This document shows positions 1 through 64,000 of a DNA stretch of 64,000 nucleotides, in pieces. Under the pieces are notes generated by a model. The model did no database searches. It was not told the origin of the DNA and saw nothing but the letters and a program-made list of their open reading frames with translations. Numbering within the stretch: the stretch's first letter is position 1; each line of letters opens with the position of its first letter. The DNA is from Treponemataceae bacterium (lineage in GTDB: Bacteria; Spirochaetota; Spirochaetia; Treponematales; Rectinemataceae): NCBI GenBank assembly GCA_963677895.2, contig CAXXGJ010000018.1, positions 1 through 64,000 of the forward strand, written 5' to 3'. A program made the position numbers and the translations under genes.

Positions 1-282
1 CACTGCCGGCGAATCTTTGTATTGCCCCTGGCGTATGAGGACCCAGTCGCCTGTCACGGGCATTTCGGCGGAATGGCCGACTCCATGCATGAACTTACCC
101 GAGACGACAGCGTCGAATTCCTCGACAGTCTTCCCGATGCCCTCTGTGGCTTCGGTCACCACACGCCAGGAATCCCTGCCGGTTTCCGCGACGCGCGCCG
201 GCGACAGGTTCATATCAGCATAGACATGGGCGGCGCCCTCAAAAGTGGCGTTCCATCCGTATGATTCAAGTGAATTGTGCAT
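1..282 (-). CDS. rsgA: Ribosome small subunit-dependent GTPase A, 5' part (runs off the window)
   Basis: Not in the ORF track. Manual translation from ATG 282 gives MHNSLESYGWNATF...SPARVAETGRDSWRVV...VSGKFMH...MPVTGDWVL, which matches the N-terminal OB region of long-form RsgA (GW, PARV, SGK, P-V-GDWV). The GTPase domain is outside the window. Confidence 0.75.
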   Translation of the reverse strand, partial: MHNSLESYGWNATFEGAAHVYADMNLSPARVAETGRDSWRVVTEATEGIGKTVEEFDAVVSGKFMHGVGHSAEMPVTGDWVLIRQGQYKDSPAV

Positions 283-378
283 TGCTTTGTTTCTCCGGTT
301 AATTTTTTTGCTTACATCCCGACATACCGTTCGTGGGAGGAAGCCCGGAGAATGACTCGAAGATTCCAAAAGGGAAAA

Positions 379-435
379 CTAGGCGAGTATCCTCCGAGGT
401 TCCTTTTCGCGAACAATCACCCTGCAGTTTTTCAT
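379..435 (-). promoter_or_regulatory. Putative 18-aa leader peptide (MKNCRVIVREKEPRRILA) upstream of the rsgA-like gene
   Basis: A GAGGAGG Shine-Dalgarno (441-447, minus strand) lies 5 nt before the ATG. A downstream inverted repeat (291-298 / 345-352) covers the rsgA GGAG ribosome-binding site. Confidence 0.5.
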
Positions 436-554
436 ATGGACCTCCTCGTGGATATTTTTTGAGGGAGCCTCAAGGCTCTTGTCGATCATAATAAAAGTTT
501 GCGATTAAAAAATCAATAGTTGTTTTGACATCATCCCCATGTGTTGTTTTACAG

Positions 555-2162
555 TCATGTGGCAGATCGAAAATACGCTTGCGTAAGCGACTTTAGCCGC
601 CTCGCGACCGATGGAGTGAGCGCTCCGTCTGCCATCCGCCAGGTCCAATAGCCATCCTGCCTGCCCGGATAATTCATGCGCGCCTTGCTTCCCAAGCCGA
701 GCAGGTCCTGGACCGGCGCGATGGCGATGCAGGCGGGGCTGGCCCAGGCTGCCTTTATCATGTTCCAGGCAAAGGCCGCGCGGCGCCCGCCGACAAACCC
801 CAGCCCCCGCCTGGCCGCGGCAGGCGCCGCTTCCCCGATCCATCCCATGCACGTGTTGTTGTCGTGAGTGCCCGTATACACCACCGCGTTCCGCTCATAG
901 TTGTACGGGTAATCGGCGTTGTCCCCTTCGGGCTCGAAGGCGAACTGCAGAATCTTCATGCCGGGAAAACCCAGCCGCGCCCGCAGTTCCTGCACCTCGG
1001 AAGTCATGAAGCCCAGATCCTCCGCGATGATCGGCAGATCGCCCAGCTCGGCTTCGATCGCCTCGAACAAGGCAAGACCCGGCCCCTTCTCCCATCGCCC
1101 GGCCGCAGCCGTCTCGTCGCCCGCCGGCACCGCCCAGTAATCCACGAAGCCCCTGAAATGGTCGATTCGCAAAATATCCACGAGCTCGAGCGAAGCCCTT
1201 ATCCTGGAAATCCACCAGGCATAGCCATCCTTTTCATTGGCTTTCCAATCGTAGAGAGGATTTCCCCAAAGCTGGCCTGTTTCGGTGAAATAATCGGGCG
1301 GAACTCCGGCGACTTTCTCGGGCTTTCCCGATTCGTCCAGGAGGAAAAGTTTGGGATGGGCCCAGGTATCGGCGCTGTCGTAGGCCGCGAAAATCGGAAT
1401 GTCGCCGATTATCCTCACGCTCCGTTCGTTCGCGTAGGAGCGCAGCGCGTTCCACTGGCCATAAAAAAGAAATTGGGCGAATTTGTGCCTTTGTATCCTG
1501 TCGGCGTTCGCTCTTCTGAAATCGGCCAACGCGTTTTCGTTTCTCGTCCTCAAGGGAGTCGGCCATCGGTCCCATGACGAGAAGTTGCGCGATTCCTTTA
1601 TGGCCGAGAATAGGGCGAAATCGTCGAGCCAATAAGCTTTTTGAAGCGAAAAGGTCGCGAATTCCGCCGCCAGGTCGAGGCCCCCGGCACCGGTTTTCCT
1701 GTCAGCCTCGGAGCCGCCGCCAAGGCCGCCGCCAAGGCCGTCGCCAAGGCCGCCGCCAGCCCAAGCGCCAGCCGCCGCCGTGCGCCCAGCCCATCTGCCT
1801 GCCTTGAAATTCTCCCACGCCCTGTCGATAAGCCGGTTCTTCTCCAGAAAAAGCCTGCCGAAATCGACTCGTCCCGTATTCCGCGTCCTGCAGGCTTCCA
1901 CCTCTTCGGCGCTCAGCAACGCCATAGCCGCTAGCTCATCGGGATCGATGAAGTAGAGATTGCCGGCGAAAGAGGACAAGCATTGGTATGGCGAATCCCC
2001 GTAGCCCGTCGGTCCCAGCGGGAGAATTTGCCAAAGCCCCACGCCTGCCCCGGCCAGGAAATCGATGAAATTTCTCGCTTCCCGACCCAGCGTTCCTATG
2101 CCGAAAGGTCCCGGCAGGGAACTGGGGTGGAGGAGAACGCCCGCGCTTCGCTGAAAATTCAT
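555..2162 (-). CDS. malQ: 4-alpha-glucanotransferase (amylomaltase, GH77)
   Basis: Starts MNFQRSAGVLLHPSSLPG. Motifs WQILPLGPTGYGDSPY, GDIPIF, GVPPDYF, WGNPLYDW, RIDHFRGF, IIAEDLG, YTGTHDNNT. The 802-aa ORF-track call is an artefactual fusion with the upstream permease. Confidence 0.95.
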   Translation of the reverse strand: MNFQRSAGVLLHPSSLPGPFGIGTLGREARNFIDFLAGAGVGLWQILPLGPTGYGDSPYQCLSSFAGNLYFIDPDELAAMALLSAEEVEACRTRNTGRVDFGRLFLEKNRLIDRAWENFKAGRWAGRTAAAGAWAGGGLGDGLGGGLGGGSEADRKTGAGGLDLAAEFATFSLQKAYWLDDFALFSAIKESRNFSSWDRWPTPLRTRNENALADFRRANADRIQRHKFAQFLFYGQWNALRSYANERSVRIIGDIPIFAAYDSADTWAHPKLFLLDESGKPEKVAGVPPDYFTETGQLWGNPLYDWKANEKDGYAWWISRIRASLELVDILRIDHFRGFVDYWAVPAGDETAAAGRWEKGPGLALFEAIEAELGDLPIIAEDLGFMTSEVQELRARLGFPGMKILQFAFEPEGDNADYPYNYERNAVVYTGTHDNNTCMGWIGEAAPAAARRGLGFVGGRRAAFAWNMIKAAWASPACIAIAPVQDLLGLGSKARMNYPGRQDGYWTWRMADGALTPSVARRLKSLTQAYFRSAT

Positions 2163-2167
2163 GTCGC

Positions 2168-3033
2168 CTAACCTTTCACGGCGCCGGCCGCAATGCCCTT
2201 GATTATGTATTTCTGCAGGGCAAGGTAGAAAATTATGATCGGTGTCGCCGAAAGCACGAGGGAGGCGGTGAGAGGGCCGTACTCCTTCAGGAATTGTCCG
2301 TAGAACTGCATCTGCGCCAGCTGTATCGTCCCCTGCTTGATCACTAGGAGGGGCAGGAGGAAGTCGTTCCAGATCCAGAGCGCGTCCAGAATCGCGATGG
2401 TCGCCGTAATCGGCTTCAGCAGCGGAAACACGATCCTGAAGAAAATATAGCTCGTCCCCGCCCCGTCGATGGCCGCCGATTCTTCCAGCTCCCTCGGCAC
2501 GCCCTTTATGAAACCGTGGTACATGAAAACCGCCATAGGCGCGCCCAAGCCCCAATATAGCACGACGATGCCCGCCGGATTCGTGAGGTGAAGGTCGGAG
2601 GCCAAAACGGCCAGCGGCACCATGATGATCTGGAAGGGGATCACGAGGGCGAAGGCGAAAAGCGAATAGATAAGCCATGAATAACGCTTTTCCGTACGCG
2701 CCAGCATCCAGGCCGCCATCGAACTCGTCAGCACTATCCCCGCCACGCCGGCCCGCGGAGATCAGGAAGGTGGTCGCCACCACCCTTGGGAATTCCATCA
2801 CCTTCCATGCCTTAATGAAGTTGTCGAGAAACAGCTTCGAAGGCAGGGCGAGGGGCTTTAGCATGATCTCAGCGTCCGGCTTCAGGGCGCTTGCCAGCAC
2901 GAAGAGCGCGGGGTAAATGTAGAGGAAGCCGAAGAGGATCATGAAGGCTTCCAGAAAGTGCAACGGCCGCCAAACGCCGCCGAGGCCGCAGCGGCTGCCA
3001 AGGCCGCCGCCGAGCCTCCAGCTTGAATTTCAT
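2168..3033 (-). CDS. Carbohydrate ABC transporter permease (MalG-like), apparently frameshifted
   Basis: The C-terminal part (2168-2746) has the EAA loop ELEESAAIDGAG and WNDFLLPL. The N-terminal TM part (to 2963) is in another frame. The ATG at 3033 that overlaps the upstream stop is in a third frame. Single extra bases near 2750 and 3029 would explain both shifts. Confidence 0.8.
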
Positions 3034-4577
3034 AGCTGCACCTCCTTCCGCTTCATGATGATGAGCTGAGCGCCCGTCAGGAGGAGAATGGCCAGGAAGA
3101 GCAGGGTGGCCTTGGCGGTGGCCAGCCCGGCCAGCTTGCGCGCGAAAGCGTCAAAGAATATGTCCATCACGAAGGGGACGGTTCCCACCGCGTAGCCCGA
3201 GGTTCCTACCATGGCATAGACGAGATCGAAACATTTGAGGGCGTTGGCGATGGAGATGAAAAAGCACACGGTGAAGGCCGGCATGAGAAGGGGTAGCGTT
3301 ATGCGCTTCAGCCTGTTCCAGAAACCTGCCCCGTCTATCATCGCCGCCTCTATCACATCGGGCGGAATGTTCTGCAGGCCAGCGAGGTATACCACCATAT
3401 AATAGCCGGCGGCCTGCCACACCGAAACGCCGATCAGCAGCCAGGGCGCCTTGGCCGAATCGCTCATCCACGTCTGTATGCCCGTCAGCCTCGGCAGAAG
3501 ATGGAAGAAAATAAAGGACCAGATCAAGGCGACCACGATCATGGACAGCACATTAGGCAGAAAAAATACCGAACGAAGCACGTTGCGCGATTTTATCTTC
3601 CTGTCCAACGCCATCGCTATCCAGAAAGCGAGGAGGTTGGCGAGGACGACATTGCCCACGGCAAAGAATATCGTGAAGCCGATGACGCCGAGGTCGAATT
3701 TTTTCGCCGTCCAGGTCGAGGCGAGGAGGGCCTTGAACCTGCCAATCTTGAAGAGCCTGTCGGCGTTCCGGGCGATGCCCGCTTTCTCCGCGTCCGAAAA
3801 AGTCGCCTTCGCCGCGAAAGCCTTCACGGCGGCCTCGAGAACCGCCCTGTCCTGGGTGAGACCGGCCTTCTTGGCTGAGGCAAGGAAATTGTCCACGGTT
3901 CCCGAGTCGAGGTCGCCCGACTCCACTTGAGGCAGGGTCCAGAAAGCGTCCTCCGCGACGAATTCGTCCATCTCTGGCGCAAGCCGGTACGCGCCACCTT
4001 CCGCCACGTAAAATTCCGCCGCTAAAACCGCACTCTGCGCGTCCAGCCTGACGAGGAAATTCTTCTCGTAGCTTGCGGTTTCCACTTCGGCGGGCAGGGC
4101 GGAATTGGCGTTGAAGTAATTCTCCTGGAAGGCGCGCGGGTAGAAACGTTGATCGACTCCGCCGGTGAAAATGGACCTGTAATTCTCGAGGCCCACATCT
4201 CTGTATTTATCCGGCGCGTATCCCGCGGCCCTCAGGATCCGTTCGAGCCTGTAGCGCCTCAGACCCGAAATCGACAGCCGCGCGTACCGCTCCCCGACCG
4301 CGTCCAGCTCGTACAGCGAAAGCAGATATTCGCGGTCAGGCGCCCTTTCGACCTTGTCCAGGATCTTGGTCTCGAACTCGGCCTTGTCCATGCTTATCGG
4401 CGTTTTCGGCGTCAGCCCATCCCAGTTCGTCGTGGATATCCGCAAGCCCTGCCCGAAAGGTAGGAGAAAGAAAAGGGCATAGAGCAAGAGAGCCGGGGCG
4501 ACGAAGAGGGTGAAATTCATCCGCCGCGTGGAAGATTTTTGAACCATCGATTCCTCCCTGGCTGTGGGCTTCGCCAT
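3030..4577 (-). CDS. Carbohydrate ABC transporter permease (MalF-like) with a large extracytoplasmic insertion
   Basis: N-terminal FVAPALLLY..., C-terminal RSVFFLPNVLS, YLAGLQNIP, EAAMIDGA. A long hydrophilic segment separates TM1 from the remaining helices. Confidence 0.9.
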   Translation of the reverse strand: MAKPTAREESMVQKSSTRRMNFTLFVAPALLLYALFFLLPFGQGLRISTTNWDGLTPKTPISMDKAEFETKILDKVERAPDREYLLSLYELDAVGERYARLSISGLRRYRLERILRAAGYAPDKYRDVGLENYRSIFTGGVDQRFYPRAFQENYFNANSALPAEVETASYEKNFLVRLDAQSAVLAAEFYVAEGGAYRLAPEMDEFVAEDAFWTLPQVESGDLDSGTVDNFLASAKKAGLTQDRAVLEAAVKAFAAKATFSDAEKAGIARNADRLFKIGRFKALLASTWTAKKFDLGVIGFTIFFAVGNVVLANLLAFWIAMALDRKIKSRNVLRSVFFLPNVLSMIVVALIWSFIFFHLLPRLTGIQTWMSDSAKAPWLLIGVSVWQAAGYYMVVYLAGLQNIPPDVIEAAMIDGAGFWNRLKRITLPLLMPAFTVCFFISIANALKCFDLVYAMVGTSGYAVGTVPFVMDIFFDAFARKLAGLATAKATLLFLAILLLTGAQLIIMKRKEVQL

Positions 4578-4667
4578 GCTATTCCCGAAAAAGAAACCGC
4601 TGAAGGCATTCGCGTTAGCCGACAGCGGTTATCCTGAGAGCGAAATCAGCCTAAAGCCGAAGGTCGG

Positions 4668-5897
4668 TTATTTTCTGTTCGCCGCCCACTGCTTGTCGAT
4701 GTCGGCGATCACGGCCTCGGCCGTCTTCTTGTTGAACACATACTGCTGGGCGCCGTTCTTGCACGCGTCCTCGAACACCGCGGTCGGATAGGAGGCGAAC
4801 GCCCAGGGATAGGCGCCGTTCTTTTCGACGCCGCTCATCAGGTCGACGAAGGGACCGCCGAGCTTGGAAACATCGGCGCCCTTGAACGACAGCGTGAGCT
4901 TGTAATCTTCCACCCATATCTTCTGAGCCTGGGGCGTGGCCAGCCACTCGAGGAACTTGAGGGCCGCGGCTTTCTTGTCGGCGGGCGACTGGGCCGAGAC
5001 TCCGAAGCAGGAATCCACGTCGGCGTAGAACTTGTTCATCTTGGCATCGTTGAAAACGGGGAAGGGCGCGAAGCCGCAGTTGAGTTTGGGGTTCGTTCCG
5101 ATGGCGGCGCCGTAGGACCAAAGTCCCTGGACCATCATCGCCGCCTTGCCCTCGGCAAAGGCCGCCTGCTGCTCATTCCAGTTCCATTCTTCGGCGTTCT
5201 TGTCCATGTTCGCCCGATAGAAGTCGATCACGGAGAAGAGTTTGTCGGTATCCACGACGCCATAGCTGGTCTTTCCGGCGTTCATGTCGGCCACGAACTT
5301 GGCGGGCGCAATCTTCTTTTCGGCGAGGAGGTTAGTATGGACGAGGGTGATGAAGTGTCCCATAGACCAGTTTTCCTTCAGAAGGCCGGCGAAGGGCGTC
5401 ACATTGTTCGTCCGGAGGGTTCGGGCAATTCTCTCGAGATCGCGGTAGGTGGCGGGAGGCTGGAGCCCGAATTTCGCGAAAATGTCCTTGTTGTAGATGA
5501 TGCCGATCCCGGCGAAATCCATCGGCAGACCCCAGAGCTTGCCGTTCCAGGTGACGGAGGGCTTCGAGCTGTCTACCACCTTGCCGAGCACCGCCTGCTT
5601 GGAAAGATCGACCAGATAGCCCTTCTCCGCGTATTCGGCGACGCGGGAATAAGACTGCATCTGCAGGATGTCGGGCAGCTTGCCCTGAGCGGCGCGCGCC
5701 GACATGGTGGCGTCGGCGTCGTTCGGCACGATCAGCATATCGATCGAGATGCCCGGATTATCCTTCACGAACTGCGCCACGAGCTTCTTGAGCCCGTCCT
5801 GGTTTTCCTGTTTATAGTAGTACAGCTCGAGTTTTTGGGCCTGTACCATTCCGGCCAAAGCGAAGAGCACGAGGAGAAGGGATAGCATTCTCTTCAT
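4668..5897 (-). CDS. Sugar ABC transporter substrate-binding protein
   Basis: Signal peptide MKRMLSLLLVLFALAGMVQA after a GGAGG RBS. Family-1 SBP motifs PDIL, GIIYNKDIF, FAEGKAAMMVQG. Confidence 0.9.
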   Translation of the reverse strand: MKRMLSLLLVLFALAGMVQAQKLELYYYKQENQDGLKKLVAQFVKDNPGISIDMLIVPNDADATMSARAAQGKLPDILQMQSYSRVAEYAEKGYLVDLSKQAVLGKVVDSSKPSVTWNGKLWGLPMDFAGIGIIYNKDIFAKFGLQPPATYRDLERIARTLRTNNVTPFAGLLKENWSMGHFITLVHTNLLAEKKIAPAKFVADMNAGKTSYGVVDTDKLFSVIDFYRANMDKNAEEWNWNEQQAAFAEGKAAMMVQGLWSYGAAIGTNPKLNCGFAPFPVFNDAKMNKFYADVDSCFGVSAQSPADKKAAALKFLEWLATPQAQKIWVEDYKLTLSFKGADVSKLGGPFVDLMSGVEKNGAYPWAFASYPTAVFEDACKNGAQQYVFNKKTAEAVIADIDKQWAANRK

Positions 5898-5903
5898 AAA
5901 TTC

Positions 5904-5929
5904 CTCCATGTAAACCGATTTACATGGAG
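5904..5929. promoter_or_regulatory. Palindromic operator, LacI/GalR type, overlapping the RBS of the sugar ABC operon
   Basis: CTCCATGTAAACCGATTTACATGGAG is a near-perfect inverted repeat around a central CG. It sits just downstream of a minus-strand TTGACA-16-TAAACT promoter candidate. Confidence 0.65.
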
Positions 5930-5991
5930 TTTATCATGACGACGCTATTTGTCAAGGGCAATTGCCGAGACTTGATTTGTCTGAAGCAATG

Positions 5992-6975
5992 CTACCAATG
6001 TGATTTGATCACAAGTTGGAGAACATCCGAATACCTGCCGGCGGTGTAGTTCGCATTACTGTCGAAAAGAACTTGGATCCTGGCGTCTTCGAGAATTGGA
6101 GGAACACCATGGCCCATCGTCGGCTGGTTTGACAGGACGGTTTTTATCGGGGTTTGCTGGAAATTGATGGGTGTTGTCATGTCATGAATCCAGAGTGAAT
6201 ACTGGATTTTTTCTACGCCGCTTCCTGTGTTGAGGTTGAGGGTTCCGCCGTTCGTCGACGAAACCGTGACATCGAAGGGCATATTCGCCTTGGCAAGCAT
6301 CTTGAAATCCACGGTTTTTACGCTCGTCTCTTCCAGGGCTATTCTGTTTATCGGCAAGCCGTATTGATCCGCGAACGAAACGTATACATAAGATCCAATG
6401 ATCACAGTAAGGGTCACCGGTAAAGTTTTAGGCGCGATGTTGGAGGGAGGTGACGATGGAAAATCGGAGAACTTTACCGGCCAGAGGCGAAATTCCAAAT
6501 CGAGTTGATACGTGCCATATGGGGGAGGATTCTGCGTCCAATCCTGAAAATGCAAATAATACTCGAGTTCTTTTTCAGATTGGCCTATATTAAACGAATC
6601 GGTCCATACGTTGGTTTCCGCTAAGGATTGTTCAATTCCCCATGATTTCGCGATATCCGACGATTGGTTTGTCTGTCGAGACGTATAGATATTGGCCTGA
6701 CGAACCAATTGGGTTCCTTGCGTATAATTGTACTTCCATGATTGGCGAGCGGTGGAAACTGGAAACAAGGCAACGGTATAGTCTTCCTCTTGTGCCGTAT
6801 TTGTTCGTATAACCTTTAGTTTTATTGAATAATCATTTGAACCGCTGCTCACCTGCTCTAGATAAAAAGGCTGAGGTGACATACCGGTCAGCGTCATGGT
6901 GGAAGTTGATTGGCTTGTGGCACTACTTACTATTAAAAGAAAAACCATGCAGATAAGGACATACTTTTTATTCAT
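5992..6975 (-). CDS. Putative two-domain pilus tip adhesin / minor pilin
   Basis: Signal peptide, beta-rich sequence. The C-terminal domain has SSTNGG.L and ends AGRYSDVLQLVIK, like the other pilins of the cluster. It is the last gene after the usher. Confidence 0.6.
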   Translation of the reverse strand: MNKKYVLICMVFLLIVSSATSQSTSTMTLTGMSPQPFYLEQVSSGSNDYSIKLKVIRTNTAQEEDYTVALFPVSTARQSWKYNYTQGTQLVRQANIYTSRQTNQSSDIAKSWGIEQSLAETNVWTDSFNIGQSEKELEYYLHFQDWTQNPPPYGTYQLDLEFRLWPVKFSDFPSSPPSNIAPKTLPVTLTVIIGSYVYVSFADQYGLPINRIALEETSVKTVDFKMLAKANMPFDVTVSSTNGGTLNLNTGSGVEKIQYSLWIHDMTTPINFQQTPIKTVLSNQPTMGHGVPPILEDARIQVLFDSNANYTAGRYSDVLQLVIKSHW

Positions 6976-7056
6976 CCCAACTCCTCAAATCCTTTACCAC
7001 ATGAAAGGATACTACATCTGCCATGACTTGGCAACAAAACAGCAAAGCTAGCCGAC

Positions 7057-9531
7057 TCATCTGGCAGGCACCGGGGATGCGGTTATCTTGCCTAGTTCGA
7101 CGAGTCCATCGACATCATCGATGAGCGTCAGCGTCGATACGCCGACATCATCGGGCCAGACCAGTTTATACACGCCAGGAGTGAGGCCGAATATCTGGAA
7201 CATTCCGGAATCATCGGTAAAGGTCATGTCGGCATAACTCCCGTCGGGCATCATCACATCGCCGGCTACCAAAGTAATCGGCGCTCCGGTACCATCCACA
7301 AGGTATCCGGTGACATAGAATCGCTTTTCCAGACCGGCTCGGAATATGAACCCCGTACGGTATCCGGGCGACACGGAAATATGGGGTATGGTTGCCGATA
7401 CGTCGGCTTCGGCTTCGGGGAAATCCATGGTAACCCTTGCCGGATTATACGAGCTCAAGGAGGCGACGACCGGTAACCCATGACTGATAAGCCTATTTCC
7501 GGAATTTACGCCGAAGTCCACAGGCATGTTTCCGGTGGAAGAATCGGGATCGAAAATGATAAAGGAATCATAGAGGGGTTTCGATATGGCAAAGGCGCCT
7601 CCGGCATAAGCCAGAGCGGTGGCTAGGCTGAGGTTGATCGACGCGTCGGGCGAGACCAGGGCTTGGCCGAAATTGATGCTAGAGCCACCGGAGACGGAAA
7701 AAAACTGATTGCTGTATCCCGAATTCAGGCTTAGTGAAGTTGGTTCCGAGACCCCACCCATCAGGTTGCTCGCACGGATATTATACCCGATGCCCCCTAG
7801 AATCGGCAGCTTATCGTTAAAGCTAATGGAATTGCTTCCGTCATTGGGCTGGCTGTAGTTAATATACCTACCGGCTTTTAATGGATCCGTCACCGAAAGG
7901 GAGAAGCGCAGGCTAAAATCCGGGGCTTTGCCCGTTTCCAGCGAAACGCCTGAGCTTATGCCGATCGAGGAGTTCTTTGTCAGCGCGGCGCCTAAGTTTA
8001 ACGCAACATTCCCTGTATCGATCTTCGAGCCATCCAGCGCACGGTTCCACCGGCCCGATAAACCGAAAGAAGCGGTCTTGCTCAAAGAGGCTCCTATAGT
8101 AGCCGCAACATAGGCCGTAGATGCCGGAGTCGAGACTGTCGATACTGGCTGTGGGGTCGCGAAGCCTGTTGTCTTATAGCCGGCTGATATGCCAAAGCTC
8201 GGAAAATTCGGCACGGCGGGCAGAGAATAACGGTAGTCCAGGTTTGCCGAAAACGCAAAAGGATTGCTCCGGCCGTCCCAAGCAACCAGGGTACCTGTAT
8301 CGAGCACGAATCCGCCGATATCCGTGCCTAACACAAAGCCCAGACTGGCCAATGTCGATCTCTTGTCGGCTTGAAGGCCTGTAGCCAAGGTAAGATTAGA
8401 CTTTAACCCATAGCGGTAAAATGCCGAGCCAAAAAACTCCGTTAGCTCGTGGCGACCGACTCCGAACGAAAGCCCGTACTCACCCTGGCCGCCGACCAAT
8501 AAGCCGGTTTCCGTGGTTATGTACCTGGTAATCGGTCTATAGATCATTACCCCGTCGGGCGACTCTCCTTCCTCCACCTCCAGTTCGAATTCATTCAGAC
8601 CGTAGGCGAAGGGCAAGTCGTAGATTCTATAATTGCCCATGTCGAGTTTGAGGGTTCTAATCACCGAACCATTCATTTTTATGCGAACGGTGGAGGGCTT
8701 TTGCAGCGTGAACGCCGCCGATGGTGAGTATCGTTTATCATAGCGGCTGAAGGTGTCGACGCTTCGAATGGATACTCCATACAATTCGGGGCGGGCTTGA
8801 AATCCGATTCCCTCTCCGCTCACCATGCCGGCGAAGAGACGCCCTTCGATATCCGGTATGTCATAGATAGCCATGGCGTTGCCGAAATACCAGGTGAGAT
8901 TTTGCGCCGAATAGGAGGCTGAACCGTAAGCCTCAATGGCAACCGACCAAAGATTGAGAAGCCCGTTAGCCGTAACCGAAAGCGGAAGGGTAGTGCCCGA
9001 TTGCTTTATGTACATCGATCCAGTCGCGGAAAAATTGATCACCCCTGAAAGAGCAGGGGGCTTAAGCCAGTCTTGATCCTCTGTACGGGGAGTCGGCGAG
9101 AAGTCCAGCTCATTGAGTTCCGTATACTCTCCAGGCGTCGAAATGGAGTAGGTAAGGGTTTCCATTTCCCAAACACCGGTGATTCTCGCCGCCGCGAGAT
9201 CGGCTATCCCCGCCCATTCCAGTTTGGACAATATCCCGGAAAAAATTCTATCCATCTGCGCCTTGGATAACTCAGAAGCGAGCACCTCGCGCAGAAGGGG
9301 AATCGAGAGAAAAGGATCTTCAAGGTCGATTCGCACTACCACATCGCCATGCCGTTTACCGTTTACCCGTAGAGCGACAATAGCCTCCCCTTCAGGAAGA
9401 GGGTTGATGTTTTGTGTCAGGATAGTATCGGTTGAGCCATTTTGGGCAAATAACAGCCCAGGACCAGCTATTACTAGAGAAAGCGCTATAGCTAGAAAAA
9501 GAACTGACTGCCTAATCGATCTCCGCATCAA
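7057..9531 (-). CDS. Fimbrial usher-like outer-membrane protein
   Basis: About 824 aa with a signal peptide. Plug-like segment PSTVRIKMNG...LDMGNYRIYDLPFAYGLNEFELEV, then LLVGGQGEYGLSFG, YRYGLKSNLT, AFAISKPLYDSF, and C-terminal FTDDSGMFQIFGLTPGVY. Flanked by chaperone and pilin genes. Confidence 0.75.
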   Translation of the reverse strand: MMRRSIRQSVLFLAIALSLVIAGPGLLFAQNGSTDTILTQNINPLPEGEAIVALRVNGKRHGDVVVRIDLEDPFLSIPLLREVLASELSKAQMDRIFSGILSKLEWAGIADLAAARITGVWEMETLTYSISTPGEYTELNELDFSPTPRTEDQDWLKPPALSGVINFSATGSMYIKQSGTTLPLSVTANGLLNLWSVAIEAYGSASYSAQNLTWYFGNAMAIYDIPDIEGRLFAGMVSGEGIGFQARPELYGVSIRSVDTFSRYDKRYSPSAAFTLQKPSTVRIKMNGSVIRTLKLDMGNYRIYDLPFAYGLNEFELEVEEGESPDGVMIYRPITRYITTETGLLVGGQGEYGLSFGVGRHELTEFFGSAFYRYGLKSNLTLATGLQADKRSTLASLGFVLGTDIGGFVLDTGTLVAWDGRSNPFAFSANLDYRYSLPAVPNFPSFGISAGYKTTGFATPQPVSTVSTPASTAYVAATIGASLSKTASFGLSGRWNRALDGSKIDTGNVALNLGAALTKNSSIGISSGVSLETGKAPDFSLRFSLSVTDPLKAGRYINYSQPNDGSNSISFNDKLPILGGIGYNIRASNLMGGVSEPTSLSLNSGYSNQFFSVSGGSSINFGQALVSPDASINLSLATALAYAGGAFAISKPLYDSFIIFDPDSSTGNMPVDFGVNSGNRLISHGLPVVASLSSYNPARVTMDFPEAEADVSATIPHISVSPGYRTGFIFRAGLEKRFYVTGYLVDGTGAPITLVAGDVMMPDGSYADMTFTDDSGMFQIFGLTPGVYKLVWPDDVGVSTLTLIDDVDGLVELGKITASPVPAR

Positions 9532-10258
9532 AGGTGCCCTCGTAGGCAGCTCCGTTCACCGCGGCTTCCCAAGGCACGAAGAAGGTTCTTGCGGACTTGG
9601 CGAGTATGTTCTGTCCATCGATGGCGGAGGCGGATTCCCCGGTAAACTCAAGGGCGGACAAGCCCGCACCCTGGCTGATCCGGATCACAGGATTGGAGAT
9701 AAGCGCATGTCGAGTCCCGTCGTTCTTAACGGTAATATCAATGCCTTGTTTGCCGTCTTTTTGACTGCCGATCGCCCGATCTATAACTAGCTTGACAGCG
9801 GCATTCTTGGGGCTAACGTAGAGGGCGGCGACATAGGTGAGCAGAATACTCACCCCCGACGACTGAGATTTGGAGAAATCCACAGGCAACTGTTCCGCGA
9901 AAACACGATAGGCAACTTCCGAGCTGATCGTGGGATTACCGCGGTATTGCACTTTGACGTTTTGCGAGCTGCGGGCCTTTAGCACCACTCGGGCGGGGAA
10001 AACCAAAAACTCTTTGTCCGCCGGGCTATTTGTCTCCTTGCCTGCCTCGTCGATCGTTCGGGTGGTAACCTTGATGGAGACTGCCGTCTGTTGGTCCGAG
10101 TCGTTTGTCACCTTGTAGGTCATTACCGCGCTTGCGCCTGAGCTGCCGATCGAAACCGTCATGGGCGAGAACGAAAAGGCCCCGGCGCTCACGACGATGA
10201 TAACGAAAAAGAAAACTTTTAAAGCAAGTGAACGTCTAAAATCCGATGATTTTACCAT
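9512..10258 (-). CDS. Pilus assembly chaperone (PapD-like fold), copy 1
   Basis: FSFSPMTV, YKVTN, FLVFPARVVLK..SSQNVKV, EVAYRVFAEQLP, LYVSP, VKNDGTRHAL. Confidence 0.8.
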   Translation of the reverse strand: MVKSSDFRRSLALKVFFFVIIVVSAGAFSFSPMTVSIGSSGASAVMTYKVTNDSDQQTAVSIKVTTRTIDEAGKETNSPADKEFLVFPARVVLKARSSQNVKVQYRGNPTISSEVAYRVFAEQLPVDFSKSQSSGVSILLTYVAALYVSPKNAAVKLVIDRAIGSQKDGKQGIDITVKNDGTRHALISNPVIRISQGAGLSALEFTGESASAIDGQNILAKSARTFFVPWEAAVNGAAYEGTFDAEID

Positions 10259-10313
10259 TTTTTTTTCCTTTAGAGCGATACTATCGAACCGCAACTATTA
10301 TACGCTTCACCTT

Positions 10314-10904
10314 TTATAGCGCAGTTACGGTAAGCAGAATTATATCCTGGTATTCACCAGATTCCCAGACAGTAGAAGCTGCTTTTGGGTCGACGTGGAC
10401 GGTAAAACTGAAGTTTTCTCCATTCAATCCTCCCGTGGTTTTTCTGGTAAAGCTGTATAAGGTTTTATCCAGATTGGCCGTAAGCGTAGCCAGAGGGAAA
10501 AGCACCAAGTAAGGATCTGTATCAGCAAAAGAAACCCTGTAGGGAATCTTGATGAGCGTAGCTCCAGGCGCTGGGGCTACCCATGCTTCTCCTGCAGTCG
10601 CTCCCCAGGTTAATGCGGCGTATGTTGCCTTGGCGGAAATCTTCCAAGATTTTGTATTTGAACGAATATTCAAGGTTATTGAACCTTCTTCACCTGCTTC
10701 GCTCAACTCTCCGAATGCAAGTACATTACTGGATAGATTCAAGCTTAGGTGAAGCGGAATATCAAGGTATACTTCCATATCGTTCGTCGCCGCGCTGGGA
10801 GCGGCGATTTTCAATAGGGAAAGCAATATAATGAAAACAAGTTTTTTCAAATGCGGCTCCATACCGCTGCGAATATATCGCAGCACACTTTTAGCGGTTC
10901 GCAT
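10314..10904 (-). CDS. Putative pilin subunit
   Basis: Signal-like N-terminus (true start probably near MEPHLKK or LKKLV). Motifs IRSN..W.I, IPY, and C-terminal GEYQDIILLTV. Confidence 0.65.
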   Translation of the reverse strand: MRTAKSVLRYIRSGMEPHLKKLVFIILLSLLKIAAPSAATNDMEVYLDIPLHLSLNLSSNVLAFGELSEAGEEGSITLNIRSNTKSWKISAKATYAALTWGATAGEAWVAPAPGATLIKIPYRVSFADTDPYLVLFPLATLTANLDKTLYSFTRKTTGGLNGENFSFTVHVDPKAASTVWESGEYQDIILLTVTAL

Positions 10905-11020
10905 TCCTTAGCAGGTCAAGAATGCTCTCCAATTATAGAACAACGATAATGATATAAGGATCCATTGTCAAGTGAGAAGAAGCCGGCGACAATTCATTCT
11001 AATAATGGAAAATACTACGC

Positions 11021-11761
11021 TTAATCAAGCTCGGCGACAATGCTGCCCTCGTAGCTTGTTCCGATGACCGCGGCGCTCCAGGGCACAAACACGATCCTCT
11101 CGGAGAGGGCAAGTATATTCTGCCCATCAAGGGCTCCTACAGCCTCGCCAGAAAATTCGATATCCGATCCATTACTGTTCATCTTGATGATTGGATTCGA
11201 GATAAGCGCATGCTGAGTCCCCTCGTTTTTTACTGTCAGATCGAGTCCCTGTAGGCCGTCTTTCTGACTTCCCATAGCCTTCGCTACAACGAGCTTGGGA
11301 GCCGCGTTCTTGGGCGTAACATAGAGCGCCGCCACATAGGTGAGCAGTATGCTCACACCCGACGATGTCGATTTAGAAAAATCCACCGGCAGCTGTTCCG
11401 CTACCACCCTAAATGCCTGTTCCGAACCTATGTTCGCTGGGCCCCGATACTGTACTTTTACGTTTTGCGAACTATTGGCCTTGAGCACAACCCGTGCAGG
11501 GAAGACCAGAAACAGCTTGTCCGCCGGCTCGTTCGTCTCTTTACCGCTGGTATCGATCACCCTGGTTGTTACTTTTATTGACACAGCGGTCTGCTGATCC
11601 GATTCATTGGTGACCTTGTAGGTCATCACTGCGGTGGCGCCAGAGGGAGAAATGGAAACGGTCATTGGAGAGAAGGAAAAGCCAGAAATGGTTGAGATTC
11701 CAATGAGTAAAAAAACAAAAATGATAATTAGCGAGCGCTTAAAGTTGGACGTATAGATCAT
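11021..11761 (-). CDS. Pilus assembly chaperone (PapD-like fold), copy 2
   Basis: Close paralogue of 9512-10258, with long identical blocks such as AVMTYKVTN, QQTAVSIKVTTR, FLVFPARVVLKA and SGVSILLTYVAALYV. Confidence 0.8.
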   Translation of the reverse strand: MIYTSNFKRSLIIIFVFLLIGISTISGFSFSPMTVSISPSGATAVMTYKVTNESDQQTAVSIKVTTRVIDTSGKETNEPADKLFLVFPARVVLKANSSQNVKVQYRGPANIGSEQAFRVVAEQLPVDFSKSTSSGVSILLTYVAALYVTPKNAAPKLVVAKAMGSQKDGLQGLDLTVKNEGTQHALISNPIIKMNSNGSDIEFSGEAVGALDGQNILALSERIVFVPWSAAVIGTSYEGSIVAELD

Positions 11762-11920
11762 TCGTCTTCCTTATTGACACCAACGTCTAACACTAGGCTA
11801 TGTCAAAAATTATCCAATGTCAATAAACATTTGCTGGACTATATTTCGGCATAAATAAAGATACTATAGAGAAAAAAAGTGACTAAAAATGTGGCATTTT
11901 TTACGTTTACCTTGAGATAA

Positions 11921-11953
11921 AACACCCCTAGAAGTGGACACTTCTAGGGGTGT
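11921..11953. terminator. Hairpin downstream of the probable major pilin gene
   Basis: ACACCCCTAGAAGTG-GA-CACTTCTAGGGGTGT inverted repeat, followed by a T-run on the minus strand. Confidence 0.7.
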
Positions 11954-11988
11954 AAACCAATTACTTACTTCTTTCGTACAGTCAATTA

Positions 11989-12597
11989 TTACGGTGCTAA
12001 AATCGAAACTTTAATGGTATCCGTGTATACTCCTGCATCCCAATAATTTGTCTCAGAGTCTTTTTCCGTAATATCAATGAACATTTTTACGCTTTCGCCT
12101 GCTACAACTGTTTTCTTGATCATTTCATAATAACCATCTTCTTCCGCTGTTGGTGCAACAGCTGCTTTAAGCGGTATATAAGTACCTTCCCAAGTATGAA
12201 CTCCGGCATCCTGAACAAAATCAAATGTATAGGGAATTGACTTAGTTACCTCAGCAGTAACAGGATTAGCCTCTGCAGCCAGCCCAACGGCAGATGCTGC
12301 ATCATGAGTATCGCCTTCACGAACCAATTTGCTACCATTAGTGGAATAAACTGTAACTATCCATTTATTGAAATTACTTTTAAAAAGTGCGGTACCTACT
12401 TGCGTCGGACCAAGTCCGGCTTGGTCTAAATCAAAAGTAGCTGCCGCTAATGTAGTTATCGCAACAGACGCTTGCTTACTAATGGTTCCTGTTAAAGTAA
12501 GTTCACCAGAAGAAGTGCTTTCGGTTAAATCTGATTGTGCAAACGATACACCTACAATTCCGACAAACAATGCAAGCACTAACACAAACTTTTTCAT
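11989..12597 (-). CDS. Putative major pilin subunit
   Basis: Signal peptide MKKFVLVLALFVGIVGVSFA. Motifs LTLTGTI, KSN..W.V..YSTNGSKL, IPY, and C-terminal AGVYTDTIKVSI. It has its own promoter and terminator and is AT-rich. Confidence 0.7.
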   Translation of the reverse strand: MKKFVLVLALFVGIVGVSFAQSDLTESTSSGELTLTGTISKQASVAITTLAAATFDLDQAGLGPTQVGTALFKSNFNKWIVTVYSTNGSKLVREGDTHDAASAVGLAAEANPVTAEVTKSIPYTFDFVQDAGVHTWEGTYIPLKAAVAPTAEEDGYYEMIKKTVVAGESVKMFIDITEKDSETNYWDAGVYTDTIKVSILAP

Positions 12598-12756
12598 AAT
12601 CCTCTCCCAACAAGTAGCAATGCTACTTAAACTTTTTTTATAGCTGAATACTCAGCTAATTTTCTTTATAAAGAATTCTAGTGAATCATAATAGTTTCGT
12701 CAAGTACTTAAACGCAAATTACTAAAAAAGATAAAATAAAACAAAAAAATGTAAAA

Positions 12757-13239
12757 TCAGCTTATTGTAACGAGGATGGTTACGATGTCGCTATAGACAT
12801 CAGAGACCACCGGGTCGCGCAGATCCTCAAGCCTTTTATAGCTGACCCGTATTGGATACTCCACAGTAGTCTTGGGCACCAGTGTGTTATAGGTCAGAAA
12901 AAACTCCTTGGAAAGATTGATCTGGTCAACAGTGCCAAAATGGAAAAAATACGGGTATACATCTTCGTTGCCCGCCGTCTGACCAACAAGCCTGCCGGCA
13001 TTTTTCGACTTTACCACAATGGTCCACAGGCCCTTTGTGTTGGTGTATACAACAACCTTCCCAAGATAGGCGGACTCGGTGTTAACAAGGTCAACAGTCT
13101 CGATATCGGATAGATCAGTACTGAGAATTAAAACAGGGGGAATAATTCCCTGCAGCTCAAAGGTTACTTCTTTTGAGGTTTGGCCAAAAATAAGGCCGGT
13201 CGAGAGAAGGCAGAACATCAGAAGAACAACTTTTTTCAT
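12757..13239 (-). CDS. Putative pilin subunit
   Basis: Signal peptide. Motifs FELQGII, YTN..W.I..KSKNAG.L, YPY, and C-terminal YSDIVTILVT. Confidence 0.65.
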   Translation of the reverse strand: MKKVVLLMFCLLSTGLIFGQTSKEVTFELQGIIPPVLILSTDLSDIETVDLVNTESAYLGKVVVYTNTKGLWTIVVKSKNAGRLVGQTAGNEDVYPYFFHFGTVDQINLSKEFFLTYNTLVPKTTVEYPIRVSYKRLEDLRDPVVSDVYSDIVTILVTIS

Positions 13240-13342
13240 GTAAACACCCGTTTCATAATCGATAAAAATGGAACTATCACTTTAATCTGAAGGACAGCGT
13301 GTCGTAGAACATGCCGTCCTTGTTGGCAACTATACGAATTCC

Positions 13343-13843
13343 TTAAAGAGTAGGCTCGGAATCGTAGAAAAAGACTTTTATAGTGTCGGTATACGTTCCT
13401 GCATTGAGCAGATTGGTTGCGTCATAGTGGATTCTCAGAGTTGCCGTGGTGCTGTTTCCTGCAGTGGCCGCGATGGACCCCTTTTTGTCGGCAGTCAATG
13501 AAGCGGGAGCGGTCGTAAGAATGCTACCCAGCGACACAGTGTATGCAAAGGTGTCTCCATTTTCGCTAACCATGATACCTTTGTTGGGAGCAGGGGTCTG
13601 TGACTGAAGTTTGAACCACCACGTCGCATCGATGTTCGTTGCCAAGACTATTGTACCCGCGGTTACGGAATTGCCGGTGCCAGTGCTCGCGGTAAGCGTC
13701 ACAGTATCATTCAGGTTTGAAGTAATACTTGTTCCCGCTGCGATAGTAAGCGATATAGTGATACTATCCTGTCCGGTCTCTGCGGCAAACATAGGAACTG
13801 CTACAAACAATACCGCGATGGCAATTAGAAAAAACTTTTTCAT
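13343..13843 (-). CDS. Putative pilin subunit
   Basis: Signal peptide MKKFFLIAIAVLFVAVPMFA. Motifs ATN..W, FAYTV, and C-terminal AGTYTDTIKV. Confidence 0.65.
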   Translation of the reverse strand: MKKFFLIAIAVLFVAVPMFAAETGQDSITISLTIAAGTSITSNLNDTVTLTASTGTGNSVTAGTIVLATNIDATWWFKLQSQTPAPNKGIMVSENGDTFAYTVSLGSILTTAPASLTADKKGSIAATAGNSTTATLRIHYDATNLLNAGTYTDTIKVFFYDSEPTL

Positions 13844-14080
13844 AATCCCTTCCCTTTGGGTGAATCCTCACCCTACTTATATGAATTGGTATGAGTTTTA
13901 CTCTATTTTGAAATATTGTCAATAGCGCGGGAATAGAATCATATAATAAATGTACATAAAGATATTTTTGGGACATATTCTCTAATGCATAGGAATTCGA
14001 AATCCTTCTTGACACAATCCGGATTCGCAGTATATATCTTGTTGCGTGTCATGCCTGCATGCAGGCAATTCGTCGGGTTC

Positions 14081-14154
14081 GGGCGGTTAGCTCAGTTGGT
14101 TAGAGCACCAGTATGACACGCTGGGGGTCGCAAGTTCGACTCTTGCACCGCCCA
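14081..14154 (+). tRNA. tRNA-Val (GAC)
   Basis: GGGCGGT...ACCGCCC acceptor stem, TAGCTCAGTTGGTTAGAGC D-arm, CCAGT-ATGACAC-GCTGG anticodon arm, GTTCGAC T-loop. Confidence 0.95.
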
Positions 14155-14162
14155 TTCCAAGC

Positions 14163-14194
14163 AAGGCTGTTCACTTTTGGTGAACAGCCTTTTC
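14163..14194. terminator. Hairpin terminator between tRNA-Val and the convergent LysM gene
   Basis: AAGGCTGTTCAC-TTTTG-GTGAACAGCCTT followed by T. Confidence 0.75.
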
Positions 14195-16789
14195 TTATCG
14201 CTTCGCCCGAGGCGGGTAGGTCTTTTTCGGATCCCATGAGCCTTCGCGGAGTTCGCCGCCGATGCTCGGTATTTTAATCACCTGTCCCGGTCGGAGCAGG
14301 TTGGGATTGGATGGATCGGGAAGCGTCGTTTTGTTAGCTTTGTAGAGGATTGTCCATTTGTATGGATCATTGTAGCCGAAGGGGCTGGCGGCAATGCTCC
14401 AGAGATTGTCCATATTCTTCCGTTCGGGAACCATGCCTATCTTGTAGGTGGCCGGCAAGGGGGCGAATTCGCTTATGCCCTCGAGTATGACTCTGGCCGA
14501 TTCTGCCTTGGCCGAAGCGGTGAGCGAATCGCCGGAATCGAAGGCTTGCCGCGACGCTTCTAGCTCCTTCGCGCCTTTGGCGAGGAGGGCCGGGTAGTTG
14601 TTCCGGGCGTTTCGGGCGACAGCCTTGTCGTAAGCATTCCTGGCTTGATCGATCGCATCGAGGATTTCGGTTTCGGCGGACTGGTCTTTCTCGAAGGGAG
14701 GATAAGTCTTTCCGGGATCCCAGGTGCCGCTTCTAATCTCTCCCCGTATGCTTGGGATGACGATTACTTGGCCAGTACGGAGAAGGTTGGGATTGGCGGG
14801 ATCCCAGAGGCTCGACTTGTTGGCTTCATAGAGAATTGTCCATTTCCGCGCATCGTTGTAGCCATATTCGGCCCCCGCTATGCTCGCGAAGCTATCCTTG
14901 CCTTTACGTTCGGGGAGGAGATCCACGATGTAAGCCGCGGGGAGTGCGGCGTATTCCTCAATGCCCGAAAGGATAGCGGGAGAGGTCGCTTCATTGGTGA
15001 CCTGTTCGGCGGCCAGACGCGCGGATTCAGCCTGCTCTGCCGCTAAGTGGTTGGCCTCAGCTTGTTCTGCCGAGAGACGGGCAGCCTCAGCTTGCTCTGC
15101 AGCCAGGCGGGCGGCCTCAACCTGTGCCGCGGCCAAAGCGGCGGCTTGCGCAGAGGCTTTAACTTCGGCCGCCTGTCGTTCGAGGGCTGCTTTTTCGACG
15201 GCGTCTTTTTCGGCCTTTGCCCGTATTTCAGCCTCGGTTCGGGCCAAGGTCGAACGCAGGGCTTCCAGTTCGGCGGATTTGGCGGCTAATTCCGCCGCGC
15301 TGGCCGCAAGTTCCGTGGTCTTCGCCGCAGCCTGCGCTTCCGCGGCGATCAGCTGGGCTTCCCTGGCCAACCTATCGACTTCTTCCTTCGCGCTTATTTC
15401 CGATGCCAGTCTGTCGGCTTCGCTCTGTTTGGCGGCCTCGCGAGCGGCTTCCTGTTCGCGAAGGAGGGTTTGGAACCTGCCATCGGAGATAGCGATCTGG
15501 TTGAGCGCTTCCATCGAATCCAGATGTGAAGCCGCGAAATACGCCGTCAATAGTTTGTTATCAGCCGAGGCAAGGAGGACTTCGGCTTCCAGGAAATTGG
15601 CATCCTCTTCGAATTTCTGCGTTTTAAGCCTGTTTTTTTGATCCGCCAAGGCCTGAGAGGCCCTTTCAAATGCGGCCTTGGCGCTGTATTCCAGATCTCC
15701 TGCGCCGAGTCGGGCGATTTCGAAAGCGACGGCGGCCTTATCATAGAGGGCGGTGGCTTCATCGAAATGACTGGACTCAAGTCTTCCCTCGGCATCGGAG
15801 AAGTGCGTCACAGCGGCGGAATACTCTTCGGCAGCGTTCAGCTCGGAATAGAGCCAATCGGCCGACCGACGGGAGATGAGCACCCTGTCCCTGGCTTCCA
15901 TTGCCTCGCGTTCCGCTCCCCATGCGAATATGTTCTCGTAAGAGAGGGAGGCTTTTTCCAGGCGATCGGCGCCTCGCAGTATGGCATCGTTATTCGAAAG
16001 CGCGTAGAGAGACGCGTCTTCCTGGAGCAACTGATCAGCCTCGGCTTGATGATGAGGCGAATATTTCCCATATCCCGCGACATCCACTTTCGATTTCAGA
16101 ACTTCCGCTTCGGCCCTGGCATCGGCCGACTCATAGAGGAGTGTCGCTCTCTTGAATGAAGCGATGGATGAGCGGTACCGAGCCTCAGTATGGAAGTCCT
16201 TGCCCGCCGCGAATTCTGCGTCAGCCTCGGCGAGCCTTTCGGCGGCCGCGGCCGGGAGGTCCGCGGGCCGAGGTTTGTCGGCTAGAGCCCCAACCTTGGC
16301 TTTTTCGGCATCCGAACGAAGAGGAAGGCCTTTCTCGAGCAAGATGTTCAACGATTTTCCCGAATTTCTCAGATCATCCGAGAATGGGTAGGCGGCTTCT
16401 CCGTCGTAAGGCCAGCGCCATATCTGTGTTTCGTAGTTCACCTTCGCGCTCTCGAATTGCGTATAAGCTTGGGCGAAATCCTCGGGCAGCAGAGTCTCGA
16501 TTTCATACAGGAGAATTTCCGTAAACGTACTGTTGACCGATGCGAAGAGGTTTCTATATTCAGGTTCCGATATGGAAGGCAGAATGGGTTTGGGCGCTGG
16601 AGCCAAAGTCGTTGTGGTGGTTGTAGCGGGAGGCGCCTGCGATATGATCATCACCGGAGCTCGTACGGTAGTAGTGGTAGTGGGCACTACCGCGGCGACT
16701 AAGAGAGGTACGTCCGGTCGTGTCTCGCATGAATATAGAATGACAGTAATAGCGGCAAGGACTAGCCACCGCACTTTTTTATTGGTCAA
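14195..16789 (-). CDS. Large lipoprotein with helical/coiled-coil repeats and two C-terminal LysM-like domains
   Basis: Lipobox ILYSC, Thr/Pro linkers, AARLAAEQAE repeats, and two copies of LPA.Y...D.L..IA...GYND..KWTILY.ANK..L.DP.NPNLLR.GQVI.IPSI.GE.R.G.WDP.KTYP. Confidence 0.8.
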   Translation of the reverse strand: MTNKKVRWLVLAAITVILYSCETRPDVPLLVAAVVPTTTTTVRAPVMIISQAPPATTTTTTLAPAPKPILPSISEPEYRNLFASVNSTFTEILLYEIETLLPEDFAQAYTQFESAKVNYETQIWRWPYDGEAAYPFSDDLRNSGKSLNILLEKGLPLRSDAEKAKVGALADKPRPADLPAAAAERLAEADAEFAAGKDFHTEARYRSSIASFKRATLLYESADARAEAEVLKSKVDVAGYGKYSPHHQAEADQLLQEDASLYALSNNDAILRGADRLEKASLSYENIFAWGAEREAMEARDRVLISRRSADWLYSELNAAEEYSAAVTHFSDAEGRLESSHFDEATALYDKAAVAFEIARLGAGDLEYSAKAAFERASQALADQKNRLKTQKFEEDANFLEAEVLLASADNKLLTAYFAASHLDSMEALNQIAISDGRFQTLLREQEAAREAAKQSEADRLASEISAKEEVDRLAREAQLIAAEAQAAAKTTELAASAAELAAKSAELEALRSTLARTEAEIRAKAEKDAVEKAALERQAAEVKASAQAAALAAAQVEAARLAAEQAEAARLSAEQAEANHLAAEQAESARLAAEQVTNEATSPAILSGIEEYAALPAAYIVDLLPERKGKDSFASIAGAEYGYNDARKWTILYEANKSSLWDPANPNLLRTGQVIVIPSIRGEIRSGTWDPGKTYPPFEKDQSAETEILDAIDQARNAYDKAVARNARNNYPALLAKGAKELEASRQAFDSGDSLTASAKAESARVILEGISEFAPLPATYKIGMVPERKNMDNLWSIAASPFGYNDPYKWTILYKANKTTLPDPSNPNLLRPGQVIKIPSIGGELREGSWDPKKTYPPRAKR

Positions 16790-16948
16790 GGTCCGCTCCC
16801 GGCAATTCAGCAGGAATACTTTATTATTGACTTATCTTATCGCAACTTTATCGAAAATTGCAATACCGAATATGGACGAGCTTCGCTTCCTTACGTATCA
16901 ATGTGCTTGACAAAGAAAGGGTCTTTCGGTAAGAATCATCCCCGAAAC

Positions 16949-17021
16949 GCCGCTGTAGCTCAGTTGGTAGAGCAATGGACTGAAAATCCATGTGTCATCA
17001 GTTCAATTCTGATCGGCGGCA
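16949..17021 (+). tRNA. tRNA-Phe (GAA)
   Basis: GCCGCTG...CGGCGGC acceptor stem, ATGGA-CTGAAAA-TCCAT anticodon arm, GTTCAAT T-loop. TTGACA lies upstream and an AAACCACCC...GGGTGGTTTT hairpin downstream. Confidence 0.95.
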
Positions 17022-17116
17022 AACCACCCCTTAGGGTGGTTTTTTTATGCCCTAAGCCGATCCAGGGCTCCATCAGGCCGCTTCCGGGACTCGTCGTTTC
17101 TTAGTATTATGATGTT

Positions 17117-18094
17117 ATGAAAATACTGATCATAGGCGGGGCCGGCTATATCGGCAGCCACGTGGCGAGGCTTTTCGCCGACAAGGGTCATAAGGTCGAT
17201 ATCGCGGACAATCTTTCGACGGGCAGCGAGGAAAACCTTTTTCCCGACTACGGGTTTTTCAAGGGCGACATTCTCGACTATCCCTGGCTTCTTGGCGTGA
17301 TGAGGAAGGGCTACGACGCCATAGTCCATCTCGCGGCATCGAAGGCCGCGGGCGAGTCGATGCTGGCGCCGGAAAAGTACGCCAGGCAGAATATAAGCGG
17401 AACCATCAATATTCTCAATGCCGCATGCGAAGCGGGCATTCACGCCATCGTTTTCTCTTCCTCCGCGGCCGTGTACGGAGAGCCGCAGTATCTTCCCATC
17501 GACGAAGCCCATCCCCAAAACCCGGAAAATTTCTATGGCTTCACGAAGCTGGAGATCGAGAGGATACTGGCCTGGTACGATAGGCTGAAGGGGTTGAAAT
17601 TCGCCGCCCTGCGCTATTTCAACGCCGCAGGATACGATCCCGCCGGTCGCGTCCATGGACTGGAGAAGAATCCCGCCAATCTCATTCCCGTGATCATGGA
17701 AACCGCGACGGGCATCCGTCCGGCGCTGAAGATTTTCGGGCTCGACTATGCCACGCCCGATGGCTCGGGCGTCAGGGACTACATCCATGTCAGCGATCTG
17801 GCCGAAGCGCATCTGCTCGCCCTCGAATATATCCTGCGCGAGAAGGCCAGCCTCACCGTGAATCTTGGCTCCGAGGAAGGTCTCTCGGTGCTCGAGATCC
17901 TCGAGGCCGCCAGGAGGATCACGGGCGCGCCTATCGCGACCGATATATGCGAGCGCAGGCCCGGGGACCCGGCCAAGCTGGTGGCTTCGAGCGCCAAGGC
18001 CAAGAAATTATTAGGCTGGGAAGCGAAACATTCGGATGTCGAAACCTTGATCGCGACGACATGGAATGCCTATCGGCTTTCCTTGGACAAATAA
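17117..18094 (+). CDS. galE: UDP-glucose 4-epimerase
   Basis: GGAGYIGSH, FSSSAAVYG, YGFTK, LRYFNAAG, RDYIHVSDLA, RRPGDP. Confidence 0.95.
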   Translation: MKILIIGGAGYIGSHVARLFADKGHKVDIADNLSTGSEENLFPDYGFFKGDILDYPWLLGVMRKGYDAIVHLAASKAAGESMLAPEKYARQNISGTINILNAACEAGIHAIVFSSSAAVYGEPQYLPIDEAHPQNPENFYGFTKLEIERILAWYDRLKGLKFAALRYFNAAGYDPAGRVHGLEKNPANLIPVIMETATGIRPALKIFGLDYATPDGSGVRDYIHVSDLAEAHLLALEYILREKASLTVNLGSEEGLSVLEILEAARRITGAPIATDICERRPGDPAKLVASSAKAKKLLGWEAKHSDVETLIATTWNAYRLSLDK

Positions 18095-18116
18095 TAAAAA
18101 CCTCAAGGAGAACGCA

Positions 18117-19334
18117 ATGAAAGAGAAGATTTTTTCCTACATCGAAAACAGTGTCGACGGCATCATCGAACTGGAAAGCCTGCTGACTTCGATCCCCGCG
18201 ATGGCGCCCGAATCGGGGGGGCAGGGCGAGCTGGAGAAGTCCATCGCCTTGGAGAAATGGCTCAGGGCGCAGGGTATCAACGATATCTTTCACATGGACG
18301 CGAAGGACGATAGGGTGGCGTCGGGCATCCGTCCCAACTTTGTCGCGACCATTCCCGGCAGGAACGACAAGTCCCGCCTCTGGATAATGACGCATATGGA
18401 CGTCGTTCCGGAAGGCGAGCGCTCCAACTGGCATACCGATCCCTGGAAGGTGACGGTGAAGGGCAAGACGCTCGTCGGCCGCGGCGTGGAGGATAACCAG
18501 CAGGGCCTCGTGTCATCGGTGTTCATGGCCCTGGCCTTCGTCAAGCAGGGCATCGTGCCCGAGCGGACGATCAAGCTGCTTTTCGTGGCCGATGAGGAAG
18601 TGGGGTCCAAGTTCGGGATCCAGCATATCATCAACAACCATTCGCTTTTCGGGAAGGACGATCTCATCATCATCCCCGATGGGGGCAATGCCGAAGGCAC
18701 CGAGATCGAGGTGGCCGAGAAGAATATCTGCTGGCTCCAGGTGAGGACGAAGGGAGTGCAGACGCACGCCGCTTCGCCGGACAAGGGCGTGAATGCCTTT
18801 CTGGCCGCCAGCGACCTGGCCCTGCGCATCCATGGACTCGAGAAAACGGTCTTTACGGCCAGGGACTCCCTTTTCGAGCCCGACAGGACCACGATCAATC
18901 CCACGAAAAAGGAAGCCAACGTGCCGAACGTGAACACGATTCCCGGCGACGATGTCTTCTGCGTGGATATGAGGATTCTTCCCCAGTATCCCGTTGCGCG
19001 GGTTATGGCCGAGGCGAGGAAGGTCGCCGACACGGTGGAGGCAGAATACAAGGTCAAGGTTTCTTTCGAAGTGCTGCAGAGCAATGAATCCAAGGCTACC
19101 CCGGTCGACGCGCCGGTCGTCGGTCACCTGAAGAACGCGGTGAGGGAAGTCTACGGCGTGGAAGCCCGCGCGATAGGCATCGGCGGGGGCACCGTGGGCG
19201 CCTACCTCCGCAAAGCCGGATTCGATTGCGTGGTGTGGGCGAAGATGGGCGAAACCGCCCATCAGCCGAATGAAAGCGCCGAGATCGCCAATCTTATCGG
19301 CGACGCGAAGGTATTCGCAAGTCTGGCGCTGTAA
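18117..19334 (+). CDS. M20 family metallohydrolase (DapE/ArgE-like)
   Basis: HMDVVP, GRGVEDN, DEEVGS, HAASP, GGGT, AHQPNE. Confidence 0.9.
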   Translation: MKEKIFSYIENSVDGIIELESLLTSIPAMAPESGGQGELEKSIALEKWLRAQGINDIFHMDAKDDRVASGIRPNFVATIPGRNDKSRLWIMTHMDVVPEGERSNWHTDPWKVTVKGKTLVGRGVEDNQQGLVSSVFMALAFVKQGIVPERTIKLLFVADEEVGSKFGIQHIINNHSLFGKDDLIIIPDGGNAEGTEIEVAEKNICWLQVRTKGVQTHAASPDKGVNAFLAASDLALRIHGLEKTVFTARDSLFEPDRTTINPTKKEANVPNVNTIPGDDVFCVDMRILPQYPVARVMAEARKVADTVEAEYKVKVSFEVLQSNESKATPVDAPVVGHLKNAVREVYGVEARAIGIGGGTVGAYLRKAGFDCVVWAKMGETAHQPNESAEIANLIGDAKVFASLAL

Positions 19335-19364
19335 AGGCATGCTTTCCCGCTTTTCGAACCTTGT

Positions 19365-20834
19365 TTAGCGAGCGGGGACTTTCAGTTTCTGGCCGATTCT
19401 GAGCGTGCTGTTAACGCTTATGCCATTTTGTTCGGCGAGCGTGTCGGGTTTTACGTTAAAAAGAAGGGAGATACCCGAGAGGGTATCTCCCTTCTTTATT
19501 GTGTAGAAATCACTGAACGCGGTGTTATCCGAACCGGTCGTCTTTTTGGATGCGGAGATTGTCGCGGACAAGTGAGGAATGATGACGGTCTGTCCAATCT
19601 TTATCTTGTCCGCCTTGAGGCCGGGGTTGGCCTGCAAAATTATGTTGAGCGGCGTCGCATAACGCTGGGCTATCGCGCTCATCGTATCGCCCGATTTTAT
19701 CTTGTATATTTCGTATTTGAACAGCGGCGAGGAAACATCCTCGAGTACGGCCCGAACCGTTTCCGCCTTGTCCGCTGGCACCTTCACCATGTGCTTCGAG
19801 CTGGGGGGCGTTATGTGGTATTTGAGTTCGGCGTTGCCGTCTTTCAGCAGCTTGAGAGGAATGCCCGTTCGCTCGGCCAGGACGTTCATATCCACCTGTC
19901 GGGATGTTTCCAGCGCTTCCCACAGGCGCTTTTCGCCCCAGTCAGATTGAAAACCATGGAGTTCCGGATAGCTCAGTATCGAAGCGACGGCGAGGAATTT
20001 CGGGACGTAGGACAGCGGCTCCCTGGATAGTTTTTTGCTGTCATAAAGATGCCAGAAATCGATGGATTCGCCGTTCGAGGATTTTATCGCCCTCGAGACG
20101 GCCCCCAGCCCCGCGTTGTAGGCGGCTATGGCCAGCGGCCAGTCTCCGAGCGCTTCATAATTGTCGCGCAGCTTCTGCAGCGCGGCATCGGTGCTTTTCA
20201 TGAAGTCCTTGCGGTCATCCGTCCATTCAGAGATGGAGAGGCCGTAGCCGGAGATGGAGTTTCGCATGAATTGCCATATCCCCGTGGCGCCGCTTCTCGA
20301 CACGGCGAAGGGCGAATACTCCGACTCTATGACGGGCAGATAGAGAAGTTCCTTGGGCAGTTTGTATTCCAGTATCTTTTCTTCGACGTAGGCCAGATAG
20401 GGAAGGGAGCGCTCCATGACGGCCAGGAGCCATTTTTTGCCCCCGGAGGTCATGTAGGTAGCGCGGTAATTCTCGAATTCCTCGTGTCCCCAGGGCATTT
20501 CCATATCGAATTGAAGTCCGTCCACCAGGATTCCCGCTGACATGATGATCTCCGGATTGACCATTTGGGATTCGGCGGGAGGGACGACGGGCGGGGCGTC
20601 GACGGCGGCGGGCTGGGCGTCGGCGGCGGCGGGGGGGAGCGGGGATTCGGGAGCGATACTCGCCGGAATCTCCGCGGGGGAGGTTTCAATCTCGATCTCC
20701 GGATCGCGTCCTTGCCCGTAACCGGCGACGCAGAGCGTCAGCATAAAAAGCGCCGGCAGGAAAAAGCGAAGGCGCAAACCTGGGTGAAGACGTCTGTTCG
20801 AACCGGATTCGGAATATGGTTTACCGTGATTCAT
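19365..20834 (-). CDS. Lytic transglycosylase with two LysM domains (MltD-like)
   Basis: LPVIESEY, SGATGIWQFM, AAYNAG, YVPKF, and two LysM repeats (YKIKSGDTMS, YTIKKGDTLS). Start placed at MNHGK, which overlaps the upstream stop. Confidence 0.9.
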   Translation of the reverse strand: MNHGKPYSESGSNRRLHPGLRLRFFLPALFMLTLCVAGYGQGRDPEIEIETSPAEIPASIAPESPLPPAAADAQPAAVDAPPVVPPAESQMVNPEIIMSAGILVDGLQFDMEMPWGHEEFENYRATYMTSGGKKWLLAVMERSLPYLAYVEEKILEYKLPKELLYLPVIESEYSPFAVSRSGATGIWQFMRNSISGYGLSISEWTDDRKDFMKSTDAALQKLRDNYEALGDWPLAIAAYNAGLGAVSRAIKSSNGESIDFWHLYDSKKLSREPLSYVPKFLAVASILSYPELHGFQSDWGEKRLWEALETSRQVDMNVLAERTGIPLKLLKDGNAELKYHITPPSSKHMVKVPADKAETVRAVLEDVSSPLFKYEIYKIKSGDTMSAIAQRYATPLNIILQANPGLKADKIKIGQTVIIPHLSATISASKKTTGSDNTAFSDFYTIKKGDTLSGISLLFNVKPDTLAEQNGISVNSTLRIGQKLKVPAR

Positions 20835-21991
20835 TGCATCTTTTCTCCGAAATAAATGCCGGCCCATTCCCATTGTCCGTGTACCTTGGGATCGGCCGGA
20901 AAGTCGATTTTGCGGAAATACAGGTACCAGACCTGGACGCGTCCAGTCCAGCCCCATGTCCGCAGATAGGCGTCGTATGGTCCCGACGATGAATGCAGCG
21001 CGGCTGCCGATTGGATCGGCCGGCCCTGCATGAACTGGCTCAAATCGAAGGCGACCTTGCTGTTCGCGTCCATTCCGCTGTCCTGATACCAGGATACCGC
21101 AAAAAATCCCGCTTTCGAGGCATATTTTCGCAGCTGGCGGGCCGAACCGGACGCGAGGGCCTTTCTCACGCTCGCGGTCAGTTCGTCCAAACTCTCGAAG
21201 GTCCAGTCTTTCGGGCTGGCATTGAATTCGACCAGCTGTCTGGCATAGGCATGGGCTTCCGGATACCCCGGAACGCCAGCTCCGAAATAGGGAAGGAAAG
21301 CGGCATAATGCTCGAGGGCTTCCTTCCACGATCCGATTTTTTCGTACTCCTTGGCGAGCAAGAAGTGGGAAGCTCCCACGTCCTCGGCTTCGGGGAAACG
21401 CGCGATGAGGTCCCTGTAGTATTCGATCTTCCGTTCAGGCGCTTCCACGCTTCGGACCAGTCGCGCGAGCGATTCGTAATGGAGGCTCCTTCCCTCGATA
21501 TTGAGATCGGGGAGGGTCTTCACGATTCTCTCGTAAAGGGGAATCGCCAGAGGCACATCGCCCGCCGCCTCGTAGCTCGCGGCGGCGGCGAAGAGATACC
21601 AAGCCGCGTATTCGTCGGGAGGATCGCTCATTCCGACAAGGAATGACGCCGCTTTCGCGTGGTTCCCACCGTCGATCAGTATGGCGGAAATCTTCCTCGC
21701 GGCGGCATAGTGCGCCAGACTGTTGGGTTTGGCGCCATTCGGGCCATGTTCGTCCAGAACAGCGAACAGCGACGATAGCGCCTTTCTCTGCGAAAGGCCG
21801 CCTACGATATACAGGGAATTACCGCCGGAACAGGATGTTACAAAAAAAGAAGCCGCAAGGATAAAAATAACAAATAACGCAAACCGGCGCGCTTGAGAGG
21901 AGCGCAGCCCGGTCCTCTTGATGCGGGGGGCAGGTGAAAACACAAAAACCAGAGTAACACGCGGTTTTTCCGCTTTGCAAGTACGAACCAT
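20831..21991 (-). CDS. TPR-containing putative lipoprotein
   Basis: Lipobox-like VTSC, TPR-like helices, conserved-looking C-terminus GQWEWAGIYFGEK. The start codon is uncertain. Confidence 0.7.
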   Translation of the reverse strand: MVRTCKAEKPRVTLVFVFSPAPRIKRTGLRSSQARRFALFVIFILAASFFVTSCSGGNSLYIVGGLSQRKALSSLFAVLDEHGPNGAKPNSLAHYAAARKISAILIDGGNHAKAASFLVGMSDPPDEYAAWYLFAAAASYEAAGDVPLAIPLYERIVKTLPDLNIEGRSLHYESLARLVRSVEAPERKIEYYRDLIARFPEAEDVGASHFLLAKEYEKIGSWKEALEHYAAFLPYFGAGVPGYPEAHAYARQLVEFNASPKDWTFESLDELTASVRKALASGSARQLRKYASKAGFFAVSWYQDSGMDANSKVAFDLSQFMQGRPIQSAAALHSSSGPYDAYLRTWGWTGRVQVWYLYFRKIDFPADPKVHGQWEWAGIYFGEKMQ

Positions 21992-22034
21992 CTCTATATA
22001 CTTAAGGCCTCATTCCTTGGAGGAATTGCCACTA

Positions 22035-22424
22035 GTGAAACCCAGAGTATTCCTGACGCTGAGATTTCTCGCCACTTTTCTGATTTTTTCAGTCGTTGCG
22101 GGGCTGATAACCTGGATCGGCGGGCTGCAGATCGCCCAGACATGGCCCTTCCTCCTGGGAGCGGCGGGCATCGCCGGCCTTCTCGCCGGGATAAGGAAAC
22201 GCCATCGTTTTTTTGCGGGATTCACCATCCCTTCCATGGTTTTTATCGCGCTATCAGGCTTCTTCTGCCTTTTTTCTTTTCACCTCATCCCCATGCGGCT
22301 GAAAGATTTCATTTTAATGTATTGGCCGGCGATACCTGCCGTCTCCCTGGCATGTTTGTTTTTGAGCGCGGTTTTTTTCGGCTGGCGGCGTCAGGCGGCC
22401 GGACGCGGGAAAAATTCCGAATGA
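22035..22424 (+). CDS. Small membrane protein
   Basis: GGAGGA RBS before a GTG start, and about four hydrophobic segments. Confidence 0.6.
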   Translation: MKPRVFLTLRFLATFLIFSVVAGLITWIGGLQIAQTWPFLLGAAGIAGLLAGIRKRHRFFAGFTIPSMVFIALSGFFCLFSFHLIPMRLKDFILMYWPAIPAVSLACLFLSAVFFGWRRQAAGRGKNSE

Positions 22425-22547
22425 TGAACTTTTAATGCGGAATCGCTCAAGAAGTGAGGAATTTGGTACGATTTTCTATTATAATCACAATGACCAATCC
22501 AGTAATGAAAAGAGAACGCCTGGCGTTCGCGGCGGGAGAAAAGTGAA

Positions 22548-24503
22548 TTGAATAAAGTTTGGATGCGTGGAGCGTCGATTGCCTTTCTCGCCGCCATGCT
22601 CGGAGCCGCCGCTCTGCCTTTGCGCGCCCAGACCAGCATCGCCATGGCCAATCCCGAGACTCTGGCCAGGATGATCAGCAATAAGGCCGAAATCGAACGC
22701 AATATTATCCTGGCCACGCCCGATTCCCTCGCCCTCGCCAGGAATGGGCTCGCCGAATCGAAGGTCATATCCGAAGACGACAGGGAAGCCCTTCTGGAAA
22801 TCGTCCGCGGAATTTCGACCATTCTCTATCCGCCGCCTGTCGCGGCTCGCGCGTCGCCGAACGTCACGAAAAACCCTCCCCCGCGTTTCAAGGGGAATGG
22901 CGAACTGCTCTCCGATTTTTTCGTGGATCCGCTTCTCAAGAATATCCATCCTATCTATTCGGTATGCTTGACCCAGTTAGTGGAAGCTTCCAATGGAAGG
23001 ATCTTCGCCGCGCCTAAGGGTTCCGAGGGCGCTTTCCTGACGGAGATTCTGCCCGCTCTCGCCGTATTCAAGACTTCGGACAGGGATATGGCCCGGTCGG
23101 CTCTCGGTTATTCCGAACGCTTCGAAGCTTCGGGCAGCTACGCCTCGGCGATACCGGGGCTCGTGCAAGCGCGATTCGCCAGGTTGGAGGGCGACTCGCT
23201 CAAGGCCTATCATCTCTACAGCAAGGTCATGGATTCCTATCCCGACGTCTGGCCGGCAAGGCTGGAGTTAGGGCTGCTTTCCCTGGAAATGGGAATGCCC
23301 GTGAACGCGCTGACCTATCTTTCCCCGCTCGTGGAAAACAGGAAAAACGATGGCGCCGTCGTCTTGCCCTATGCCATGGCGCTCTATCACAACGGGAGAT
23401 TGGCGGACGCCGAGCCCTATGTGAGGAAAGGCCTGGAATGCTATCCCGAATCACCCGCGCTCTCGATTATCGCCGCGCATATTCTGATGGATAGGAACGA
23501 CTACGCCGCCGCACAGCCTCTTCTCGATGCCTATGGGAAGAAACATGCTTCGGACAGGATGTACCTGTACTTGAAAGCTCTCCTGGCCAAGGGGCAGAAC
23601 CGGAACGATGAAGCCCAGAAGTGGGCTCGCAAGGCCCTGCAGGCATATCCGGAAGACCCCGAAATCATGGTGCTTCTCGCCGGAATCCTTTTTGGCGGGC
23701 CTGAGGCGGGACACAAGGAAGCGGCGGCGCTGAGTATCGAAGCGAAGAACCGTTTTACCGCCGACAAAGCGTTGGCCGCCGGGTCGAGGCCGGCTCCTTT
23801 AAGCCCCTTGATGGAAGCGATGCGCAAAGAGGCCGAAGGCGAGGCCACGCGCTTTCTGATGCTCGAAGCCTACAACCATCAGGATTGGTACGCCGCCGGC
23901 GAAATGCTCGGATCGACTCCGACATCGGGGATAGACAAGGCTGTCGTCGCCACGATCCTGCGAAAATCGGGCAGGAAGAGGGAAGCCCTCGCTTTTTCTT
24001 CCGAATGGTATAAGGACAGTCCGAAATCGGAAGCCGCCGCCGAAGCCTACCTCCGATCGCTCGCCGCGGCCAGCACCGGCATAGGCGTGGCTTCGGCGGC
24101 CGGCTCCGTGGTTTCGGACGCCGGCACCGGCCTCATAGGGTTCATGGGCGGCTATGCTCCGGGAACTTCGGGGCCCGTCCTGGACGCGGGGCAGCCTTCC
24201 ATCATCGGCCTCGTGCTCCAGCTGCTCTCGGGATCCTGTTCGGCCAGCATGCGATCCTATCTTTATTTTCTTCGCGGGACCTTGCAGACCGATGCCGACG
24301 CGGCCATCGACTCCTATCGGATGGCTCTCCTCGAGCGGGCCGATAACGTAGAAGCCATCGCGGCCCTGGCAAAGGCCTACGCCAAGAAAAACGACGCGCA
24401 GAAAGCGCTTTTCTTCGTCAAGCAAGCCAAGGCGATAGGAATCGACGACGCTGACCTCTTTTCCGATCTGCAGGCGCTGGAAGCGACGCTCACCAAGGGA
24501 TGA
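22548..24503 (+). CDS. Exported TPR protein
   Basis: Signal peptide and many TPR-like repeats ending in YP/AYP turns. Confidence 0.8.
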   Translation: MNKVWMRGASIAFLAAMLGAAALPLRAQTSIAMANPETLARMISNKAEIERNIILATPDSLALARNGLAESKVISEDDREALLEIVRGISTILYPPPVAARASPNVTKNPPPRFKGNGELLSDFFVDPLLKNIHPIYSVCLTQLVEASNGRIFAAPKGSEGAFLTEILPALAVFKTSDRDMARSALGYSERFEASGSYASAIPGLVQARFARLEGDSLKAYHLYSKVMDSYPDVWPARLELGLLSLEMGMPVNALTYLSPLVENRKNDGAVVLPYAMALYHNGRLADAEPYVRKGLECYPESPALSIIAAHILMDRNDYAAAQPLLDAYGKKHASDRMYLYLKALLAKGQNRNDEAQKWARKALQAYPEDPEIMVLLAGILFGGPEAGHKEAAALSIEAKNRFTADKALAAGSRPAPLSPLMEAMRKEAEGEATRFLMLEAYNHQDWYAAGEMLGSTPTSGIDKAVVATILRKSGRKREALAFSSEWYKDSPKSEAAAEAYLRSLAAASTGIGVASAAGSVVSDAGTGLIGFMGGYAPGTSGPVLDAGQPSIIGLVLQLLSGSCSASMRSYLYFLRGTLQTDADAAIDSYRMALLERADNVEAIAALAKAYAKKNDAQKALFFVKQAKAIGIDDADLFSDLQALEATLTKG

Positions 24504-25363
24504 CCGCTCTTTTCAATCCGGACTTAGCGGAATTCCTCGAAACCATCTACAACGAATGCAACCGACGGCAACGATTGAACAGGGATCCCCTGGCGATCGT
24601 CGCCGGCTATAGCGATACAGCCGACAGGGAAGTGGCGGGGCTTATCTGTTCCACCCTCGCTTTCGGCTCGGTGGATCTCATTCTCCGCGCCTGTAATCTC
24701 GCGCTCGAACCTTTGGGGCCCCACCCCGCTTCGGCGCTCGAATCCATGGAGGACGACGATCTGTCGCGGTTTTGGGGTGATTTTCACTATCGCTTCTGTT
24801 TTCCTTCCGACATGCAGGCCCTGCTGCGCGCTATCCGCGCGGCGAGGCGCAGCCTGGGCTCCCTTGAGGCATTGTTTCTCGCCGGCGACGCGCCCGGAAA
24901 CGAAATGCCGGAGACGACCAGTACCTTCGTCCGGGCGTTGAGGACCCTGGGCTTGGACGCTTCCTCGCCTGGAGCCCGCTCTACCCGCTCTACCCGCTCT
25001 TCCGGGCCTGGCATCCGCAAGAACCTCCTGCCCGATCCCTCCGATGGTTCGGCCTGCAAACGACTCTTCCTGTTCCTGCGCTGGATGGCGCGTAAAGACG
25101 ACATCGACCCGGGCGGCTGGGATTCGCTTTCCCAGTCGCGCCTTATCGTCCCTCTCGATGTCCATATGGTGAAGACCTGCCGCGAAAGGCTGGGATTTTT
25201 GGGCAAGGCGCGGGCATCGGGTCCTCCGAACCTGCGCGACGCTATCGAGGTGACGAGGCAGTTCGCCCTCTATTCGCCCGACGATCCGGTCAAATATGAC
25301 TTCGCTTTGACGAGGCCCGGGATCGATCCTTGGCCCGGTGACGAAGTCTTTGGCTGTTTCTGA
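24500..25363 (+). CDS. TIGR02757/DUF2400-like protein
   Basis: DPL, LAFG, SACKRLFLFLRWMAR, LIVPLDVH, DDPVKYDFAL. Confidence 0.85.
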   Translation: MTALFNPDLAEFLETIYNECNRRQRLNRDPLAIVAGYSDTADREVAGLICSTLAFGSVDLILRACNLALEPLGPHPASALESMEDDDLSRFWGDFHYRFCFPSDMQALLRAIRAARRSLGSLEALFLAGDAPGNEMPETTSTFVRALRTLGLDASSPGARSTRSTRSSGPGIRKNLLPDPSDGSACKRLFLFLRWMARKDDIDPGGWDSLSQSRLIVPLDVHMVKTCRERLGFLGKARASGPPNLRDAIEVTRQFALYSPDDPVKYDFALTRPGIDPWPGDEVFGCF

Positions 25364-25418
25364 TTGACATTGGCGAGGCCGCTGTGATAGCTTAGTCGAG
25401 CTATCGGTACGGTAGCGA

Positions 25419-25492
25419 CGGGCAATAGCGCAGGTGGTTAGCGTACGAGTCTGGGGGACTCGGGGTCGCCAGTTCGAGTCTGGCTTGCCCGA
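25419..25492 (+). tRNA. tRNA-Pro (GGG)
   Basis: CGGGCAA...TTGCCCG acceptor stem, CGAGT-CTGGGGG-ACTCG anticodon arm, GTTCGAG T-loop. Confidence 0.93.
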
Positions 25493-25494
25493 TA

Positions 25495-25537
25495 GAGAGC
25501 GAGTTATCGCGATGCGATGACTCGCTCTTTTTATTTT
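25495..25537 (+). terminator. Intrinsic terminator after tRNA-Pro
   Basis: GAGAGCGAGTTATCGC-GAT-GCGATGACTCGCTCTT followed by a T-rich tail. Confidence 0.75.
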
Positions 25538-25660
25538 TAAAAGCTATTACGCATGAAGCGGCTTGACGAAGGTAGTAGTTGGTGTAACAATTTTTATAGG
25601 ATATTGCCATATTGTAAGTGAAAATTTTAACACATAAGTGTTTTTAGGAGGAGGCTGCGA

Positions 25661-27157
25661 TTGAAGGCAGTTGGCTATGCGTGGCTCATTCAAACGTACC
25701 ACCTCGATGTGCTCGAGCCTGCATCAGTCTCCTATATCCATGACCGAAGCGATCGCCACAGCGTGGAACAGGATAGCCGGACCGAGTCGTATTACCCCAG
25801 GGGTTATGATCCTGGCGATGAATGGGCCGGGAACCTAACGTTTGCGCTAAAGTATGAAGGGCTCAATCTTGAAGTGTTGGCGGCGTTGTTCCCAATGCTC
25901 GATTCTTCCGCGGTCGAAGCCTATGTTCAGGAATCACCGATCGGCAAATATGCCCGGTTTGTATGGTTTTTTTATGAACTCCTAACGGAGCGAAAGCTTG
26001 GTTTTCCTGATCTCGACACGGGTAACTACCTGCCGATCCTCGATGAAGAGCGGGAATTCACCATCCCTGCGGCGTTTGCGCCGAGGGCGAAGCGGCAAAG
26101 GCTTATCGTAAACCTCCTCGGAGGGAAAGAGTATTGCCCGCGCATCAGGAAGACCGAAGCGATCGCAGCCTTCTATACCGCCGATGTCGCGGCATCGGTA
26201 CGAGCCCTTGTCGCCGCCTATCCCGATGAACTCATCGGGCGCGCTTCCCGATACCTCTACGCAAAGGAAACGAAATCTTCATTCGAGATCGAGCGGGAGA
26301 AAGCAGACACGAAGCGTACCACCAGGTTCATTGAACTCTTAAAGCGAGCGGGGCGTATCGATCCGTATGGCGAAAAGGAGCTTGCGGCGCTGCAGAACGC
26401 GATCGTTGAAGAACGATATGCCGTCAATGGGTATAGGACGAACCAAAATTATGTAGGCGAGAGCATCGGCCCGACCCGCGAACTCGTCCATTATATTCCG
26501 CCCAAGCCAGAAGCCTTGGGATCCCTTATGGAGGGATGGACTTCCTGCAGTCGGCAGATCCGGGCCAGCGCTCTAGATGCCCTCGTTCTTGCCACCGTGG
26601 CGGGATTCGGGTTCGTGTATCTCCATCCCTTCGAAGATGGCAATGGCCGCATCCATCGTTTCCTGATCCACGACGCGCTGGTCGCGACGGGATTCACGCC
26701 CGAAGGCATGATATTCCCCGTTTCCGCGGTCATGCTTCGCCGGATGAAGGAGTACGACGCTGCTTTGGAAGCGTTCTCGAAGCCGTGCATGGAACGGCTG
26801 CAATATGCGCTCGATAGCCGGGGATCGGTAACGGTGCGGGGAGAGACCAGCGGGCACTACCGCTATCCTGATCTGACACGGCAGGCGGAAGCTTTAGTTT
26901 CATTCGTACAGGAAACGGCGCAGGTGGAGTTATCGGCGGAACTGGAGTACCTCTCGCTCTTTGACCAGGCAGCCGAAGCCGTTCGTTCCCTCCTTGATAT
27001 GCCCGATCGAAAGCTTGAGCTCTTCGTCCGCCTCTGCATCCAGGGCAAGGGGAAGGTATCGGCATCGAAACGCGAGCTATTCCCTGAGATCACCGATGGA
27101 GAACTTGCCGATCTCGAAAGCGCCGTAACCCCGATCATCGCTGGCCTGAAGCGTTAG
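25661..27157 (+). CDS. Fic family protein (long type)
   Basis: Canonical HPFEDGNGRIHR motif. N-terminal GYAWL and FALKYEG. GGAGG RBS before a TTG start. Confidence 0.9.
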   Translation: MKAVGYAWLIQTYHLDVLEPASVSYIHDRSDRHSVEQDSRTESYYPRGYDPGDEWAGNLTFALKYEGLNLEVLAALFPMLDSSAVEAYVQESPIGKYARFVWFFYELLTERKLGFPDLDTGNYLPILDEEREFTIPAAFAPRAKRQRLIVNLLGGKEYCPRIRKTEAIAAFYTADVAASVRALVAAYPDELIGRASRYLYAKETKSSFEIEREKADTKRTTRFIELLKRAGRIDPYGEKELAALQNAIVEERYAVNGYRTNQNYVGESIGPTRELVHYIPPKPEALGSLMEGWTSCSRQIRASALDALVLATVAGFGFVYLHPFEDGNGRIHRFLIHDALVATGFTPEGMIFPVSAVMLRRMKEYDAALEAFSKPCMERLQYALDSRGSVTVRGETSGHYRYPDLTRQAEALVSFVQETAQVELSAELEYLSLFDQAAEAVRSLLDMPDRKLELFVRLCIQGKGKVSASKRELFPEITDGELADLESAVTPIIAGLKR

Positions 27158-27225
27158 CTCCTCTTTTATTGCCTCGAAGGCTACCATTGCCTTGAACGGC
27201 TTGTCGAACTTCTTCTTCGTGGTGG
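27140..27225 (-). mobile_element. Transposase HTH (OrfA-like) remnant
   Basis: KKKFDKPFKAMVAFEAIKEELTL resembles the IS3-type OrfA N-terminus (R/K..F..EFKAKVALEAI.E..T). It is truncated. Confidence 0.55.
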
Positions 27226-27389
27226 ACGCTTCTTGACAGACCGAATGTTGTCGTTTGGCCAAGCACGTACTCTTTTATTCTTGATAAGTGCATCCATGAT
27301 AATAAATTATACAGCTAACCCTTGTCTCTATGCTATAGATAACTACACCAATATTGCACCATTTAGGGCCTGAATCCATAGTTATAAAT

Positions 27390-27570
27390 ATGAGTAGATG
27401 CGAGACCTCGAAGACAGCGTTATACTGACATACAATCAACGGGACTGAATCAAGAAGTTTGAAATCATACCGAAAGAGGAAGGCCACGGGTTACGCTTCA
27501 TCGATGCGATCATCATTCAGAACGGCAGAACGGAAAGGCTCTCGCCCAATACAAAGATGAATCTCGACGG
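27390..27570 (+). pseudogene. Degraded small hypothetical gene
   Basis: Reads MSRCETSKTALY*HTINGT, then after a frameshift IKKFEIIPKEEGHGLRFIDAIIIQNG. It is protein-like with an E...IDA spacing reminiscent of PD-(D/E)XK proteins, but has an internal stop and a frameshift. Confidence 0.3.
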
Positions 27571-27640
27571 TCAAGGAGGAGTGGAAGGTTACGATTTCCT
27601 CTTAACTTCGGCGACAAGGTTGACCGTCTTTAAAAACACT

Positions 27641-28654
27641 TCACTCCATCGGTGAAGATACTTTGACCTCGAGGCCCCACTTCGGTGGGTACCACTGCGG
27701 GATCGGCTCTAGGCTTGGTGTATACTTCTGCTTGATGCGGGTTCGCCCCAACTTGCTCTCGATGTCCGGGTGCGCAACGCGAGCATACTTGCTAACCTCG
27801 CAGAACACGTTCTGGCAGTCGATGAGCTGAAGGCTGCGGCCCCAGAGGCTCTGGAACTTCATGCCCAGCCTCTCAAACTCGTAGCCTGCACGCTCAGCCA
27901 TGACCTGGATGATCTCGGCTTCGCTCAAGCCGTCCATGTCCTTGAAGCATTTGCTAATACCGTCCTTAGCACCGGGTCCTGCTACGACAAACTCCATCTC
28001 GGAAAAGTCGGTGAGCTCACTGTAGTTGATATCGATGGCAAACTGGAACGCGAGGAAGTCACCGAGCGACGGATAGCTACGCAGTAGCTTAAAAGCGCCA
28101 TGGAGCGAGCGTGCCTTCGTGAGCTTCTTCGGTGCCCCATCTGCCATCATGTGTTCGATGAGTCGGAGGTGATTGCGATGCTTGCGCGGACTACCGAACG
28201 CCGGCGACGGCATGATGTAGGCGGCCGAATAGACGCGCTCGCCTTTTTCAAGCAGACCATCTAGCACCTTCGCGTAGGTTTCGAACGAGAACTCACTCCA
28301 ATTCAGTTCGCCGAGCTTTGTTTGCAGGCTCTCCCATGTCTGAATCTTGTTGAAAAGCTTGAATAGGATCGTGCGGAAGAAGATTTCTTCAAGCTTCTGC
28401 GAGCCTTCATAGATCACGTGGCGGATCAGATACTGGCTCACGCGATCCGATGCTCTGTACACGTTCGTGAAGCGGTACACGCTGAGGATCGGATCCTCAG
28501 TCCATGGTGGCGTACTGCCAAGCACGCGGCGCATGAACATTTCTTGGCGTTTCGAGGCGAAGTACCAGTATGTGTCGAATACTGGTGTCGTTTTTAGTAA
28601 ACGCCCGCCCGGTAATCGGATATCGTAGGCAGCTCGCATGCTCAATCGGTCCAC
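27641..28654 (-). CDS. DNA base-hypermodification-associated protein (aGPT-Pplase clade 1 / 5-hmdU DNA kinase helical-domain family)
   Basis: YWYFASKRQEMF..R, PPWTEDPIL..YRFTNVYRASDRVSQY, LFKLFNKIQTW, YSAAYIM, LGDFLAFQFAID, AGPGAKDGI, DCQNVFCEVSKY. Family recalled from these motifs. The start may be ATG 28639. Confidence 0.75.
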   Translation of the reverse strand: MDRLSMRAAYDIRLPGGRLLKTTPVFDTYWYFASKRQEMFMRRVLGSTPPWTEDPILSVYRFTNVYRASDRVSQYLIRHVIYEGSQKLEEIFFRTILFKLFNKIQTWESLQTKLGELNWSEFSFETYAKVLDGLLEKGERVYSAAYIMPSPAFGSPRKHRNHLRLIEHMMADGAPKKLTKARSLHGAFKLLRSYPSLGDFLAFQFAIDINYSELTDFSEMEFVVAGPGAKDGISKCFKDMDGLSEAEIIQVMAERAGYEFERLGMKFQSLWGRSLQLIDCQNVFCEVSKYARVAHPDIESKLGRTRIKQKYTPSLEPIPQWYPPKWGLEVKVSSPME

Positions 28655-29187
28655 TCGCTACCCGTGTGGTTCTTACCGAACGATGCTCGGGAGTTATCCG
28701 GCTGCTTGGTACTCTTGCGTAGGTATGCCTGATGGATCCAATCCTGAACCATCATTGGGTTATCCGACCAGTTATAGATCTTCGCGAACTCGCATTTGAT
28801 ATTATCGTAGAGGCGCGGCGGAATCGTGTGCGGGTTGTATTTTGTCGGATCAGTTCGCGGATATGTAGGCAGCAAGATGCCAAGGAGGCCGGAGCGCGGG
28901 TTGTACTCCGTTTGACGAATCGATGAGCCAATCTCCCAGTCGATGTACTTCCGTTGCCATGTCTCAGCGCCAATCAGCACAACGGTCACCGAGGTGTCGC
29001 GGATGTACTCGTCGCGGATTTTCTGTCTGATGGTTTCGGTCGACAGGTTCAAGTCGATGTCGCCGTCGTTGACCGAACCCGGCACAATCGCATCAAATGC
29101 GTTCCCGAAGCGCAATTCGAAGATATTCTTGTAGTTTTCGTCGAGTGCATGGTGGTAGCTGACGAATACCTTGTGTCTGTTGCTCAT
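28642..29187 (-). CDS. TIR domain protein (ThsB-like, MTH538/DUF1863 type)
   Basis: HKVFVSYHH, IRQKIRDEYIRDTSVTVVLIG..TWQRKYIDWEI..S (catalytic Glu present), GLLGI, PPRL. Confidence 0.88.
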   Translation of the reverse strand: MSNRHKVFVSYHHALDENYKNIFELRFGNAFDAIVPGSVNDGDIDLNLSTETIRQKIRDEYIRDTSVTVVLIGAETWQRKYIDWEIGSSIRQTEYNPRSGLLGILLPTYPRTDPTKYNPHTIPPRLYDNIKCEFAKIYNWSDNPMMVQDWIHQAYLRKSTKQPDNSRASFGKNHTGSEWTD

Positions 29188-29867
29188 TGAGCACTCCTTC
29201 TAGCACTCCGACTCTTGGTGGATGATGCAACTTGTAGTGCGGACATCGTTAGTCGTTGATGTTTAGCAAACTCGAGAGGTTCTCCTTGAACCCCCCACTT
29301 CCCTTGCTGTTCTAGCCAAGCCTCGAACGCTTCGGCAAGCTCCTTTTTGAAGACGCGATGGCCCTGTGACTTGAGGCAAATATCCTCATCCGTCTTTCGA
29401 AAAGGACGGTACTGCTCTGGAATCATCGGAGCGGACTTCCCCCAGTAGACAAATTTCGTAGCGATCAATAGTCGATCAACACTTGTGTCCCAGGTTATAT
29501 TTGCCTTGTTCTGACGACCTTTTTCAAAACTATGATGAGAGTCAGCTTGGATCCAGCGTTCCCCCTCGCGCCGATAGATGTTGTCACCGTAAATCACTTT
29601 GAGGCTGCCATTAAGATTAGGCCGCTTTCGAAAGAAGCGCGGATCATTCCAGTAAGTGTTAAAATTGAGAATCTCTCCAACTTGCATCGCGTAGATAAGC
29701 CGCCCGTTGAAGGCATATCTCGTCTTTGCGCCGGTTCCGATGATCCAATCTCCCACACTCGCACTAGCACGAATTCTCGGCTTGCACGTTGCCAACGTGC
29801 AGAAGCCAAAGAAAGGGTTTGGGGCGAAGCCAAAGTCACGTGCGATGATATACGAGTATAACTTCAT
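29184..29867 (-). CDS. Nmad2 (nucleotide modification-associated domain 2) family protein
   Basis: MKLYSYIIARDFGFAPNPFFGFCTLATCKPRIR..A..GDWIIG, LIYAMQV, YWNDPRF..KRP, GDNIY, SHH, F.YWG. Confidence 0.8.
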   Translation of the reverse strand: MKLYSYIIARDFGFAPNPFFGFCTLATCKPRIRASASVGDWIIGTGAKTRYAFNGRLIYAMQVGEILNFNTYWNDPRFFRKRPNLNGSLKVIYGDNIYRREGERWIQADSHHSFEKGRQNKANITWDTSVDRLLIATKFVYWGKSAPMIPEQYRPFRKTDEDICLKSQGHRVFKKELAEAFEAWLEQQGKWGVQGEPLEFAKHQRLTMSALQVASSTKSRSARRSAQ

Positions 29868-30349
29868 CCGCAGCTATACCTATTGGCTACCCACTCCGGC
29901 GTAGTACGCGAATTCCCCGTGGCAGGGTCATCCCAATCGGTGATCTTTCCATTGATGGCGTCGATAATTCGGTCGCCTTGCCAGCCGACTACAGCCGCAT
30001 CGCCGTATTTGCGCAACTCGTCGGGAATGTCGGCGTCTGTTGCTCCTTGCGCGAAGACGCCGAGGACATTTTTCCCTTGCTCGACAGCGTACTTGATCTC
30101 CTTGTTGACCCAATCACTCTGCGCCGTATCGTGGGTAATCAGTACGACTAAAGTGCTAGCCCAGTCGATGTGTGGTTTGAGGTAATTGTTCATGATGTAA
30201 TCAGGGTCCTTCGCAGCATTCGGTTTGTCGCTATTGATTGAGCTATCTCGGACCTCCATGCCCGCATGCTTAATCAAGTCCTTAAGCTTCGGCAGAAGGT
30301 CGTCGTCCTCGTGGACGTGAGAGATGAAGATGTTCTTCGTTTCTGGCAT
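29864..30349 (-). CDS. TIR domain protein (ThsB-like, MTH538/DUF1863 type)
   Basis: NIFISHVHEDD, DSSI, ASTLVVLI...T..SDWVNKEI.YA (catalytic Glu), GK.VLGV. Confidence 0.88.
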   Translation of the reverse strand: MPETKNIFISHVHEDDDLLPKLKDLIKHAGMEVRDSSINSDKPNAAKDPDYIMNNYLKPHIDWASTLVVLITHDTAQSDWVNKEIKYAVEQGKNVLGVFAQGATDADIPDELRKYGDAAVVGWQGDRIIDAINGKITDWDDPATGNSRTTPEWVANRYSCG

Positions 30350-30606
30350 GCTTATCCCCCTATAACGCAAATATTTTGTTTCCCTGACTGCCTTCACTTA
30401 CTGCATTTTTCAAGCTGGTGGTGTTGGAATCTTTTTCTGCCAGAATTTAAAAGGTGTCAACCCACCAAGCATTCTGAGCCTCGCTTAGTAACGAAATACC
30501 CCGCGATATTACTACCTGCGCTCGAAAGTATTCCAGTTCCAGAGTAATAGACTTACTTACGACAAATTCCTTCGATTTATCCTTCTTTCAGTTCAGCTCT
30601 TTAGTA

Positions 30607-31653
30607 TTACCTCTCCTTTGATTTACACCATGCGATCCAGGATTTACCCCAGTATTGCCCTGCCCCTTTTATACTCTCCAATGCTTCGTCATGGTACCCA
30701 AGTCGCCTATAGGACTCTGCTCCTAAAACACAAAGCCATTCTTTATAGCCAGTTGGTATCATGGTCGGCGCTCTTGAAAGAACCTTTTGTACTTGCTTTG
30801 CATCAATAGCGTGCCCTAAATGCAGGGTCGCGAGTACGATAAATTGCCATACTTTTATCCATTCGGCATATGGCAGTCTCAGGTCAGTATGATTTATCTC
30901 CCTATCCTCTTTCGGCGTTGGGTTACTTAGGAATTCAGAGTGATAGCCATAGATGTGTAATGAATCACTAATATGGTTGTACGATCCGATTTCAATACCC
31001 AACCATCCTGCGAATATCTCTTGAATTGTGGTAAATTGAATAAAATTATATGGCATTCCCCAAATCAGGTCATTGGAACGCATCACGTGTAGCCACTCAA
31101 GCTTGTCGTTTCGGACTAACAGATGGCTAGCTATACTACAAGGAATATCTTTCGATTTCTCAGTAGTCCCTGGAAGATCTTTTTCTGTATCCCAATATTG
31201 TAGAACTACTTGCCGTGAATCAGGTTTGTTCTTGAGAATCTGAACTGCAGCATGCAGCTGGTCTGTATTTTGCTTATCGCACCAATTTCCGTGCCGGAGA
31301 GAACGACCGATGCTGGAGCCAATTCTAGGTACGAACCCCAGGCGATAGCCATAAGCTCCGTGCAAATAATTATCTCCACCATCGGCATACTTGGTCATTC
31401 TTGAATTCCATGCCGATAAAAAGGATAAATCATTAGCGCCAGATAGAATCCATACTACTTCTACGATCGCGAAGGCAGGGTTTATTTCTCGTGCAAATAC
31501 AATCCGTTGCCTTGGATCATCTATCTCGATGGCTACATGGAGAAGTTCTGTTGTGGTTCCATTTCGACTAGTTTGTACGCTGCCTTGTTTCTTGAGTAGA
31601 TCGATCGCTTGAGTCCAAGCATCGTCTGCCGATCTTGCCGTAATGGAAATCAT
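30607..31653 (-). CDS. Thymidylate synthase-like protein (possible dUMP hydroxymethylase)
   Basis: SRNG.T.E, NPAFAIVEVVWILSG, GAYG.R, SRQ, DIPC (catalytic Cys), MRSNDL.WGMPYN, SLHIY, plus a ~95-aa C-terminal extension. Confidence 0.85.
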   Translation of the reverse strand: MISITARSADDAWTQAIDLLKKQGSVQTSRNGTTTELLHVAIEIDDPRQRIVFAREINPAFAIVEVVWILSGANDLSFLSAWNSRMTKYADGGDNYLHGAYGYRLGFVPRIGSSIGRSLRHGNWCDKQNTDQLHAAVQILKNKPDSRQVVLQYWDTEKDLPGTTEKSKDIPCSIASHLLVRNDKLEWLHVMRSNDLIWGMPYNFIQFTTIQEIFAGWLGIEIGSYNHISDSLHIYGYHSEFLSNPTPKEDREINHTDLRLPYAEWIKVWQFIVLATLHLGHAIDAKQVQKVLSRAPTMIPTGYKEWLCVLGAESYRRLGYHDEALESIKGAGQYWGKSWIAWCKSKER

Positions 31654-32267
31654 TGTTTTTCCATATTTTGTAATATCTTGACGGCTTGTTTAAAAGTTTT
31701 ATCTTCTGATCCATTGTTATCAAGTATATGAATCTCAATTCCTTTAACTTGTTCTAGATCAATAATTTCACGATAGAATAATTCCAGTTTTGTATGTCGT
31801 TCCTTGTCGCTTTCGTAGGGTTTCAAGCTTGTTTTTCGAGACAGGAAGAAATATACCGGAGGTGGCAAAGTGTCCCAAAACGGCCATTCTAGCTTGACTA
31901 GCGACAATGCTCTATCCTTGGATAAGTGTAGGCGACTATAAGCATAAGTGCTCCACCATGACCTATCCAACAGAATACTACCTCCTCTTTCAAAGTGATC
32001 GCGAAAACTGGTCTCGATTTGATCAATATGCGCGGCCATATGAAGAACCTGCATCGCAGTCTCATTCGGCTTACGAAGATAAGTTAGCTCACCGTGGTGG
32101 ATAGCATAGATGAGCTGGCCAAGTGTTCCGATATCATGCCCCGGAAATGCTGCTCGCATGATGTTGGTTTCGGGAAATTGGACCTGTAAATATTTTTCTA
32201 ATTGACTAATCAAAGAGCTTTTCCCTGATCCATCTGCACCTTCAAAGACAAGAAACTTATTTTTCAT
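31650..32267 (-). CDS. Thymidylate kinase-like P-loop kinase
   Basis: FLVFEGADGSGKSS, FPG, LLDRSWWSTYAY. Confidence 0.85.
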   Translation of the reverse strand: MKNKFLVFEGADGSGKSSLISQLEKYLQVQFPETNIMRAAFPGHDIGTLGQLIYAIHHGELTYLRKPNETAMQVLHMAAHIDQIETSFRDHFERGGSILLDRSWWSTYAYSRLHLSKDRALSLVKLEWPFWDTLPPPVYFFLSRKTSLKPYESDKERHTKLELFYREIIDLEQVKGIEIHILDNNGSEDKTFKQAVKILQNMEKQ

Positions 32268-32293
32268 AGGTTACCTCTCGACTTATTAGGTTT

Positions 32294-34321
32294 TTAATTC
32301 GGATAACAATTCTGGAGCCCCATTAATATTAGTTCAATTATTCGCTCTGGTGACCGCGTTGTCGCAAGCTCGTGGTTCTCTTCTTTCGTCAGTCCATTCT
32401 TTAGCCCTACAAGGCCGCATGTTTTCAGCTCATCGACGATGGTGTCATATTCATCCCATGGTTCGCCCTGCTTTTGATACAGCAACCGCAATTCTTCCGA
32501 GAATGGGACGGCTTTCTGATAATTCCAGTGTAGTTCGGGCCGAATATGCCCCTCCAGCGCATCGAAGATAAGCCGAGCACAGCCACCGAACGTACCAATA
32601 AGGTAGACTGGACGCTTGGCGCGTATTGACAGAAGCGCCTCCTCTAATACACCGGGCATCCTTCCGCGATAGCCATCGCCAGTGGGACCAAGTCGTCCCC
32701 CAACCACAACGCGCGCAGCGACATCCTCAGTTTGCTGTTGCCGCATGATGGTGAGGCCACGTGACCAGGCGAAGCGACGCATTGCGGAATTGACCAGTAT
32801 TTCTACTGACGGCGTTGTGATAAACGCAGCATCCAACGTCTCATCGAGACCATTCGGTCTCGCGCAACGACGTACATCAACCAGCGCGCTTCCGCTGTTA
32901 AGGCGGGCAATATCAACGGGGGTGCTCGCGTTTGGCCACGCAAGATATGCAACCAGTTCTGCAGGCTGCCCGGCCTCCGGCGTTGGCTCGCCGCGAAGCT
33001 GCTCGATGGTCGGGTCGTATAGAAGGTCCGCAAGCCTGACAGTGTAACCGGCGGAACCGAGGTGGCCGCCATAGGCCAGGCGCACCCCAGCAACTAAAAG
33101 ATAACGTGAGATATCGAGTAAGACCTCGTCGAGGTGAGGCTTACGTAGACCGAAACACGGAAGGTCTTCGGCTTCCGAAATTGAAAGAGCTACTAGAAGC
33201 TGCTGGGCACGCAGATTATGAATTTTCGCATAACGCTCAAGCGGTGTCTCAACGGTCACACCCGTGAGGGAAAGAACTGCGAGTTCCTCACTCCCAAGCG
33301 GAGGATCGGGATAAAGCACGGGCCTTGCTTTGTCCCGATGTACTAACGTCACGAGCTCAGGCCCAGAAGGAAGGATGTCGTCGCCCGGGCGTGCGCGCTT
33401 GCGAAGCATCTCTTCCGCGTACATATAGCGCAGGGTCTCTCGAAGCAGTGAATCGATAACGGCCCGAGGATCATCCTTCCAGCGCAGTACGGGCACGTTG
33501 CCAGAGTAAGGAAAACGTCGGATCTCTCGCTCCTGAATCGCATCGACAATCACAAACGGCCTCTGGTAGCGTTTCGCGAAGAGGACCTCTCTGCGACACC
33601 AGGAGCGTGACGAATAGGCATCCGTCACGACGGCGAGCAGGGCGGAATCGGCCACGCCGGCTTCGATCGCTTTGGCGAATCGAGATCCGGACGCAATGTC
33701 TCCGCTGTCGAACCATGTCTTCTCCGGCTGGTTCGCCTTCAAATACTCGAGCAGCGTGTTCACGACACTGTGTGGTTTCCCTGCGTCGATCTTCGCATGG
33801 CTAAGAAAAATGGTCATCGAAGGGGCGTCCTCATCGACCGAATGTGGTCGAAGGAGGCGGATCAGAAGGTGTAGCATCCTTCGCGCGACTAACTTTTTGC
33901 GCTCTGCATCATTGGGCTCATCGAACGCGCGAAGGAAGTTCAGATTCTTGAGGCGCACGTCGATGGGCCACGCAAAACTACTGAGGCTCACCGGAAGGAA
34001 GCGACGATCGGGTGACTCGTTGCAGAGATCACGGAGCTTGACACCATAGTCTCCCCACGTGATGCCACCGTCTCGCCCCGATCTCGCATAATTGACGAGT
34101 TGATCGTCGGCCAAGAGCACGACCAGAACGCGATCTGCCTCCTCGCTGAGTCTCGGCTCTGGCGGCATAAACGTGTAATCGTTTGGCGTGAAGATGGTTG
34201 GAATGCGGAGCCCTGGGGCTGCTGCGTCGTCATTGATGATGTCGCGCAGATACTCGGCCATTGCGGCAGCTTCGGCCGACGCCGGGTGGAACTCGAATTG
34301 AACGAGGAGTGGGTACTTCAT
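32294..34321 (-). CDS. TIR-SLOG fusion protein with an additional N-terminal alpha/beta domain
   Basis: Central TIR (IFLSHAK.D, WFDSGDI..G, YSSRSWCRREV). C-terminal SLOG cluster-2-like region (VALSISE, RYLL..G..LAYGG, LT.MR, ARVVVGG, Y.G.MPGVLEE, P.YLIG.FGG, NGLT.EEN..L). Confidence 0.82.
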   Translation of the reverse strand: MKYPLLVQFEFHPASAEAAAMAEYLRDIINDDAAAPGLRIPTIFTPNDYTFMPPEPRLSEEADRVLVVLLADDQLVNYARSGRDGGITWGDYGVKLRDLCNESPDRRFLPVSLSSFAWPIDVRLKNLNFLRAFDEPNDAERKKLVARRMLHLLIRLLRPHSVDEDAPSMTIFLSHAKIDAGKPHSVVNTLLEYLKANQPEKTWFDSGDIASGSRFAKAIEAGVADSALLAVVTDAYSSRSWCRREVLFAKRYQRPFVIVDAIQEREIRRFPYSGNVPVLRWKDDPRAVIDSLLRETLRYMYAEEMLRKRARPGDDILPSGPELVTLVHRDKARPVLYPDPPLGSEELAVLSLTGVTVETPLERYAKIHNLRAQQLLVALSISEAEDLPCFGLRKPHLDEVLLDISRYLLVAGVRLAYGGHLGSAGYTVRLADLLYDPTIEQLRGEPTPEAGQPAELVAYLAWPNASTPVDIARLNSGSALVDVRRCARPNGLDETLDAAFITTPSVEILVNSAMRRFAWSRGLTIMRQQQTEDVAARVVVGGRLGPTGDGYRGRMPGVLEEALLSIRAKRPVYLIGTFGGCARLIFDALEGHIRPELHWNYQKAVPFSEELRLLYQKQGEPWDEYDTIVDELKTCGLVGLKNGLTKEENHELATTRSPERIIELILMGLQNCYPN

Positions 34322-34500
34322 ATCGTCACCACCTCTATCTGTCCAGTCACCGCCGTTGCGACAAGTGCTACGTGGCGTTCCTTGAGCAGCGCAATGCTAC
34401 GCTCAGCGGCAATTTGTACAGTATCGAGCTTTGCAGTCTCGCGGGCAATGTGGTCGGCGATCTGCCAGATTAGGTTCGCGAAGTAGTTATGGTCAGGCAT
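34318..34500 (-). pseudogene. Chimeric hsdM'::'hsdS deletion remnant (60 aa)
   Basis: The first 16 aa (MPDHNYFANLIWQIAD) look like an HsdM N-terminus. The remainder (HIARETAKLD...ERSIALLKERHVALVATAVTGQIEV) looks like an HsdS C-terminal conserved helix. Confidence 0.75.
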
Positions 34501-35049
34501 TCGCCAGTCCTCCTAGATTAGTCGAGCCCCCATCATCAATAACAGGATTCAGGGCTAGAAGGCGGAATGGGACGAGGGATGCGGTCCTGAGGGCATCTTC
34601 TTTACTAGTCCAGGTCATGGTAGGCATATACCTAAGTCCTTTACTAATATAGCTTCTCGCTGGGCTTTTAAGTCAAATAGTACCTCATGAGCCGGGAGCA
34701 AGCAAGATAGCTTACTTCGGAATCGTTTAATATCAGACTAGGTTTGTGGACCAAGAAGCCTACATGATGGTAGCCGCATCACTAGTACCGAAGGAGTCGG
34801 CGCTAATGACTTTGCCTCGGGGTGAAGCGTGAGGCGTTTACCCTTGACGACTATCCTCTCGAATGCAATTACTGCCCGACAAGACGCTTGGCCTTGGCCA
34901 AGCTAATCCTGAGCTTCTCGGCTGCCTAATCGTGGCAATAGAGATACAGAAGGCGACGTCGTCCTTCGCTGCTTCTATAAAGGCATTCGGTGTGAATGGA
35001 GAGGCATAGGATTGAAAATAAAGCTGACCCCTATGACTAAGTCCGCGTC

Positions 35050-35122
35050 TGAATCGCCCCGGGTTTGCCGGAGACTGAATCCTTTGAGAGGATACGGTCA
35101 TGGGCAAGGGACGTTTTTCTTA
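35050..35122 (+). mobile_element. IS3-family left end remnant
   Basis: TGAATCGCCCCGGGTTTGCCGGAGAC resembles IS3-family (IS629/IS6110-like) terminal inverted repeats. It is followed by a GAGAGG RBS and ATG GGC AAG GGA CGT TTT TCT (MGKGRFS), then truncated. Confidence 0.65.
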
Positions 35123-35199
35123 TCAATCCCATTGTATTTTCTTAATACTCTCTTCTCCTGATTCCAGAAGTATAGACATCCCCTAATCCTGTCGACCTT

Positions 35200-35465
35200 C
35201 CGCCTGCACTCGATTTATCCTCGAATTCAACAAGGCTCTGATAGCTCAGGTAGCCGTTTCCTGTTTACGATTATAGAACAGCTCAATATAGTCTAAAAGA
35301 TCCATTCGAGCCTCGGATCAGTCTTCTTTCTAATCCTTTCTTTCTTCAGGCCTGTGAAGAAGGATTTAGGACAGGCATTCCTTCAGCAGTTGCCGGGTCG
35401 GTTCATGCTGATCTTGAAACCATTCCTACAGCTATCTGACCCCGATAGTCACTTAAGTACCGGAA
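35200..35465 (-). pseudogene. IS3-family transposase OrfB C-terminal fragment
   Basis: Minus-strand fragments GFKISMNRPGNC*RNACPKSFFTGLKKERIRKK and SEARMDLLDYIELFYNRK...GYLSYQSLVEFE match IS3 integrase-core motifs (SMS..GNC.DNA..ESFF..LK.E; YIE.FYNR.R). Stops and frameshifts are present. Confidence 0.75.
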
Positions 35466-35650
35466 ATATAGGATGCGTCTTTACAGGCTATCGCTGAATG
35501 GGAAGTCTTTAACTCCAGTTTCATGCTAAATGACCTAATCTGTATATGTTGAATGACAAAAATAAAAATAATTGATAACTTATTGCTTGCAATAGGATAA
35601 ACATTGCTGTATGTTAAATGTTGTCAAGCAATATGTGCAAATCTTGAAGG

Positions 35651-36832
35651 ATGGAGTTGATGTACGAGCAGGTGCGGCTAGTCAAGCCGGGATTCGATGA
35701 CGAACTCACAGGTTTGATCATTGATCTCGATTACCTCCGGAGAGGACAGCCCGGGGGATCGACGCCTACGTGGCTCTTCGTCCAGCTTAAAGGAATCTTC
35801 CACATGCTGGAAGGGCTTGGTTCTGCCAGAATCGAAGGGAATCGCACCACAATCGCGGAAGCGGCAGAAGACCGCATCGCGGGAGCAACTACGTTTTTCG
35901 GAACCGATGAAAGGATCAAGGAATACCTGAATGTAGAACTTGCACTCGATTTCCTTGAAACCATTCCGCCCGACAGCCTCGCCACTGGTGCTGTATGTCG
36001 TGAACTTCATAAACGGGTGGTCGCCGGGCTTTCTGCCGGGAGGGGGGGAGAGGGCTCGTCAAATCCTGGGGAATGGCGTGTGGGATCAGTAAATATCACA
36101 GGTTCCCGTCACCGTCCATCTGCGGCAGGTGATGTACCAGCCCTTATGCAGGAGCTGTTTTCGTTTCTGGCAACGCCTGACGATCCTCGTTATGACTTGA
36201 TCAAGCTGGCGCTCGCCCATCACCGCTTCGCGTGGATACATCCGTTCGACAACGGTAACGGCAGGACGGTTCGCCTTTTCACCTATGGTCTTCTCGTCCG
36301 CGCCGGATTTCGGGTGGCAGGAATAGGGCAGAATGGACGAATCCTCCAGCCGACAGCGATATTCTGCTCGGATCGGGCTGCCTACTATGCGGCGCTCGAC
36401 AGGGCCGATGACGGCGACGATGACGGTCTTCTCGCCTGGTGTCTATATGTACTTCGCGGACTGAAATTGGAAATCGAGAAGATCGACCGATTGTCCGATT
36501 ACTCCTTCCTGCGTGATCACCTGCTGCTCCCCTCTATCAACGAGCTGGCCGAGCGGGGCGGGATCAATAGTCGTGAAAGAAGTATCCTCCTCGGGGTAGC
36601 GAGGAGCGGGAAGCCGATCGCCAATTCCGATGCCCGAGCGTTCTTCGACGAAAAAGTTTCGGTTACCCATACGTCACGCCTCATCGCAAGCCTTCGTGAA
36701 CGAAAGCTCTTGGTTCCGATATCCGAGGGGGCTCGTACCTATACACTCGGCTTTTCAAAAAGCCCCTTGTTGCGTACGTTGATACGCGCGCTGGATAAAG
36801 AAGGCTTCCTTCCATTCCAAGGCGAAACCTGA
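35651..36832 (+). CDS. Fic family protein with an N-terminal inhibitory motif and C-terminal wHTH-like region
   Basis: HPFDNGNGRTVR catalytic motif and SARIEGN, matching the (S/T)xxxE(G/N) motif. Confidence 0.9.
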   Translation: MELMYEQVRLVKPGFDDELTGLIIDLDYLRRGQPGGSTPTWLFVQLKGIFHMLEGLGSARIEGNRTTIAEAAEDRIAGATTFFGTDERIKEYLNVELALDFLETIPPDSLATGAVCRELHKRVVAGLSAGRGGEGSSNPGEWRVGSVNITGSRHRPSAAGDVPALMQELFSFLATPDDPRYDLIKLALAHHRFAWIHPFDNGNGRTVRLFTYGLLVRAGFRVAGIGQNGRILQPTAIFCSDRAAYYAALDRADDGDDDGLLAWCLYVLRGLKLEIEKIDRLSDYSFLRDHLLLPSINELAERGGINSRERSILLGVARSGKPIANSDARAFFDEKVSVTHTSRLIASLRERKLLVPISEGARTYTLGFSKSPLLRTLIRALDKEGFLPFQGET

Positions 36833-36990
36833 TTGTTTGCATGAGTATGTTAGCGTGACGCTTGAAAAACGTGACAGCAGATGTGACAGCACTTCCGGCA
36901 ATGCGTACTTGACGGAAACCTAATCCAGATATAGAAATAAAGACAGAGAATGCATGAAGCCGCATCAAGCGGATATTCGGGTTTAGAGGA

Positions 36991-39900
36991 TTAGATTTCA
37001 AATCCACCCTTGATTATGAACCGCTTTAGAAGGTCGTGGATCTTGATGTTGATCTTGATCGGGGCGATGGTCGATCCTTCCAAGCCTTCAAAATATGCCT
37101 TGGCTTTTACTTTATCGATCGTATCCTTGAGTTCGTCGAAGCGACCGAATTCGTTGATGTTCGCTTCGGTAATACCCGAATTCATCATGGCGCGCAGCTT
37201 TGCCTCGTCCAAGCCCAAGATCCCGGAAAGCGTGCTGATCTGGTCGTTTTTCGCCGTGCATTGATATTCGGTGACGTAGTCGCGAAAGGTCTTCCCGCTT
37301 TCCATGACCGCGGAGCCGCTTTGCACATCGTGGAGAAAGATATTGGCGTATTTTTGTTCTTCAGTGGTCAAATACGCGAAAGACTTATGCAAATCGTCCA
37401 GGGTCTGCTGCCTCTGTTCTTCCTCGATGCCAGCCTGTTTCAATGCTTTAAGATACTTATCAAACCGCGAGTTCATGTAGTCGGCATCGATTCTCCCGGT
37501 ATCGATTTCGGTCAAATACCCGTCGATATCATAGGGAACGTCGGGCATTACGCCCCCACCACTCCCGCCATTACCGCTGGCGAGCTCTTTGTAGCGGAGC
37601 GCCAGAACGAGGTAAGCGTTCTCGTCGAACTGCATATCGATGATTTTCTTTGGTTTGCCAGGGCCATCGCTGAATTCGTAGCGCGACTGACTCCAGACAA
37701 AGCCCTGGATTTTCGCCGCCTCGAGATGGAGGCTCATTTCCTTGAAGAGCTTGGCGAATTTGCCTCGCTCCGCGCCATCATCCGGCAATTTCGAAATATC
37801 TGGAACACCCGCTCGGGCGAATAATTCCGCGATCTCCTGGTAGAGGGAGTTCATTGCGCGCAAATTTAAATCAAGTCGATCCACGAACAGCCCGAGCGGC
37901 CTGTCCCCCGAATAGAGCTTGACTGCCCTGTTGATGTTCTCTTCCATGGTGTGCGGTTTGCGGTAATAGCGGATAGTCCCGAAGGGTTTGTCCGGGCCAA
38001 AGAGACGATTGGTGCGGGAGAAGGCCTGGATGATATTCTCGTATTGGAACAGCTTGTCCAGGTATAGTGTGTTGAGCCACATGGAATCGAAACCGGTGAG
38101 CATCTGATCCACCACGATCAGAAGATCGATTTGTTTCTCCGGACTCCGCTCCAGACGGAGATATGGCTCCTTGTGGGCGAGGCGGGTGGCGATATCTTTC
38201 TTGAATTTCGCGTGGGTGGGTATGGTAAAATCTTGCTCGTATCGCGCATTATAATCCTCAATGATTTCGATAAGACCGTCTTTCTTGAATTTTACACCGC
38301 CGTTATTGTCGATATTGGGATCAAAGAGGGCGGTGAATTTCAGGTTGGTTTTCTTACTTTTAATGAGGCGGTAATATTCGATGGCCTCAGCTATGCTCGT
38401 GGTAGCGAAGAGCGCGTGGAATTTTCCGTTCTGGCTCAGGGTGAGCCAGTTATCCAGAATATCTTCCACTACCTTTTCACGATGCTCGGTTCGCTCGTAT
38501 TGGGCCTGTGTCAGGTAATCCTCGATGCCTTTGACCCTACTGCCGTCGCCTGCGATGGATCCGGCCATGGGTGTGTCTTTCATGTATCGGTTAAAGACGA
38601 TTTTCTTTTTGGGATCGGCAAAGGCTTCAGCCTCATCGCTGGCTTTCGCCTGTTCCAAGGCCACCGCGACGCGCAGATCCTTGTCTTTATAGGTAAGAAC
38701 CTTATAAGGGTCGAAACCCAGGACGTTTTTATCCCGGATACCGTCAGCGATGCTGTAGCGATGGAGTTCGTCACCAAATATCGAGGACGTGGTATTGAGC
38801 TTTTTCTGGTTCTCTTCGTGGATGGGGGTGCCGGTAAAGCCAAAGAGGAGGGCGCGAGGAAAGGTGGCTTTGATTCTTCTCAGCATTTTCCCAAAGGTAT
38901 CACGGTGTGCCTCGTCGACGATAATGACGATACGTTTCGCCTGCATCAGGGCGAGGTCGTGGGCGTTGATCCCGCCTTCTTCGTCCTTGATATTGCTCAT
39001 CTTCTGGATCGAAGTGACGATTAAAGTGTCAGCTGGGCGCGTACTTTTCAGCTTGGTGATCAGGGTGGCGGTGTTCTCCGTGGCCTGAACCTCCTCGCTC
39101 TCCTCGGCGAAGCCACGGTACTCGTTCAGGGACTGGGTGCCGAGCTCGATCCGGTCCATGAGGAAGATGACCTTGTCGGCGTCCTTGGAATTGGCGATGA
39201 GCTGGGCCGACTTGAAGCTGGTCATGGTTTTGCCTGAGCCGGTGGTATGCCAGACATAGCCGCCCCGCCCCTTGTGGGCGCTCCAGTCAATCTTGGAAAC
39301 TCGGTCGGATATGGCGTTGGCCGCGTAATACTGATAGCTTCGCATCACTTTAAGGATGCCGTCTGAGCCGTCTGCCACGGTGTAAAAGCCTATGAGCTGA
39401 TGAGCCATGGGGATGGAAAGGAGGGAAGAGGCGATGTCCTTCCAATCGTTGATTGGCTCGTTGTTGAAGTCGGCCCAGCGGAAATAGTAATCAGTGTTGA
39501 ACCTGCCTTCGGGACCGGGGTTCGCGAAGTAGCGGGTTTCTTCAGGCTGCATGGCTACAAAAATCTGGACGAGGGAAAAGAGGCTCGTGAAAATACCCTC
39601 GTCCGAATACTTTTCGATCTGATGGAAGGCTTGGCTCACAGGCGTGCCGCTTTTTTTAAGCTCGATATGGATGACAGGCATGCCGTTTATAAGAAGCATA
39701 AGGTCGCCCCGACGCTCGCTTAAAATCTTCGACCTGCTTTTAAATTGAGGTTGGCGGGCAATTTGATAGCGGCTTTGCCCGGCGGCGATCTCCCGACGAT
39801 CGTAGATTTTTAGACTTACTTCCTTACCGAAATGGAGGCGGTCTTCCGGGTTGTCGCGGGTGATCGAGACGGTTTTCCCGTTGATGAAGCCATTGAGTTT

Positions 39901-40131
39901 GAGGGGAGTGCGCAGGGTAGCGATTTGCTCCATGATCTGCCGCATCTCGCCCTCGGTGAGGGGATAATCGCCCAGGCGGTCTATGCCGCGGTTGTTGTCG
40001 AAGAGGATGGTCGCCCAGTTCTTCAAAAGGTTCTTTTCGGTAGGGTAATTTATGACCGCTGTTTCCCAACCCTTGTGGGAGAGGATCTCTATAAGCGCGT
40101 TTTCAAAGTCGGCTTCATTGGTAAAGGTCAT
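36991..40131 (-). CDS. hsdR: Type I restriction enzyme R subunit
   Basis: DLMLLINGMPVIHIELK nuclease motif, QAF.QI..Y, WHTTGSGKT, DEAHR, FTGTP, MLTGFD, QAFSRTNR. Confidence 0.95.
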   Translation of the reverse strand: MTFTNEADFENALIEILSHKGWETAVINYPTEKNLLKNWATILFDNNRGIDRLGDYPLTEGEMRQIMEQIATLRTPLKLNGFINGKTVSITRDNPEDRLHFGKEVSLKIYDRREIAAGQSRYQIARQPQFKSRSKILSERRGDLMLLINGMPVIHIELKKSGTPVSQAFHQIEKYSDEGIFTSLFSLVQIFVAMQPEETRYFANPGPEGRFNTDYYFRWADFNNEPINDWKDIASSLLSIPMAHQLIGFYTVADGSDGILKVMRSYQYYAANAISDRVSKIDWSAHKGRGGYVWHTTGSGKTMTSFKSAQLIANSKDADKVIFLMDRIELGTQSLNEYRGFAEESEEVQATENTATLITKLKSTRPADTLIVTSIQKMSNIKDEEGGINAHDLALMQAKRIVIIVDEAHRDTFGKMLRRIKATFPRALLFGFTGTPIHEENQKKLNTTSSIFGDELHRYSIADGIRDKNVLGFDPYKVLTYKDKDLRVAVALEQAKASDEAEAFADPKKKIVFNRYMKDTPMAGSIAGDGSRVKGIEDYLTQAQYERTEHREKVVEDILDNWLTLSQNGKFHALFATTSIAEAIEYYRLIKSKKTNLKFTALFDPNIDNNGGVKFKKDGLIEIIEDYNARYEQDFTIPTHAKFKKDIATRLAHKEPYLRLERSPEKQIDLLIVVDQMLTGFDSMWLNTLYLDKLFQYENIIQAFSRTNRLFGPDKPFGTIRYYRKPHTMEENINRAVKLYSGDRPLGLFVDRLDLNLRAMNSLYQEIAELFARAGVPDISKLPDDGAERGKFAKLFKEMSLHLEAAKIQGFVWSQSRYEFSDGPGKPKKIIDMQFDENAYLVLALRYKELASGNGGSGGGVMPDVPYDIDGYLTEIDTGRIDADYMNSRFDKYLKALKQAGIEEEQRQQTLDDLHKSFAYLTTEEQKYANIFLHDVQSGSAVMESGKTFRDYVTEYQCTAKNDQISTLSGILGLDEAKLRAMMNSGITEANINEFGRFDELKDTIDKVKAKAYFEGLEGSTIAPIKINIKIHDLLKRFIIKGGFEI

Positions 40132-41141
40132 TTTTTATTTTTCTCCCATAGACGTTTCTCTATATCTTCCAGCTCTTGTAAATCCTCTCTATCGGCGGCC
40201 AACGCGTCTTCGGCTCTGCGCTTATCATCGAATTCTTCATACCGTTGTTCGGCAATTCTTTGAGCTACTTCGGCTTTTACTTTTCCGGTATGGGTTAAAA
40301 GTTCATGCTCGTTAAACAACAGAAAAGCATCGAATTTTTCGGACCACTGTTCCATGGTAGCGGTTTTTCTCAGCCGGGCTTGGCTTTCCGCATAATCAAG
40401 ATACATGGTCACGATTTCGTTGAGGTTTTTGATTTCACCCGCATTCAGGTAATTCTTGGCGATGGTCACATCCTGCTTGCGGACAAGAGAACCCTGCCAG
40501 GACATAAGGCCCATATTCGGCAGCTCGGGATTGCCGCGGGATTCAATCAGCTCGGCGGCGGTTTTGCCGGTGATTGCCCAGAGCATTTTATTCTGGACCT
40601 TTTTGAAGAAGATCTGGGTCTGTTCCGAAGTTTTTTCGTAATCGACCGCGGTGGCGTAAATATCCCGTATTTTTTGGTAAAAGCGCTTTTCAGAAGCACG
40701 GATATCCCGGATGCGCGCCAGCCACTCGTCAAAATAGTCCCAGGTATCGGCTTTCTTGAGCCGGTCATCATCCATGGCAAAGCCTTTGATGATGTACTCT
40801 TTCAGAATACTAGTGGCCCATATTCTAAACTGGGTGGCACGTTTGGAGTTGACCCGGTAGCCCACGGCGATGATGGCGTCGAGATTGTAGAAGTCCTTAA
40901 TTCGAGCAACTTGCCGACCACCCTCATTTTGAACTGTTTCCATTTTGGAAACAGTTGCTTCTCGGCTCAATTCGCCTTCTTCATAGATGTTGGTCAAGTG
41001 CTTGGATATGGCGGGAACATTGACGCCAAAGAGTTCCGCCATCGCCGTCTGGGGCAGCCAGATGGTTTCATTCCGCAAAACAGTATCAATTTTGATTTCG
41101 CCGTCAGGAGTGGTATACAGGACAATTTGCGATTGGGTCAT
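40128..41141 (-). CDS. RhuM-family DNA-binding protein
   Basis: ETIWL.Q..MAELF, ISKHL.NIYEEGEL, YNLDAIIAVGYRVNS.RATQFR.WAT, IRDIRASEKRFYQK, AKNYL. Confidence 0.85.
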   Translation of the reverse strand: MTQSQIVLYTTPDGEIKIDTVLRNETIWLPQTAMAELFGVNVPAISKHLTNIYEEGELSREATVSKMETVQNEGGRQVARIKDFYNLDAIIAVGYRVNSKRATQFRIWATSILKEYIIKGFAMDDDRLKKADTWDYFDEWLARIRDIRASEKRFYQKIRDIYATAVDYEKTSEQTQIFFKKVQNKMLWAITGKTAAELIESRGNPELPNMGLMSWQGSLVRKQDVTIAKNYLNAGEIKNLNEIVTMYLDYAESQARLRKTATMEQWSEKFDAFLLFNEHELLTHTGKVKAEVAQRIAEQRYEEFDDKRRAEDALAADREDLQELEDIEKRLWEKNKK

Positions 41142-41170
41142 ATAGCCAGCTCCTTTTTCATTATGCGTTT

Positions 41171-42187
41171 CTATACATCCTTGCGTTCAATCAAAAGCCG
41201 TTGCTCCCGTTCCAATTCCACCACCAACTCTTCCTCGCTGGGTAAAACCAAGCGGTATTTGGATGCGAAGAGCTGTTCGCTTTCCTTCAGGACGGAATAT
41301 TTTACAACGGTTTCATCTTTTTGCGCGCAGAGGATCAAGCCGATGGAAGGATTATCGTCGGCTTGTTTTTTCAGATCGTCAAACATGCGGACATACATGT
41401 CCATCTGGCCGATATCCTGGTGGGTCAGTTCGGTGGTTTTCAGGTCGATCAGGACAAAGCACTTCAGTATGTAGTTATAGAACACTAGATCGATATAGAA
41501 GTGTTTGGTTTCCGTACTGATGCGAAATTGGCGGCCGACAAAGGAGAAACCTCGACCCATCTCTAATAGAAATGATTGAAGATGGTCAACAATGGCGTTT
41601 TCGATGGATTGTTCCCTGGGCCAGGGGGCTTCCGGGAGATCCAGGAATTCCAGTACATAGGGATCTTTGATAAAGTCCCGCGGCTGCCCTTTTACCGCGT
41701 CGGTTGGGGCTAATAGGGCTTCCCGTTTATTCCGGGACGAGAGGAGGCGTTCAAAATGTAAGCTGTTGATGTTCCGTTCCAGTACCCGAGTGCTCCATCG
41801 CTGATCGGCGCATTCATGAATGTAAAATTCTCGGGCATCCGGATTTTCGACCCGCATGATCAGGCGGTAATGGGACCAGGTCAATTCTCTACGCAGTGCG
41901 TAGAGTTTTTCCTCTTGGGGCCATGTCAGGTAGAATTGGCGGAAGTTCCACAGATTGGCGTAAGAGAATCCCTTTCCTAGGTCCGAACTTAATTCTTTGG
42001 ACAATTCCTTGATCAAGTATTCCCCGTAGCCCGCCCGTTCCCGGCCCTGCTGTTCTTGCTCGACAATGCGCCTGCCAATCTGCCAATAGGCTTCCACCAT
42101 GGCAAAATTGACCGCGGTATAGGCTTTCTGGCGGGCCTTGCTCAGGATTTCCCGAATGGAGGAATAGAAATCGTCCAGTTCATTCAT
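41171..42187 (-). CDS. YhcG/DUF1016 PD-(D/E)XK nuclease-domain protein
   Basis: YWQIGRRIVE.EQ.G..RA.YG, L.WSHY, KDPYVLEFL, FLLE.G.GF.FVGRQ, IDLVFY, IDLK, GQM.MY. Confidence 0.9.
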   Translation of the reverse strand: MNELDDFYSSIREILSKARQKAYTAVNFAMVEAYWQIGRRIVEQEQQGRERAGYGEYLIKELSKELSSDLGKGFSYANLWNFRQFYLTWPQEEKLYALRRELTWSHYRLIMRVENPDAREFYIHECADQRWSTRVLERNINSLHFERLLSSRNKREALLAPTDAVKGQPRDFIKDPYVLEFLDLPEAPWPREQSIENAIVDHLQSFLLEMGRGFSFVGRQFRISTETKHFYIDLVFYNYILKCFVLIDLKTTELTHQDIGQMDMYVRMFDDLKKQADDNPSIGLILCAQKDETVVKYSVLKESEQLFASKYRLVLPSEEELVVELEREQRLLIERKDV

Positions 42188-42207
42188 GTTTCTCTTCCTC
42201 CTTTTTC

Positions 42208-43389
42208 CTAAACAAACATTTTTTCGAGGCAGGCTTTTTTAATGTTCTTCAGCTTGTCCAGTTCACGCTGGTGGAGGGAAATGAGGGAGTCGAGGCATTG
42301 GAAGAAGGCTGCGATCTTGTTTTGCTCTTCAATATCTTCCGGTAGAACAATCACTATTTCACTCATCACATTGTTCATCAATTTGGGATTCCCTACTTTT
42401 GATACATGTTTCCATGCAATTTTATTTAATGATTCAGCAACCATTTTATTAGCATATCCCTCATTAGATAGCAAAACTCCACATACATTTGTACAGTAAA
42501 ATTTTCCATTACGGAAATTTACAGTACCTGCATTTGCTCCATCAGTTGTCCAAGTAATTGCGTTAGTGTAGAGGTACTTTTTATAGTATCCCATCAGCCC
42601 ATTCTCTTTTGTTTGGGATGAATAAACTGGATATGAATTTTCTTTTGTTTTTTTTTCACTTGTTTCAGGGGCTGCAAGTACGTAGCCACGAGTAACTTTG
42701 AAAATATCGCTTATTTTTTTTCTATCCCATTTCCTCGCAAACCCCTTAATACGGATCTCCGGAACATTGGTGCCTTCTTGGGGAAACATTTTTTCGAGCA
42801 TAGCTTTTTTTACAGCGAAAAGCTTGTCGTGCTTACGCTGATGCAGGGCGATCATAGCATCGAGTTCTTGGAAAAAGCTGCCGATTTGGCTTTGTTCTTC
42901 TACGGAAGGTGTATTAGCTACAATCTGAAGGAAATCAGACTCGTGAATCCTCCATTGACCATAAATAACTCCTTGTCTCCAACGAATCATCTGGTTAATG
43001 AAATATTCTCGAATCATTAAGCGTCCAATGAAATTGGAATTACCATATTTTGTTGGCTGAAAAATGCTGTAAACCGGTGAAATCGAGGCTTTCCCATAGT
43101 TGTTTAGGCCTATTGAACCAGTTTCAAGGTTATTAGAGCTATAAATAAAATCACCAAATTCTGTATGTTTATATCTCTTGTTTTTTTCATCATTCACCAA
43201 GAACTCGCGGTTATATCGATCGCCTTTTTTTGTAACACCCTCGTACGCAATAAAAGCCATGAGTGGGTACTCTTCACTTTTGGGAGCCTGAATATTCCGC
43301 TCGACAAGTATTTCGCTAACTTTCTTTTCTTCCCACTCCTCCTCAAATCCCTTAAACCGTAGCTCAGGTGTCATTTTTGTCTTTTTCAT
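42208..43389 (-). CDS. hsdS: Type I R-M specificity subunit
   Basis: PELRFKGF...W, two AT-rich TRDs, repeated EEQ.KI..FF..LD..I.LHQR and KKA.LEKMF. Confidence 0.93.
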   Translation of the reverse strand: MKKTKMTPELRFKGFEEEWEEKKVSEILVERNIQAPKSEEYPLMAFIAYEGVTKKGDRYNREFLVNDEKNKRYKHTEFGDFIYSSNNLETGSIGLNNYGKASISPVYSIFQPTKYGNSNFIGRLMIREYFINQMIRWRQGVIYGQWRIHESDFLQIVANTPSVEEQSQIGSFFQELDAMIALHQRKHDKLFAVKKAMLEKMFPQEGTNVPEIRIKGFARKWDRKKISDIFKVTRGYVLAAPETSEKKTKENSYPVYSSQTKENGLMGYYKKYLYTNAITWTTDGANAGTVNFRNGKFYCTNVCGVLLSNEGYANKMVAESLNKIAWKHVSKVGNPKLMNNVMSEIVIVLPEDIEEQNKIAAFFQCLDSLISLHQRELDKLKNIKKACLEKMFV

Positions 43390-43390
43390 A

Positions 43391-46021
43391 TCACTCACCC
43401 TTCAAGAGCTGCTGAAATTCAGCCAAGCCTTTGAGGTCGTAGTCGCTGCCTGTGAGTTCGTCGATAAGTGAAGAAAGACTCGCTTCGGTTTCGCGCATCT
43501 CTTCAACCACGTCCTTGTAGGTGGTTTTATACTTTTCCGCCAAGGCCTCGACCCCGCCTGAAAGGCTGGCGATAACTTCATCCGGCAGCTTATGCAAAGA
43601 AGTCACTAAAGGAGCAATCCACTTCTGTTCGAGGAGCTTCTTCACCTGATCGTCGCTTAAAGCCTCGATGGTCGATTTCGTCGCGAGGTGGAGGGCGGCG
43701 TCTTGAGCCTTCACCTCTTTTTTCAAGATTTTCTCTTCTCCAAGTAGCTCATCCGCTTTCACGATTTTCGCTTCGTAGGAATCTTCGTCAAAAGCTTCGC
43801 TTTTGACGGCGCTAAAGGCGAAGCCTTTAGCGTTGCATTTAGAGCTGCCCTTAATCGTGTCTGCCCTGAGCTGCTTGGCTTCCTTGGCGAGTTCCGCGGG
43901 GACAAAACCGTCGCCGTTCTCATTGAAAGCGTCGCTCTCTTTTTCATCATCGGCGAAGGAGTCGAGGAGCTCCGCAAGCTCGCTGTCAATTTCCGTAAGC
44001 CGGGTTTCACTCTCGTTAAGCTTCTGATAGTCAGTTTTGAGAAGGCTTTGCTGCACAAGGTCAAAGGGAAGGATGCGGCCCACCCATCCCTCCTGAACTT
44101 CCTGGTCCTTGCCCTCTTTTTTCTTCATGACCACGTTGGGATCGACCTTCTTCGTCGCCTCGAAACCCTCGCTCTGGATGATCTCCAGATCCACCGCGAT
44201 CTTCGTCCACTCATCGTCCAGGATCTGATAGGCCTCGTATCTGTCGATGAGGGGGATGGACTCGAGGCGTTTGAAAATCCCCTTGCTGAGGGCTGCTTCT
44301 TCCTGCGAAATGTCTAGTTCGAGCATCGTGGTGATAAGGTCTTTTTTAATCGCCCTGTCGAAGCTCGCGAACGCGGCTTCAAAGGCGCCGATAAAGCCCT
44401 GGACGTCGGCGTTCTCCCTTATGGCGAGCTTGACGTCCTTTACTTTAAGTGCTGCGTAGGGGCCTGGCTTTTTTGAGAAAAGGGCGGAGCGTAGGCCAGG
44501 AAAGGCTGTCCAGTAAGCCTCGAGCGCGTCGATTTCCTTTTTAGGGATCCCGCCGAACATGGAGGCGTAGATATCCCAGCTTTCCGCCCCTTCCGAGGAA
44601 TCAACGTATCGCGGAATGTTGAGGTTGTAGTCGTTGTCCCTAATTTCTTCGCGGCTCACGACACGCGAAAATTTCGGCGCCATATCCCGCGCGATCACTG
44701 TATCGGCGATGCGCTTTACGTCCGAGGCGCGGAGCTTATTGCTCTTGCCGACCTTGATGAAGCCCTTCGAGGCGTCGACGATAAGAATGTCGGTATTTTC
44801 GCGCTTTTGTTTCAATACCATTACGATGGTCGGAATGCCCGTGCCGAAGAATATGTTGGCCGGAAGCCCGATGATCGCGTCGATATGGTTCCCCTCGATG
44901 AGCTTCTTGCGTATCTCGCCTTCAACCCCGCCGCGGAAAAGGACGCCGTGGGGCAGGACGATGGTCATGATCCCATCGGGCTTCAGGTGAAAGAGCTCGT
45001 GGAGCAGAAAGGCATAGTCCGCTTTGGACTTGGGCGCGAGTCCGAAGCGCGCATAGCGGGGATCGGTTTCCTTGTTTGATGAGTCCCACTTCTGGGAATA
45101 GGGCGGATTCGAGACCACAGCGTCCACATAGAGGGGGCTGTAGGTATTGACCGGATCGTTCTCGTCGAAATAGGGCCAATCGGTTTCGAGGGTGTCGGCA
45201 TTCCGGGTCACGATATTGTCGACCAGGATTCCGCGCATAACGAGGTTCATGCGGGTGAGGTTGTAGGTATTCTGCTTGAGCTCCTGGGCGTAATACTTGA
45301 TGTTCCGGTCATCTTTCATGTGCTTCGCTACGCTGCGCCCGATATTGATGAGGAGAGATCCCGAACCGCTCGTGGGGTCGTAGATCGTTATCTCTTTCTT
45401 GTTCCGCAGGTGGTGGGCGACGATCTCCGACATGAGGAGGGACACTTCATGGGGAGTGTAGAACTCGCCGGCCTTCTTGCCAGCGTTGGCCGCGAACATG
45501 CTTATGAGGTACTCATAAATGAAGCCCAGCACGTCGTAGTCCTGCTTGCCGTCCATGGGGATGTCTTTGATCAGGTGCAGGAGGGCGCTTATCGCCTTGG
45601 TCTGGGACGCGGCGCTGTCGCCCAACTTGCTCAAGCCCGTCTGCAGGGTATCGAAGATGCCGTTAAACATTTTTTTATGCGCGGTATCGATCAATCGGCT
45701 GAACGCCGAGAGGGCATCCCGGACATTGGAAACGTCAAACTCATTGCCCTTGTCGATCCAGGTCGAAAACAAGTCCTTATAGGCGATGAAATAGCCCAGA
45801 TTGCTCTTGAAGTATGCTGCGGTCTGGGCGTCCTCCTCGGAAAGGGCCTTTATTTCCTTGGCGGACATGCCTTCCCTTTTGGCGAATCTCAATTCATTGT
45901 CCGAAAGGTATTTGTAAAAAATGAACCCTAAAATATAGTCCTTGTACTCATTGGCTTCGATTTTGGACCGCATCTGGTTGGCCGATTCCCAGATTTTCGC
46001 CGCTAACTGCTGTTTGTTCAT
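43391..46021 (-). CDS. hsdM: Type I R-M methyltransferase (long form with C-terminal extension)
   Basis: IWESAN.MR, GEFYTP, YDPTSGSGSLL, NPPY, LPHGVLFRG, YNLNIPRYV. Confidence 0.95.
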   Translation of the reverse strand: MNKQQLAAKIWESANQMRSKIEANEYKDYILGFIFYKYLSDNELRFAKREGMSAKEIKALSEEDAQTAAYFKSNLGYFIAYKDLFSTWIDKGNEFDVSNVRDALSAFSRLIDTAHKKMFNGIFDTLQTGLSKLGDSAASQTKAISALLHLIKDIPMDGKQDYDVLGFIYEYLISMFAANAGKKAGEFYTPHEVSLLMSEIVAHHLRNKKEITIYDPTSGSGSLLINIGRSVAKHMKDDRNIKYYAQELKQNTYNLTRMNLVMRGILVDNIVTRNADTLETDWPYFDENDPVNTYSPLYVDAVVSNPPYSQKWDSSNKETDPRYARFGLAPKSKADYAFLLHELFHLKPDGIMTIVLPHGVLFRGGVEGEIRKKLIEGNHIDAIIGLPANIFFGTGIPTIVMVLKQKRENTDILIVDASKGFIKVGKSNKLRASDVKRIADTVIARDMAPKFSRVVSREEIRDNDYNLNIPRYVDSSEGAESWDIYASMFGGIPKKEIDALEAYWTAFPGLRSALFSKKPGPYAALKVKDVKLAIRENADVQGFIGAFEAAFASFDRAIKKDLITTMLELDISQEEAALSKGIFKRLESIPLIDRYEAYQILDDEWTKIAVDLEIIQSEGFEATKKVDPNVVMKKKEGKDQEVQEGWVGRILPFDLVQQSLLKTDYQKLNESETRLTEIDSELAELLDSFADDEKESDAFNENGDGFVPAELAKEAKQLRADTIKGSSKCNAKGFAFSAVKSEAFDEDSYEAKIVKADELLGEEKILKKEVKAQDAALHLATKSTIEALSDDQVKKLLEQKWIAPLVTSLHKLPDEVIASLSGGVEALAEKYKTTYKDVVEEMRETEASLSSLIDELTGSDYDLKGLAEFQQLLKGE

Positions 46022-46275
46022 TTCTTCGATACCTTCCTAATGCTTATAGACACCGTTTTTCTATCCTAATAGAAATTATTTTATCATAGTTTTTCACGAT
46101 TTCCATCAGGATAAGCTACACAGCGAAGGATCGATATCCGAGACGATAGAAGGCCTGTGAATCCTGCAGATCCTGCTATCATGTCAGGATTTCTTCATAC
46201 GTCGCGTTTTTGCCCCTTTCGCGCGGCGGAAGAGGAAGCCGGCGGCGGGCCGGGGGGCTAGCGACGGGCAAAGCC

Positions 46276-47088
46276 TCAGCCCAGGGCTACGTCCAGCACC
46301 ATCATGAGGGCAAAGCCGAGCATGGTGCCGATGGTGGCGAGATGGCCGTTGCCGCCCCTGTTCGCTTCGGGAAGGACTTCCTCGGCGACGACGTAGATCA
46401 TGGCGCCCGCGGCGAAGGCGAGGGCGTAAGGGAGAATCGGCCGCATGGTGCCGACGAGCAGCACGCCGAGGATGCCGGCTATCGGCTCGACGATGCCCGA
46501 GGCCTGGCCATAGAAGAAACTCTTGAATCTTCCCATGCCGTCGCGGCGCAATGGAATGGAAACGGCCGCGCCTTCGGGGAAGTTCTGAAGTCCAATGCCC
46601 ATGGCGAGGGCTACGGCACCCGCGAGGTTCGCGGAACTGATGCCTGCTCCCACGGCGCCGAATCCTACGCCAACGGCGAGGCCTTCCGGGATGTTGTGCA
46701 GGGTTATGGCTAGAACTAGGAGGGTGCTGCGCTGCCAATTCGTCTTGATGCCTTCGGCTTCGTCCCGCTTGTATTCGATATGGACATGGGGAAGGAGGAG
46801 GTCGACGAGGCGCAGGAAAAGACCGCCGCCCAGGAATCCTACGAGGGGGGGGAACCATTTGACGAGTCCCATGCTCTCGGCCAGGTCTATGGAGGGAGCG
46901 AGGAGGGACCAGAAGCTGGCCGCTATCATGACACCCGCGGCGAATCCAAGCATGCCGTCCAGCACACGCCGATCGATTGTCTTGAAAAAGAAAACCATTC
47001 CGGCGCCAAGGGCGGTGACGCCCCAGGTGAAGAGCGTGGCGACAAACGTCTGAGCGACGGGAGACATCGAGTTTAGCCAATTCAGCAT
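46276..47088 (-). CDS. ZIP family metal transporter (GufA/ZupT-like)
   Basis: GFAAGVM, TLHNIPEGLAVG, QNFPEG, AFAAGAMIYVV. Confidence 0.92.
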   Translation of the reverse strand: MLNWLNSMSPVAQTFVATLFTWGVTALGAGMVFFFKTIDRRVLDGMLGFAAGVMIAASFWSLLAPSIDLAESMGLVKWFPPLVGFLGGGLFLRLVDLLLPHVHIEYKRDEAEGIKTNWQRSTLLVLAITLHNIPEGLAVGVGFGAVGAGISSANLAGAVALAMGIGLQNFPEGAAVSIPLRRDGMGRFKSFFYGQASGIVEPIAGILGVLLVGTMRPILPYALAFAAGAMIYVVAEEVLPEANRGGNGHLATIGTMLGFALMMVLDVALG

Positions 47089-47239
47089 CGATTTTTCCTC
47101 CGCGAGAACCTTTTCTCAGTATAACAAAGAACCTGATGGCTGGGCAAATATTCGTTTTCCGTATAAATAATCTTCATCGATCGTAAAAAAATTCATTGAC
47201 CTGGATTGTTTCATATTCTAGACTGCAAAAACCTGGGAG

Positions 47240-48493
47240 GTGCCATTGGCTTTACACGACCGTGTCCTTCGTCGATTCGTCGCGGCGACTATCATGTTGT
47301 TCCTGGTTTTTGGAATTCTTGCCGATGGGCCACGTTCGTGTTTGGAAGGTTTTCTGCGCCTTCAGGTCAGTCCCACCCGCCTCATGAGCGATTTTACCGC
47401 CATGGAAGGGACCGGCGCGGCTTTTGTCAACGCCGCGTGCGTTGGATTGGTGGGCCTGCTCATCCTGAGAATAAACAGAATTTCGCTTTCCGGACCTACC
47501 GTGGCGGCGATTTTCACCATGATCGGCTTCGCTTTATTCGGAAAGACACTGCTCAACTGCATTCCCATAATCATCGGCGTCAGCCTCGCCGCCATCATCG
47601 TCGGGAAACAGCCCAGGGAATATACCCTGATCGCGATGTTCGGAACGGCCTTGGGTCCCATCGTCAGCTATGTGGCCTTCGAGATGGGGCTTCCCCTCGC
47701 GTTCGCGCTTCCCGCATCGATGCTCATAGGCGTATTCACGGGCATCCTGCTTCCCCCGCTGGCCCTGACCATGCTGCATCTCCATCAGGGATACAATCTC
47801 TATAACGTCGGGCTGACGGCTGGCTTCATCGGGCTTTTTGCCGCGTCCATACCGAACGCCGGCGGACGCGACATCTCGACGATCACGGAATGGGGGCTGG
47901 CTTCCGATCCATGGCTGATTCTCATCATTCCCCTGCTGAGCGTTTTCGCCATCGCGGCAGCCTTCGTATGCTGTGGCGGCAAATCCTGGAAGGAATTCCT
48001 GGCCATCCAGAAGCTGCCTGGGCGTCTGCCCTCCGATTTCTGCGACCTGGAAGGACCGGGAGGAGCCCTGCTGAACGCCGGCATCCTCGGCCTCATGTAT
48101 AGCGCTTACATAGCCATCATCGGCGCTCCCTTCAATGGTCCCGTCATTGGCGGGCTCATGACGGTTGTGGGGTTCGGCTTCTTCGGCAAAAATCCCAGGA
48201 ATGTCTATCCCATCTTTATCGGCCTTCTTCTCGCGGCCTTGCTGTTCGGCAAGGATCTGACCGAATCCTGGGTCGTGCTGGCCTTTCTCTTCGGAACGGC
48301 GCTGGCGCCGCTCGCGGGAGAATTCGGCCTTTTCGTGGGTATGGCAGCGGGCTTCCTTCATCTTGTGATCGTCGAGCGTTCGGGTACCTGGCATGGCGGC
48401 ATGAACCTTTACAATAATGGATTTGCCGGCGGCCTCACGGCGACGCTGATCGTCGCGGTCATCGAGTGGTACAAGACCAATGTTCAGCGATAA
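47240..48493 (+). CDS. DUF1576-like membrane protein
   Basis: Internal duplication (SDF...FGK..N..PI...FGTAL.P) with GYNLYN.G..AG and GMNLYNNGFAGG. Confidence 0.75.
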   Translation: MPLALHDRVLRRFVAATIMLFLVFGILADGPRSCLEGFLRLQVSPTRLMSDFTAMEGTGAAFVNAACVGLVGLLILRINRISLSGPTVAAIFTMIGFALFGKTLLNCIPIIIGVSLAAIIVGKQPREYTLIAMFGTALGPIVSYVAFEMGLPLAFALPASMLIGVFTGILLPPLALTMLHLHQGYNLYNVGLTAGFIGLFAASIPNAGGRDISTITEWGLASDPWLILIIPLLSVFAIAAAFVCCGGKSWKEFLAIQKLPGRLPSDFCDLEGPGGALLNAGILGLMYSAYIAIIGAPFNGPVIGGLMTVVGFGFFGKNPRNVYPIFIGLLLAALLFGKDLTESWVVLAFLFGTALAPLAGEFGLFVGMAAGFLHLVIVERSGTWHGGMNLYNNGFAGGLTATLIVAVIEWYKTNVQR

Positions 48494-48517
48494 AGCGTTC
48501 GTAAAAGGAAAATTACA

Positions 48518-48925
48518 ATGAAGCGGAGAGATTTTCTCGTGCATCTCATCAGCGAAGTTTCGAGCTTCATCCTCCAGGAACAGCCGCGCAAAATGGTCAT
48601 TTCCCTGCATCAGGAAACCGACGGCATCCATCTCGCGGTGATAGACGACAGGCAACGCAGCGACGCGGAAGTCAAGGAAATCGAACGTTCGCTCAACGCC
48701 GCCAAAAGGCCGGAACTGGCCGGCTATTATGGGGAAATGGCGGGCCACGATCTTCTCGGCAGCGCCCGTCTCAATCTCGTCGGCTGGCAGATAAAGCATG
48801 CCGACGTGATGAGAACGCCCGAAGGCGGCGTCATGCTCAACATGTGGATCGGGGGCGAGGGATTCGAATACAAGAAGTTCACGCTGGATTCCGGAAAGTC
48901 GAACGGGGGCGGAAAAGAGAAATGA
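48518..48925 (+). CDS. Hypothetical protein
   Basis: Clean ORF with an RBS, directly after the DUF1576-like gene. Confidence 0.65.
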   Translation: MKRRDFLVHLISEVSSFILQEQPRKMVISLHQETDGIHLAVIDDRQRSDAEVKEIERSLNAAKRPELAGYYGEMAGHDLLGSARLNLVGWQIKHADVMRTPEGGVMLNMWIGGEGFEYKKFTLDSGKSNGGGKEK

Positions 48926-48968
48926 CGGCGGTGTTGCCTGCCCGCGGGTAAGTCGCTATAGTCAACGC

Positions 48969-50453
48969 ATGGCTGCGAGCATTTTATGGTACGATCTGGA
49001 GACGTTCGGCATCGATCCCCGGCATGACAGGATCGCGCAGTTCGCGTGCATCCGAACGGATGAAAACCTCGAGGAAATCGATGAGCCGGTAAAGCTCTAC
49101 TGCAAGCCATCGCTCGATTACCTGCCTTCTCCGGCGGCATGCAAGGTTCACGGCATCACGCCGCAGACGGCTTTCGAACTTGGGTTGAACGAGTACGATC
49201 TGTCGCTTCGCCTGCTGGATGAATTTTCCCGTCCGGGCACGACGGTGGCGGGCTACAATTCCATCAATTTCGACGATGAATTCATCCGATTCCTCTTCTA
49301 CAGAAATCTTCTCGACCCTTACGCGCGCGAGTACGCGAACGGTAATTCCCGCTGGGACATCATCAACCTGGTGAGGGCCGCCCACGACCTGCGTCCCGAC
49401 GGCATCGTCTGGCCCAAGGATAAGGACGGAACGCCCCTCTTCAAGCTGGAGGTGCTGGCCAAGGCCAACGGGCTCGTACACGCCTCGGCACACGACGCGT
49501 TGAGCGATATCCGCGCGACGATTTCGCTCGCCAGGCTTGTCAAGACAAAACAGGAAAAGCTCTATGCCTGGTATTTCTCGCACCGCAAGCGGGAGAGCCT
49601 TAAGCCGCTTATAAACCTGCCCGCGCGCAGGATGCTACTCCATACGTCTGCGGAATATACCTCGGTGCGGGACTGCACGACGCTGGTGGCGCCGGTGGGC
49701 ATCGATCCGGCCAACAGGAATCAGGTTATCGCCATCGATCTGCGCTTCGATCCCGGCGAACTGGTTTCCCTTTCCGTGGAGGCGATCAGGCAGCGCGTCT
49801 TCGCGAAGGCGGGCGAGCGTACCGAGCCCAGAATTCCTCTTTCGAGGATACTCCTCAATCATTGCCCCTTCCTGGCTCCTTCCGGCACGCTCTCAAAGGA
49901 AGCGGGCGAAAGCCTGGGGCTGGACAAGGACCTGTGCGGGAAGCGGCTCGCCTTCATCAACGACAACCCGGGGCTCGTTCAGAAGCTCACCGCCGTATTC
50001 GACGAACCCATGCCTCCTCCCGCCACCGACGATCCCGACGTCTGCCTCTATTCGGGCGGCTTCATGCCCAACGCCGACAGGGATAAGTTGACCAAATTCC
50101 ATATGATGCTGGCGGTAAAGCGGATCACGCCCGATGGCTTGAAAGCCGCCAAATCGTCGCTGTTGAAGATGAAGTTCGTCGACGACAGAATACCGCGCCT
50201 CGCCCATAGGCTTTTCGCGAGAAACTTTCCCGAAACCTTGGGCGACGCCGAACGTTTGAAATGGCGAGACTTCTGCGCCGGCAGGATTCAGCTTCCCGCG
50301 AGGGAGGGGACGGTGGAGCTTGCCGACTATGCCAGGCTCGTGGAAACCGAGCTGGCCGATCCCGAGCTTTCCGCGCCGAAGCGGGCGATCATCCATGCCC
50401 TCCTCGAATGGAAAAAGCATATCGAGGAAGAAGTGCTATCCTGGGGGGGCTGA
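48969..50453 (+). CDS. sbcB: Exodeoxyribonuclease I
   Basis: WYDLETFG, DR.AQFA.IRTD, GYNSI.FDDE, RWDII, HDALSD, LYSGGF. Confidence 0.9.
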   Translation: MAASILWYDLETFGIDPRHDRIAQFACIRTDENLEEIDEPVKLYCKPSLDYLPSPAACKVHGITPQTAFELGLNEYDLSLRLLDEFSRPGTTVAGYNSINFDDEFIRFLFYRNLLDPYAREYANGNSRWDIINLVRAAHDLRPDGIVWPKDKDGTPLFKLEVLAKANGLVHASAHDALSDIRATISLARLVKTKQEKLYAWYFSHRKRESLKPLINLPARRMLLHTSAEYTSVRDCTTLVAPVGIDPANRNQVIAIDLRFDPGELVSLSVEAIRQRVFAKAGERTEPRIPLSRILLNHCPFLAPSGTLSKEAGESLGLDKDLCGKRLAFINDNPGLVQKLTAVFDEPMPPPATDDPDVCLYSGGFMPNADRDKLTKFHMMLAVKRITPDGLKAAKSSLLKMKFVDDRIPRLAHRLFARNFPETLGDAERLKWRDFCAGRIQLPAREGTVELADYARLVETELADPELSAPKRAIIHALLEWKKHIEEEVLSWGG

Positions 50454-50538
50454 AGGCGAGAAATCGGCCGCGGCCGTATGGTTTTCCGAATTATCGCGCT
50501 ATTGTTATCGTGGGGTTTTATGCCCCAGGCGGTATATC

Positions 50539-51049
50539 ATGAAGAAACGAGGGTTTTCGTTCAGCGTTGCGCTGATAGCATTCATCTCTCTTGGAGCCGT
50601 GACGCTTCATGCCGAGGCAGGAGCGGCGGCACCCGGCGCGAAGTCCACCCCCCATAGCGATGACGGTCCAGGTGACCAGGAGCCAGATAAGGGAGTCTCC
50701 TTCCGTCATAGCCCCCATACTGGCGACCATCGTCTACAGGAATAAAGTCGTCGTGTACGAAAGCAAGGACGGCTGGGCCAAGGTTCAGGTGCCCGGCTCG
50801 ACGAGGTGCGGCTATATGTTCATGTCCGCGCTCACGGAAAGGACGATAAGCTCGACCGATGCCGGAAGGGCCGCTTCGGGCATCACCGGCAGCGAAATCG
50901 CCCTTGCCGGCAAGGGATTCAGCGAGTCGGTGGAAGAGTCTTACCGCAAGAGTTCGGGCGCTGATTATTCCTGGGTGGATGCCATGGAAGGGTACGCGTA
51001 TTCCCCCGAAACCGTGGTCGGCTTTCTGGCGGGCGCGCCGCAGCGGTGA
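50539..51049 (+). CDS. Exported SH3-domain protein, frameshifted in a C6 run (50648-50653)
   Basis: The signal peptide MKKRGFSFSVALIAF... is in one frame and the SH3b-like IRESPS...DGWAKV plus EIALAGKGF in the next. Removing one C joins them. Confidence 0.75.
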
Positions 51050-51054
51050 GATGA

Positions 51055-52057
51055 ATGAATAGGAAGGCCACGTTCGTTTTTTCCTCATCTCGCGGCAAGC
51101 GTCTTGGCTTTCTTGTGCGTTCTATCCCTGAGTTCCTGTCTGACCCTGGGGGACAGCATGGATCTGCTGACGTCACAGGCCGTCAGCCAGGGGCTTTTGA
51201 ATAATTATCAGGCTACCATGCTCAAGGTGGCGGCCAAAGCCGCCGCCGAGGCTTCCCGCCGGCTCAGCCCCGAAGAAGAGTACTTTGTGGGAAGGGCAGT
51301 GGCGGCCAGCATTTTTTCGACCTATCGTCCCTATGACTGTTACGAGCTCAACGCTTATCTCAATAAGCTGGGACAGGGACTTGCCCTGTATTCGTCGCGG
51401 CCGGAGATTTACGCCGGGTATCGTTTCATCGTTCTGGACAGCGGGGAAATCAACGCGTTCGCCTCGCCCGGAGGGCACATCCTCGTCACGAGGGGCTTGC
51501 TCGGGAAGGTCCAGAGCGAGGATGAGCTGGCGGCTGTCCTGGCCCACGAGATCGCCCATATTTCGCTGGGGCACGGCCTGGCGTCGGTACAAGGCGCCAG
51601 GATTACGCAGATCGCTTCGGAGTTCGCGATAAGCGCCGGCCATGCCTCGGGAGGGGATATCGCGGCATTCACTTCGGCCTTCGGCGATTCCATTTCCGAA
51701 TTGGCCAAGACCATCGTCATTTCCGGATATTCGCAGACCTATGAATTCCACGCCGATATCGAGGCCAGGAACATCATTGTCGCGGCCGGATACGATCCGA
51801 ACGCATTGTCGCGCCTCATCGGGCATCTGCCCGGACGAGAGGGCGGGAATGCCGCGGGGTTCGCCGTCACTCATCCGGAACCTCTCTCCCGGCAGGAAGC
51901 GTTGCGCGATTCGCCGCTCGAGCCGGGGAAGGCAGCCGCCGCGAAAAGGGCATGGCCTGTTCCCAGGGAAGAGGATGAAAGCATGAGAGCGGTGAATCTC
52001 GTCAGGGCTTCCTTCGTGCGCGCCGAACGCTTCGAGACGCTGAGAGGTTTTTTCTGA
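51055..52057 (+). CDS. M48-family metalloprotease lipoprotein
   Basis: EEYFVGRAVA, INAFASPGG, ELAAVLAHEIAH, E..AD, THP. Lipobox LSSC. ATG 51055 is joined by removing one T from the T6 run at 51077-51082; otherwise the start is TTG 51104. Confidence 0.85.
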
Positions 52058-52134
52058 AAAGCGATCGCCCCGGCAGCCGCGCTGTCCGGCGTTCCCCCGC
52101 CGAACGCGGCGGTCTTCCCGAAACCAGGCATGAG

Positions 52135-54063
52135 ATGCCCAGGCGGCTGCGCTTCGTTCTGGCGGCTCTCGCGGGGCTGCTTTTTTCGGCGCTGCTTCTG
52201 CTTTCCGGCGCCGTCAATGGAATCGACCAGACTCTTTACGACATGACTGCCCGCGAAAGCGCGAGGATCGACCGCCACGGCGACGTGAACAGCGCGGTGG
52301 AACTTATCTATATCGACCAATACAGTCTGGGCTGGGCGGAAGACAACCTGGGGATAGCCTGGCCTTGGCCCAGGGAGCTTTACGGCATAATCGCGACATT
52401 CTGCTCACAGGCGAAGGCGCAAGCCTTCGATATCATTTTCAGCGAGACATCGAGTTTCGGTCCCGGTGACGATCTGCGCTGCGCCGCGGCCATGGATGAG
52501 GCGGGCAACGTCGTCATCGCGGAAGCTCTCGATTCGCGCAGCGGCGAAAGGTTGAAGCCTCTGCCGACCGCCCAGGTGGATTTCGGCCGCGTGACGGGCA
52601 TCGTGGATAGCGACGGCATTCTTCGCCGATACGACGCAGGGGTTGGCGGCGCTGGCGGGGCTGGTGGGGCTGGTGGGGCTAGCGGCGCTGGAGGCGGTTC
52701 TGGAAGCGGCGGCGACCGGGGGACGGCTTCGCTCGGGCTTGCCCTTCTGGCCAAGGGCCGCGATAGCCCGGCAAAACTTCCATTCGGCGATGTTTATCTC
52801 CGTTTCTGGGGCGCATCGCCAACCTTGCCGGCGCGCAACGCCGCGGAAATACTCGCGAGCGCCATGAGCCTTCGGGAGGGGCGCGAGCCACAGGTTAACC
52901 CTGATGTGTACGCGGGGAAATATGTTTTTGTCGGCTTCTCGGCGCCGGGGCTCCTGGACAGGCAGGCGGTGCCGACGGATCAAGCGATGCCCGGCGCCGA
53001 GATTCACGCCACTTTCGTCGACAACGCTTTGCGGGGCCAGTTGCTTGGCACCCTGCCTATGGCGATCGAGCTGCTGCTTGTCTGCGTTTTCGCCCTGGGC
53101 GCCGCCTGGGCTTCCAATTATCTCAAGAAGCCCGCCTTCCTCACCGGCGGCGCGGCTCTTTTCGTCTTCCTTCCCGCGGCTTCCGGATTTGCCCTCTACA
53201 GAGCCGGCTATGTCGCCTCAGCGGGACTCGAGCTCTCCGCCGGGATTTTTTCCTATGCGGCGGGGATCATTCTCTCCTATGTGTCGGAGGGCAGGAACAA
53301 GGCCTTCCTGCGCCGCAGCTTTTCCCAGTACCTGGCGCCCTCCGTCATAGAAGCCCTCCTGCGGAATCCGGGGCTTCTCAAGCTCGGGGGCGAGGAACGC
53401 ACCCTGAGCGTATTTTTTTCCGACATACAGGGCTTCACCGCCTTGTCGGAGTCCATGAAGCCGGAGAAACTCGCCGCGTTCATGAACAGTTATCTCGCGA
53501 TCGTCACGGGCGAAATTCTCGCGGAGGGCGGAACGGTGGATAAATATGTCGGCGACGCGGTTGTCGCTTTCTGGAACGCCCCCCTGGACCAGGACGACCA
53601 TGCCCTCAGGGCGGTCAGGGCCGCGCTCCGCTGCCAGAAAGCCCTGGGCGAGGCGCGGGAAGTTTTCGCGGCCCTTGGGGTTCAGGTTCCCGTGACGCGG
53701 ATCGGAATACATACGGGAAAGGCCATCGTGGGCAATATGGGCTCGCCCTCGCGCTTCAACTACACGGCTTTGGGCGACGTGGTCAACACGGCCAGCAGGC
53801 TGGAAAACGCGAACAAGGCTACAGGGACGAATATCCTGGTTTCGGGCGACACGGTGAAGGCTTGTTCCGCGCTAGATGGAGCGCCCGAGGCCGGCGCCGC
53901 AACTGCCGCAGCGGCGTCCGCCGGCCTCGAATTTCGTCGTCTGGGCGAGATTCTCGTCCATGGAAAGAAAATACCGATAGAAGTCTGGGAACCGCGCAAC
54001 GCGGGAGAAAAACCCGGCGAAGCTCCGCCATGGAGCGGCGTCAAGGACTGCGGCGCTGTCTAG
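52135..54063 (+). CDS. CHASE2-domain class III adenylate/guanylate cyclase
   Basis: CHASE2 motifs (ID..SL, WPWPR, DSDGILR, PGAEIHA), three TM helices, and cyclase motifs FSDIQGFT, DKYVGD, YTALGD.VN.ASRLE. Confidence 0.92.
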   Translation: MPRRLRFVLAALAGLLFSALLLLSGAVNGIDQTLYDMTARESARIDRHGDVNSAVELIYIDQYSLGWAEDNLGIAWPWPRELYGIIATFCSQAKAQAFDIIFSETSSFGPGDDLRCAAAMDEAGNVVIAEALDSRSGERLKPLPTAQVDFGRVTGIVDSDGILRRYDAGVGGAGGAGGAGGASGAGGGSGSGGDRGTASLGLALLAKGRDSPAKLPFGDVYLRFWGASPTLPARNAAEILASAMSLREGREPQVNPDVYAGKYVFVGFSAPGLLDRQAVPTDQAMPGAEIHATFVDNALRGQLLGTLPMAIELLLVCVFALGAAWASNYLKKPAFLTGGAALFVFLPAASGFALYRAGYVASAGLELSAGIFSYAAGIILSYVSEGRNKAFLRRSFSQYLAPSVIEALLRNPGLLKLGGEERTLSVFFSDIQGFTALSESMKPEKLAAFMNSYLAIVTGEILAEGGTVDKYVGDAVVAFWNAPLDQDDHALRAVRAALRCQKALGEAREVFAALGVQVPVTRIGIHTGKAIVGNMGSPSRFNYTALGDVVNTASRLENANKATGTNILVSGDTVKACSALDGAPEAGAATAAAASAGLEFRRLGEILVHGKKIPIEVWEPRNAGEKPGEAPPWSGVKDCGAV

Positions 54064-54099
54064 GTGATTCGGCTCCAACGCCCTGAACTGCGGCGCTGT

Positions 54100-54855
54100 C
54101 TAGATACCCAGGCCGGCCAGCAGAAGGAGCAGGGCTCCGGAAGCGGCCAACGCGGCGTCCGGGCGGGAAAAATTCCGCAGGCTGATGGTCCTGTCTTCCG
54201 AATAGCCCCGAAGTTCCATCGACCTGGCCGCGGCCAAGGCTCCCTTTATGCTCATGAAGACGAAGGTCTGAAGCATGGGCAGCATCCCCGCTAGCCTGTT
54301 GCGACGGATTCCATAGCCCCGGAGTTCGGCCGCTTCCTTCACTTTCCTATAATTTTCAAACACCCGCGGTAAAAACAAAAGTGAGAGCGACACCATCATG
54401 CCCGGATCGGAGAGGACAATCGACTTGCCTTCGTTTTTTCGGAATAAACGAGCGATCCCGCGGGCCGCGACGCTGAGATAATCCCCGAGTTCTGATGCCT
54501 TCGTGCTCACGTAATAGACGCGCGCGAAGACGAATACGGCGGCCAGCCTGGCCGCGTAGAGGCCTGAGGCGGGAAGCGTTTCGGCGGCGAAAACGCGGCC
54601 GTCGCCCGGAAAGATGCCGCGCACGAGGGCGGAGAAGAGCGCGAGATAGCCTATCGCGGCGCCCGCTTTGCCCAGCCCTTTCAAGGGAATGCGCATGGCG
54701 GGCATGAGGAGAAGGCCTCCTCCGATGAGAAGGCCGAGGGGGATCGGGCTGAAGCTCATGGCCGCCATGGAGACGCATATGAGGAAGATGGCTTTGGATG
54801 CCGCCGAGAGGTTAGCGAGAGGGCTGTCCAGAGGTTCGAAGGCGAAGGGATTCAT
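54100..54855 (-). CDS. ECF transporter T component
   Basis: Hydrophobic protein with AAELRG and SMELRGY motifs, adjacent to the ATPase and bioY. Confidence 0.85.
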   Translation of the reverse strand: MNPFAFEPLDSPLANLSAASKAIFLICVSMAAMSFSPIPLGLLIGGGLLLMPAMRIPLKGLGKAGAAIGYLALFSALVRGIFPGDGRVFAAETLPASGLYAARLAAVFVFARVYYVSTKASELGDYLSVAARGIARLFRKNEGKSIVLSDPGMMVSLSLLFLPRVFENYRKVKEAAELRGYGIRRNRLAGMLPMLQTFVFMSIKGALAAARSMELRGYSEDRTISLRNFSRPDAALAASGALLLLLAGLGI

Positions 54856-55601
54856 GGCTGGGGGTATGTCCAGGGGAAGTGGCCCTCGAAGGGGCAGGCG
54901 AGACCGTGCGCGGCGAAAAGCTCGGGCGCGGCGGCTGAAGGTTTGCCGTCGAAACAAATCCGGCCCTTGTCGAGAATGATGAGCCTGTGGGCCAGGAAAA
55001 GAATCTTTTCCAGTTCATGTGTCACGATGATGAGGGTGATGCCGCTTTTCTCAAGCTCGCCGCAAATCCTGACGATATCGTTCACGGATTCCAGGTCCAG
55101 GTTGGCGAAGGGTTCGTCGAGAATGAGGCAGTCGGGCCGCATGGCCAGGACGCCGGCGATGGCCAGCCTGCGTTTTTCTCCGCCCGAAAGGGTTTCGGGG
55201 CGGCGTTCTTCGGCGCCCGACAATTTGGCCTCGGCCAGCGCTTCTTTCGTCCTCGTCCTAATTTCGGAAGGGGAAAGCTTCAGGTTGGATGGGCCGAACG
55301 CGACGTCCTCGGCTACGGTCTGGCCCAGTATCTGGGAGTCAGTATCCTGGAACACGAAGCCCACCGAGCGGCGCAGGGCTTTGACATCGCCGCGCAGGTC
55401 GGCGCCGCGGAAGAGGACCTTTCCCTTCGTCGGTGTCGAGATGCCCACGAGATGACGGGCCAGGAGGGTTTTTCCCGAGCCGTTTCTTCCGGCGATGACG
55501 ATGAATTCGCCGTCGCCGATCGAAAGATTAATGTTACTGAACGCTTCCGCCCCATCGCGGAAGCTGTGGGAGAGCCCCTCGACGCGAAAAAGCTCAGACA
55601 T
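54852..55601 (-). CDS. ECF transporter ATPase
   Basis: GRNGSGKT, VFQ, LSGGEKRR, LDEP. Confidence 0.92.
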   Translation of the reverse strand: MSELFRVEGLSHSFRDGAEAFSNINLSIGDGEFIVIAGRNGSGKTLLARHLVGISTPTKGKVLFRGADLRGDVKALRRSVGFVFQDTDSQILGQTVAEDVAFGPSNLKLSPSEIRTRTKEALAEAKLSGAEERRPETLSGGEKRRLAIAGVLAMRPDCLILDEPFANLDLESVNDIVRICGELEKSGITLIIVTHELEKILFLAHRLIILDKGRICFDGKPSAAAPELFAAHGLACPFEGHFPWTYPQP

Positions 55602-56157
55602 CGGCGTCGCGGCCCGTCAGGATTTCCATCCCGGCGAATAGTCTGGGAGCGAGCAGGGAAGCCAGCGCGATCTTGAGGACATCACCCAGGATGAAGGGAT
55701 AGAGCCCTGCCGCCAAGGCCTTTCCCCACTCGATGTTCAGGACCGATTTCAGCCAGACAATCCCGAACGCATACACAATCGTCATGCCGGCCAGGCAGGC
55801 GAAAATATTGATCGGCACTTTGCGCTTTCCTTTTATGGCGATGAAGCCCATGACGATGCTGGCCGGAATGTATCCGATGAGATAGCCGCCGGTGGGGCCG
55901 AGCAGTTTCGCGATTCCGCCCGCGCCGCCGGAAAAGACCGGCAATCCGAGAAGGCCGAAAAGCAGATAAAGGATGGTCGCGAACAGGCCCCACTTGGGAC
56001 CCAGGATGAGTGCGGCCAGCATGATGAACATATTCTGCAGGACAATAGGCACGGGGCTTCCGGGCACGGGCAGTGCTATGAAGGCGCCGATGGAAATCAG
56101 CGCCGCGAAAAGGCAGGACAGCACCGCGTTCGTCAGTTCATTGGATTTGCGATTCAT
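55594..56157 (-). CDS. bioY: Biotin transporter S component
   Basis: PVPIVLQN, GLPVFSGG, GPTGGYLIG, PFILGD. Confidence 0.92.
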   Translation of the reverse strand: MNRKSNELTNAVLSCLFAALISIGAFIALPVPGSPVPIVLQNMFIMLAALILGPKWGLFATILYLLFGLLGLPVFSGGAGGIAKLLGPTGGYLIGYIPASIVMGFIAIKGKRKVPINIFACLAGMTIVYAFGIVWLKSVLNIEWGKALAAGLYPFILGDVLKIALASLLAPRLFAGMEILTGRDADV

Positions 56158-56235
56158 TGTTGGCGAACGTACCACCATGGAGAAAACGCGTCAAGCGGAA
56201 GAATGTTGCGGGAACCGGGGGCTCCGTGGTAGCCT

Positions 56236-57918
56236 GTGATTCCGATGAGCGAAAACAATCTCCGCGTGACCTTCGTCAGCCTCAATATAAAGGAAGACCG
56301 CGGCACGCTGCCCCTTGGGGCCAGCTGCGCGGCGGCTTCCCTCCTGGCCGCGGGGCTGGCGCGCCGCGAGGATATATTCATCCTGGAAGCCTGCGTCGAC
56401 GACGGAGAAGATGAGCTGCTAAGCAGGATTGTCGAAAACCGCCCCCAGGTCGTAGGCTTTTCCCTCTACTGCTGGAATTCCACGGTGTTCGCGGCGCTGG
56501 CGGAGCGGCTGAAGGCCGATTTTCCGGAAATTCTCCTCATCGCGGGAGGACCGGACGCCGAACGTTTCGTTCCGGAGCGGCTGAAGGCGGAAGAGCCGGG
56601 GCGCGCATGCCGCTTCGACGCGCTGTTCCTGGGTGAAGCCGAGGCGAGCCTCCCTGCGTGGCTGGCGGCGGCGACGGCTCCGCTGGCGGCGGCGACGGGA
56701 GCTGCGCTGGCGGCTACGTCCGGCCCAGCCATCATCCGCGGCAAGCCCTGCGACGCGTCTTTCCTCCCTTCTCCCTGGCTGGAAGGAATTCTGGAGCCCC
56801 GGCGCGGAGGGGCCGTGGCATGGGAGCTTACAAGGGGCTGTCCCTTCCGCTGCACCTACTGCTATGAAGGCAGAGGCTTTTCCGGTCTCAGGCACTTCCC
56901 CGCCGAAAGACTGGAGAAGGAACTGGAACTATTTACGCGGAGCGGCGTCAAGGAAGTCTTCGTCCTGGATCCCACCTTCAACACGCAGGGCAAACGTGCC
57001 ATGTCGCTGCTGAGGTTCTTCGCGGAGAAGGGCGGGGATATAGACTGGTATTTCGAGATCCGCGCCGAACTTCTCGACCGGGCGCAGGCGGAAGCATTCG
57101 CCGCCATCCCCTGCTCGCTGCAGATCGGGCTCCAGAGCGTTCGTCCCGAAGTGCTGAAAAATATCGGCAGGGAGATGGACAGGAAAAAATTCGCCTCGAA
57201 AATCGGCCTTCTCAATCAAACAGGAGCCGTATTCGGCCTGGACCTCATCTATGGACTGCCGGGCGACTCGCTTTCCGGTTTTCGCGAAAGCCTCGATTTC
57301 GCCCTTTCCCTGATGCCCAACCATCTCGATATTTTCCCCCTTGCCGTCCTGCCCGGCACAACCCTCCACGGACAAAGCGGGGAATTCGCGCTCGAATTCG
57401 ACAACCAACCGCCCTACTTGGTTAAAAGCCAGCCCGGTTTTTCCGCCGGCGATATGGACGCGGCGGCCAGTCTCGCCCGCGCCTGCGGGACTTTCTATAC
57501 GAAGGGCAGGGCGGTTCCCTGGTTCCTGTCGATCCTGAAGCCCCTGCGCATGCCGCCATCGGCCTTCCTGGCCGGATTCGACACGATGGAGGAGCGGGAG
57601 AAGGCAATGCCGTCGGGGCACGCGGCGATCGAAGCCCTTCAGTGCGCGTACATTTCGCGGCTCTACGCCCGGCAGGGAAGGGATGCCCTGCTGCCCGCCG
57701 CCCTCGATCTGCTGCGCTTCCACGGGGCCTGGTCCAGAGCCTTCGCCGATGGCGAAGCGTCGCGGCTGGAGCTGACCTATCCTCTTCAGTTAGTGGAAAG
57801 CCCGGAGATGCTGGATATCGAATATTTCCGCCGACACAACGACCCTCATCCCTGCCGCGTAGCGATCATGCCGACGAAGGATGGCCCTCGCGCAAGAATT
57901 CTGTCGAAACATGAATAA
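56236..57918 (+). CDS. B12-binding domain radical SAM protein
   Basis: VGFSLYCWN, GGP, GEAE, RGCPFRCTYC, DPTFN, DLIYGLPG. Confidence 0.88.
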   Translation: MIPMSENNLRVTFVSLNIKEDRGTLPLGASCAAASLLAAGLARREDIFILEACVDDGEDELLSRIVENRPQVVGFSLYCWNSTVFAALAERLKADFPEILLIAGGPDAERFVPERLKAEEPGRACRFDALFLGEAEASLPAWLAAATAPLAAATGAALAATSGPAIIRGKPCDASFLPSPWLEGILEPRRGGAVAWELTRGCPFRCTYCYEGRGFSGLRHFPAERLEKELELFTRSGVKEVFVLDPTFNTQGKRAMSLLRFFAEKGGDIDWYFEIRAELLDRAQAEAFAAIPCSLQIGLQSVRPEVLKNIGREMDRKKFASKIGLLNQTGAVFGLDLIYGLPGDSLSGFRESLDFALSLMPNHLDIFPLAVLPGTTLHGQSGEFALEFDNQPPYLVKSQPGFSAGDMDAAASLARACGTFYTKGRAVPWFLSILKPLRMPPSAFLAGFDTMEEREKAMPSGHAAIEALQCAYISRLYARQGRDALLPAALDLLRFHGAWSRAFADGEASRLELTYPLQLVESPEMLDIEYFRRHNDPHPCRVAIMPTKDGPRARILSKHE

Positions 57919-57924
57919 ATATGC

Positions 57925-57953
57925 TTGACATGCCGTAATGGTTTCTGTATCGT
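57925..57953 (+). promoter_or_regulatory. Sigma70-type promoter of the asparagine synthetase leader
   Basis: TTGACA-17 bp-TATCGT. Confidence 0.65.
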
Positions 57954-57963
57954 GCCTGTATCT

Positions 57964-58053
57964 ATGAAGCGAAACGTGTTTAACGCCAACTCCAATCTTC
58001 TCAATAATAATAATAACGGAACTGCCGCAGCGGTGCCGGGGCTGTGCGCATAG
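57964..58053 (+). promoter_or_regulatory. Asn-rich leader peptide (MKRNVFNANSNLLNNNNNGTAAAVPGLCA)
   Basis: 9 of 29 codons are Asn, five of them consecutive. It lies between the promoter and an intrinsic terminator, upstream of an asparagine synthetase. Confidence 0.8.
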
Positions 58054-58073
58054 ATAGATGAAGACTGAAATGG

Positions 58074-58103
58074 GACCGGCCCTTTATGGGGCCGGTTTTT
58101 TTT
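58074..58103 (+). terminator. Attenuator terminator
   Basis: GACCGGCCC-TTTATG-GGGCCGGTT followed by a run of T. Confidence 0.85.
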
Positions 58104-58304
58104 GGGTCCGCGTCATTGGCGAATGTCCTGAAAGCTTCTTGAAAGGAGGGCGGAGGATGATATTCAGTTATGGCATCCTCATGGGTAATGAGGTCTTTAT
58201 CCGTGACAGTTTCCGGGGAATTTTTGCGGATCCGTTTTTCGGAACGCATGCCTGAGGCCGGCTGGATTAGGCCGGACAATGTAGGATTAAGAATAGGAAC
58301 AACC

Positions 58305-59564
58305 ATGAAGACGATAAAAAGCACGTATGAATATGCAATTCCCGAAAAGGCCGAAACCATCGGCGCCGCCCTTGCCGATTGGCAGGATAGCCTGAAAAAA
58401 AAGGGAGGCTCCTTCAGCGGTCACCTAGGGAAGTACTACCTCAAAAAATGGAATGACCCGCTCCTCGCCGATGTCATGGCGATACGCACGAGTTTCATAC
58501 TCGCCATGCAGGAATTCCTGGCCGAGCGGGGATTGTCCAACATCGACAGGGTATCGCTTTCGCCCATCACCGATCCCCTCTGCCATGATGTCGAGCACGT
58601 TCCCGTCATTCACTACAAGGACGTCCCCTACCGTACGACGCATTCCATGATCTATTCGAAATTCCTGGCATGCATGAACCCCGCGGTCAGGGGCGTGTTC
58701 ATCGATTCACCCAACATCAGGCTGGAACTGCCTCATGAGGATGTCACCAAGCGGAAAAAGTACCTGATCGACTTTTCCCAGATGGATATGGAAGCGAAGC
58801 GCAGCGTCTATATATCGGATGACGATTATTTCGACGATCCCGCCAAGGTTACGCGGCTGCTCGAGAAGGAAAGGGACGAGGCCCTGGATTTCTTCGAGGA
58901 TCTGATCATTTCCGTGGTCAGGAAAGTAAAGGCCGCATGTCCCGAGTGCCTCGCCTCCCTGGGCGTCGCGCTCGATGTTCCTCAGAAACCATTTCCGCGC
59001 TTCTATAAAGACGAATCCGGGGACGACGAAGGACTCGAGGCGAGGCTTGGCGCGGCGGCGGGCACGCAGTTCTTCTGGGTGCTGGGACTTCTGAGGGAAA
59101 ACTACGATCTTGTCTATCCCTTCCTCAAAAGGGACGGCTCGGTCAGCTCGACCTCAGCCATAAGCTCGCGCCAGGTCTTCAACTACGATCTATGCGCCGC
59201 AGCGAAATATCTGGATGGTTCCTATGGCGAGGCTTTCGAGGTATTGTCGGGAGGCTTGAGGGAATGGTTCTATCCGGCGATCATCGCGCGCTTGTTGCAG
59301 AACGGCATTCTGTCGCAGGCGCCGCGTTTTGACGAACAGGGCGATATCGAGAATATCGAGGCCCTGGAAGGCTATGGCCCCTTCCTCTCCGCTGTGGCGG
59401 CCCGGACGCCCGAGGGGAAATCGCTCTTTCCCCAGACCTTCGGAGGCGGCATCGGCATCGAGAGAACTCTTTTCACGCTGCTGCAGGGACCTAAAATACA
59501 CAGCATCGACGAGACTACGTTCTTCGGGAAGAATCCCGACCAGCCGGGGCCCTTCCTGTTCTAG
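58305..59564 (+). CDS. Asparagine synthetase A-like protein (archaeal AS-AR type; AsnRS/AspRS catalytic paralogue lacking the anticodon domain)
   Basis: SPITDPL, THSMI..K, SPNIRLE, FSQMDME, NYDL...YGE..EV.SGG.RE, GGGIGIER. No N-terminal OB-fold domain. Confidence 0.75.
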   Translation: MKTIKSTYEYAIPEKAETIGAALADWQDSLKKKGGSFSGHLGKYYLKKWNDPLLADVMAIRTSFILAMQEFLAERGLSNIDRVSLSPITDPLCHDVEHVPVIHYKDVPYRTTHSMIYSKFLACMNPAVRGVFIDSPNIRLELPHEDVTKRKKYLIDFSQMDMEAKRSVYISDDDYFDDPAKVTRLLEKERDEALDFFEDLIISVVRKVKAACPECLASLGVALDVPQKPFPRFYKDESGDDEGLEARLGAAAGTQFFWVLGLLRENYDLVYPFLKRDGSVSSTSAISSRQVFNYDLCAAAKYLDGSYGEAFEVLSGGLREWFYPAIIARLLQNGILSQAPRFDEQGDIENIEALEGYGPFLSAVAARTPEGKSLFPQTFGGGIGIERTLFTLLQGPKIHSIDETTFFGKNPDQPGPFLF

Positions 59565-59587
59565 TCAGTCACTGAACGAAGCTTGGA

Positions 59588-59622
59588 GGAGGGGCCGTTT
59601 CCGGAGGAAACGGCCCCTCCTT
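59588..59622. terminator. Hairpin between convergent genes
   Basis: AGGAGGGGCCGTTTCC-GGA-GGAAACGGCCCCTCCT. Confidence 0.7.
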
Positions 59623-59631
59623 CAGACGCAG

Positions 59632-60921
59632 TCATTCCCAGTCCAGGAGACGGCGCTGCCCCTGCAAGGCCCTGAGCTCGGTGAGGTCCTGGCTTACCTC
59701 GAGGGTTCCCTTATAGCTGCCTACATCGTCGTACAAGGCATAGTATTCGATGAGGATGAAGCGGCCGCCCATCTCTATCCAGAATCTGGCCTTGTCTTTT
59801 TCCTTGTTCTTGAACGAGGCGAGAATCTTGTTCACCGTATCGACCGATTTCTGCGGGTGGCAGTTCTGGACGGTTCGTCCTATGGCCGCGGGGCTCCGCG
59901 GGAAGAGCCTGTGCGGAGAATCGGAATAATAGAGCACCCTGTCGTTCTCGTCGACGATGCTGATGTCGACGGGCATCGTCTTTAGGGCGATGTCGAGCAG
60001 TTCCTTGGAGACGCGGCCGGTGGAGAGGTTCAGCAGGTCGGCAGGGAGGTCGCGAAGACCGGCGGTCGCCGAAGAGGGCAGGTCGGACGACGCCTCGGGC
60101 GTGGCTGTTGGCGTCGTTGTTGGCGCCACCGCCGCCGTCGCTGACGACGCTTCGGGCACCGCGTTCGCCATCACCAGACCGGCATCGTAGAGCGAAGCCG
60201 GATGAATCCAGGCGAAGCCAATGGCTTCCTCCCCCTGACGGATCTCGGCCCATTCGCGGCTGGTAAGACGTCGCGTCGCTTCGGGAATAAGGATGTTTTC
60301 TTCCATGAAGATCATCTTCCTGATTTTTGAGGCCAGGGTCCTGGCCTGCGCGGAAAATTCGCCGGGCATCCTGTCCAGGGCTTGCCTGGCATCCTTGAAG
60401 AGCGCCCTGATCTCATCGTGCTTGCCCCACATCACGCGGGACGGGCCGGTGAAGCCCTGTTTTTCCAGATAAGGGAAGAGCTGATTTTCTTTCCTGGCGT
60501 AATGGATGATGATGGCCGAAAGATCGTCCAGCGCCTTCTGCGCCGTATCCCTGCTTCCGATTCCCCAGGTCCAGGATCTCGCCGCGGCCTTCAGCGCCGC
60601 GGCTTTCTTCTTCGCGAGCTTGTTTTCCTCGAGCATCGAATGAACGGGATGGCCGGCTATGCCGCTCGGCTTGTCGGCTTTGGCGAGCGAATTCTCGAAA
60701 ACCTGAACATGCACTTCGCAGAGCCTCTGGACTTCTTCGACGGGCATTCCTCCATCGATGAGGGATTGTTCCATGGCCGCCACCTCGGCGGCGCTCACCC
60801 CATGGATCAGTTTCGCGAATTCTTTTTTGACTTCGGAGACAGGGGTCCCTTCATGGAGCCTGCCTATTATTTTTTTCAGCTGTACTTGTCGCTCTGGATC
60901 GATGGTGACATATTCGCCCAT
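59632..60921 (-). CDS. DUF438 / hemerythrin-like / PAS domain protein
   Basis: EVQRLCEVH, GHPVH...EN, HYARKENQLFP, VMWGKHDEIR, MIFMEE.IL, and PAS region IGR.VQNCHP.KS. Confidence 0.88.
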   Translation of the reverse strand: MGEYVTIDPERQVQLKKIIGRLHEGTPVSEVKKEFAKLIHGVSAAEVAAMEQSLIDGGMPVEEVQRLCEVHVQVFENSLAKADKPSGIAGHPVHSMLEENKLAKKKAAALKAAARSWTWGIGSRDTAQKALDDLSAIIIHYARKENQLFPYLEKQGFTGPSRVMWGKHDEIRALFKDARQALDRMPGEFSAQARTLASKIRKMIFMEENILIPEATRRLTSREWAEIRQGEEAIGFAWIHPASLYDAGLVMANAVPEASSATAAVAPTTTPTATPEASSDLPSSATAGLRDLPADLLNLSTGRVSKELLDIALKTMPVDISIVDENDRVLYYSDSPHRLFPRSPAAIGRTVQNCHPQKSVDTVNKILASFKNKEKDKARFWIEMGGRFILIEYYALYDDVGSYKGTLEVSQDLTELRALQGQRRLLDWE

Positions 60922-61014
60922 TCTTCCCTCCCGCTATGCGAATAGTATAGACGATGGCGCGGAAGAAAGCTGTAACAGGTGTTACGGAACGTCGACTCTT
61001 TCCGAAGCTGAGGC

Positions 61015-61947
61015 TCAACGATTCGAGTCGGGTTTCGCGTCGGCCGCGGTGAGCCCGAACTTTTCATCTTCGACGTTTCCCAAGGGCTCGATGTGGACGA
61101 TGACATCGTATATGTCGGGGAGCGACTCCTTGATGGATTCCTCCACGTCGACCGCGATTTTATGGGCATCGCGCACGCTCATGCCGGGTTCCACTTCTAT
61201 GTCCAGGTCGACGATGAGCATCGAGCCGATGCGCCGCAGCCGCGCCCTATGAGGGTTGCCTGCCTCCGGCACCCTGGCTATGGCGGCGAAGAGTTCTTTG
61301 TACTGGCCATGGCTGTTAAGGCCGTCCATGAGTTCGGTATTGGCTTCCAGGAATATCTCCACGGCATTTTTGAGAATCCATAGCGATACGAGGGCAGCGA
61401 GAATCTTGTCCATGACCGGGATGCCGGTGATATAGGTCAGAACCAGCCCGACGAGGACGGCGGAGGAAGTCACCACATCGCCGCGCATGTTCTTGCCGTT
61501 GGCTATAAGCATGGCCGAGCCGCTTTTTTTGCCGTAGTAGAACTGGCTCCACGCGAGGGCGAGCTTTCCGATTATGGAGGCGATCGTCACCCATACGGCC
61601 ATCATCGAGGGCATGACGCTCACGGTTCCTCTCGCAATCTGGCCGATCGCGTTTATGAGAACCTGGGCGCCCGCGTAGAATACGATGAAGGAGATGAGGG
61701 CTGTGGCTATCGTCTCGATTCTTCCGTGGCCATAGGGATGTTCCCTGTCGCCGGGCTTGGCCGAAATCTTTCCGGCCACAAGGGTCATGGCGGCGATGAG
61801 GACGTCGGTGGCCGAATCGATGCCGTCCGAGAGCACGGCAAGGCTTCCCGAAACGCTGCCTATTACGATTTTCAGGCTGGCGAGAAGGCTGTTGCCTACG
61901 AGGGCGATCCAGCTCGCTTTGCGCAATGAAGCGCTTCTGCTGTTCAT
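61015..61947 (-). CDS. Cation diffusion facilitator family transporter
   Basis: S.AV.SDGIDS..D, HPYGHGRIE, C-terminal AH.IA...IVHIEP. Confidence 0.9.
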   Translation of the reverse strand: MNSRSASLRKASWIALVGNSLLASLKIVIGSVSGSLAVLSDGIDSATDVLIAAMTLVAGKISAKPGDREHPYGHGRIETIATALISFIVFYAGAQVLINAIGQIARGTVSVMPSMMAVWVTIASIIGKLALAWSQFYYGKKSGSAMLIANGKNMRGDVVTSSAVLVGLVLTYITGIPVMDKILAALVSLWILKNAVEIFLEANTELMDGLNSHGQYKELFAAIARVPEAGNPHRARLRRIGSMLIVDLDIEVEPGMSVRDAHKIAVDVEESIKESLPDIYDVIVHIEPLGNVEDEKFGLTAADAKPDSNR

Positions 61948-61963
61948 AATGACTCCGCTTGTT

Positions 61964-63262
61964 TTAGAGGGACTCCAGAATCCCGTCGGCCGCGCGCAGG
62001 CCTGAAGCCCAGGCCGCGGTTATCCCTCGGCTCGTGCCCGCGCCGTCGCCCACGAGGTAAAGACCTTCGGCCGCCCTGAAATGGTTGTCGTCGAAGGCGG
62101 GACGATTCGCGTAGAGCTTGATTTCGGGATAATACATGATGGTGCTCGGGTGGAGGAGGCCGGGGACGATCGAATCGAGCAGCTTCATCCCGTTCCATAG
62201 CGCGTTGAGAATCTTGGCCGGCGCCGAGAGGCCTATATCGCCGGGGGTGCATGAGGGCAAAGTCGGCTCGAAATCGTAGAGGTCTCCCGAGAAGGATTCG
62301 GCGAATGAACGCTTGCCGAGCCTGAAGTCGCCGATCCTCTGCATTATCGGCCTGCCGCCGCCGAGAAGGGCGGCCTGCATGCCCAGCATCCTTGCGTAGG
62401 CTTGGCCCGACGCGAGAGGCGCGGTGAGAGTGACTGTCTTCAGGATCGCGAAGTTGGTGAGACCGTTTTCGGGGCGGGACGATGACCAGGCATGGCCGTT
62501 CACCGAATACCAGACGCCCGATTCCTGGTCGCCGTACTTTTCCTGCACTACATAGGCCGATCGCGAATTGGTGCAGAAGGTCCTTGTCTTTTTCGGGAAA
62601 AGGAACTTGGGATCGTAGTAATCCCTCACGATGGGATAGCGTTCTTCCTTCGTCTCCACCCGCACGCCAATATCGACGACGTTGTCGCGATAGGATATGC
62701 CGGCGCCGTTCATCATCTGCTGGAGGAAGGCGAAGCCTCCGCGCCCCGGCGCGATGATGAGGTTCTTGTAGGCTATTTCCCTTTTGTCCGTGGTTACGAT
62801 TTTGCGCTCGGCGTCGAGGCTCAGCATTTTTTCGCCCAGGGAAATCTCGGCGCCGAGCTTTCCGAGGCGGGCGACGAGCGTCTTTATCAATTCGAGGCCG
62901 CCGTCGGTTCCCAGGTGGGACTGTCGGATTTCCAGGAGCTTGACGCCCAGTTTTTCGGCCCTGTGAAAATAGACGCCGACGTTCTTCTTGTCCATGATGT
63001 CGGGAAGGAGGAAGTCTTCGACCCTGCGCAGATAATATTCGGCCAGTTCCCTGTTCCAGCAGACTTCGGGAAAACCGATGGGCCAGGAGAAGTTCATTTT
63101 GCAGTCGTTGCGCAATCCGCCGGAGGATACTTCGTTTTTGTCCAGGATGAGGAGGGATAGGTCGGATTTGCCGACCTTGGGCCCGTGATCCTCGAGAAGG
63201 CCAAATGCCGCCCCCAGGCCGGCGGGACCCGTGCCAATTATCAGTACGTCGACTTTATTCAT
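61964..63262 (-). CDS. FAD-dependent oxidoreductase
   Basis: IIGTGPAG, HLGTD, APGRGG, DIGVRVE, RTFCTN, VNGH, GDGAG.SRGI. Confidence 0.85.
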   Translation of the reverse strand: MNKVDVLIIGTGPAGLGAAFGLLEDHGPKVGKSDLSLLILDKNEVSSGGLRNDCKMNFSWPIGFPEVCWNRELAEYYLRRVEDFLLPDIMDKKNVGVYFHRAEKLGVKLLEIRQSHLGTDGGLELIKTLVARLGKLGAEISLGEKMLSLDAERKIVTTDKREIAYKNLIIAPGRGGFAFLQQMMNGAGISYRDNVVDIGVRVETKEERYPIVRDYYDPKFLFPKKTRTFCTNSRSAYVVQEKYGDQESGVWYSVNGHAWSSSRPENGLTNFAILKTVTLTAPLASGQAYARMLGMQAALLGGGRPIMQRIGDFRLGKRSFAESFSGDLYDFEPTLPSCTPGDIGLSAPAKILNALWNGMKLLDSIVPGLLHPSTIMYYPEIKLYANRPAFDDNHFRAAEGLYLVGDGAGTSRGITAAWASGLRAADGILESL

Positions 63263-64000
63263 CGTTTTGCCAGGTATTTCCTTATGTCTACGGCGACAGC
63301 CGCTATGATGATAGCGCCTTTGATGATTTGCTGCCAGTAGGGGTTCATGTTGATGAAGGTGAGTCCATAGGAAATGATGCTGAAGATGAGGACGCCTATG
63401 ACCATGCCCGGAACCGTGCCGATGCCTCCCGAGGTCGATACGCCGCCGACGACGCAGGCCGCGATGGCGTCCAGCTCATAGCCATTGCCGTAGTTGTTCG
63501 TGGCGCCGCCCGTCCTCGCCGCCTCGAGCGTTCCCGCGAGCCCGTAGAGGGCGCCCGCTATCGCGTAGATGGTGATGAGGTTCTTCTGGACCGGAACGCC
63601 AGAGACCTTGGCCGCCTCGGGGTTGCCGCCGATGGCGTAAACGTTCTTGCCGAATCTCGTCTTGTTGTGGAGCACCCACACGATCGCCGCTATGATCAGG
63701 GCGATAATGACGATGTAGGGTATCGAATAGGTACCGTCGAATCCGACATAGCCCGAGCCCAGGGTGGTGAGATCCTTGCGCAGGCCTCCGATGGGCTGGG
63801 CGCCGTAGGGCGGCCTGTCGAAGTAAATCGAGGTTATTCCGTAGGTCGCCACCATGGTGCCGAGGGTCGCGATGAAGGGAGGGACCTTGAGGTAGGCGAT
63901 GATCGTCCCGTTGACAAGACCGACGACGGTGCAGACCGCGATCGCGATGAGGATGGGTATCCAGATGGGAAGCTCGGGCATGGTGGGATACATGCGCCGC
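63259..64000 (-). CDS. Galactoside/ribose-type ABC permease (MglC-like), 5' end outside the window
   Basis: VPPFIATLG, TRFGKNVYAIGGNPEAAKVSG, YELDAIAACVVGGVS..GG.G. Confidence 0.88.
   Translation of the reverse strand, partial: RRMYPTMPELPIWIPILIAIAVCTVVGLVNGTIIAYLKVPPFIATLGTMVATYGITSIYFDRPPYGAQPIGGLRKDLTTLGSGYVGFDGTYSIPYIVIIALIIAAIVWVLHNKTRFGKNVYAIGGNPEAAKVSGVPVQKNLITIYAIAGALYGLAGTLEAARTGGATNNYGNGYELDAIAACVVGGVSTSGGIGTVPGMVIGVLIFSIISYGLTFINMNPYWQQIIKGAIIIAAVAVDIRKYLAKR

Follow-up and report, generated by a model that had tools for sequence, protein, structure and literature searches.

A seven-gene TIR–Nmad2 locus, probably of the DS-4 defence family, with a TIR-SLOG gene in a Treponemataceae bacterium

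DS-4 (working id NTTI) is an Escherichia coli system reported as protective by DefensePredictor (Science 2026, PMC13092281), where it is listed as defensive and replicated, and where it gave a defensive score on its own in E. coli MG1655. Its phenotype is weak and concerns one phage: the sole Table S7 row gives phage Lambda, with a −log EOP of 0.93 (about 8.5-fold) and smaller plaques. Table S8 labels the DS-4 TIR protein 'NDT' by HHpred, with a match to the MilB CMP hydrolase (4JEM; PMC13092281).

MilA and MilB are the CMP 5-hydroxymethylase and the hmCMP N-glycosidase of the mildiomycin pathway. TIR-STING and TIR-SAVED proteins are effectors that join a sensor domain to a TIR NADase. Phage thymidine-hypermodification pathways are reportedly the subject of work by Lee et al. 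in PNAS in 2018. According to the accessible part of Lee et al. (NAR 2021, PMC8989533), such hypermodification combines a thymidylate synthase (TS)-family enzyme, a P-loop kinase and an HhH-fold protein of the aGPT-Pplase family. Type I Thoeris pairs ThsB with the SIR2-SLOG protein ThsA. The available text of Yirmiya et al. (2025, bioRxiv 10.64898/2025.12.03.692087) describes type III as several TIR proteins with a SLOG effector, and types VI–VIII as a TIR protein with DUF6650, SLATT or a CMP hydrolase; SLATT is reported there as an effector of the TIR signal, and the CMP hydrolase as the effector of type VIII. That text contains no mention of Nmad, thymidylate, MazG or hmdU.

Here we describe a cluster of seven intact, contiguous open reading frames (ORFs; 27641..34321, minus strand) in a 64,000-nucleotide (nt) stretch of DNA from a Treponemataceae bacterium (hereafter referred to as the window). 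The cluster combines TIR and SLOG proteins with pyrimidine-type enzymes, and it is probably a defence locus of the DS-4 family.

Organization and genomic setting of the locus

On the minus strand, the genes run in the order TIR-SLOG, kinase, TS-like enzyme, intergenic gap, TIRa, Nmad2, TIRb and HMUDK_hel. A sequence-only reading had given this order and these domains, and ORF calling and Pfam searches recovered all of them at the same positions. The ATGA overlaps that it claimed for the kinase/TS, TIRa/Nmad2 and Nmad2/TIRb junctions can all be read directly in the sequence. The TIR-SLOG/kinase junction measures 26 nt, and the TIRb/HMUDK_hel junction 2 nt, given an HMUDK_hel start at the ATG at 28639. 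The gap between the TS-like gene and TIRa, previously put at about 260 nt, is 257 nt (30350..30606; GC 0.41) when measured from the TIRa ATG at 30349, which is preceded by GGGGA; the TIRa ORF reaches to a GTG at 30397, from which the distance is 209 nt. This gap may hold an internal promoter, but promoter-like sites in the region are not enriched (11, versus 9.0 ± 3.4 in shuffled sequences), and an Rfam search of the 257 nt gave no match at E values up to 0.1. A terminator-like hairpin, recognized by a consensus match only, lies at the end of the last gene (27639..27657, minus strand). Judged from the sequence, seven contiguous intact genes with E values down to 1e-114 are far beyond chance.

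Upstream of the cluster, a 60-codon ORF (34318..34500, minus strand) overlaps the TIR-SLOG start through an ATGA. BLASTP identifies it as a chimeric relic of an HsdM N terminus and an HsdS C terminus: residues 4–24 correspond to the HsdM N terminus (E 5e-4) and residues 18–57 to the HsdS C terminus (E 3e-6) of L011, another Nmad2 locus; a Pfam search of this ORF gave no match. Pfam searches also located a type I restriction–modification (R-M) operon encoding HsdM, HsdS, a YhcG nuclease, RhuM and HsdR (36991..46021, minus strand), a Fic gene between this operon and the cluster (35651..36832, plus strand) and a second Fic gene (25661..27157, plus strand), bearing out the earlier assignment of the cluster to a defence island. 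Nmad2 occurs in 2 of 41 related genomes, this one included, and in neither of the two same-genus genomes searched. This patchy distribution and the defence-island location are in keeping with a horizontally acquired defence locus.

Proteins encoded by the locus

TIR-SLOG (675 residues; 32294..34321, minus strand) matches Pfam TIR_2 (1.8e-10) and SLOG LD_cluster2 (6.1e-61) and comprises an N-terminal part to which no family could be assigned (residues ~1–165), a TIR domain (171–255) and a SLOG cluster-2 domain (373–652). For the N-terminal part, a protein atlas returned only unnamed and TIR-containing clusters (scores 0.90–0.94), which we take as a lead only. An alignment of 22 orthologues shows invariant F172, S174, W241, E245, G418-G419, G541-G542 and E560-E561, the glutamate at the catalytic position (E245) being present in 22 of 22 sequences. 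We propose that this protein is a signal-read effector. TIR-STING and TIR-SAVED likewise fuse a ligand-binding domain to a TIR domain with a catalytic glutamate, whereas the ligand domain of TIR-SLOG is SLOG cluster 2 and is accompanied by the unassigned N-terminal domain.

TIRa (161 residues; 29864..30349, minus strand) and TIRb (181 residues; 28642..29187, minus strand) are ThsB-type TIR proteins (Pfam ThsB_TIR, 1.3e-19 and 8.8e-17, respectively), and TIRa also matches the PADLOC ThsB model PDLC00418 (1.1e-52). In sequence searches of the PDB, TIRa matched TIR proteins (8wcf and SARM1/TIR-1 domains), its WVNKEI motif aligning to WVHKEL of SARM1/TIR-1, and the IDWEI motif of TIRb aligned to VRYEI of BcThsB (6lhy) across the glutamate motif. 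We take the aligned positions to be the catalytic glutamates of SARM1 and BcThsB. TIRa E84 is invariant in 40 of 40 orthologues and TIRb E85 is at least 97% conserved among 42 sequences, so that, with E245 of TIR-SLOG, all three TIR domains conserve the glutamate, as had been claimed.

Nmad2 (227 residues; 29184..29867, minus strand; Pfam Nmad2, 5.8e-69) has 2,253 homologues at E < 1e-5 and no relative by sequence among solved structures. In comparisons of its structure model (pLDDT 81.4), the 17 best VIA matches (Z 5.6–7.6) are all YTH, ASCH, EVE/THYN1, McrB-N, VcaM4I or DrmA-type proteins, with every Z score below 8, a level that according to the tool a common arrangement can produce. Foldseek gave no match at E ≤ 0.001, its best hit being an ASCH protein (E 0.014, probability 0.93). 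The fold is thus predicted to be PUA-like (ASCH/YTH/EVE), of the base-reader kind. A predicted complex of TIRa with Nmad2 scored 0.82, against 0.18 for the best of three controls, with at least 86% of contacts shared between runs and partner pLDDT values of at least 88. Of 157 solved complexes, 116 attain the complex-score mark, as do 2 of 215 mismatched pairs; this benchmark is only roughly applicable because our own alignments were used as input. The predicted TIRa interface on Nmad2 takes in loop 84–93, which is disordered in the monomer model, and the invariant S110-H111-H112-S113. Since Nmad2 lacks a solved sequence relative, this prediction is unlikely to reflect a memorized structure, and the modelling supports binding of TIRa to Nmad2.

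The TS-like enzyme (348 residues; 30607..31653, minus strand) matches Pfam Thymidylat_synt (2.3e-26) and phrog_5131 (3.7e-65), and its best solved relative is MilA (5b6d, E 5.4e-19). It retains the catalytic Cys172; across 15 sequences, conservation of C172, R192, S193, D195, H233 and Y235 is 97% or higher. The residue that aligns with N177 of E. coli TS is likewise Asn, whereas that of MilA is Asp in the alignment to 5b6d; this column, which is N in 13 and D in 2 of the 15 sequences, is presumably the site that sets uracil versus cytosine specificity. The kinase (205 residues; 31650..32267, minus strand) is a P-loop protein of the thymidylate-kinase family (Pfam Thymidylate_kin, 1.4e-9; 38.4 bits, cut-off 27) that scores 48 bits with TIGR00041, below the cut-off of 83; P-loop residues G10, G15 and K16 and the D101-R102 pair are at least 97% conserved across 11 sequences. 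HMUDK_hel (332 residues; 27641..28639, minus strand; PF18723, 1.8e-114), which we take to be the family formerly named aGPT-Pplase1 (clade 1), could alternatively start at a GTG at 28654 to give 337 residues. Its structure model (pLDDT 93.9) has the fold of HhH-GPD glycosylases, with QNG1 (Z 10.2) and the PaMx11 5-PmdU glycinyltransferase (Z 9.9) as neighbours, and all of 38 sequences share C280 and E281. Homologues occur in 494 phage records (22–37% identity), mostly of ViI-like, M6-like and Bacillus phages. Because six loci (L019, L032, L033, L035, L060 and L065) encode the kinase and HMUDK_hel as a fusion, the kinase appears to be a partner of HMUDK_hel, and these fusions suggest, at the sequence level, something other than a plain nucleotide kinase. 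Conserved residues in the three TIR domains, the SLOG domain, the TS-like enzyme, the kinase and HMUDK_hel are in keeping with the mechanism proposed below.

Recurrence and relation to described systems

Among the species genomes scanned, at least 521 Nmad2 matches were confirmed; the 80 nearest were analysed as loci, 58 of them with full flanks. The neighbourhood search found the TIR and modification-type genes together in many other genomes. Nmad2 is immediately preceded by a TIR gene in 77 of the 80 loci (full-flank loci: 56 of 58); by gene context, TIRa is a fixed partner of Nmad2. The TS-like enzyme and MazG-MazG_C are alternatives across the full-flank loci, and one or the other is present in 54 of 58, a presence that pure signalling leaves unexplained. 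HMUDK_hel alone occurs in 41 of these loci, UDG alone in 13 and both in none. The TS-like enzyme is accompanied by HMUDK_hel in 14 of 14 loci and the kinase by the TS-like enzyme in 8 of 8, counts that may miss divergent forms, as both profiles were built from few sequences. TIR-SLOG is found in 32 of the 58 loci (30 without and 2 with an uncharacterized small protein, c7), c7 without TIR-SLOG in 18 and neither in 8, whereas SLATT occurs in 5 of the 80 and never together with TIR-SLOG. TIR-SLOG, c7 and SLATT thus behave as interchangeable effector-like genes; the loci are related to one another, so Fisher p-values for this alternation overstate its significance. Of the 80 loci, 6 carry dCTP-deaminase-like genes and 15 have type I R-M genes nearby, and in L005 and L011 the block is embedded inside an R-M operon.

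The locus had been put forward as undescribed, which does not stand: the five genes of its core (TS-like enzyme, kinase, HMUDK_hel, TIR and Nmad2) are those that make up DS-4 in the available parts of PMC13092281. In both, the five genes form one operon, the kinase is of the P-loop nucleotide type, a ThsB-type TIR gene lies immediately upstream of and overlaps Nmad2, and the Nmad2 proteins, compared by eye, have the motifs RDFGFAPNPF, CTLATCKPRIR, GDNIY and DSHHS in common. The window copy differs in gene order, in its additional 675-residue TIR-SLOG protein and second TIR, and in a kinase of the Thymidylate_kin family where DS-4 has a match to T4 dNMP kinase (1DEK). PADLOC (v2.0.0), in which Nmad2, HMUDK_hel and the TS-like enzyme have no models, named only the two small TIR proteins (as ThsB), so that no named system is matched by the whole locus.

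The window resembles Thoeris in its ThsB-type TIR proteins with the catalytic glutamate and a SLOG-bearing partner, and in sister loci that exchange TIR-SLOG for SLATT or for a small protein with a weak DUF6650-like lead. However, its SLOG domain is fused to TIR instead of SIR2, and the type III NCBIfam model ThcB4 gives 15.2 bits, its cut-off being 220. Pfam, PADLOC and NCBIfam searches found no SIR2, Macro or caspase effector at the locus, in agreement with the sequence-only reading, and it is therefore not a Thoeris of type I, II or IV; a CMP-hydrolase effector is absent as well. Nmad2, HMUDK_hel and the TS-like enzyme occur in none of the Thoeris types described in the accessible sources. 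Phage thymidine hypermodification, as far as the available description goes, likewise combines a TS-family enzyme, a P-loop kinase and an HhH-fold aGPT-Pplase-family protein, but its characterized amino-acid:DNA transferase belongs to clade 2, the window kinase lies outside the 5-HMUDK Pfam families, and the window genes sit beside TIR genes in a bacterial defence island and not in a phage. Pfam found no clade-2 aGPT-Pplase, PLP, radical-SAM or FAD tailoring gene in the window.

Alternative readings and a proposed mechanism

The TS-like enzyme and kinase might instead make a 5-hydroxymethyl-type deoxyuridine nucleotide that enters replicating phage DNA or depletes a nucleotide pool, with HMUDK_hel and Nmad2 acting on the modified base and without a second messenger. 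Given the kinship of the TS-like enzyme to MilA and the 'NDT' label of the DS-4 TIR in Table S8 (PMC13092281), the TIR-like and SLOG proteins could then be nucleotide N-glycosidases (MilB-, LOG- or QNG1-like) and not makers or readers of an NAD+ signal. The likeness of HMUDK_hel to QNG1, a nucleotide glycosylase, and to the glycinyltransferase, its mutual exclusion with UDG and the dCTP-deaminase-like genes fit such nucleotide poisoning or DNA marking, as do, on the available accounts, the function of DS-4 without a SLOG effector and the CMP-hydrolase effector of type VIII Thoeris. We nevertheless consider it unlikely. In contrast to the label of the DS-4 TIR, TIRa matches TIR proteins and not MilB in the PDB sequence search, with the catalytic glutamate aligned; TIR-SLOG, c7 and SLATT alternate as signal-read effectors would; and without a tight trigger, incorporation would also affect host DNA. 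Lambda, the one phage that DS-4 restricted, moreover has ordinary thymine in its DNA and is not known to carry uracil, 5-hmdU or a hypermodified base there.

The restriction of Lambda by DS-4, as tabulated, also argues against one of the earlier models (model c), in which HMUDK_hel and Nmad2 form a dedicated sensor of phages with uracil, 5-hmdU or hypermodified-thymine DNA that escape type I R-M, and trigger the TIR proteins. The modelled reader-type fold of Nmad2 and glycosylase fold of HMUDK_hel, the phage homologues of HMUDK_hel, its replacement by UDG and the R-M genes near or around some loci suit this model. A sensor would not need its own TS-like enzyme, kinase or MazG, however, and such phages are a small minority, yet Nmad2 loci are widespread; we regard it as decidedly improbable. 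It is very improbable that the genes form a Dnd/Dpd-like module of an R-M locus in which a thymine derivative marks host DNA as self. The hsdM::hsdS relic directly adjoining the first gene, the loci adjoining or embedded in type I R-M genes and the homology to phage hypermodification enzymes point that way, but the window lacks the clade-2 aGPT-Pplase, PLP or radical-SAM tailoring genes, TIR, SLOG and SLATT are partners characteristic of abortive-infection immunity, R-M genes are near a minority of the loci (15 of 80), and DS-4 alone scored as defensive in MG1655 (PMC13092281, as available).

The reading that we prefer, to which we give about an even chance, is an intact, horizontally acquired locus of the DS-4/TIR–Nmad2 family in which Thoeris-like signalling is gated by pyrimidine chemistry. 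TIRa and Nmad2 would form a heterodimer in which Nmad2, with a predicted PUA-like fold of a type that recognizes modified bases, is the ligand sensor. The TS-like enzyme, with its catalytic Cys and uracil-type Asn, would together with the kinase and HMUDK_hel, these two acting jointly as a split kinase–HMUDK_hel enzyme, make or process a 5-substituted deoxyuridine species that, as a free nucleotide or within replicating DNA, either serves as the ligand or gates it. Upon infection, TIRa, and TIRb next to HMUDK_hel, would convert NAD+ into an ADP-ribose-derived signal through their catalytic glutamates; the SLOG domain of the 675-residue protein would bind this signal, its own TIR domain would become active as an NADase, and this activity would abort infection. 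The case for the TIR-to-SLOG signalling arm is evenly balanced, and the specific role given here to the pyrimidine enzymes is doubtful. The comparative data favour a mix of model (c) with model (a), in which a modified deoxyuridine nucleotide acts as or gates a second messenger; in this mix, recognition of an unusual pyrimidine would gate the TIR signalling. The window is best read as an extended version of DS-4 to which a Thoeris-like effector arm has been added; because DS-4 is, in the available data, defensive without TIR-SLOG, the SLOG arm would be an add-on and the minimal system must work without it.

A seven-gene defence-type locus and its published relative

On the minus strand, from position 34321 to position 27641, seven open reading frames (ORFs) lie head to tail, with Pfam E-values ranging from 1.4e-9 to 1.8e-114. 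The first encodes TIR-SLOG, a 675-residue protein with TIR_2 and SLOG cluster 2 domains, and is followed by the genes for a 205-residue kinase (Thymidylate_kin, 1.4e-9), a 348-residue thymidylate synthase (TS)-like enzyme (Thymidylat_synt, 2.3e-26), TIRa (161–177 residues, ThsB_TIR), Nmad2 (227 residues, PF18753), TIRb (181 residues, ThsB_TIR) and HMUDK_hel (332–337 residues, PF18723, 1.8e-114), a member of aGPT-Pplase clade 1. These Pfam names stem from the group of Iyer et al. and Burroughs et al. The organization proposed by the sequence-only reading was borne out: direct reading of the sequence showed ATGA overlaps at the kinase/TS, TIRa/Nmad2 and Nmad2/TIRb junctions, the single long gap, put at about 260 nt, measures 257 nt, and alignments show the catalytic-position Glu to be present and conserved in all three TIR domains (E84 in TIRa, E85 in TIRb and E245 in TIR-SLOG). 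The claimed Fic and type I restriction–modification (R-M) neighbourhood was recovered with Pfam as two plus-strand Fic genes, one on each side of the cluster (25661–27157 and 35651–36832), and one type I R-M operon. The cluster is a real, intact, defence-type locus. A prophage or phage-modification cassette was considered and rejected, as the annotated flanks contain no phage structural genes and PHROGs gave no match to Nmad2 or TIR-SLOG.

Among the seven proteins, PADLOC named only the two small TIR proteins, as ThsB (best 1.1e-52). Its candidate families gave weak matches to the kinase (PDC-M51B) and to the TIR region of TIR-SLOG (PDC-S66), and it had no match for the TS-like enzyme, Nmad2 or HMUDK_hel. 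The NCBIfam matches to dTMP kinase and thymidylate synthase were all below threshold.

The locus had been put forward as undescribed. This does not hold for its core, because the same gene set constitutes DS-4 (working identifier NTTI), an Escherichia coli system of DefensePredictor (Science 2026, PMC13092281), which has been published with weak experimental backing and without a mechanism. That report lists 5-hydroxymethyluracil kinase and thymidylate synthase among the domains newly validated in defence, and shows predicted systems with aGPT-Pplase, MazG, MazG-C, dUTPase and an NMAD domain. According to its Table S8, DS-4 consists of a TS (361 residues), a dNMP kinase (185 residues), HMUDK_hel (340 residues), a TIR protein (163 residues) and Nmad2 (220 residues), the TIR being ThsB for DefenseFinder and ‘NDT’/MilB-like for HHpred. 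DS-4 is marked defensive in Tables S6 and S7, where its sole Table S7 row concerns phage Lambda (−log EOP 0.93, smaller plaques), and section 7 of the report holds no further dissection of it. The window shares with DS-4 the TS-like enzyme (with its conserved Cys172), a small P-loop kinase whose gene overlaps the TS start by ATGA, HMUDK_hel, and a ThsB-type TIR immediately 5′ of Nmad2. By contrast, the window kinase belongs to Thymidylate_kin, whereas that of DS-4 is of another P-loop subfamily and matched 1DEK. The phage protection on record is that of DS-4 itself. The family is published and weakly validated, and the window form adds TIR-SLOG, a second TIR and the TS/kinase cassette. Our literature search turned up only unrelated papers for Nmad2 and nothing joining aGPT-Pplase with TIR, and the TIR-SLOG paper that it retrieved is silent on this locus; the main text of Payne et al. 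2024 (bioRxiv 10.1101/2024.01.29.577857) mentions none of Nmad, MazG, SLOG, thymidylate and hmdU.

Gene content of related Nmad2 loci and the history of the window copy

Nmad2 has 2,253 homologues at E<1e-5, the best 120 of which are 64–96% identical and spread across phyla. A pattern scan with one genome per species yielded at least 552 stretches with at least 521 confirmed Nmad2 matches, and the best 80 of these loci were retained together with flanks of up to 10 kb on each side. ORFs were called mechanically and searched using profiles derived from the seven window proteins; the remaining ORFs were clustered and the cluster representatives named with Pfam. Module counts refer to the 58 of the best 80 loci whose flanks reach 7 kb or more in both directions; they describe nearest relatives that are not mutually independent, and the TS and kinase profiles, built from 15 and 11 sequences, may let divergent forms escape.

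The comparison reveals a fixed TIR–Nmad2 pair accompanied by three variable slots. A TIR gene lies directly upstream of Nmad2 in 56 of the 58 full-flank loci (77 of the best 80). The first slot holds a nucleotide-pool enzyme, which is either MazG–MazG_C (42/58) or a TS-like enzyme (14/58) with or without the kinase; TS occurs alone in 12 loci, MazG alone in 40, both in 2 and neither in 4. The Thymidylate_kin-type kinase was found with TS only (8/8), and TS is accompanied by HMUDK_hel in 14 of 14 loci. The second slot holds a base-flipping-type protein, HMUDK_hel in 41 of the 58 loci or a uracil-DNA glycosylase (UDG)-like protein in 13, with no locus containing both and four containing neither; UDG always occurs with MazG_C. 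The association of TIR and modification-type genes proposed for the window recurs in many other genomes. In a metagenome scan, the TS-like protein had one relative, 49% identical, which is encoded downstream of HMUDK_hel on a contig of 1.8 kb.

The third slot holds an effector-like gene, which is TIR-SLOG, c7 or SLATT. SLOG is present in 32 of the 58 loci; among the 45 SLOG loci in the best 80, the SLOG ORF is fused to TIR in 23, and in the other 22 it has no TIR match and usually adjoins a separate TIR ORF. The protein c7 (about 165–215 residues; for example, L008:8866–9510 and L055:8977–9480) was found in 20 of the 58 loci. It has no Pfam match; a weak lead from a protein atlas (0.85) points to DUF6650, the effector family of type VI Thoeris. 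SLOG occurs without c7 in 30 loci, c7 without SLOG in 18, both in 2 and neither in 8. In the best 80 loci, c7 occurs 22 times, in 10 cases just 5′ of TIRa and in 2 cases together with SLOG. A SLATT_3+SLATT_1 membrane protein is encoded near TIR–Nmad2 in 5 of the 80 loci (L040:10700–11626, L057, L062, L069 and L074), none of which contains SLOG.

Other genes were seen beside the pair. Nmad2 has a radical-SAM/SPASM gene in its vicinity in L021 (10639–11715, directly downstream), L022, L024 and L052; a 717-residue protein adjoining TIR–Nmad2 in L061 (10824–12977) combines a calcineurin-like phosphoesterase with a weak thymidylate synthase-like region (E 3.7e-4); and a Fic_N+Fic+SoFic-like_C gene lies near Nmad2 in 3 of the best 80 loci (L004, L025 and L074).

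The closest loci (L001–L018) share the order TIR-SLOG, TIRa, Nmad2, MazG or TS, TIRb, HMUDK_hel. In the window, no gene separates Nmad2 from TIRb, and the kinase–TS pair comes after TIR-SLOG and before TIRa, from which the 257-nt gap separates it. The GC content of the kinase, TS and gap (30350–32267) is 0.40–0.44, against 0.49–0.56 in the other five genes, and this low GC suggests that the kinase–TS pair may have arrived as a separate cassette. The gap matched no Rfam family at E up to 0.1. Across the region, 11 promoter-like sites were counted, no excess over the 9.0 ± 3.4 of shuffles, and 4 terminator-like sites, below the 8.3 ± 2.6 of shuffles.

Fifteen of the best 80 loci have type I R-M genes within 7 kb, and in L005 and L011 the genes TIR-SLOG, TIRa, Nmad2, MazG, TIRb and HMUDK_hel form a block between hsdM–RhuM and hsdS. 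A 60-codon minus-strand ORF in the window (34318–34500), which shares an ATGA overlap with the TIR-SLOG start, is an HsdM/HsdS chimera: in BLASTP against the R-M proteins of L011, its first part matches the HsdM N terminus (E 5e-4) and its last part the HsdS C terminus (E 3e-6), with no match to the window’s own HsdS. Neither this ORF nor an 89-residue upstream ORF matched anything in Pfam. The 60-codon ORF is apparently a remnant left by the deletion of a type I R-M unit, and it echoes the R-M-embedded layout of L005 and L011. Inside the window’s own type I R-M operon, between hsdS (GC 0.385) and hsdR, lie minus-strand genes for RhuM and a YhcG/DUF1016 PD-(D/E)XK nuclease (40128–42187). Farther away, the segment 10001–14000 has a low GC content (0.42–0.46) and several minus-strand ORFs.

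Of 41 related genomes, the window’s own (92.8% complete, 39 contigs) included, two contain Nmad2; in the two genomes of the same genus none was found. The defence island is bordered, immediately ahead of the first Fic gene, by a plus-strand tRNA-Pro (GGG) gene (25419–25492). No repeat of its 3′ end occurs across the island as far as 47.5 kb, and the Pfam-scanned ORFs include no integrase family, which leaves a mobile-element boundary unsupported.

Predicted structures and conserved residues

The Nmad2 model has a pLDDT of 81.4, with loop 83–89 below 50. Foldseek found no match at E≤0.001, the best being ASCH (E 0.014). The 17 best VIA rows, whose Z values of 5.6–7.6 lie below the 8 under which, by the tool’s own warning, a match can reflect a common arrangement, are all YTH, ASCH, EVE/THYN1, McrB-N, VcaM4I or DrmA N-terminal domains. 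These are PUA-like modules, several of them solved with m6A RNA or 5mC DNA. The invariant residues R10, D11, C23, C28, D95, Y98, S110-H111-H112-S113 and D127 point to a putative pocket or active site.

A model of the TIRa–Nmad2 complex scored 0.82, against 0.18 for the best of three controls; of 157 solved complexes 116 attain this mark, as do 2 of 215 mismatched pairs, a rough calibration since own alignments were used. Contacts agree by at least 86% between runs, and the partners have pLDDT values of at least 88. In the predicted interface, TIRa residues 112–119 face Nmad2 residues 87–91, and the TIRa tail (156–157) faces H111 in the invariant SHHS motif. The modelling supports binding of TIRa to Nmad2.

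In the TS-like enzyme, the catalytic Cys172, the RSxD motif, H233 and Y235 are conserved among 15 sequences. Its best solved relative in a PDB sequence search is the CMP 5-hydroxymethylase MilA (5.4e-19), and an Asn faces the MilA Asp in the alignment, with Asn occupying this column in 13 of 15 homologues and Asp in the other two. By eye, the window PYNF motif can be matched to the E. coli thymidylate synthase motif around N177. The Asn in place of the MilA Asp, together with this correspondence, suggests a substrate of the uracil type, and the sequence cannot tell a methyl from a hydroxymethyl product. The kinase has a conserved P-loop and DR motif and is fused to the N terminus of HMUDK_hel in six of the best 80 loci.

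The HMUDK_hel model (pLDDT 93.9, pTM 0.91) matched in VIA the queuosine-monophosphate glycosylase QNG1/DUF2419 (Z 10.2, root mean square deviation 5.8 Å over 239 residues) and the PaMx11 5-PmdU glycinyltransferase (Z 9.9, 4.1 Å over 219 residues), followed by about 20 HhH-GPD DNA glycosylases (Z 4.8–8.0); Foldseek ranked the PaMx11 enzyme first (E 0.039). Cys280-Glu281, counted from the ATG at 28639, is invariant in 38 of 38 sequences, and a Cys and a neighbouring Glu are reported as essential in clade-2 aGPT-Pplase enzymes (PMC8989533). A profile search with HMUDK_hel did not reach the solved PaMx11 transferase by sequence, which makes any equivalence of the Cys-Glu pair with the clade-2 residues tentative, and PDB sequence searches returned no relative of HMUDK_hel or Nmad2. 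The phage thymidine-hypermodification pathway uses a clade-2 aGPT-Pplase (an amino-acid:DNA transferase); the window protein matches clade 1, keeps the invariant Cys-Glu pair and resembles the PaMx11 transferase in fold. The window kinase matches Thymidylate_kin and AAA_28 only, with no 5-HMUDK family, and Pfam finds no PLP, radical-SAM or FAD tailoring genes in the cluster.

Candidate mechanism and significance

The window resembles type I Thoeris in its ThsB TIR with an aligned catalytic Glu, but none of the seven proteins contains SIR2, and SLOG is fused to TIR. With three TIR domains and one SLOG domain, it also resembles, at the domain level only, type III Thoeris, which is described as comprising several TIR proteins and a SLOG effector in a study that also describes SLATT as an effector of TIR-made cADPR (Yirmiya et al. 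2025, bioRxiv 10.64898/2025.12.03.692087). Among the NCBIfam type III models, ThcB4 alone matches at E≤0.01, with 15.2 bits against a cut-off of 220. On the grounds of these two effector precedents, we favour the reading that the window encodes signalling of a Thoeris-like kind: TIRa, possibly along with TIRb, would make a signal that TIR-SLOG would read, leading to NAD+ depletion, and Nmad2 and the pyrimidine enzymes would set the timing of signal synthesis. Whatever this reading adds to the domain identities, the conserved residues, the co-occurrence of genes and the predicted TIRa–Nmad2 interface is inferred.

The main alternative dispenses with a second messenger: the TIR-like, SLOG and HhH proteins would all work as nucleotide N-glycosidases, their substrate being a modified pyrimidine that the TS-like enzyme produces. 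The likeness of that enzyme to MilA and of the DS-4 TIR to MilB favours this explanation, as do the fold match of HMUDK_hel to QNG1 and the lack of a SLOG effector in DS-4. A more specific form of Thoeris-like signalling, which we regard as a long shot, is that TS and kinase supply a 5-substituted uracil nucleotide, and that base exchange on NAD+ by TIRa–Nmad2 yields a pyrimidine-ADPR messenger read by the SLOG domain of TIR-SLOG. If true, such a messenger would be of a kind not yet seen, with the defence system making a private substrate for its own signal synthesis, and would be beyond the reach of phage sponges against known cADPR isomers.

DS-4-type systems bridge two hitherto separate fields, TIR immune signalling and phage thymidine-hypermodification enzymology. 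Their experimental support is a weak phenotype with one phage, and the window provides a complete, richer member. It makes testable predictions: a TIRa–Nmad2 heterodimer, Nmad2 as a modified-base reader, kinase and HMUDK_hel as one enzyme, interchangeable effectors (TIR-SLOG, SLATT and the small protein c7) and interchangeable chemistry modules (TS/MazG and HMUDK_hel/UDG). The Thoeris-like signalling reading, if true, would show how nucleotide chemistry is coupled to TIR immunity in bacteria, and might bring to light an immune signal, or a means of detecting phage replication, that is new.
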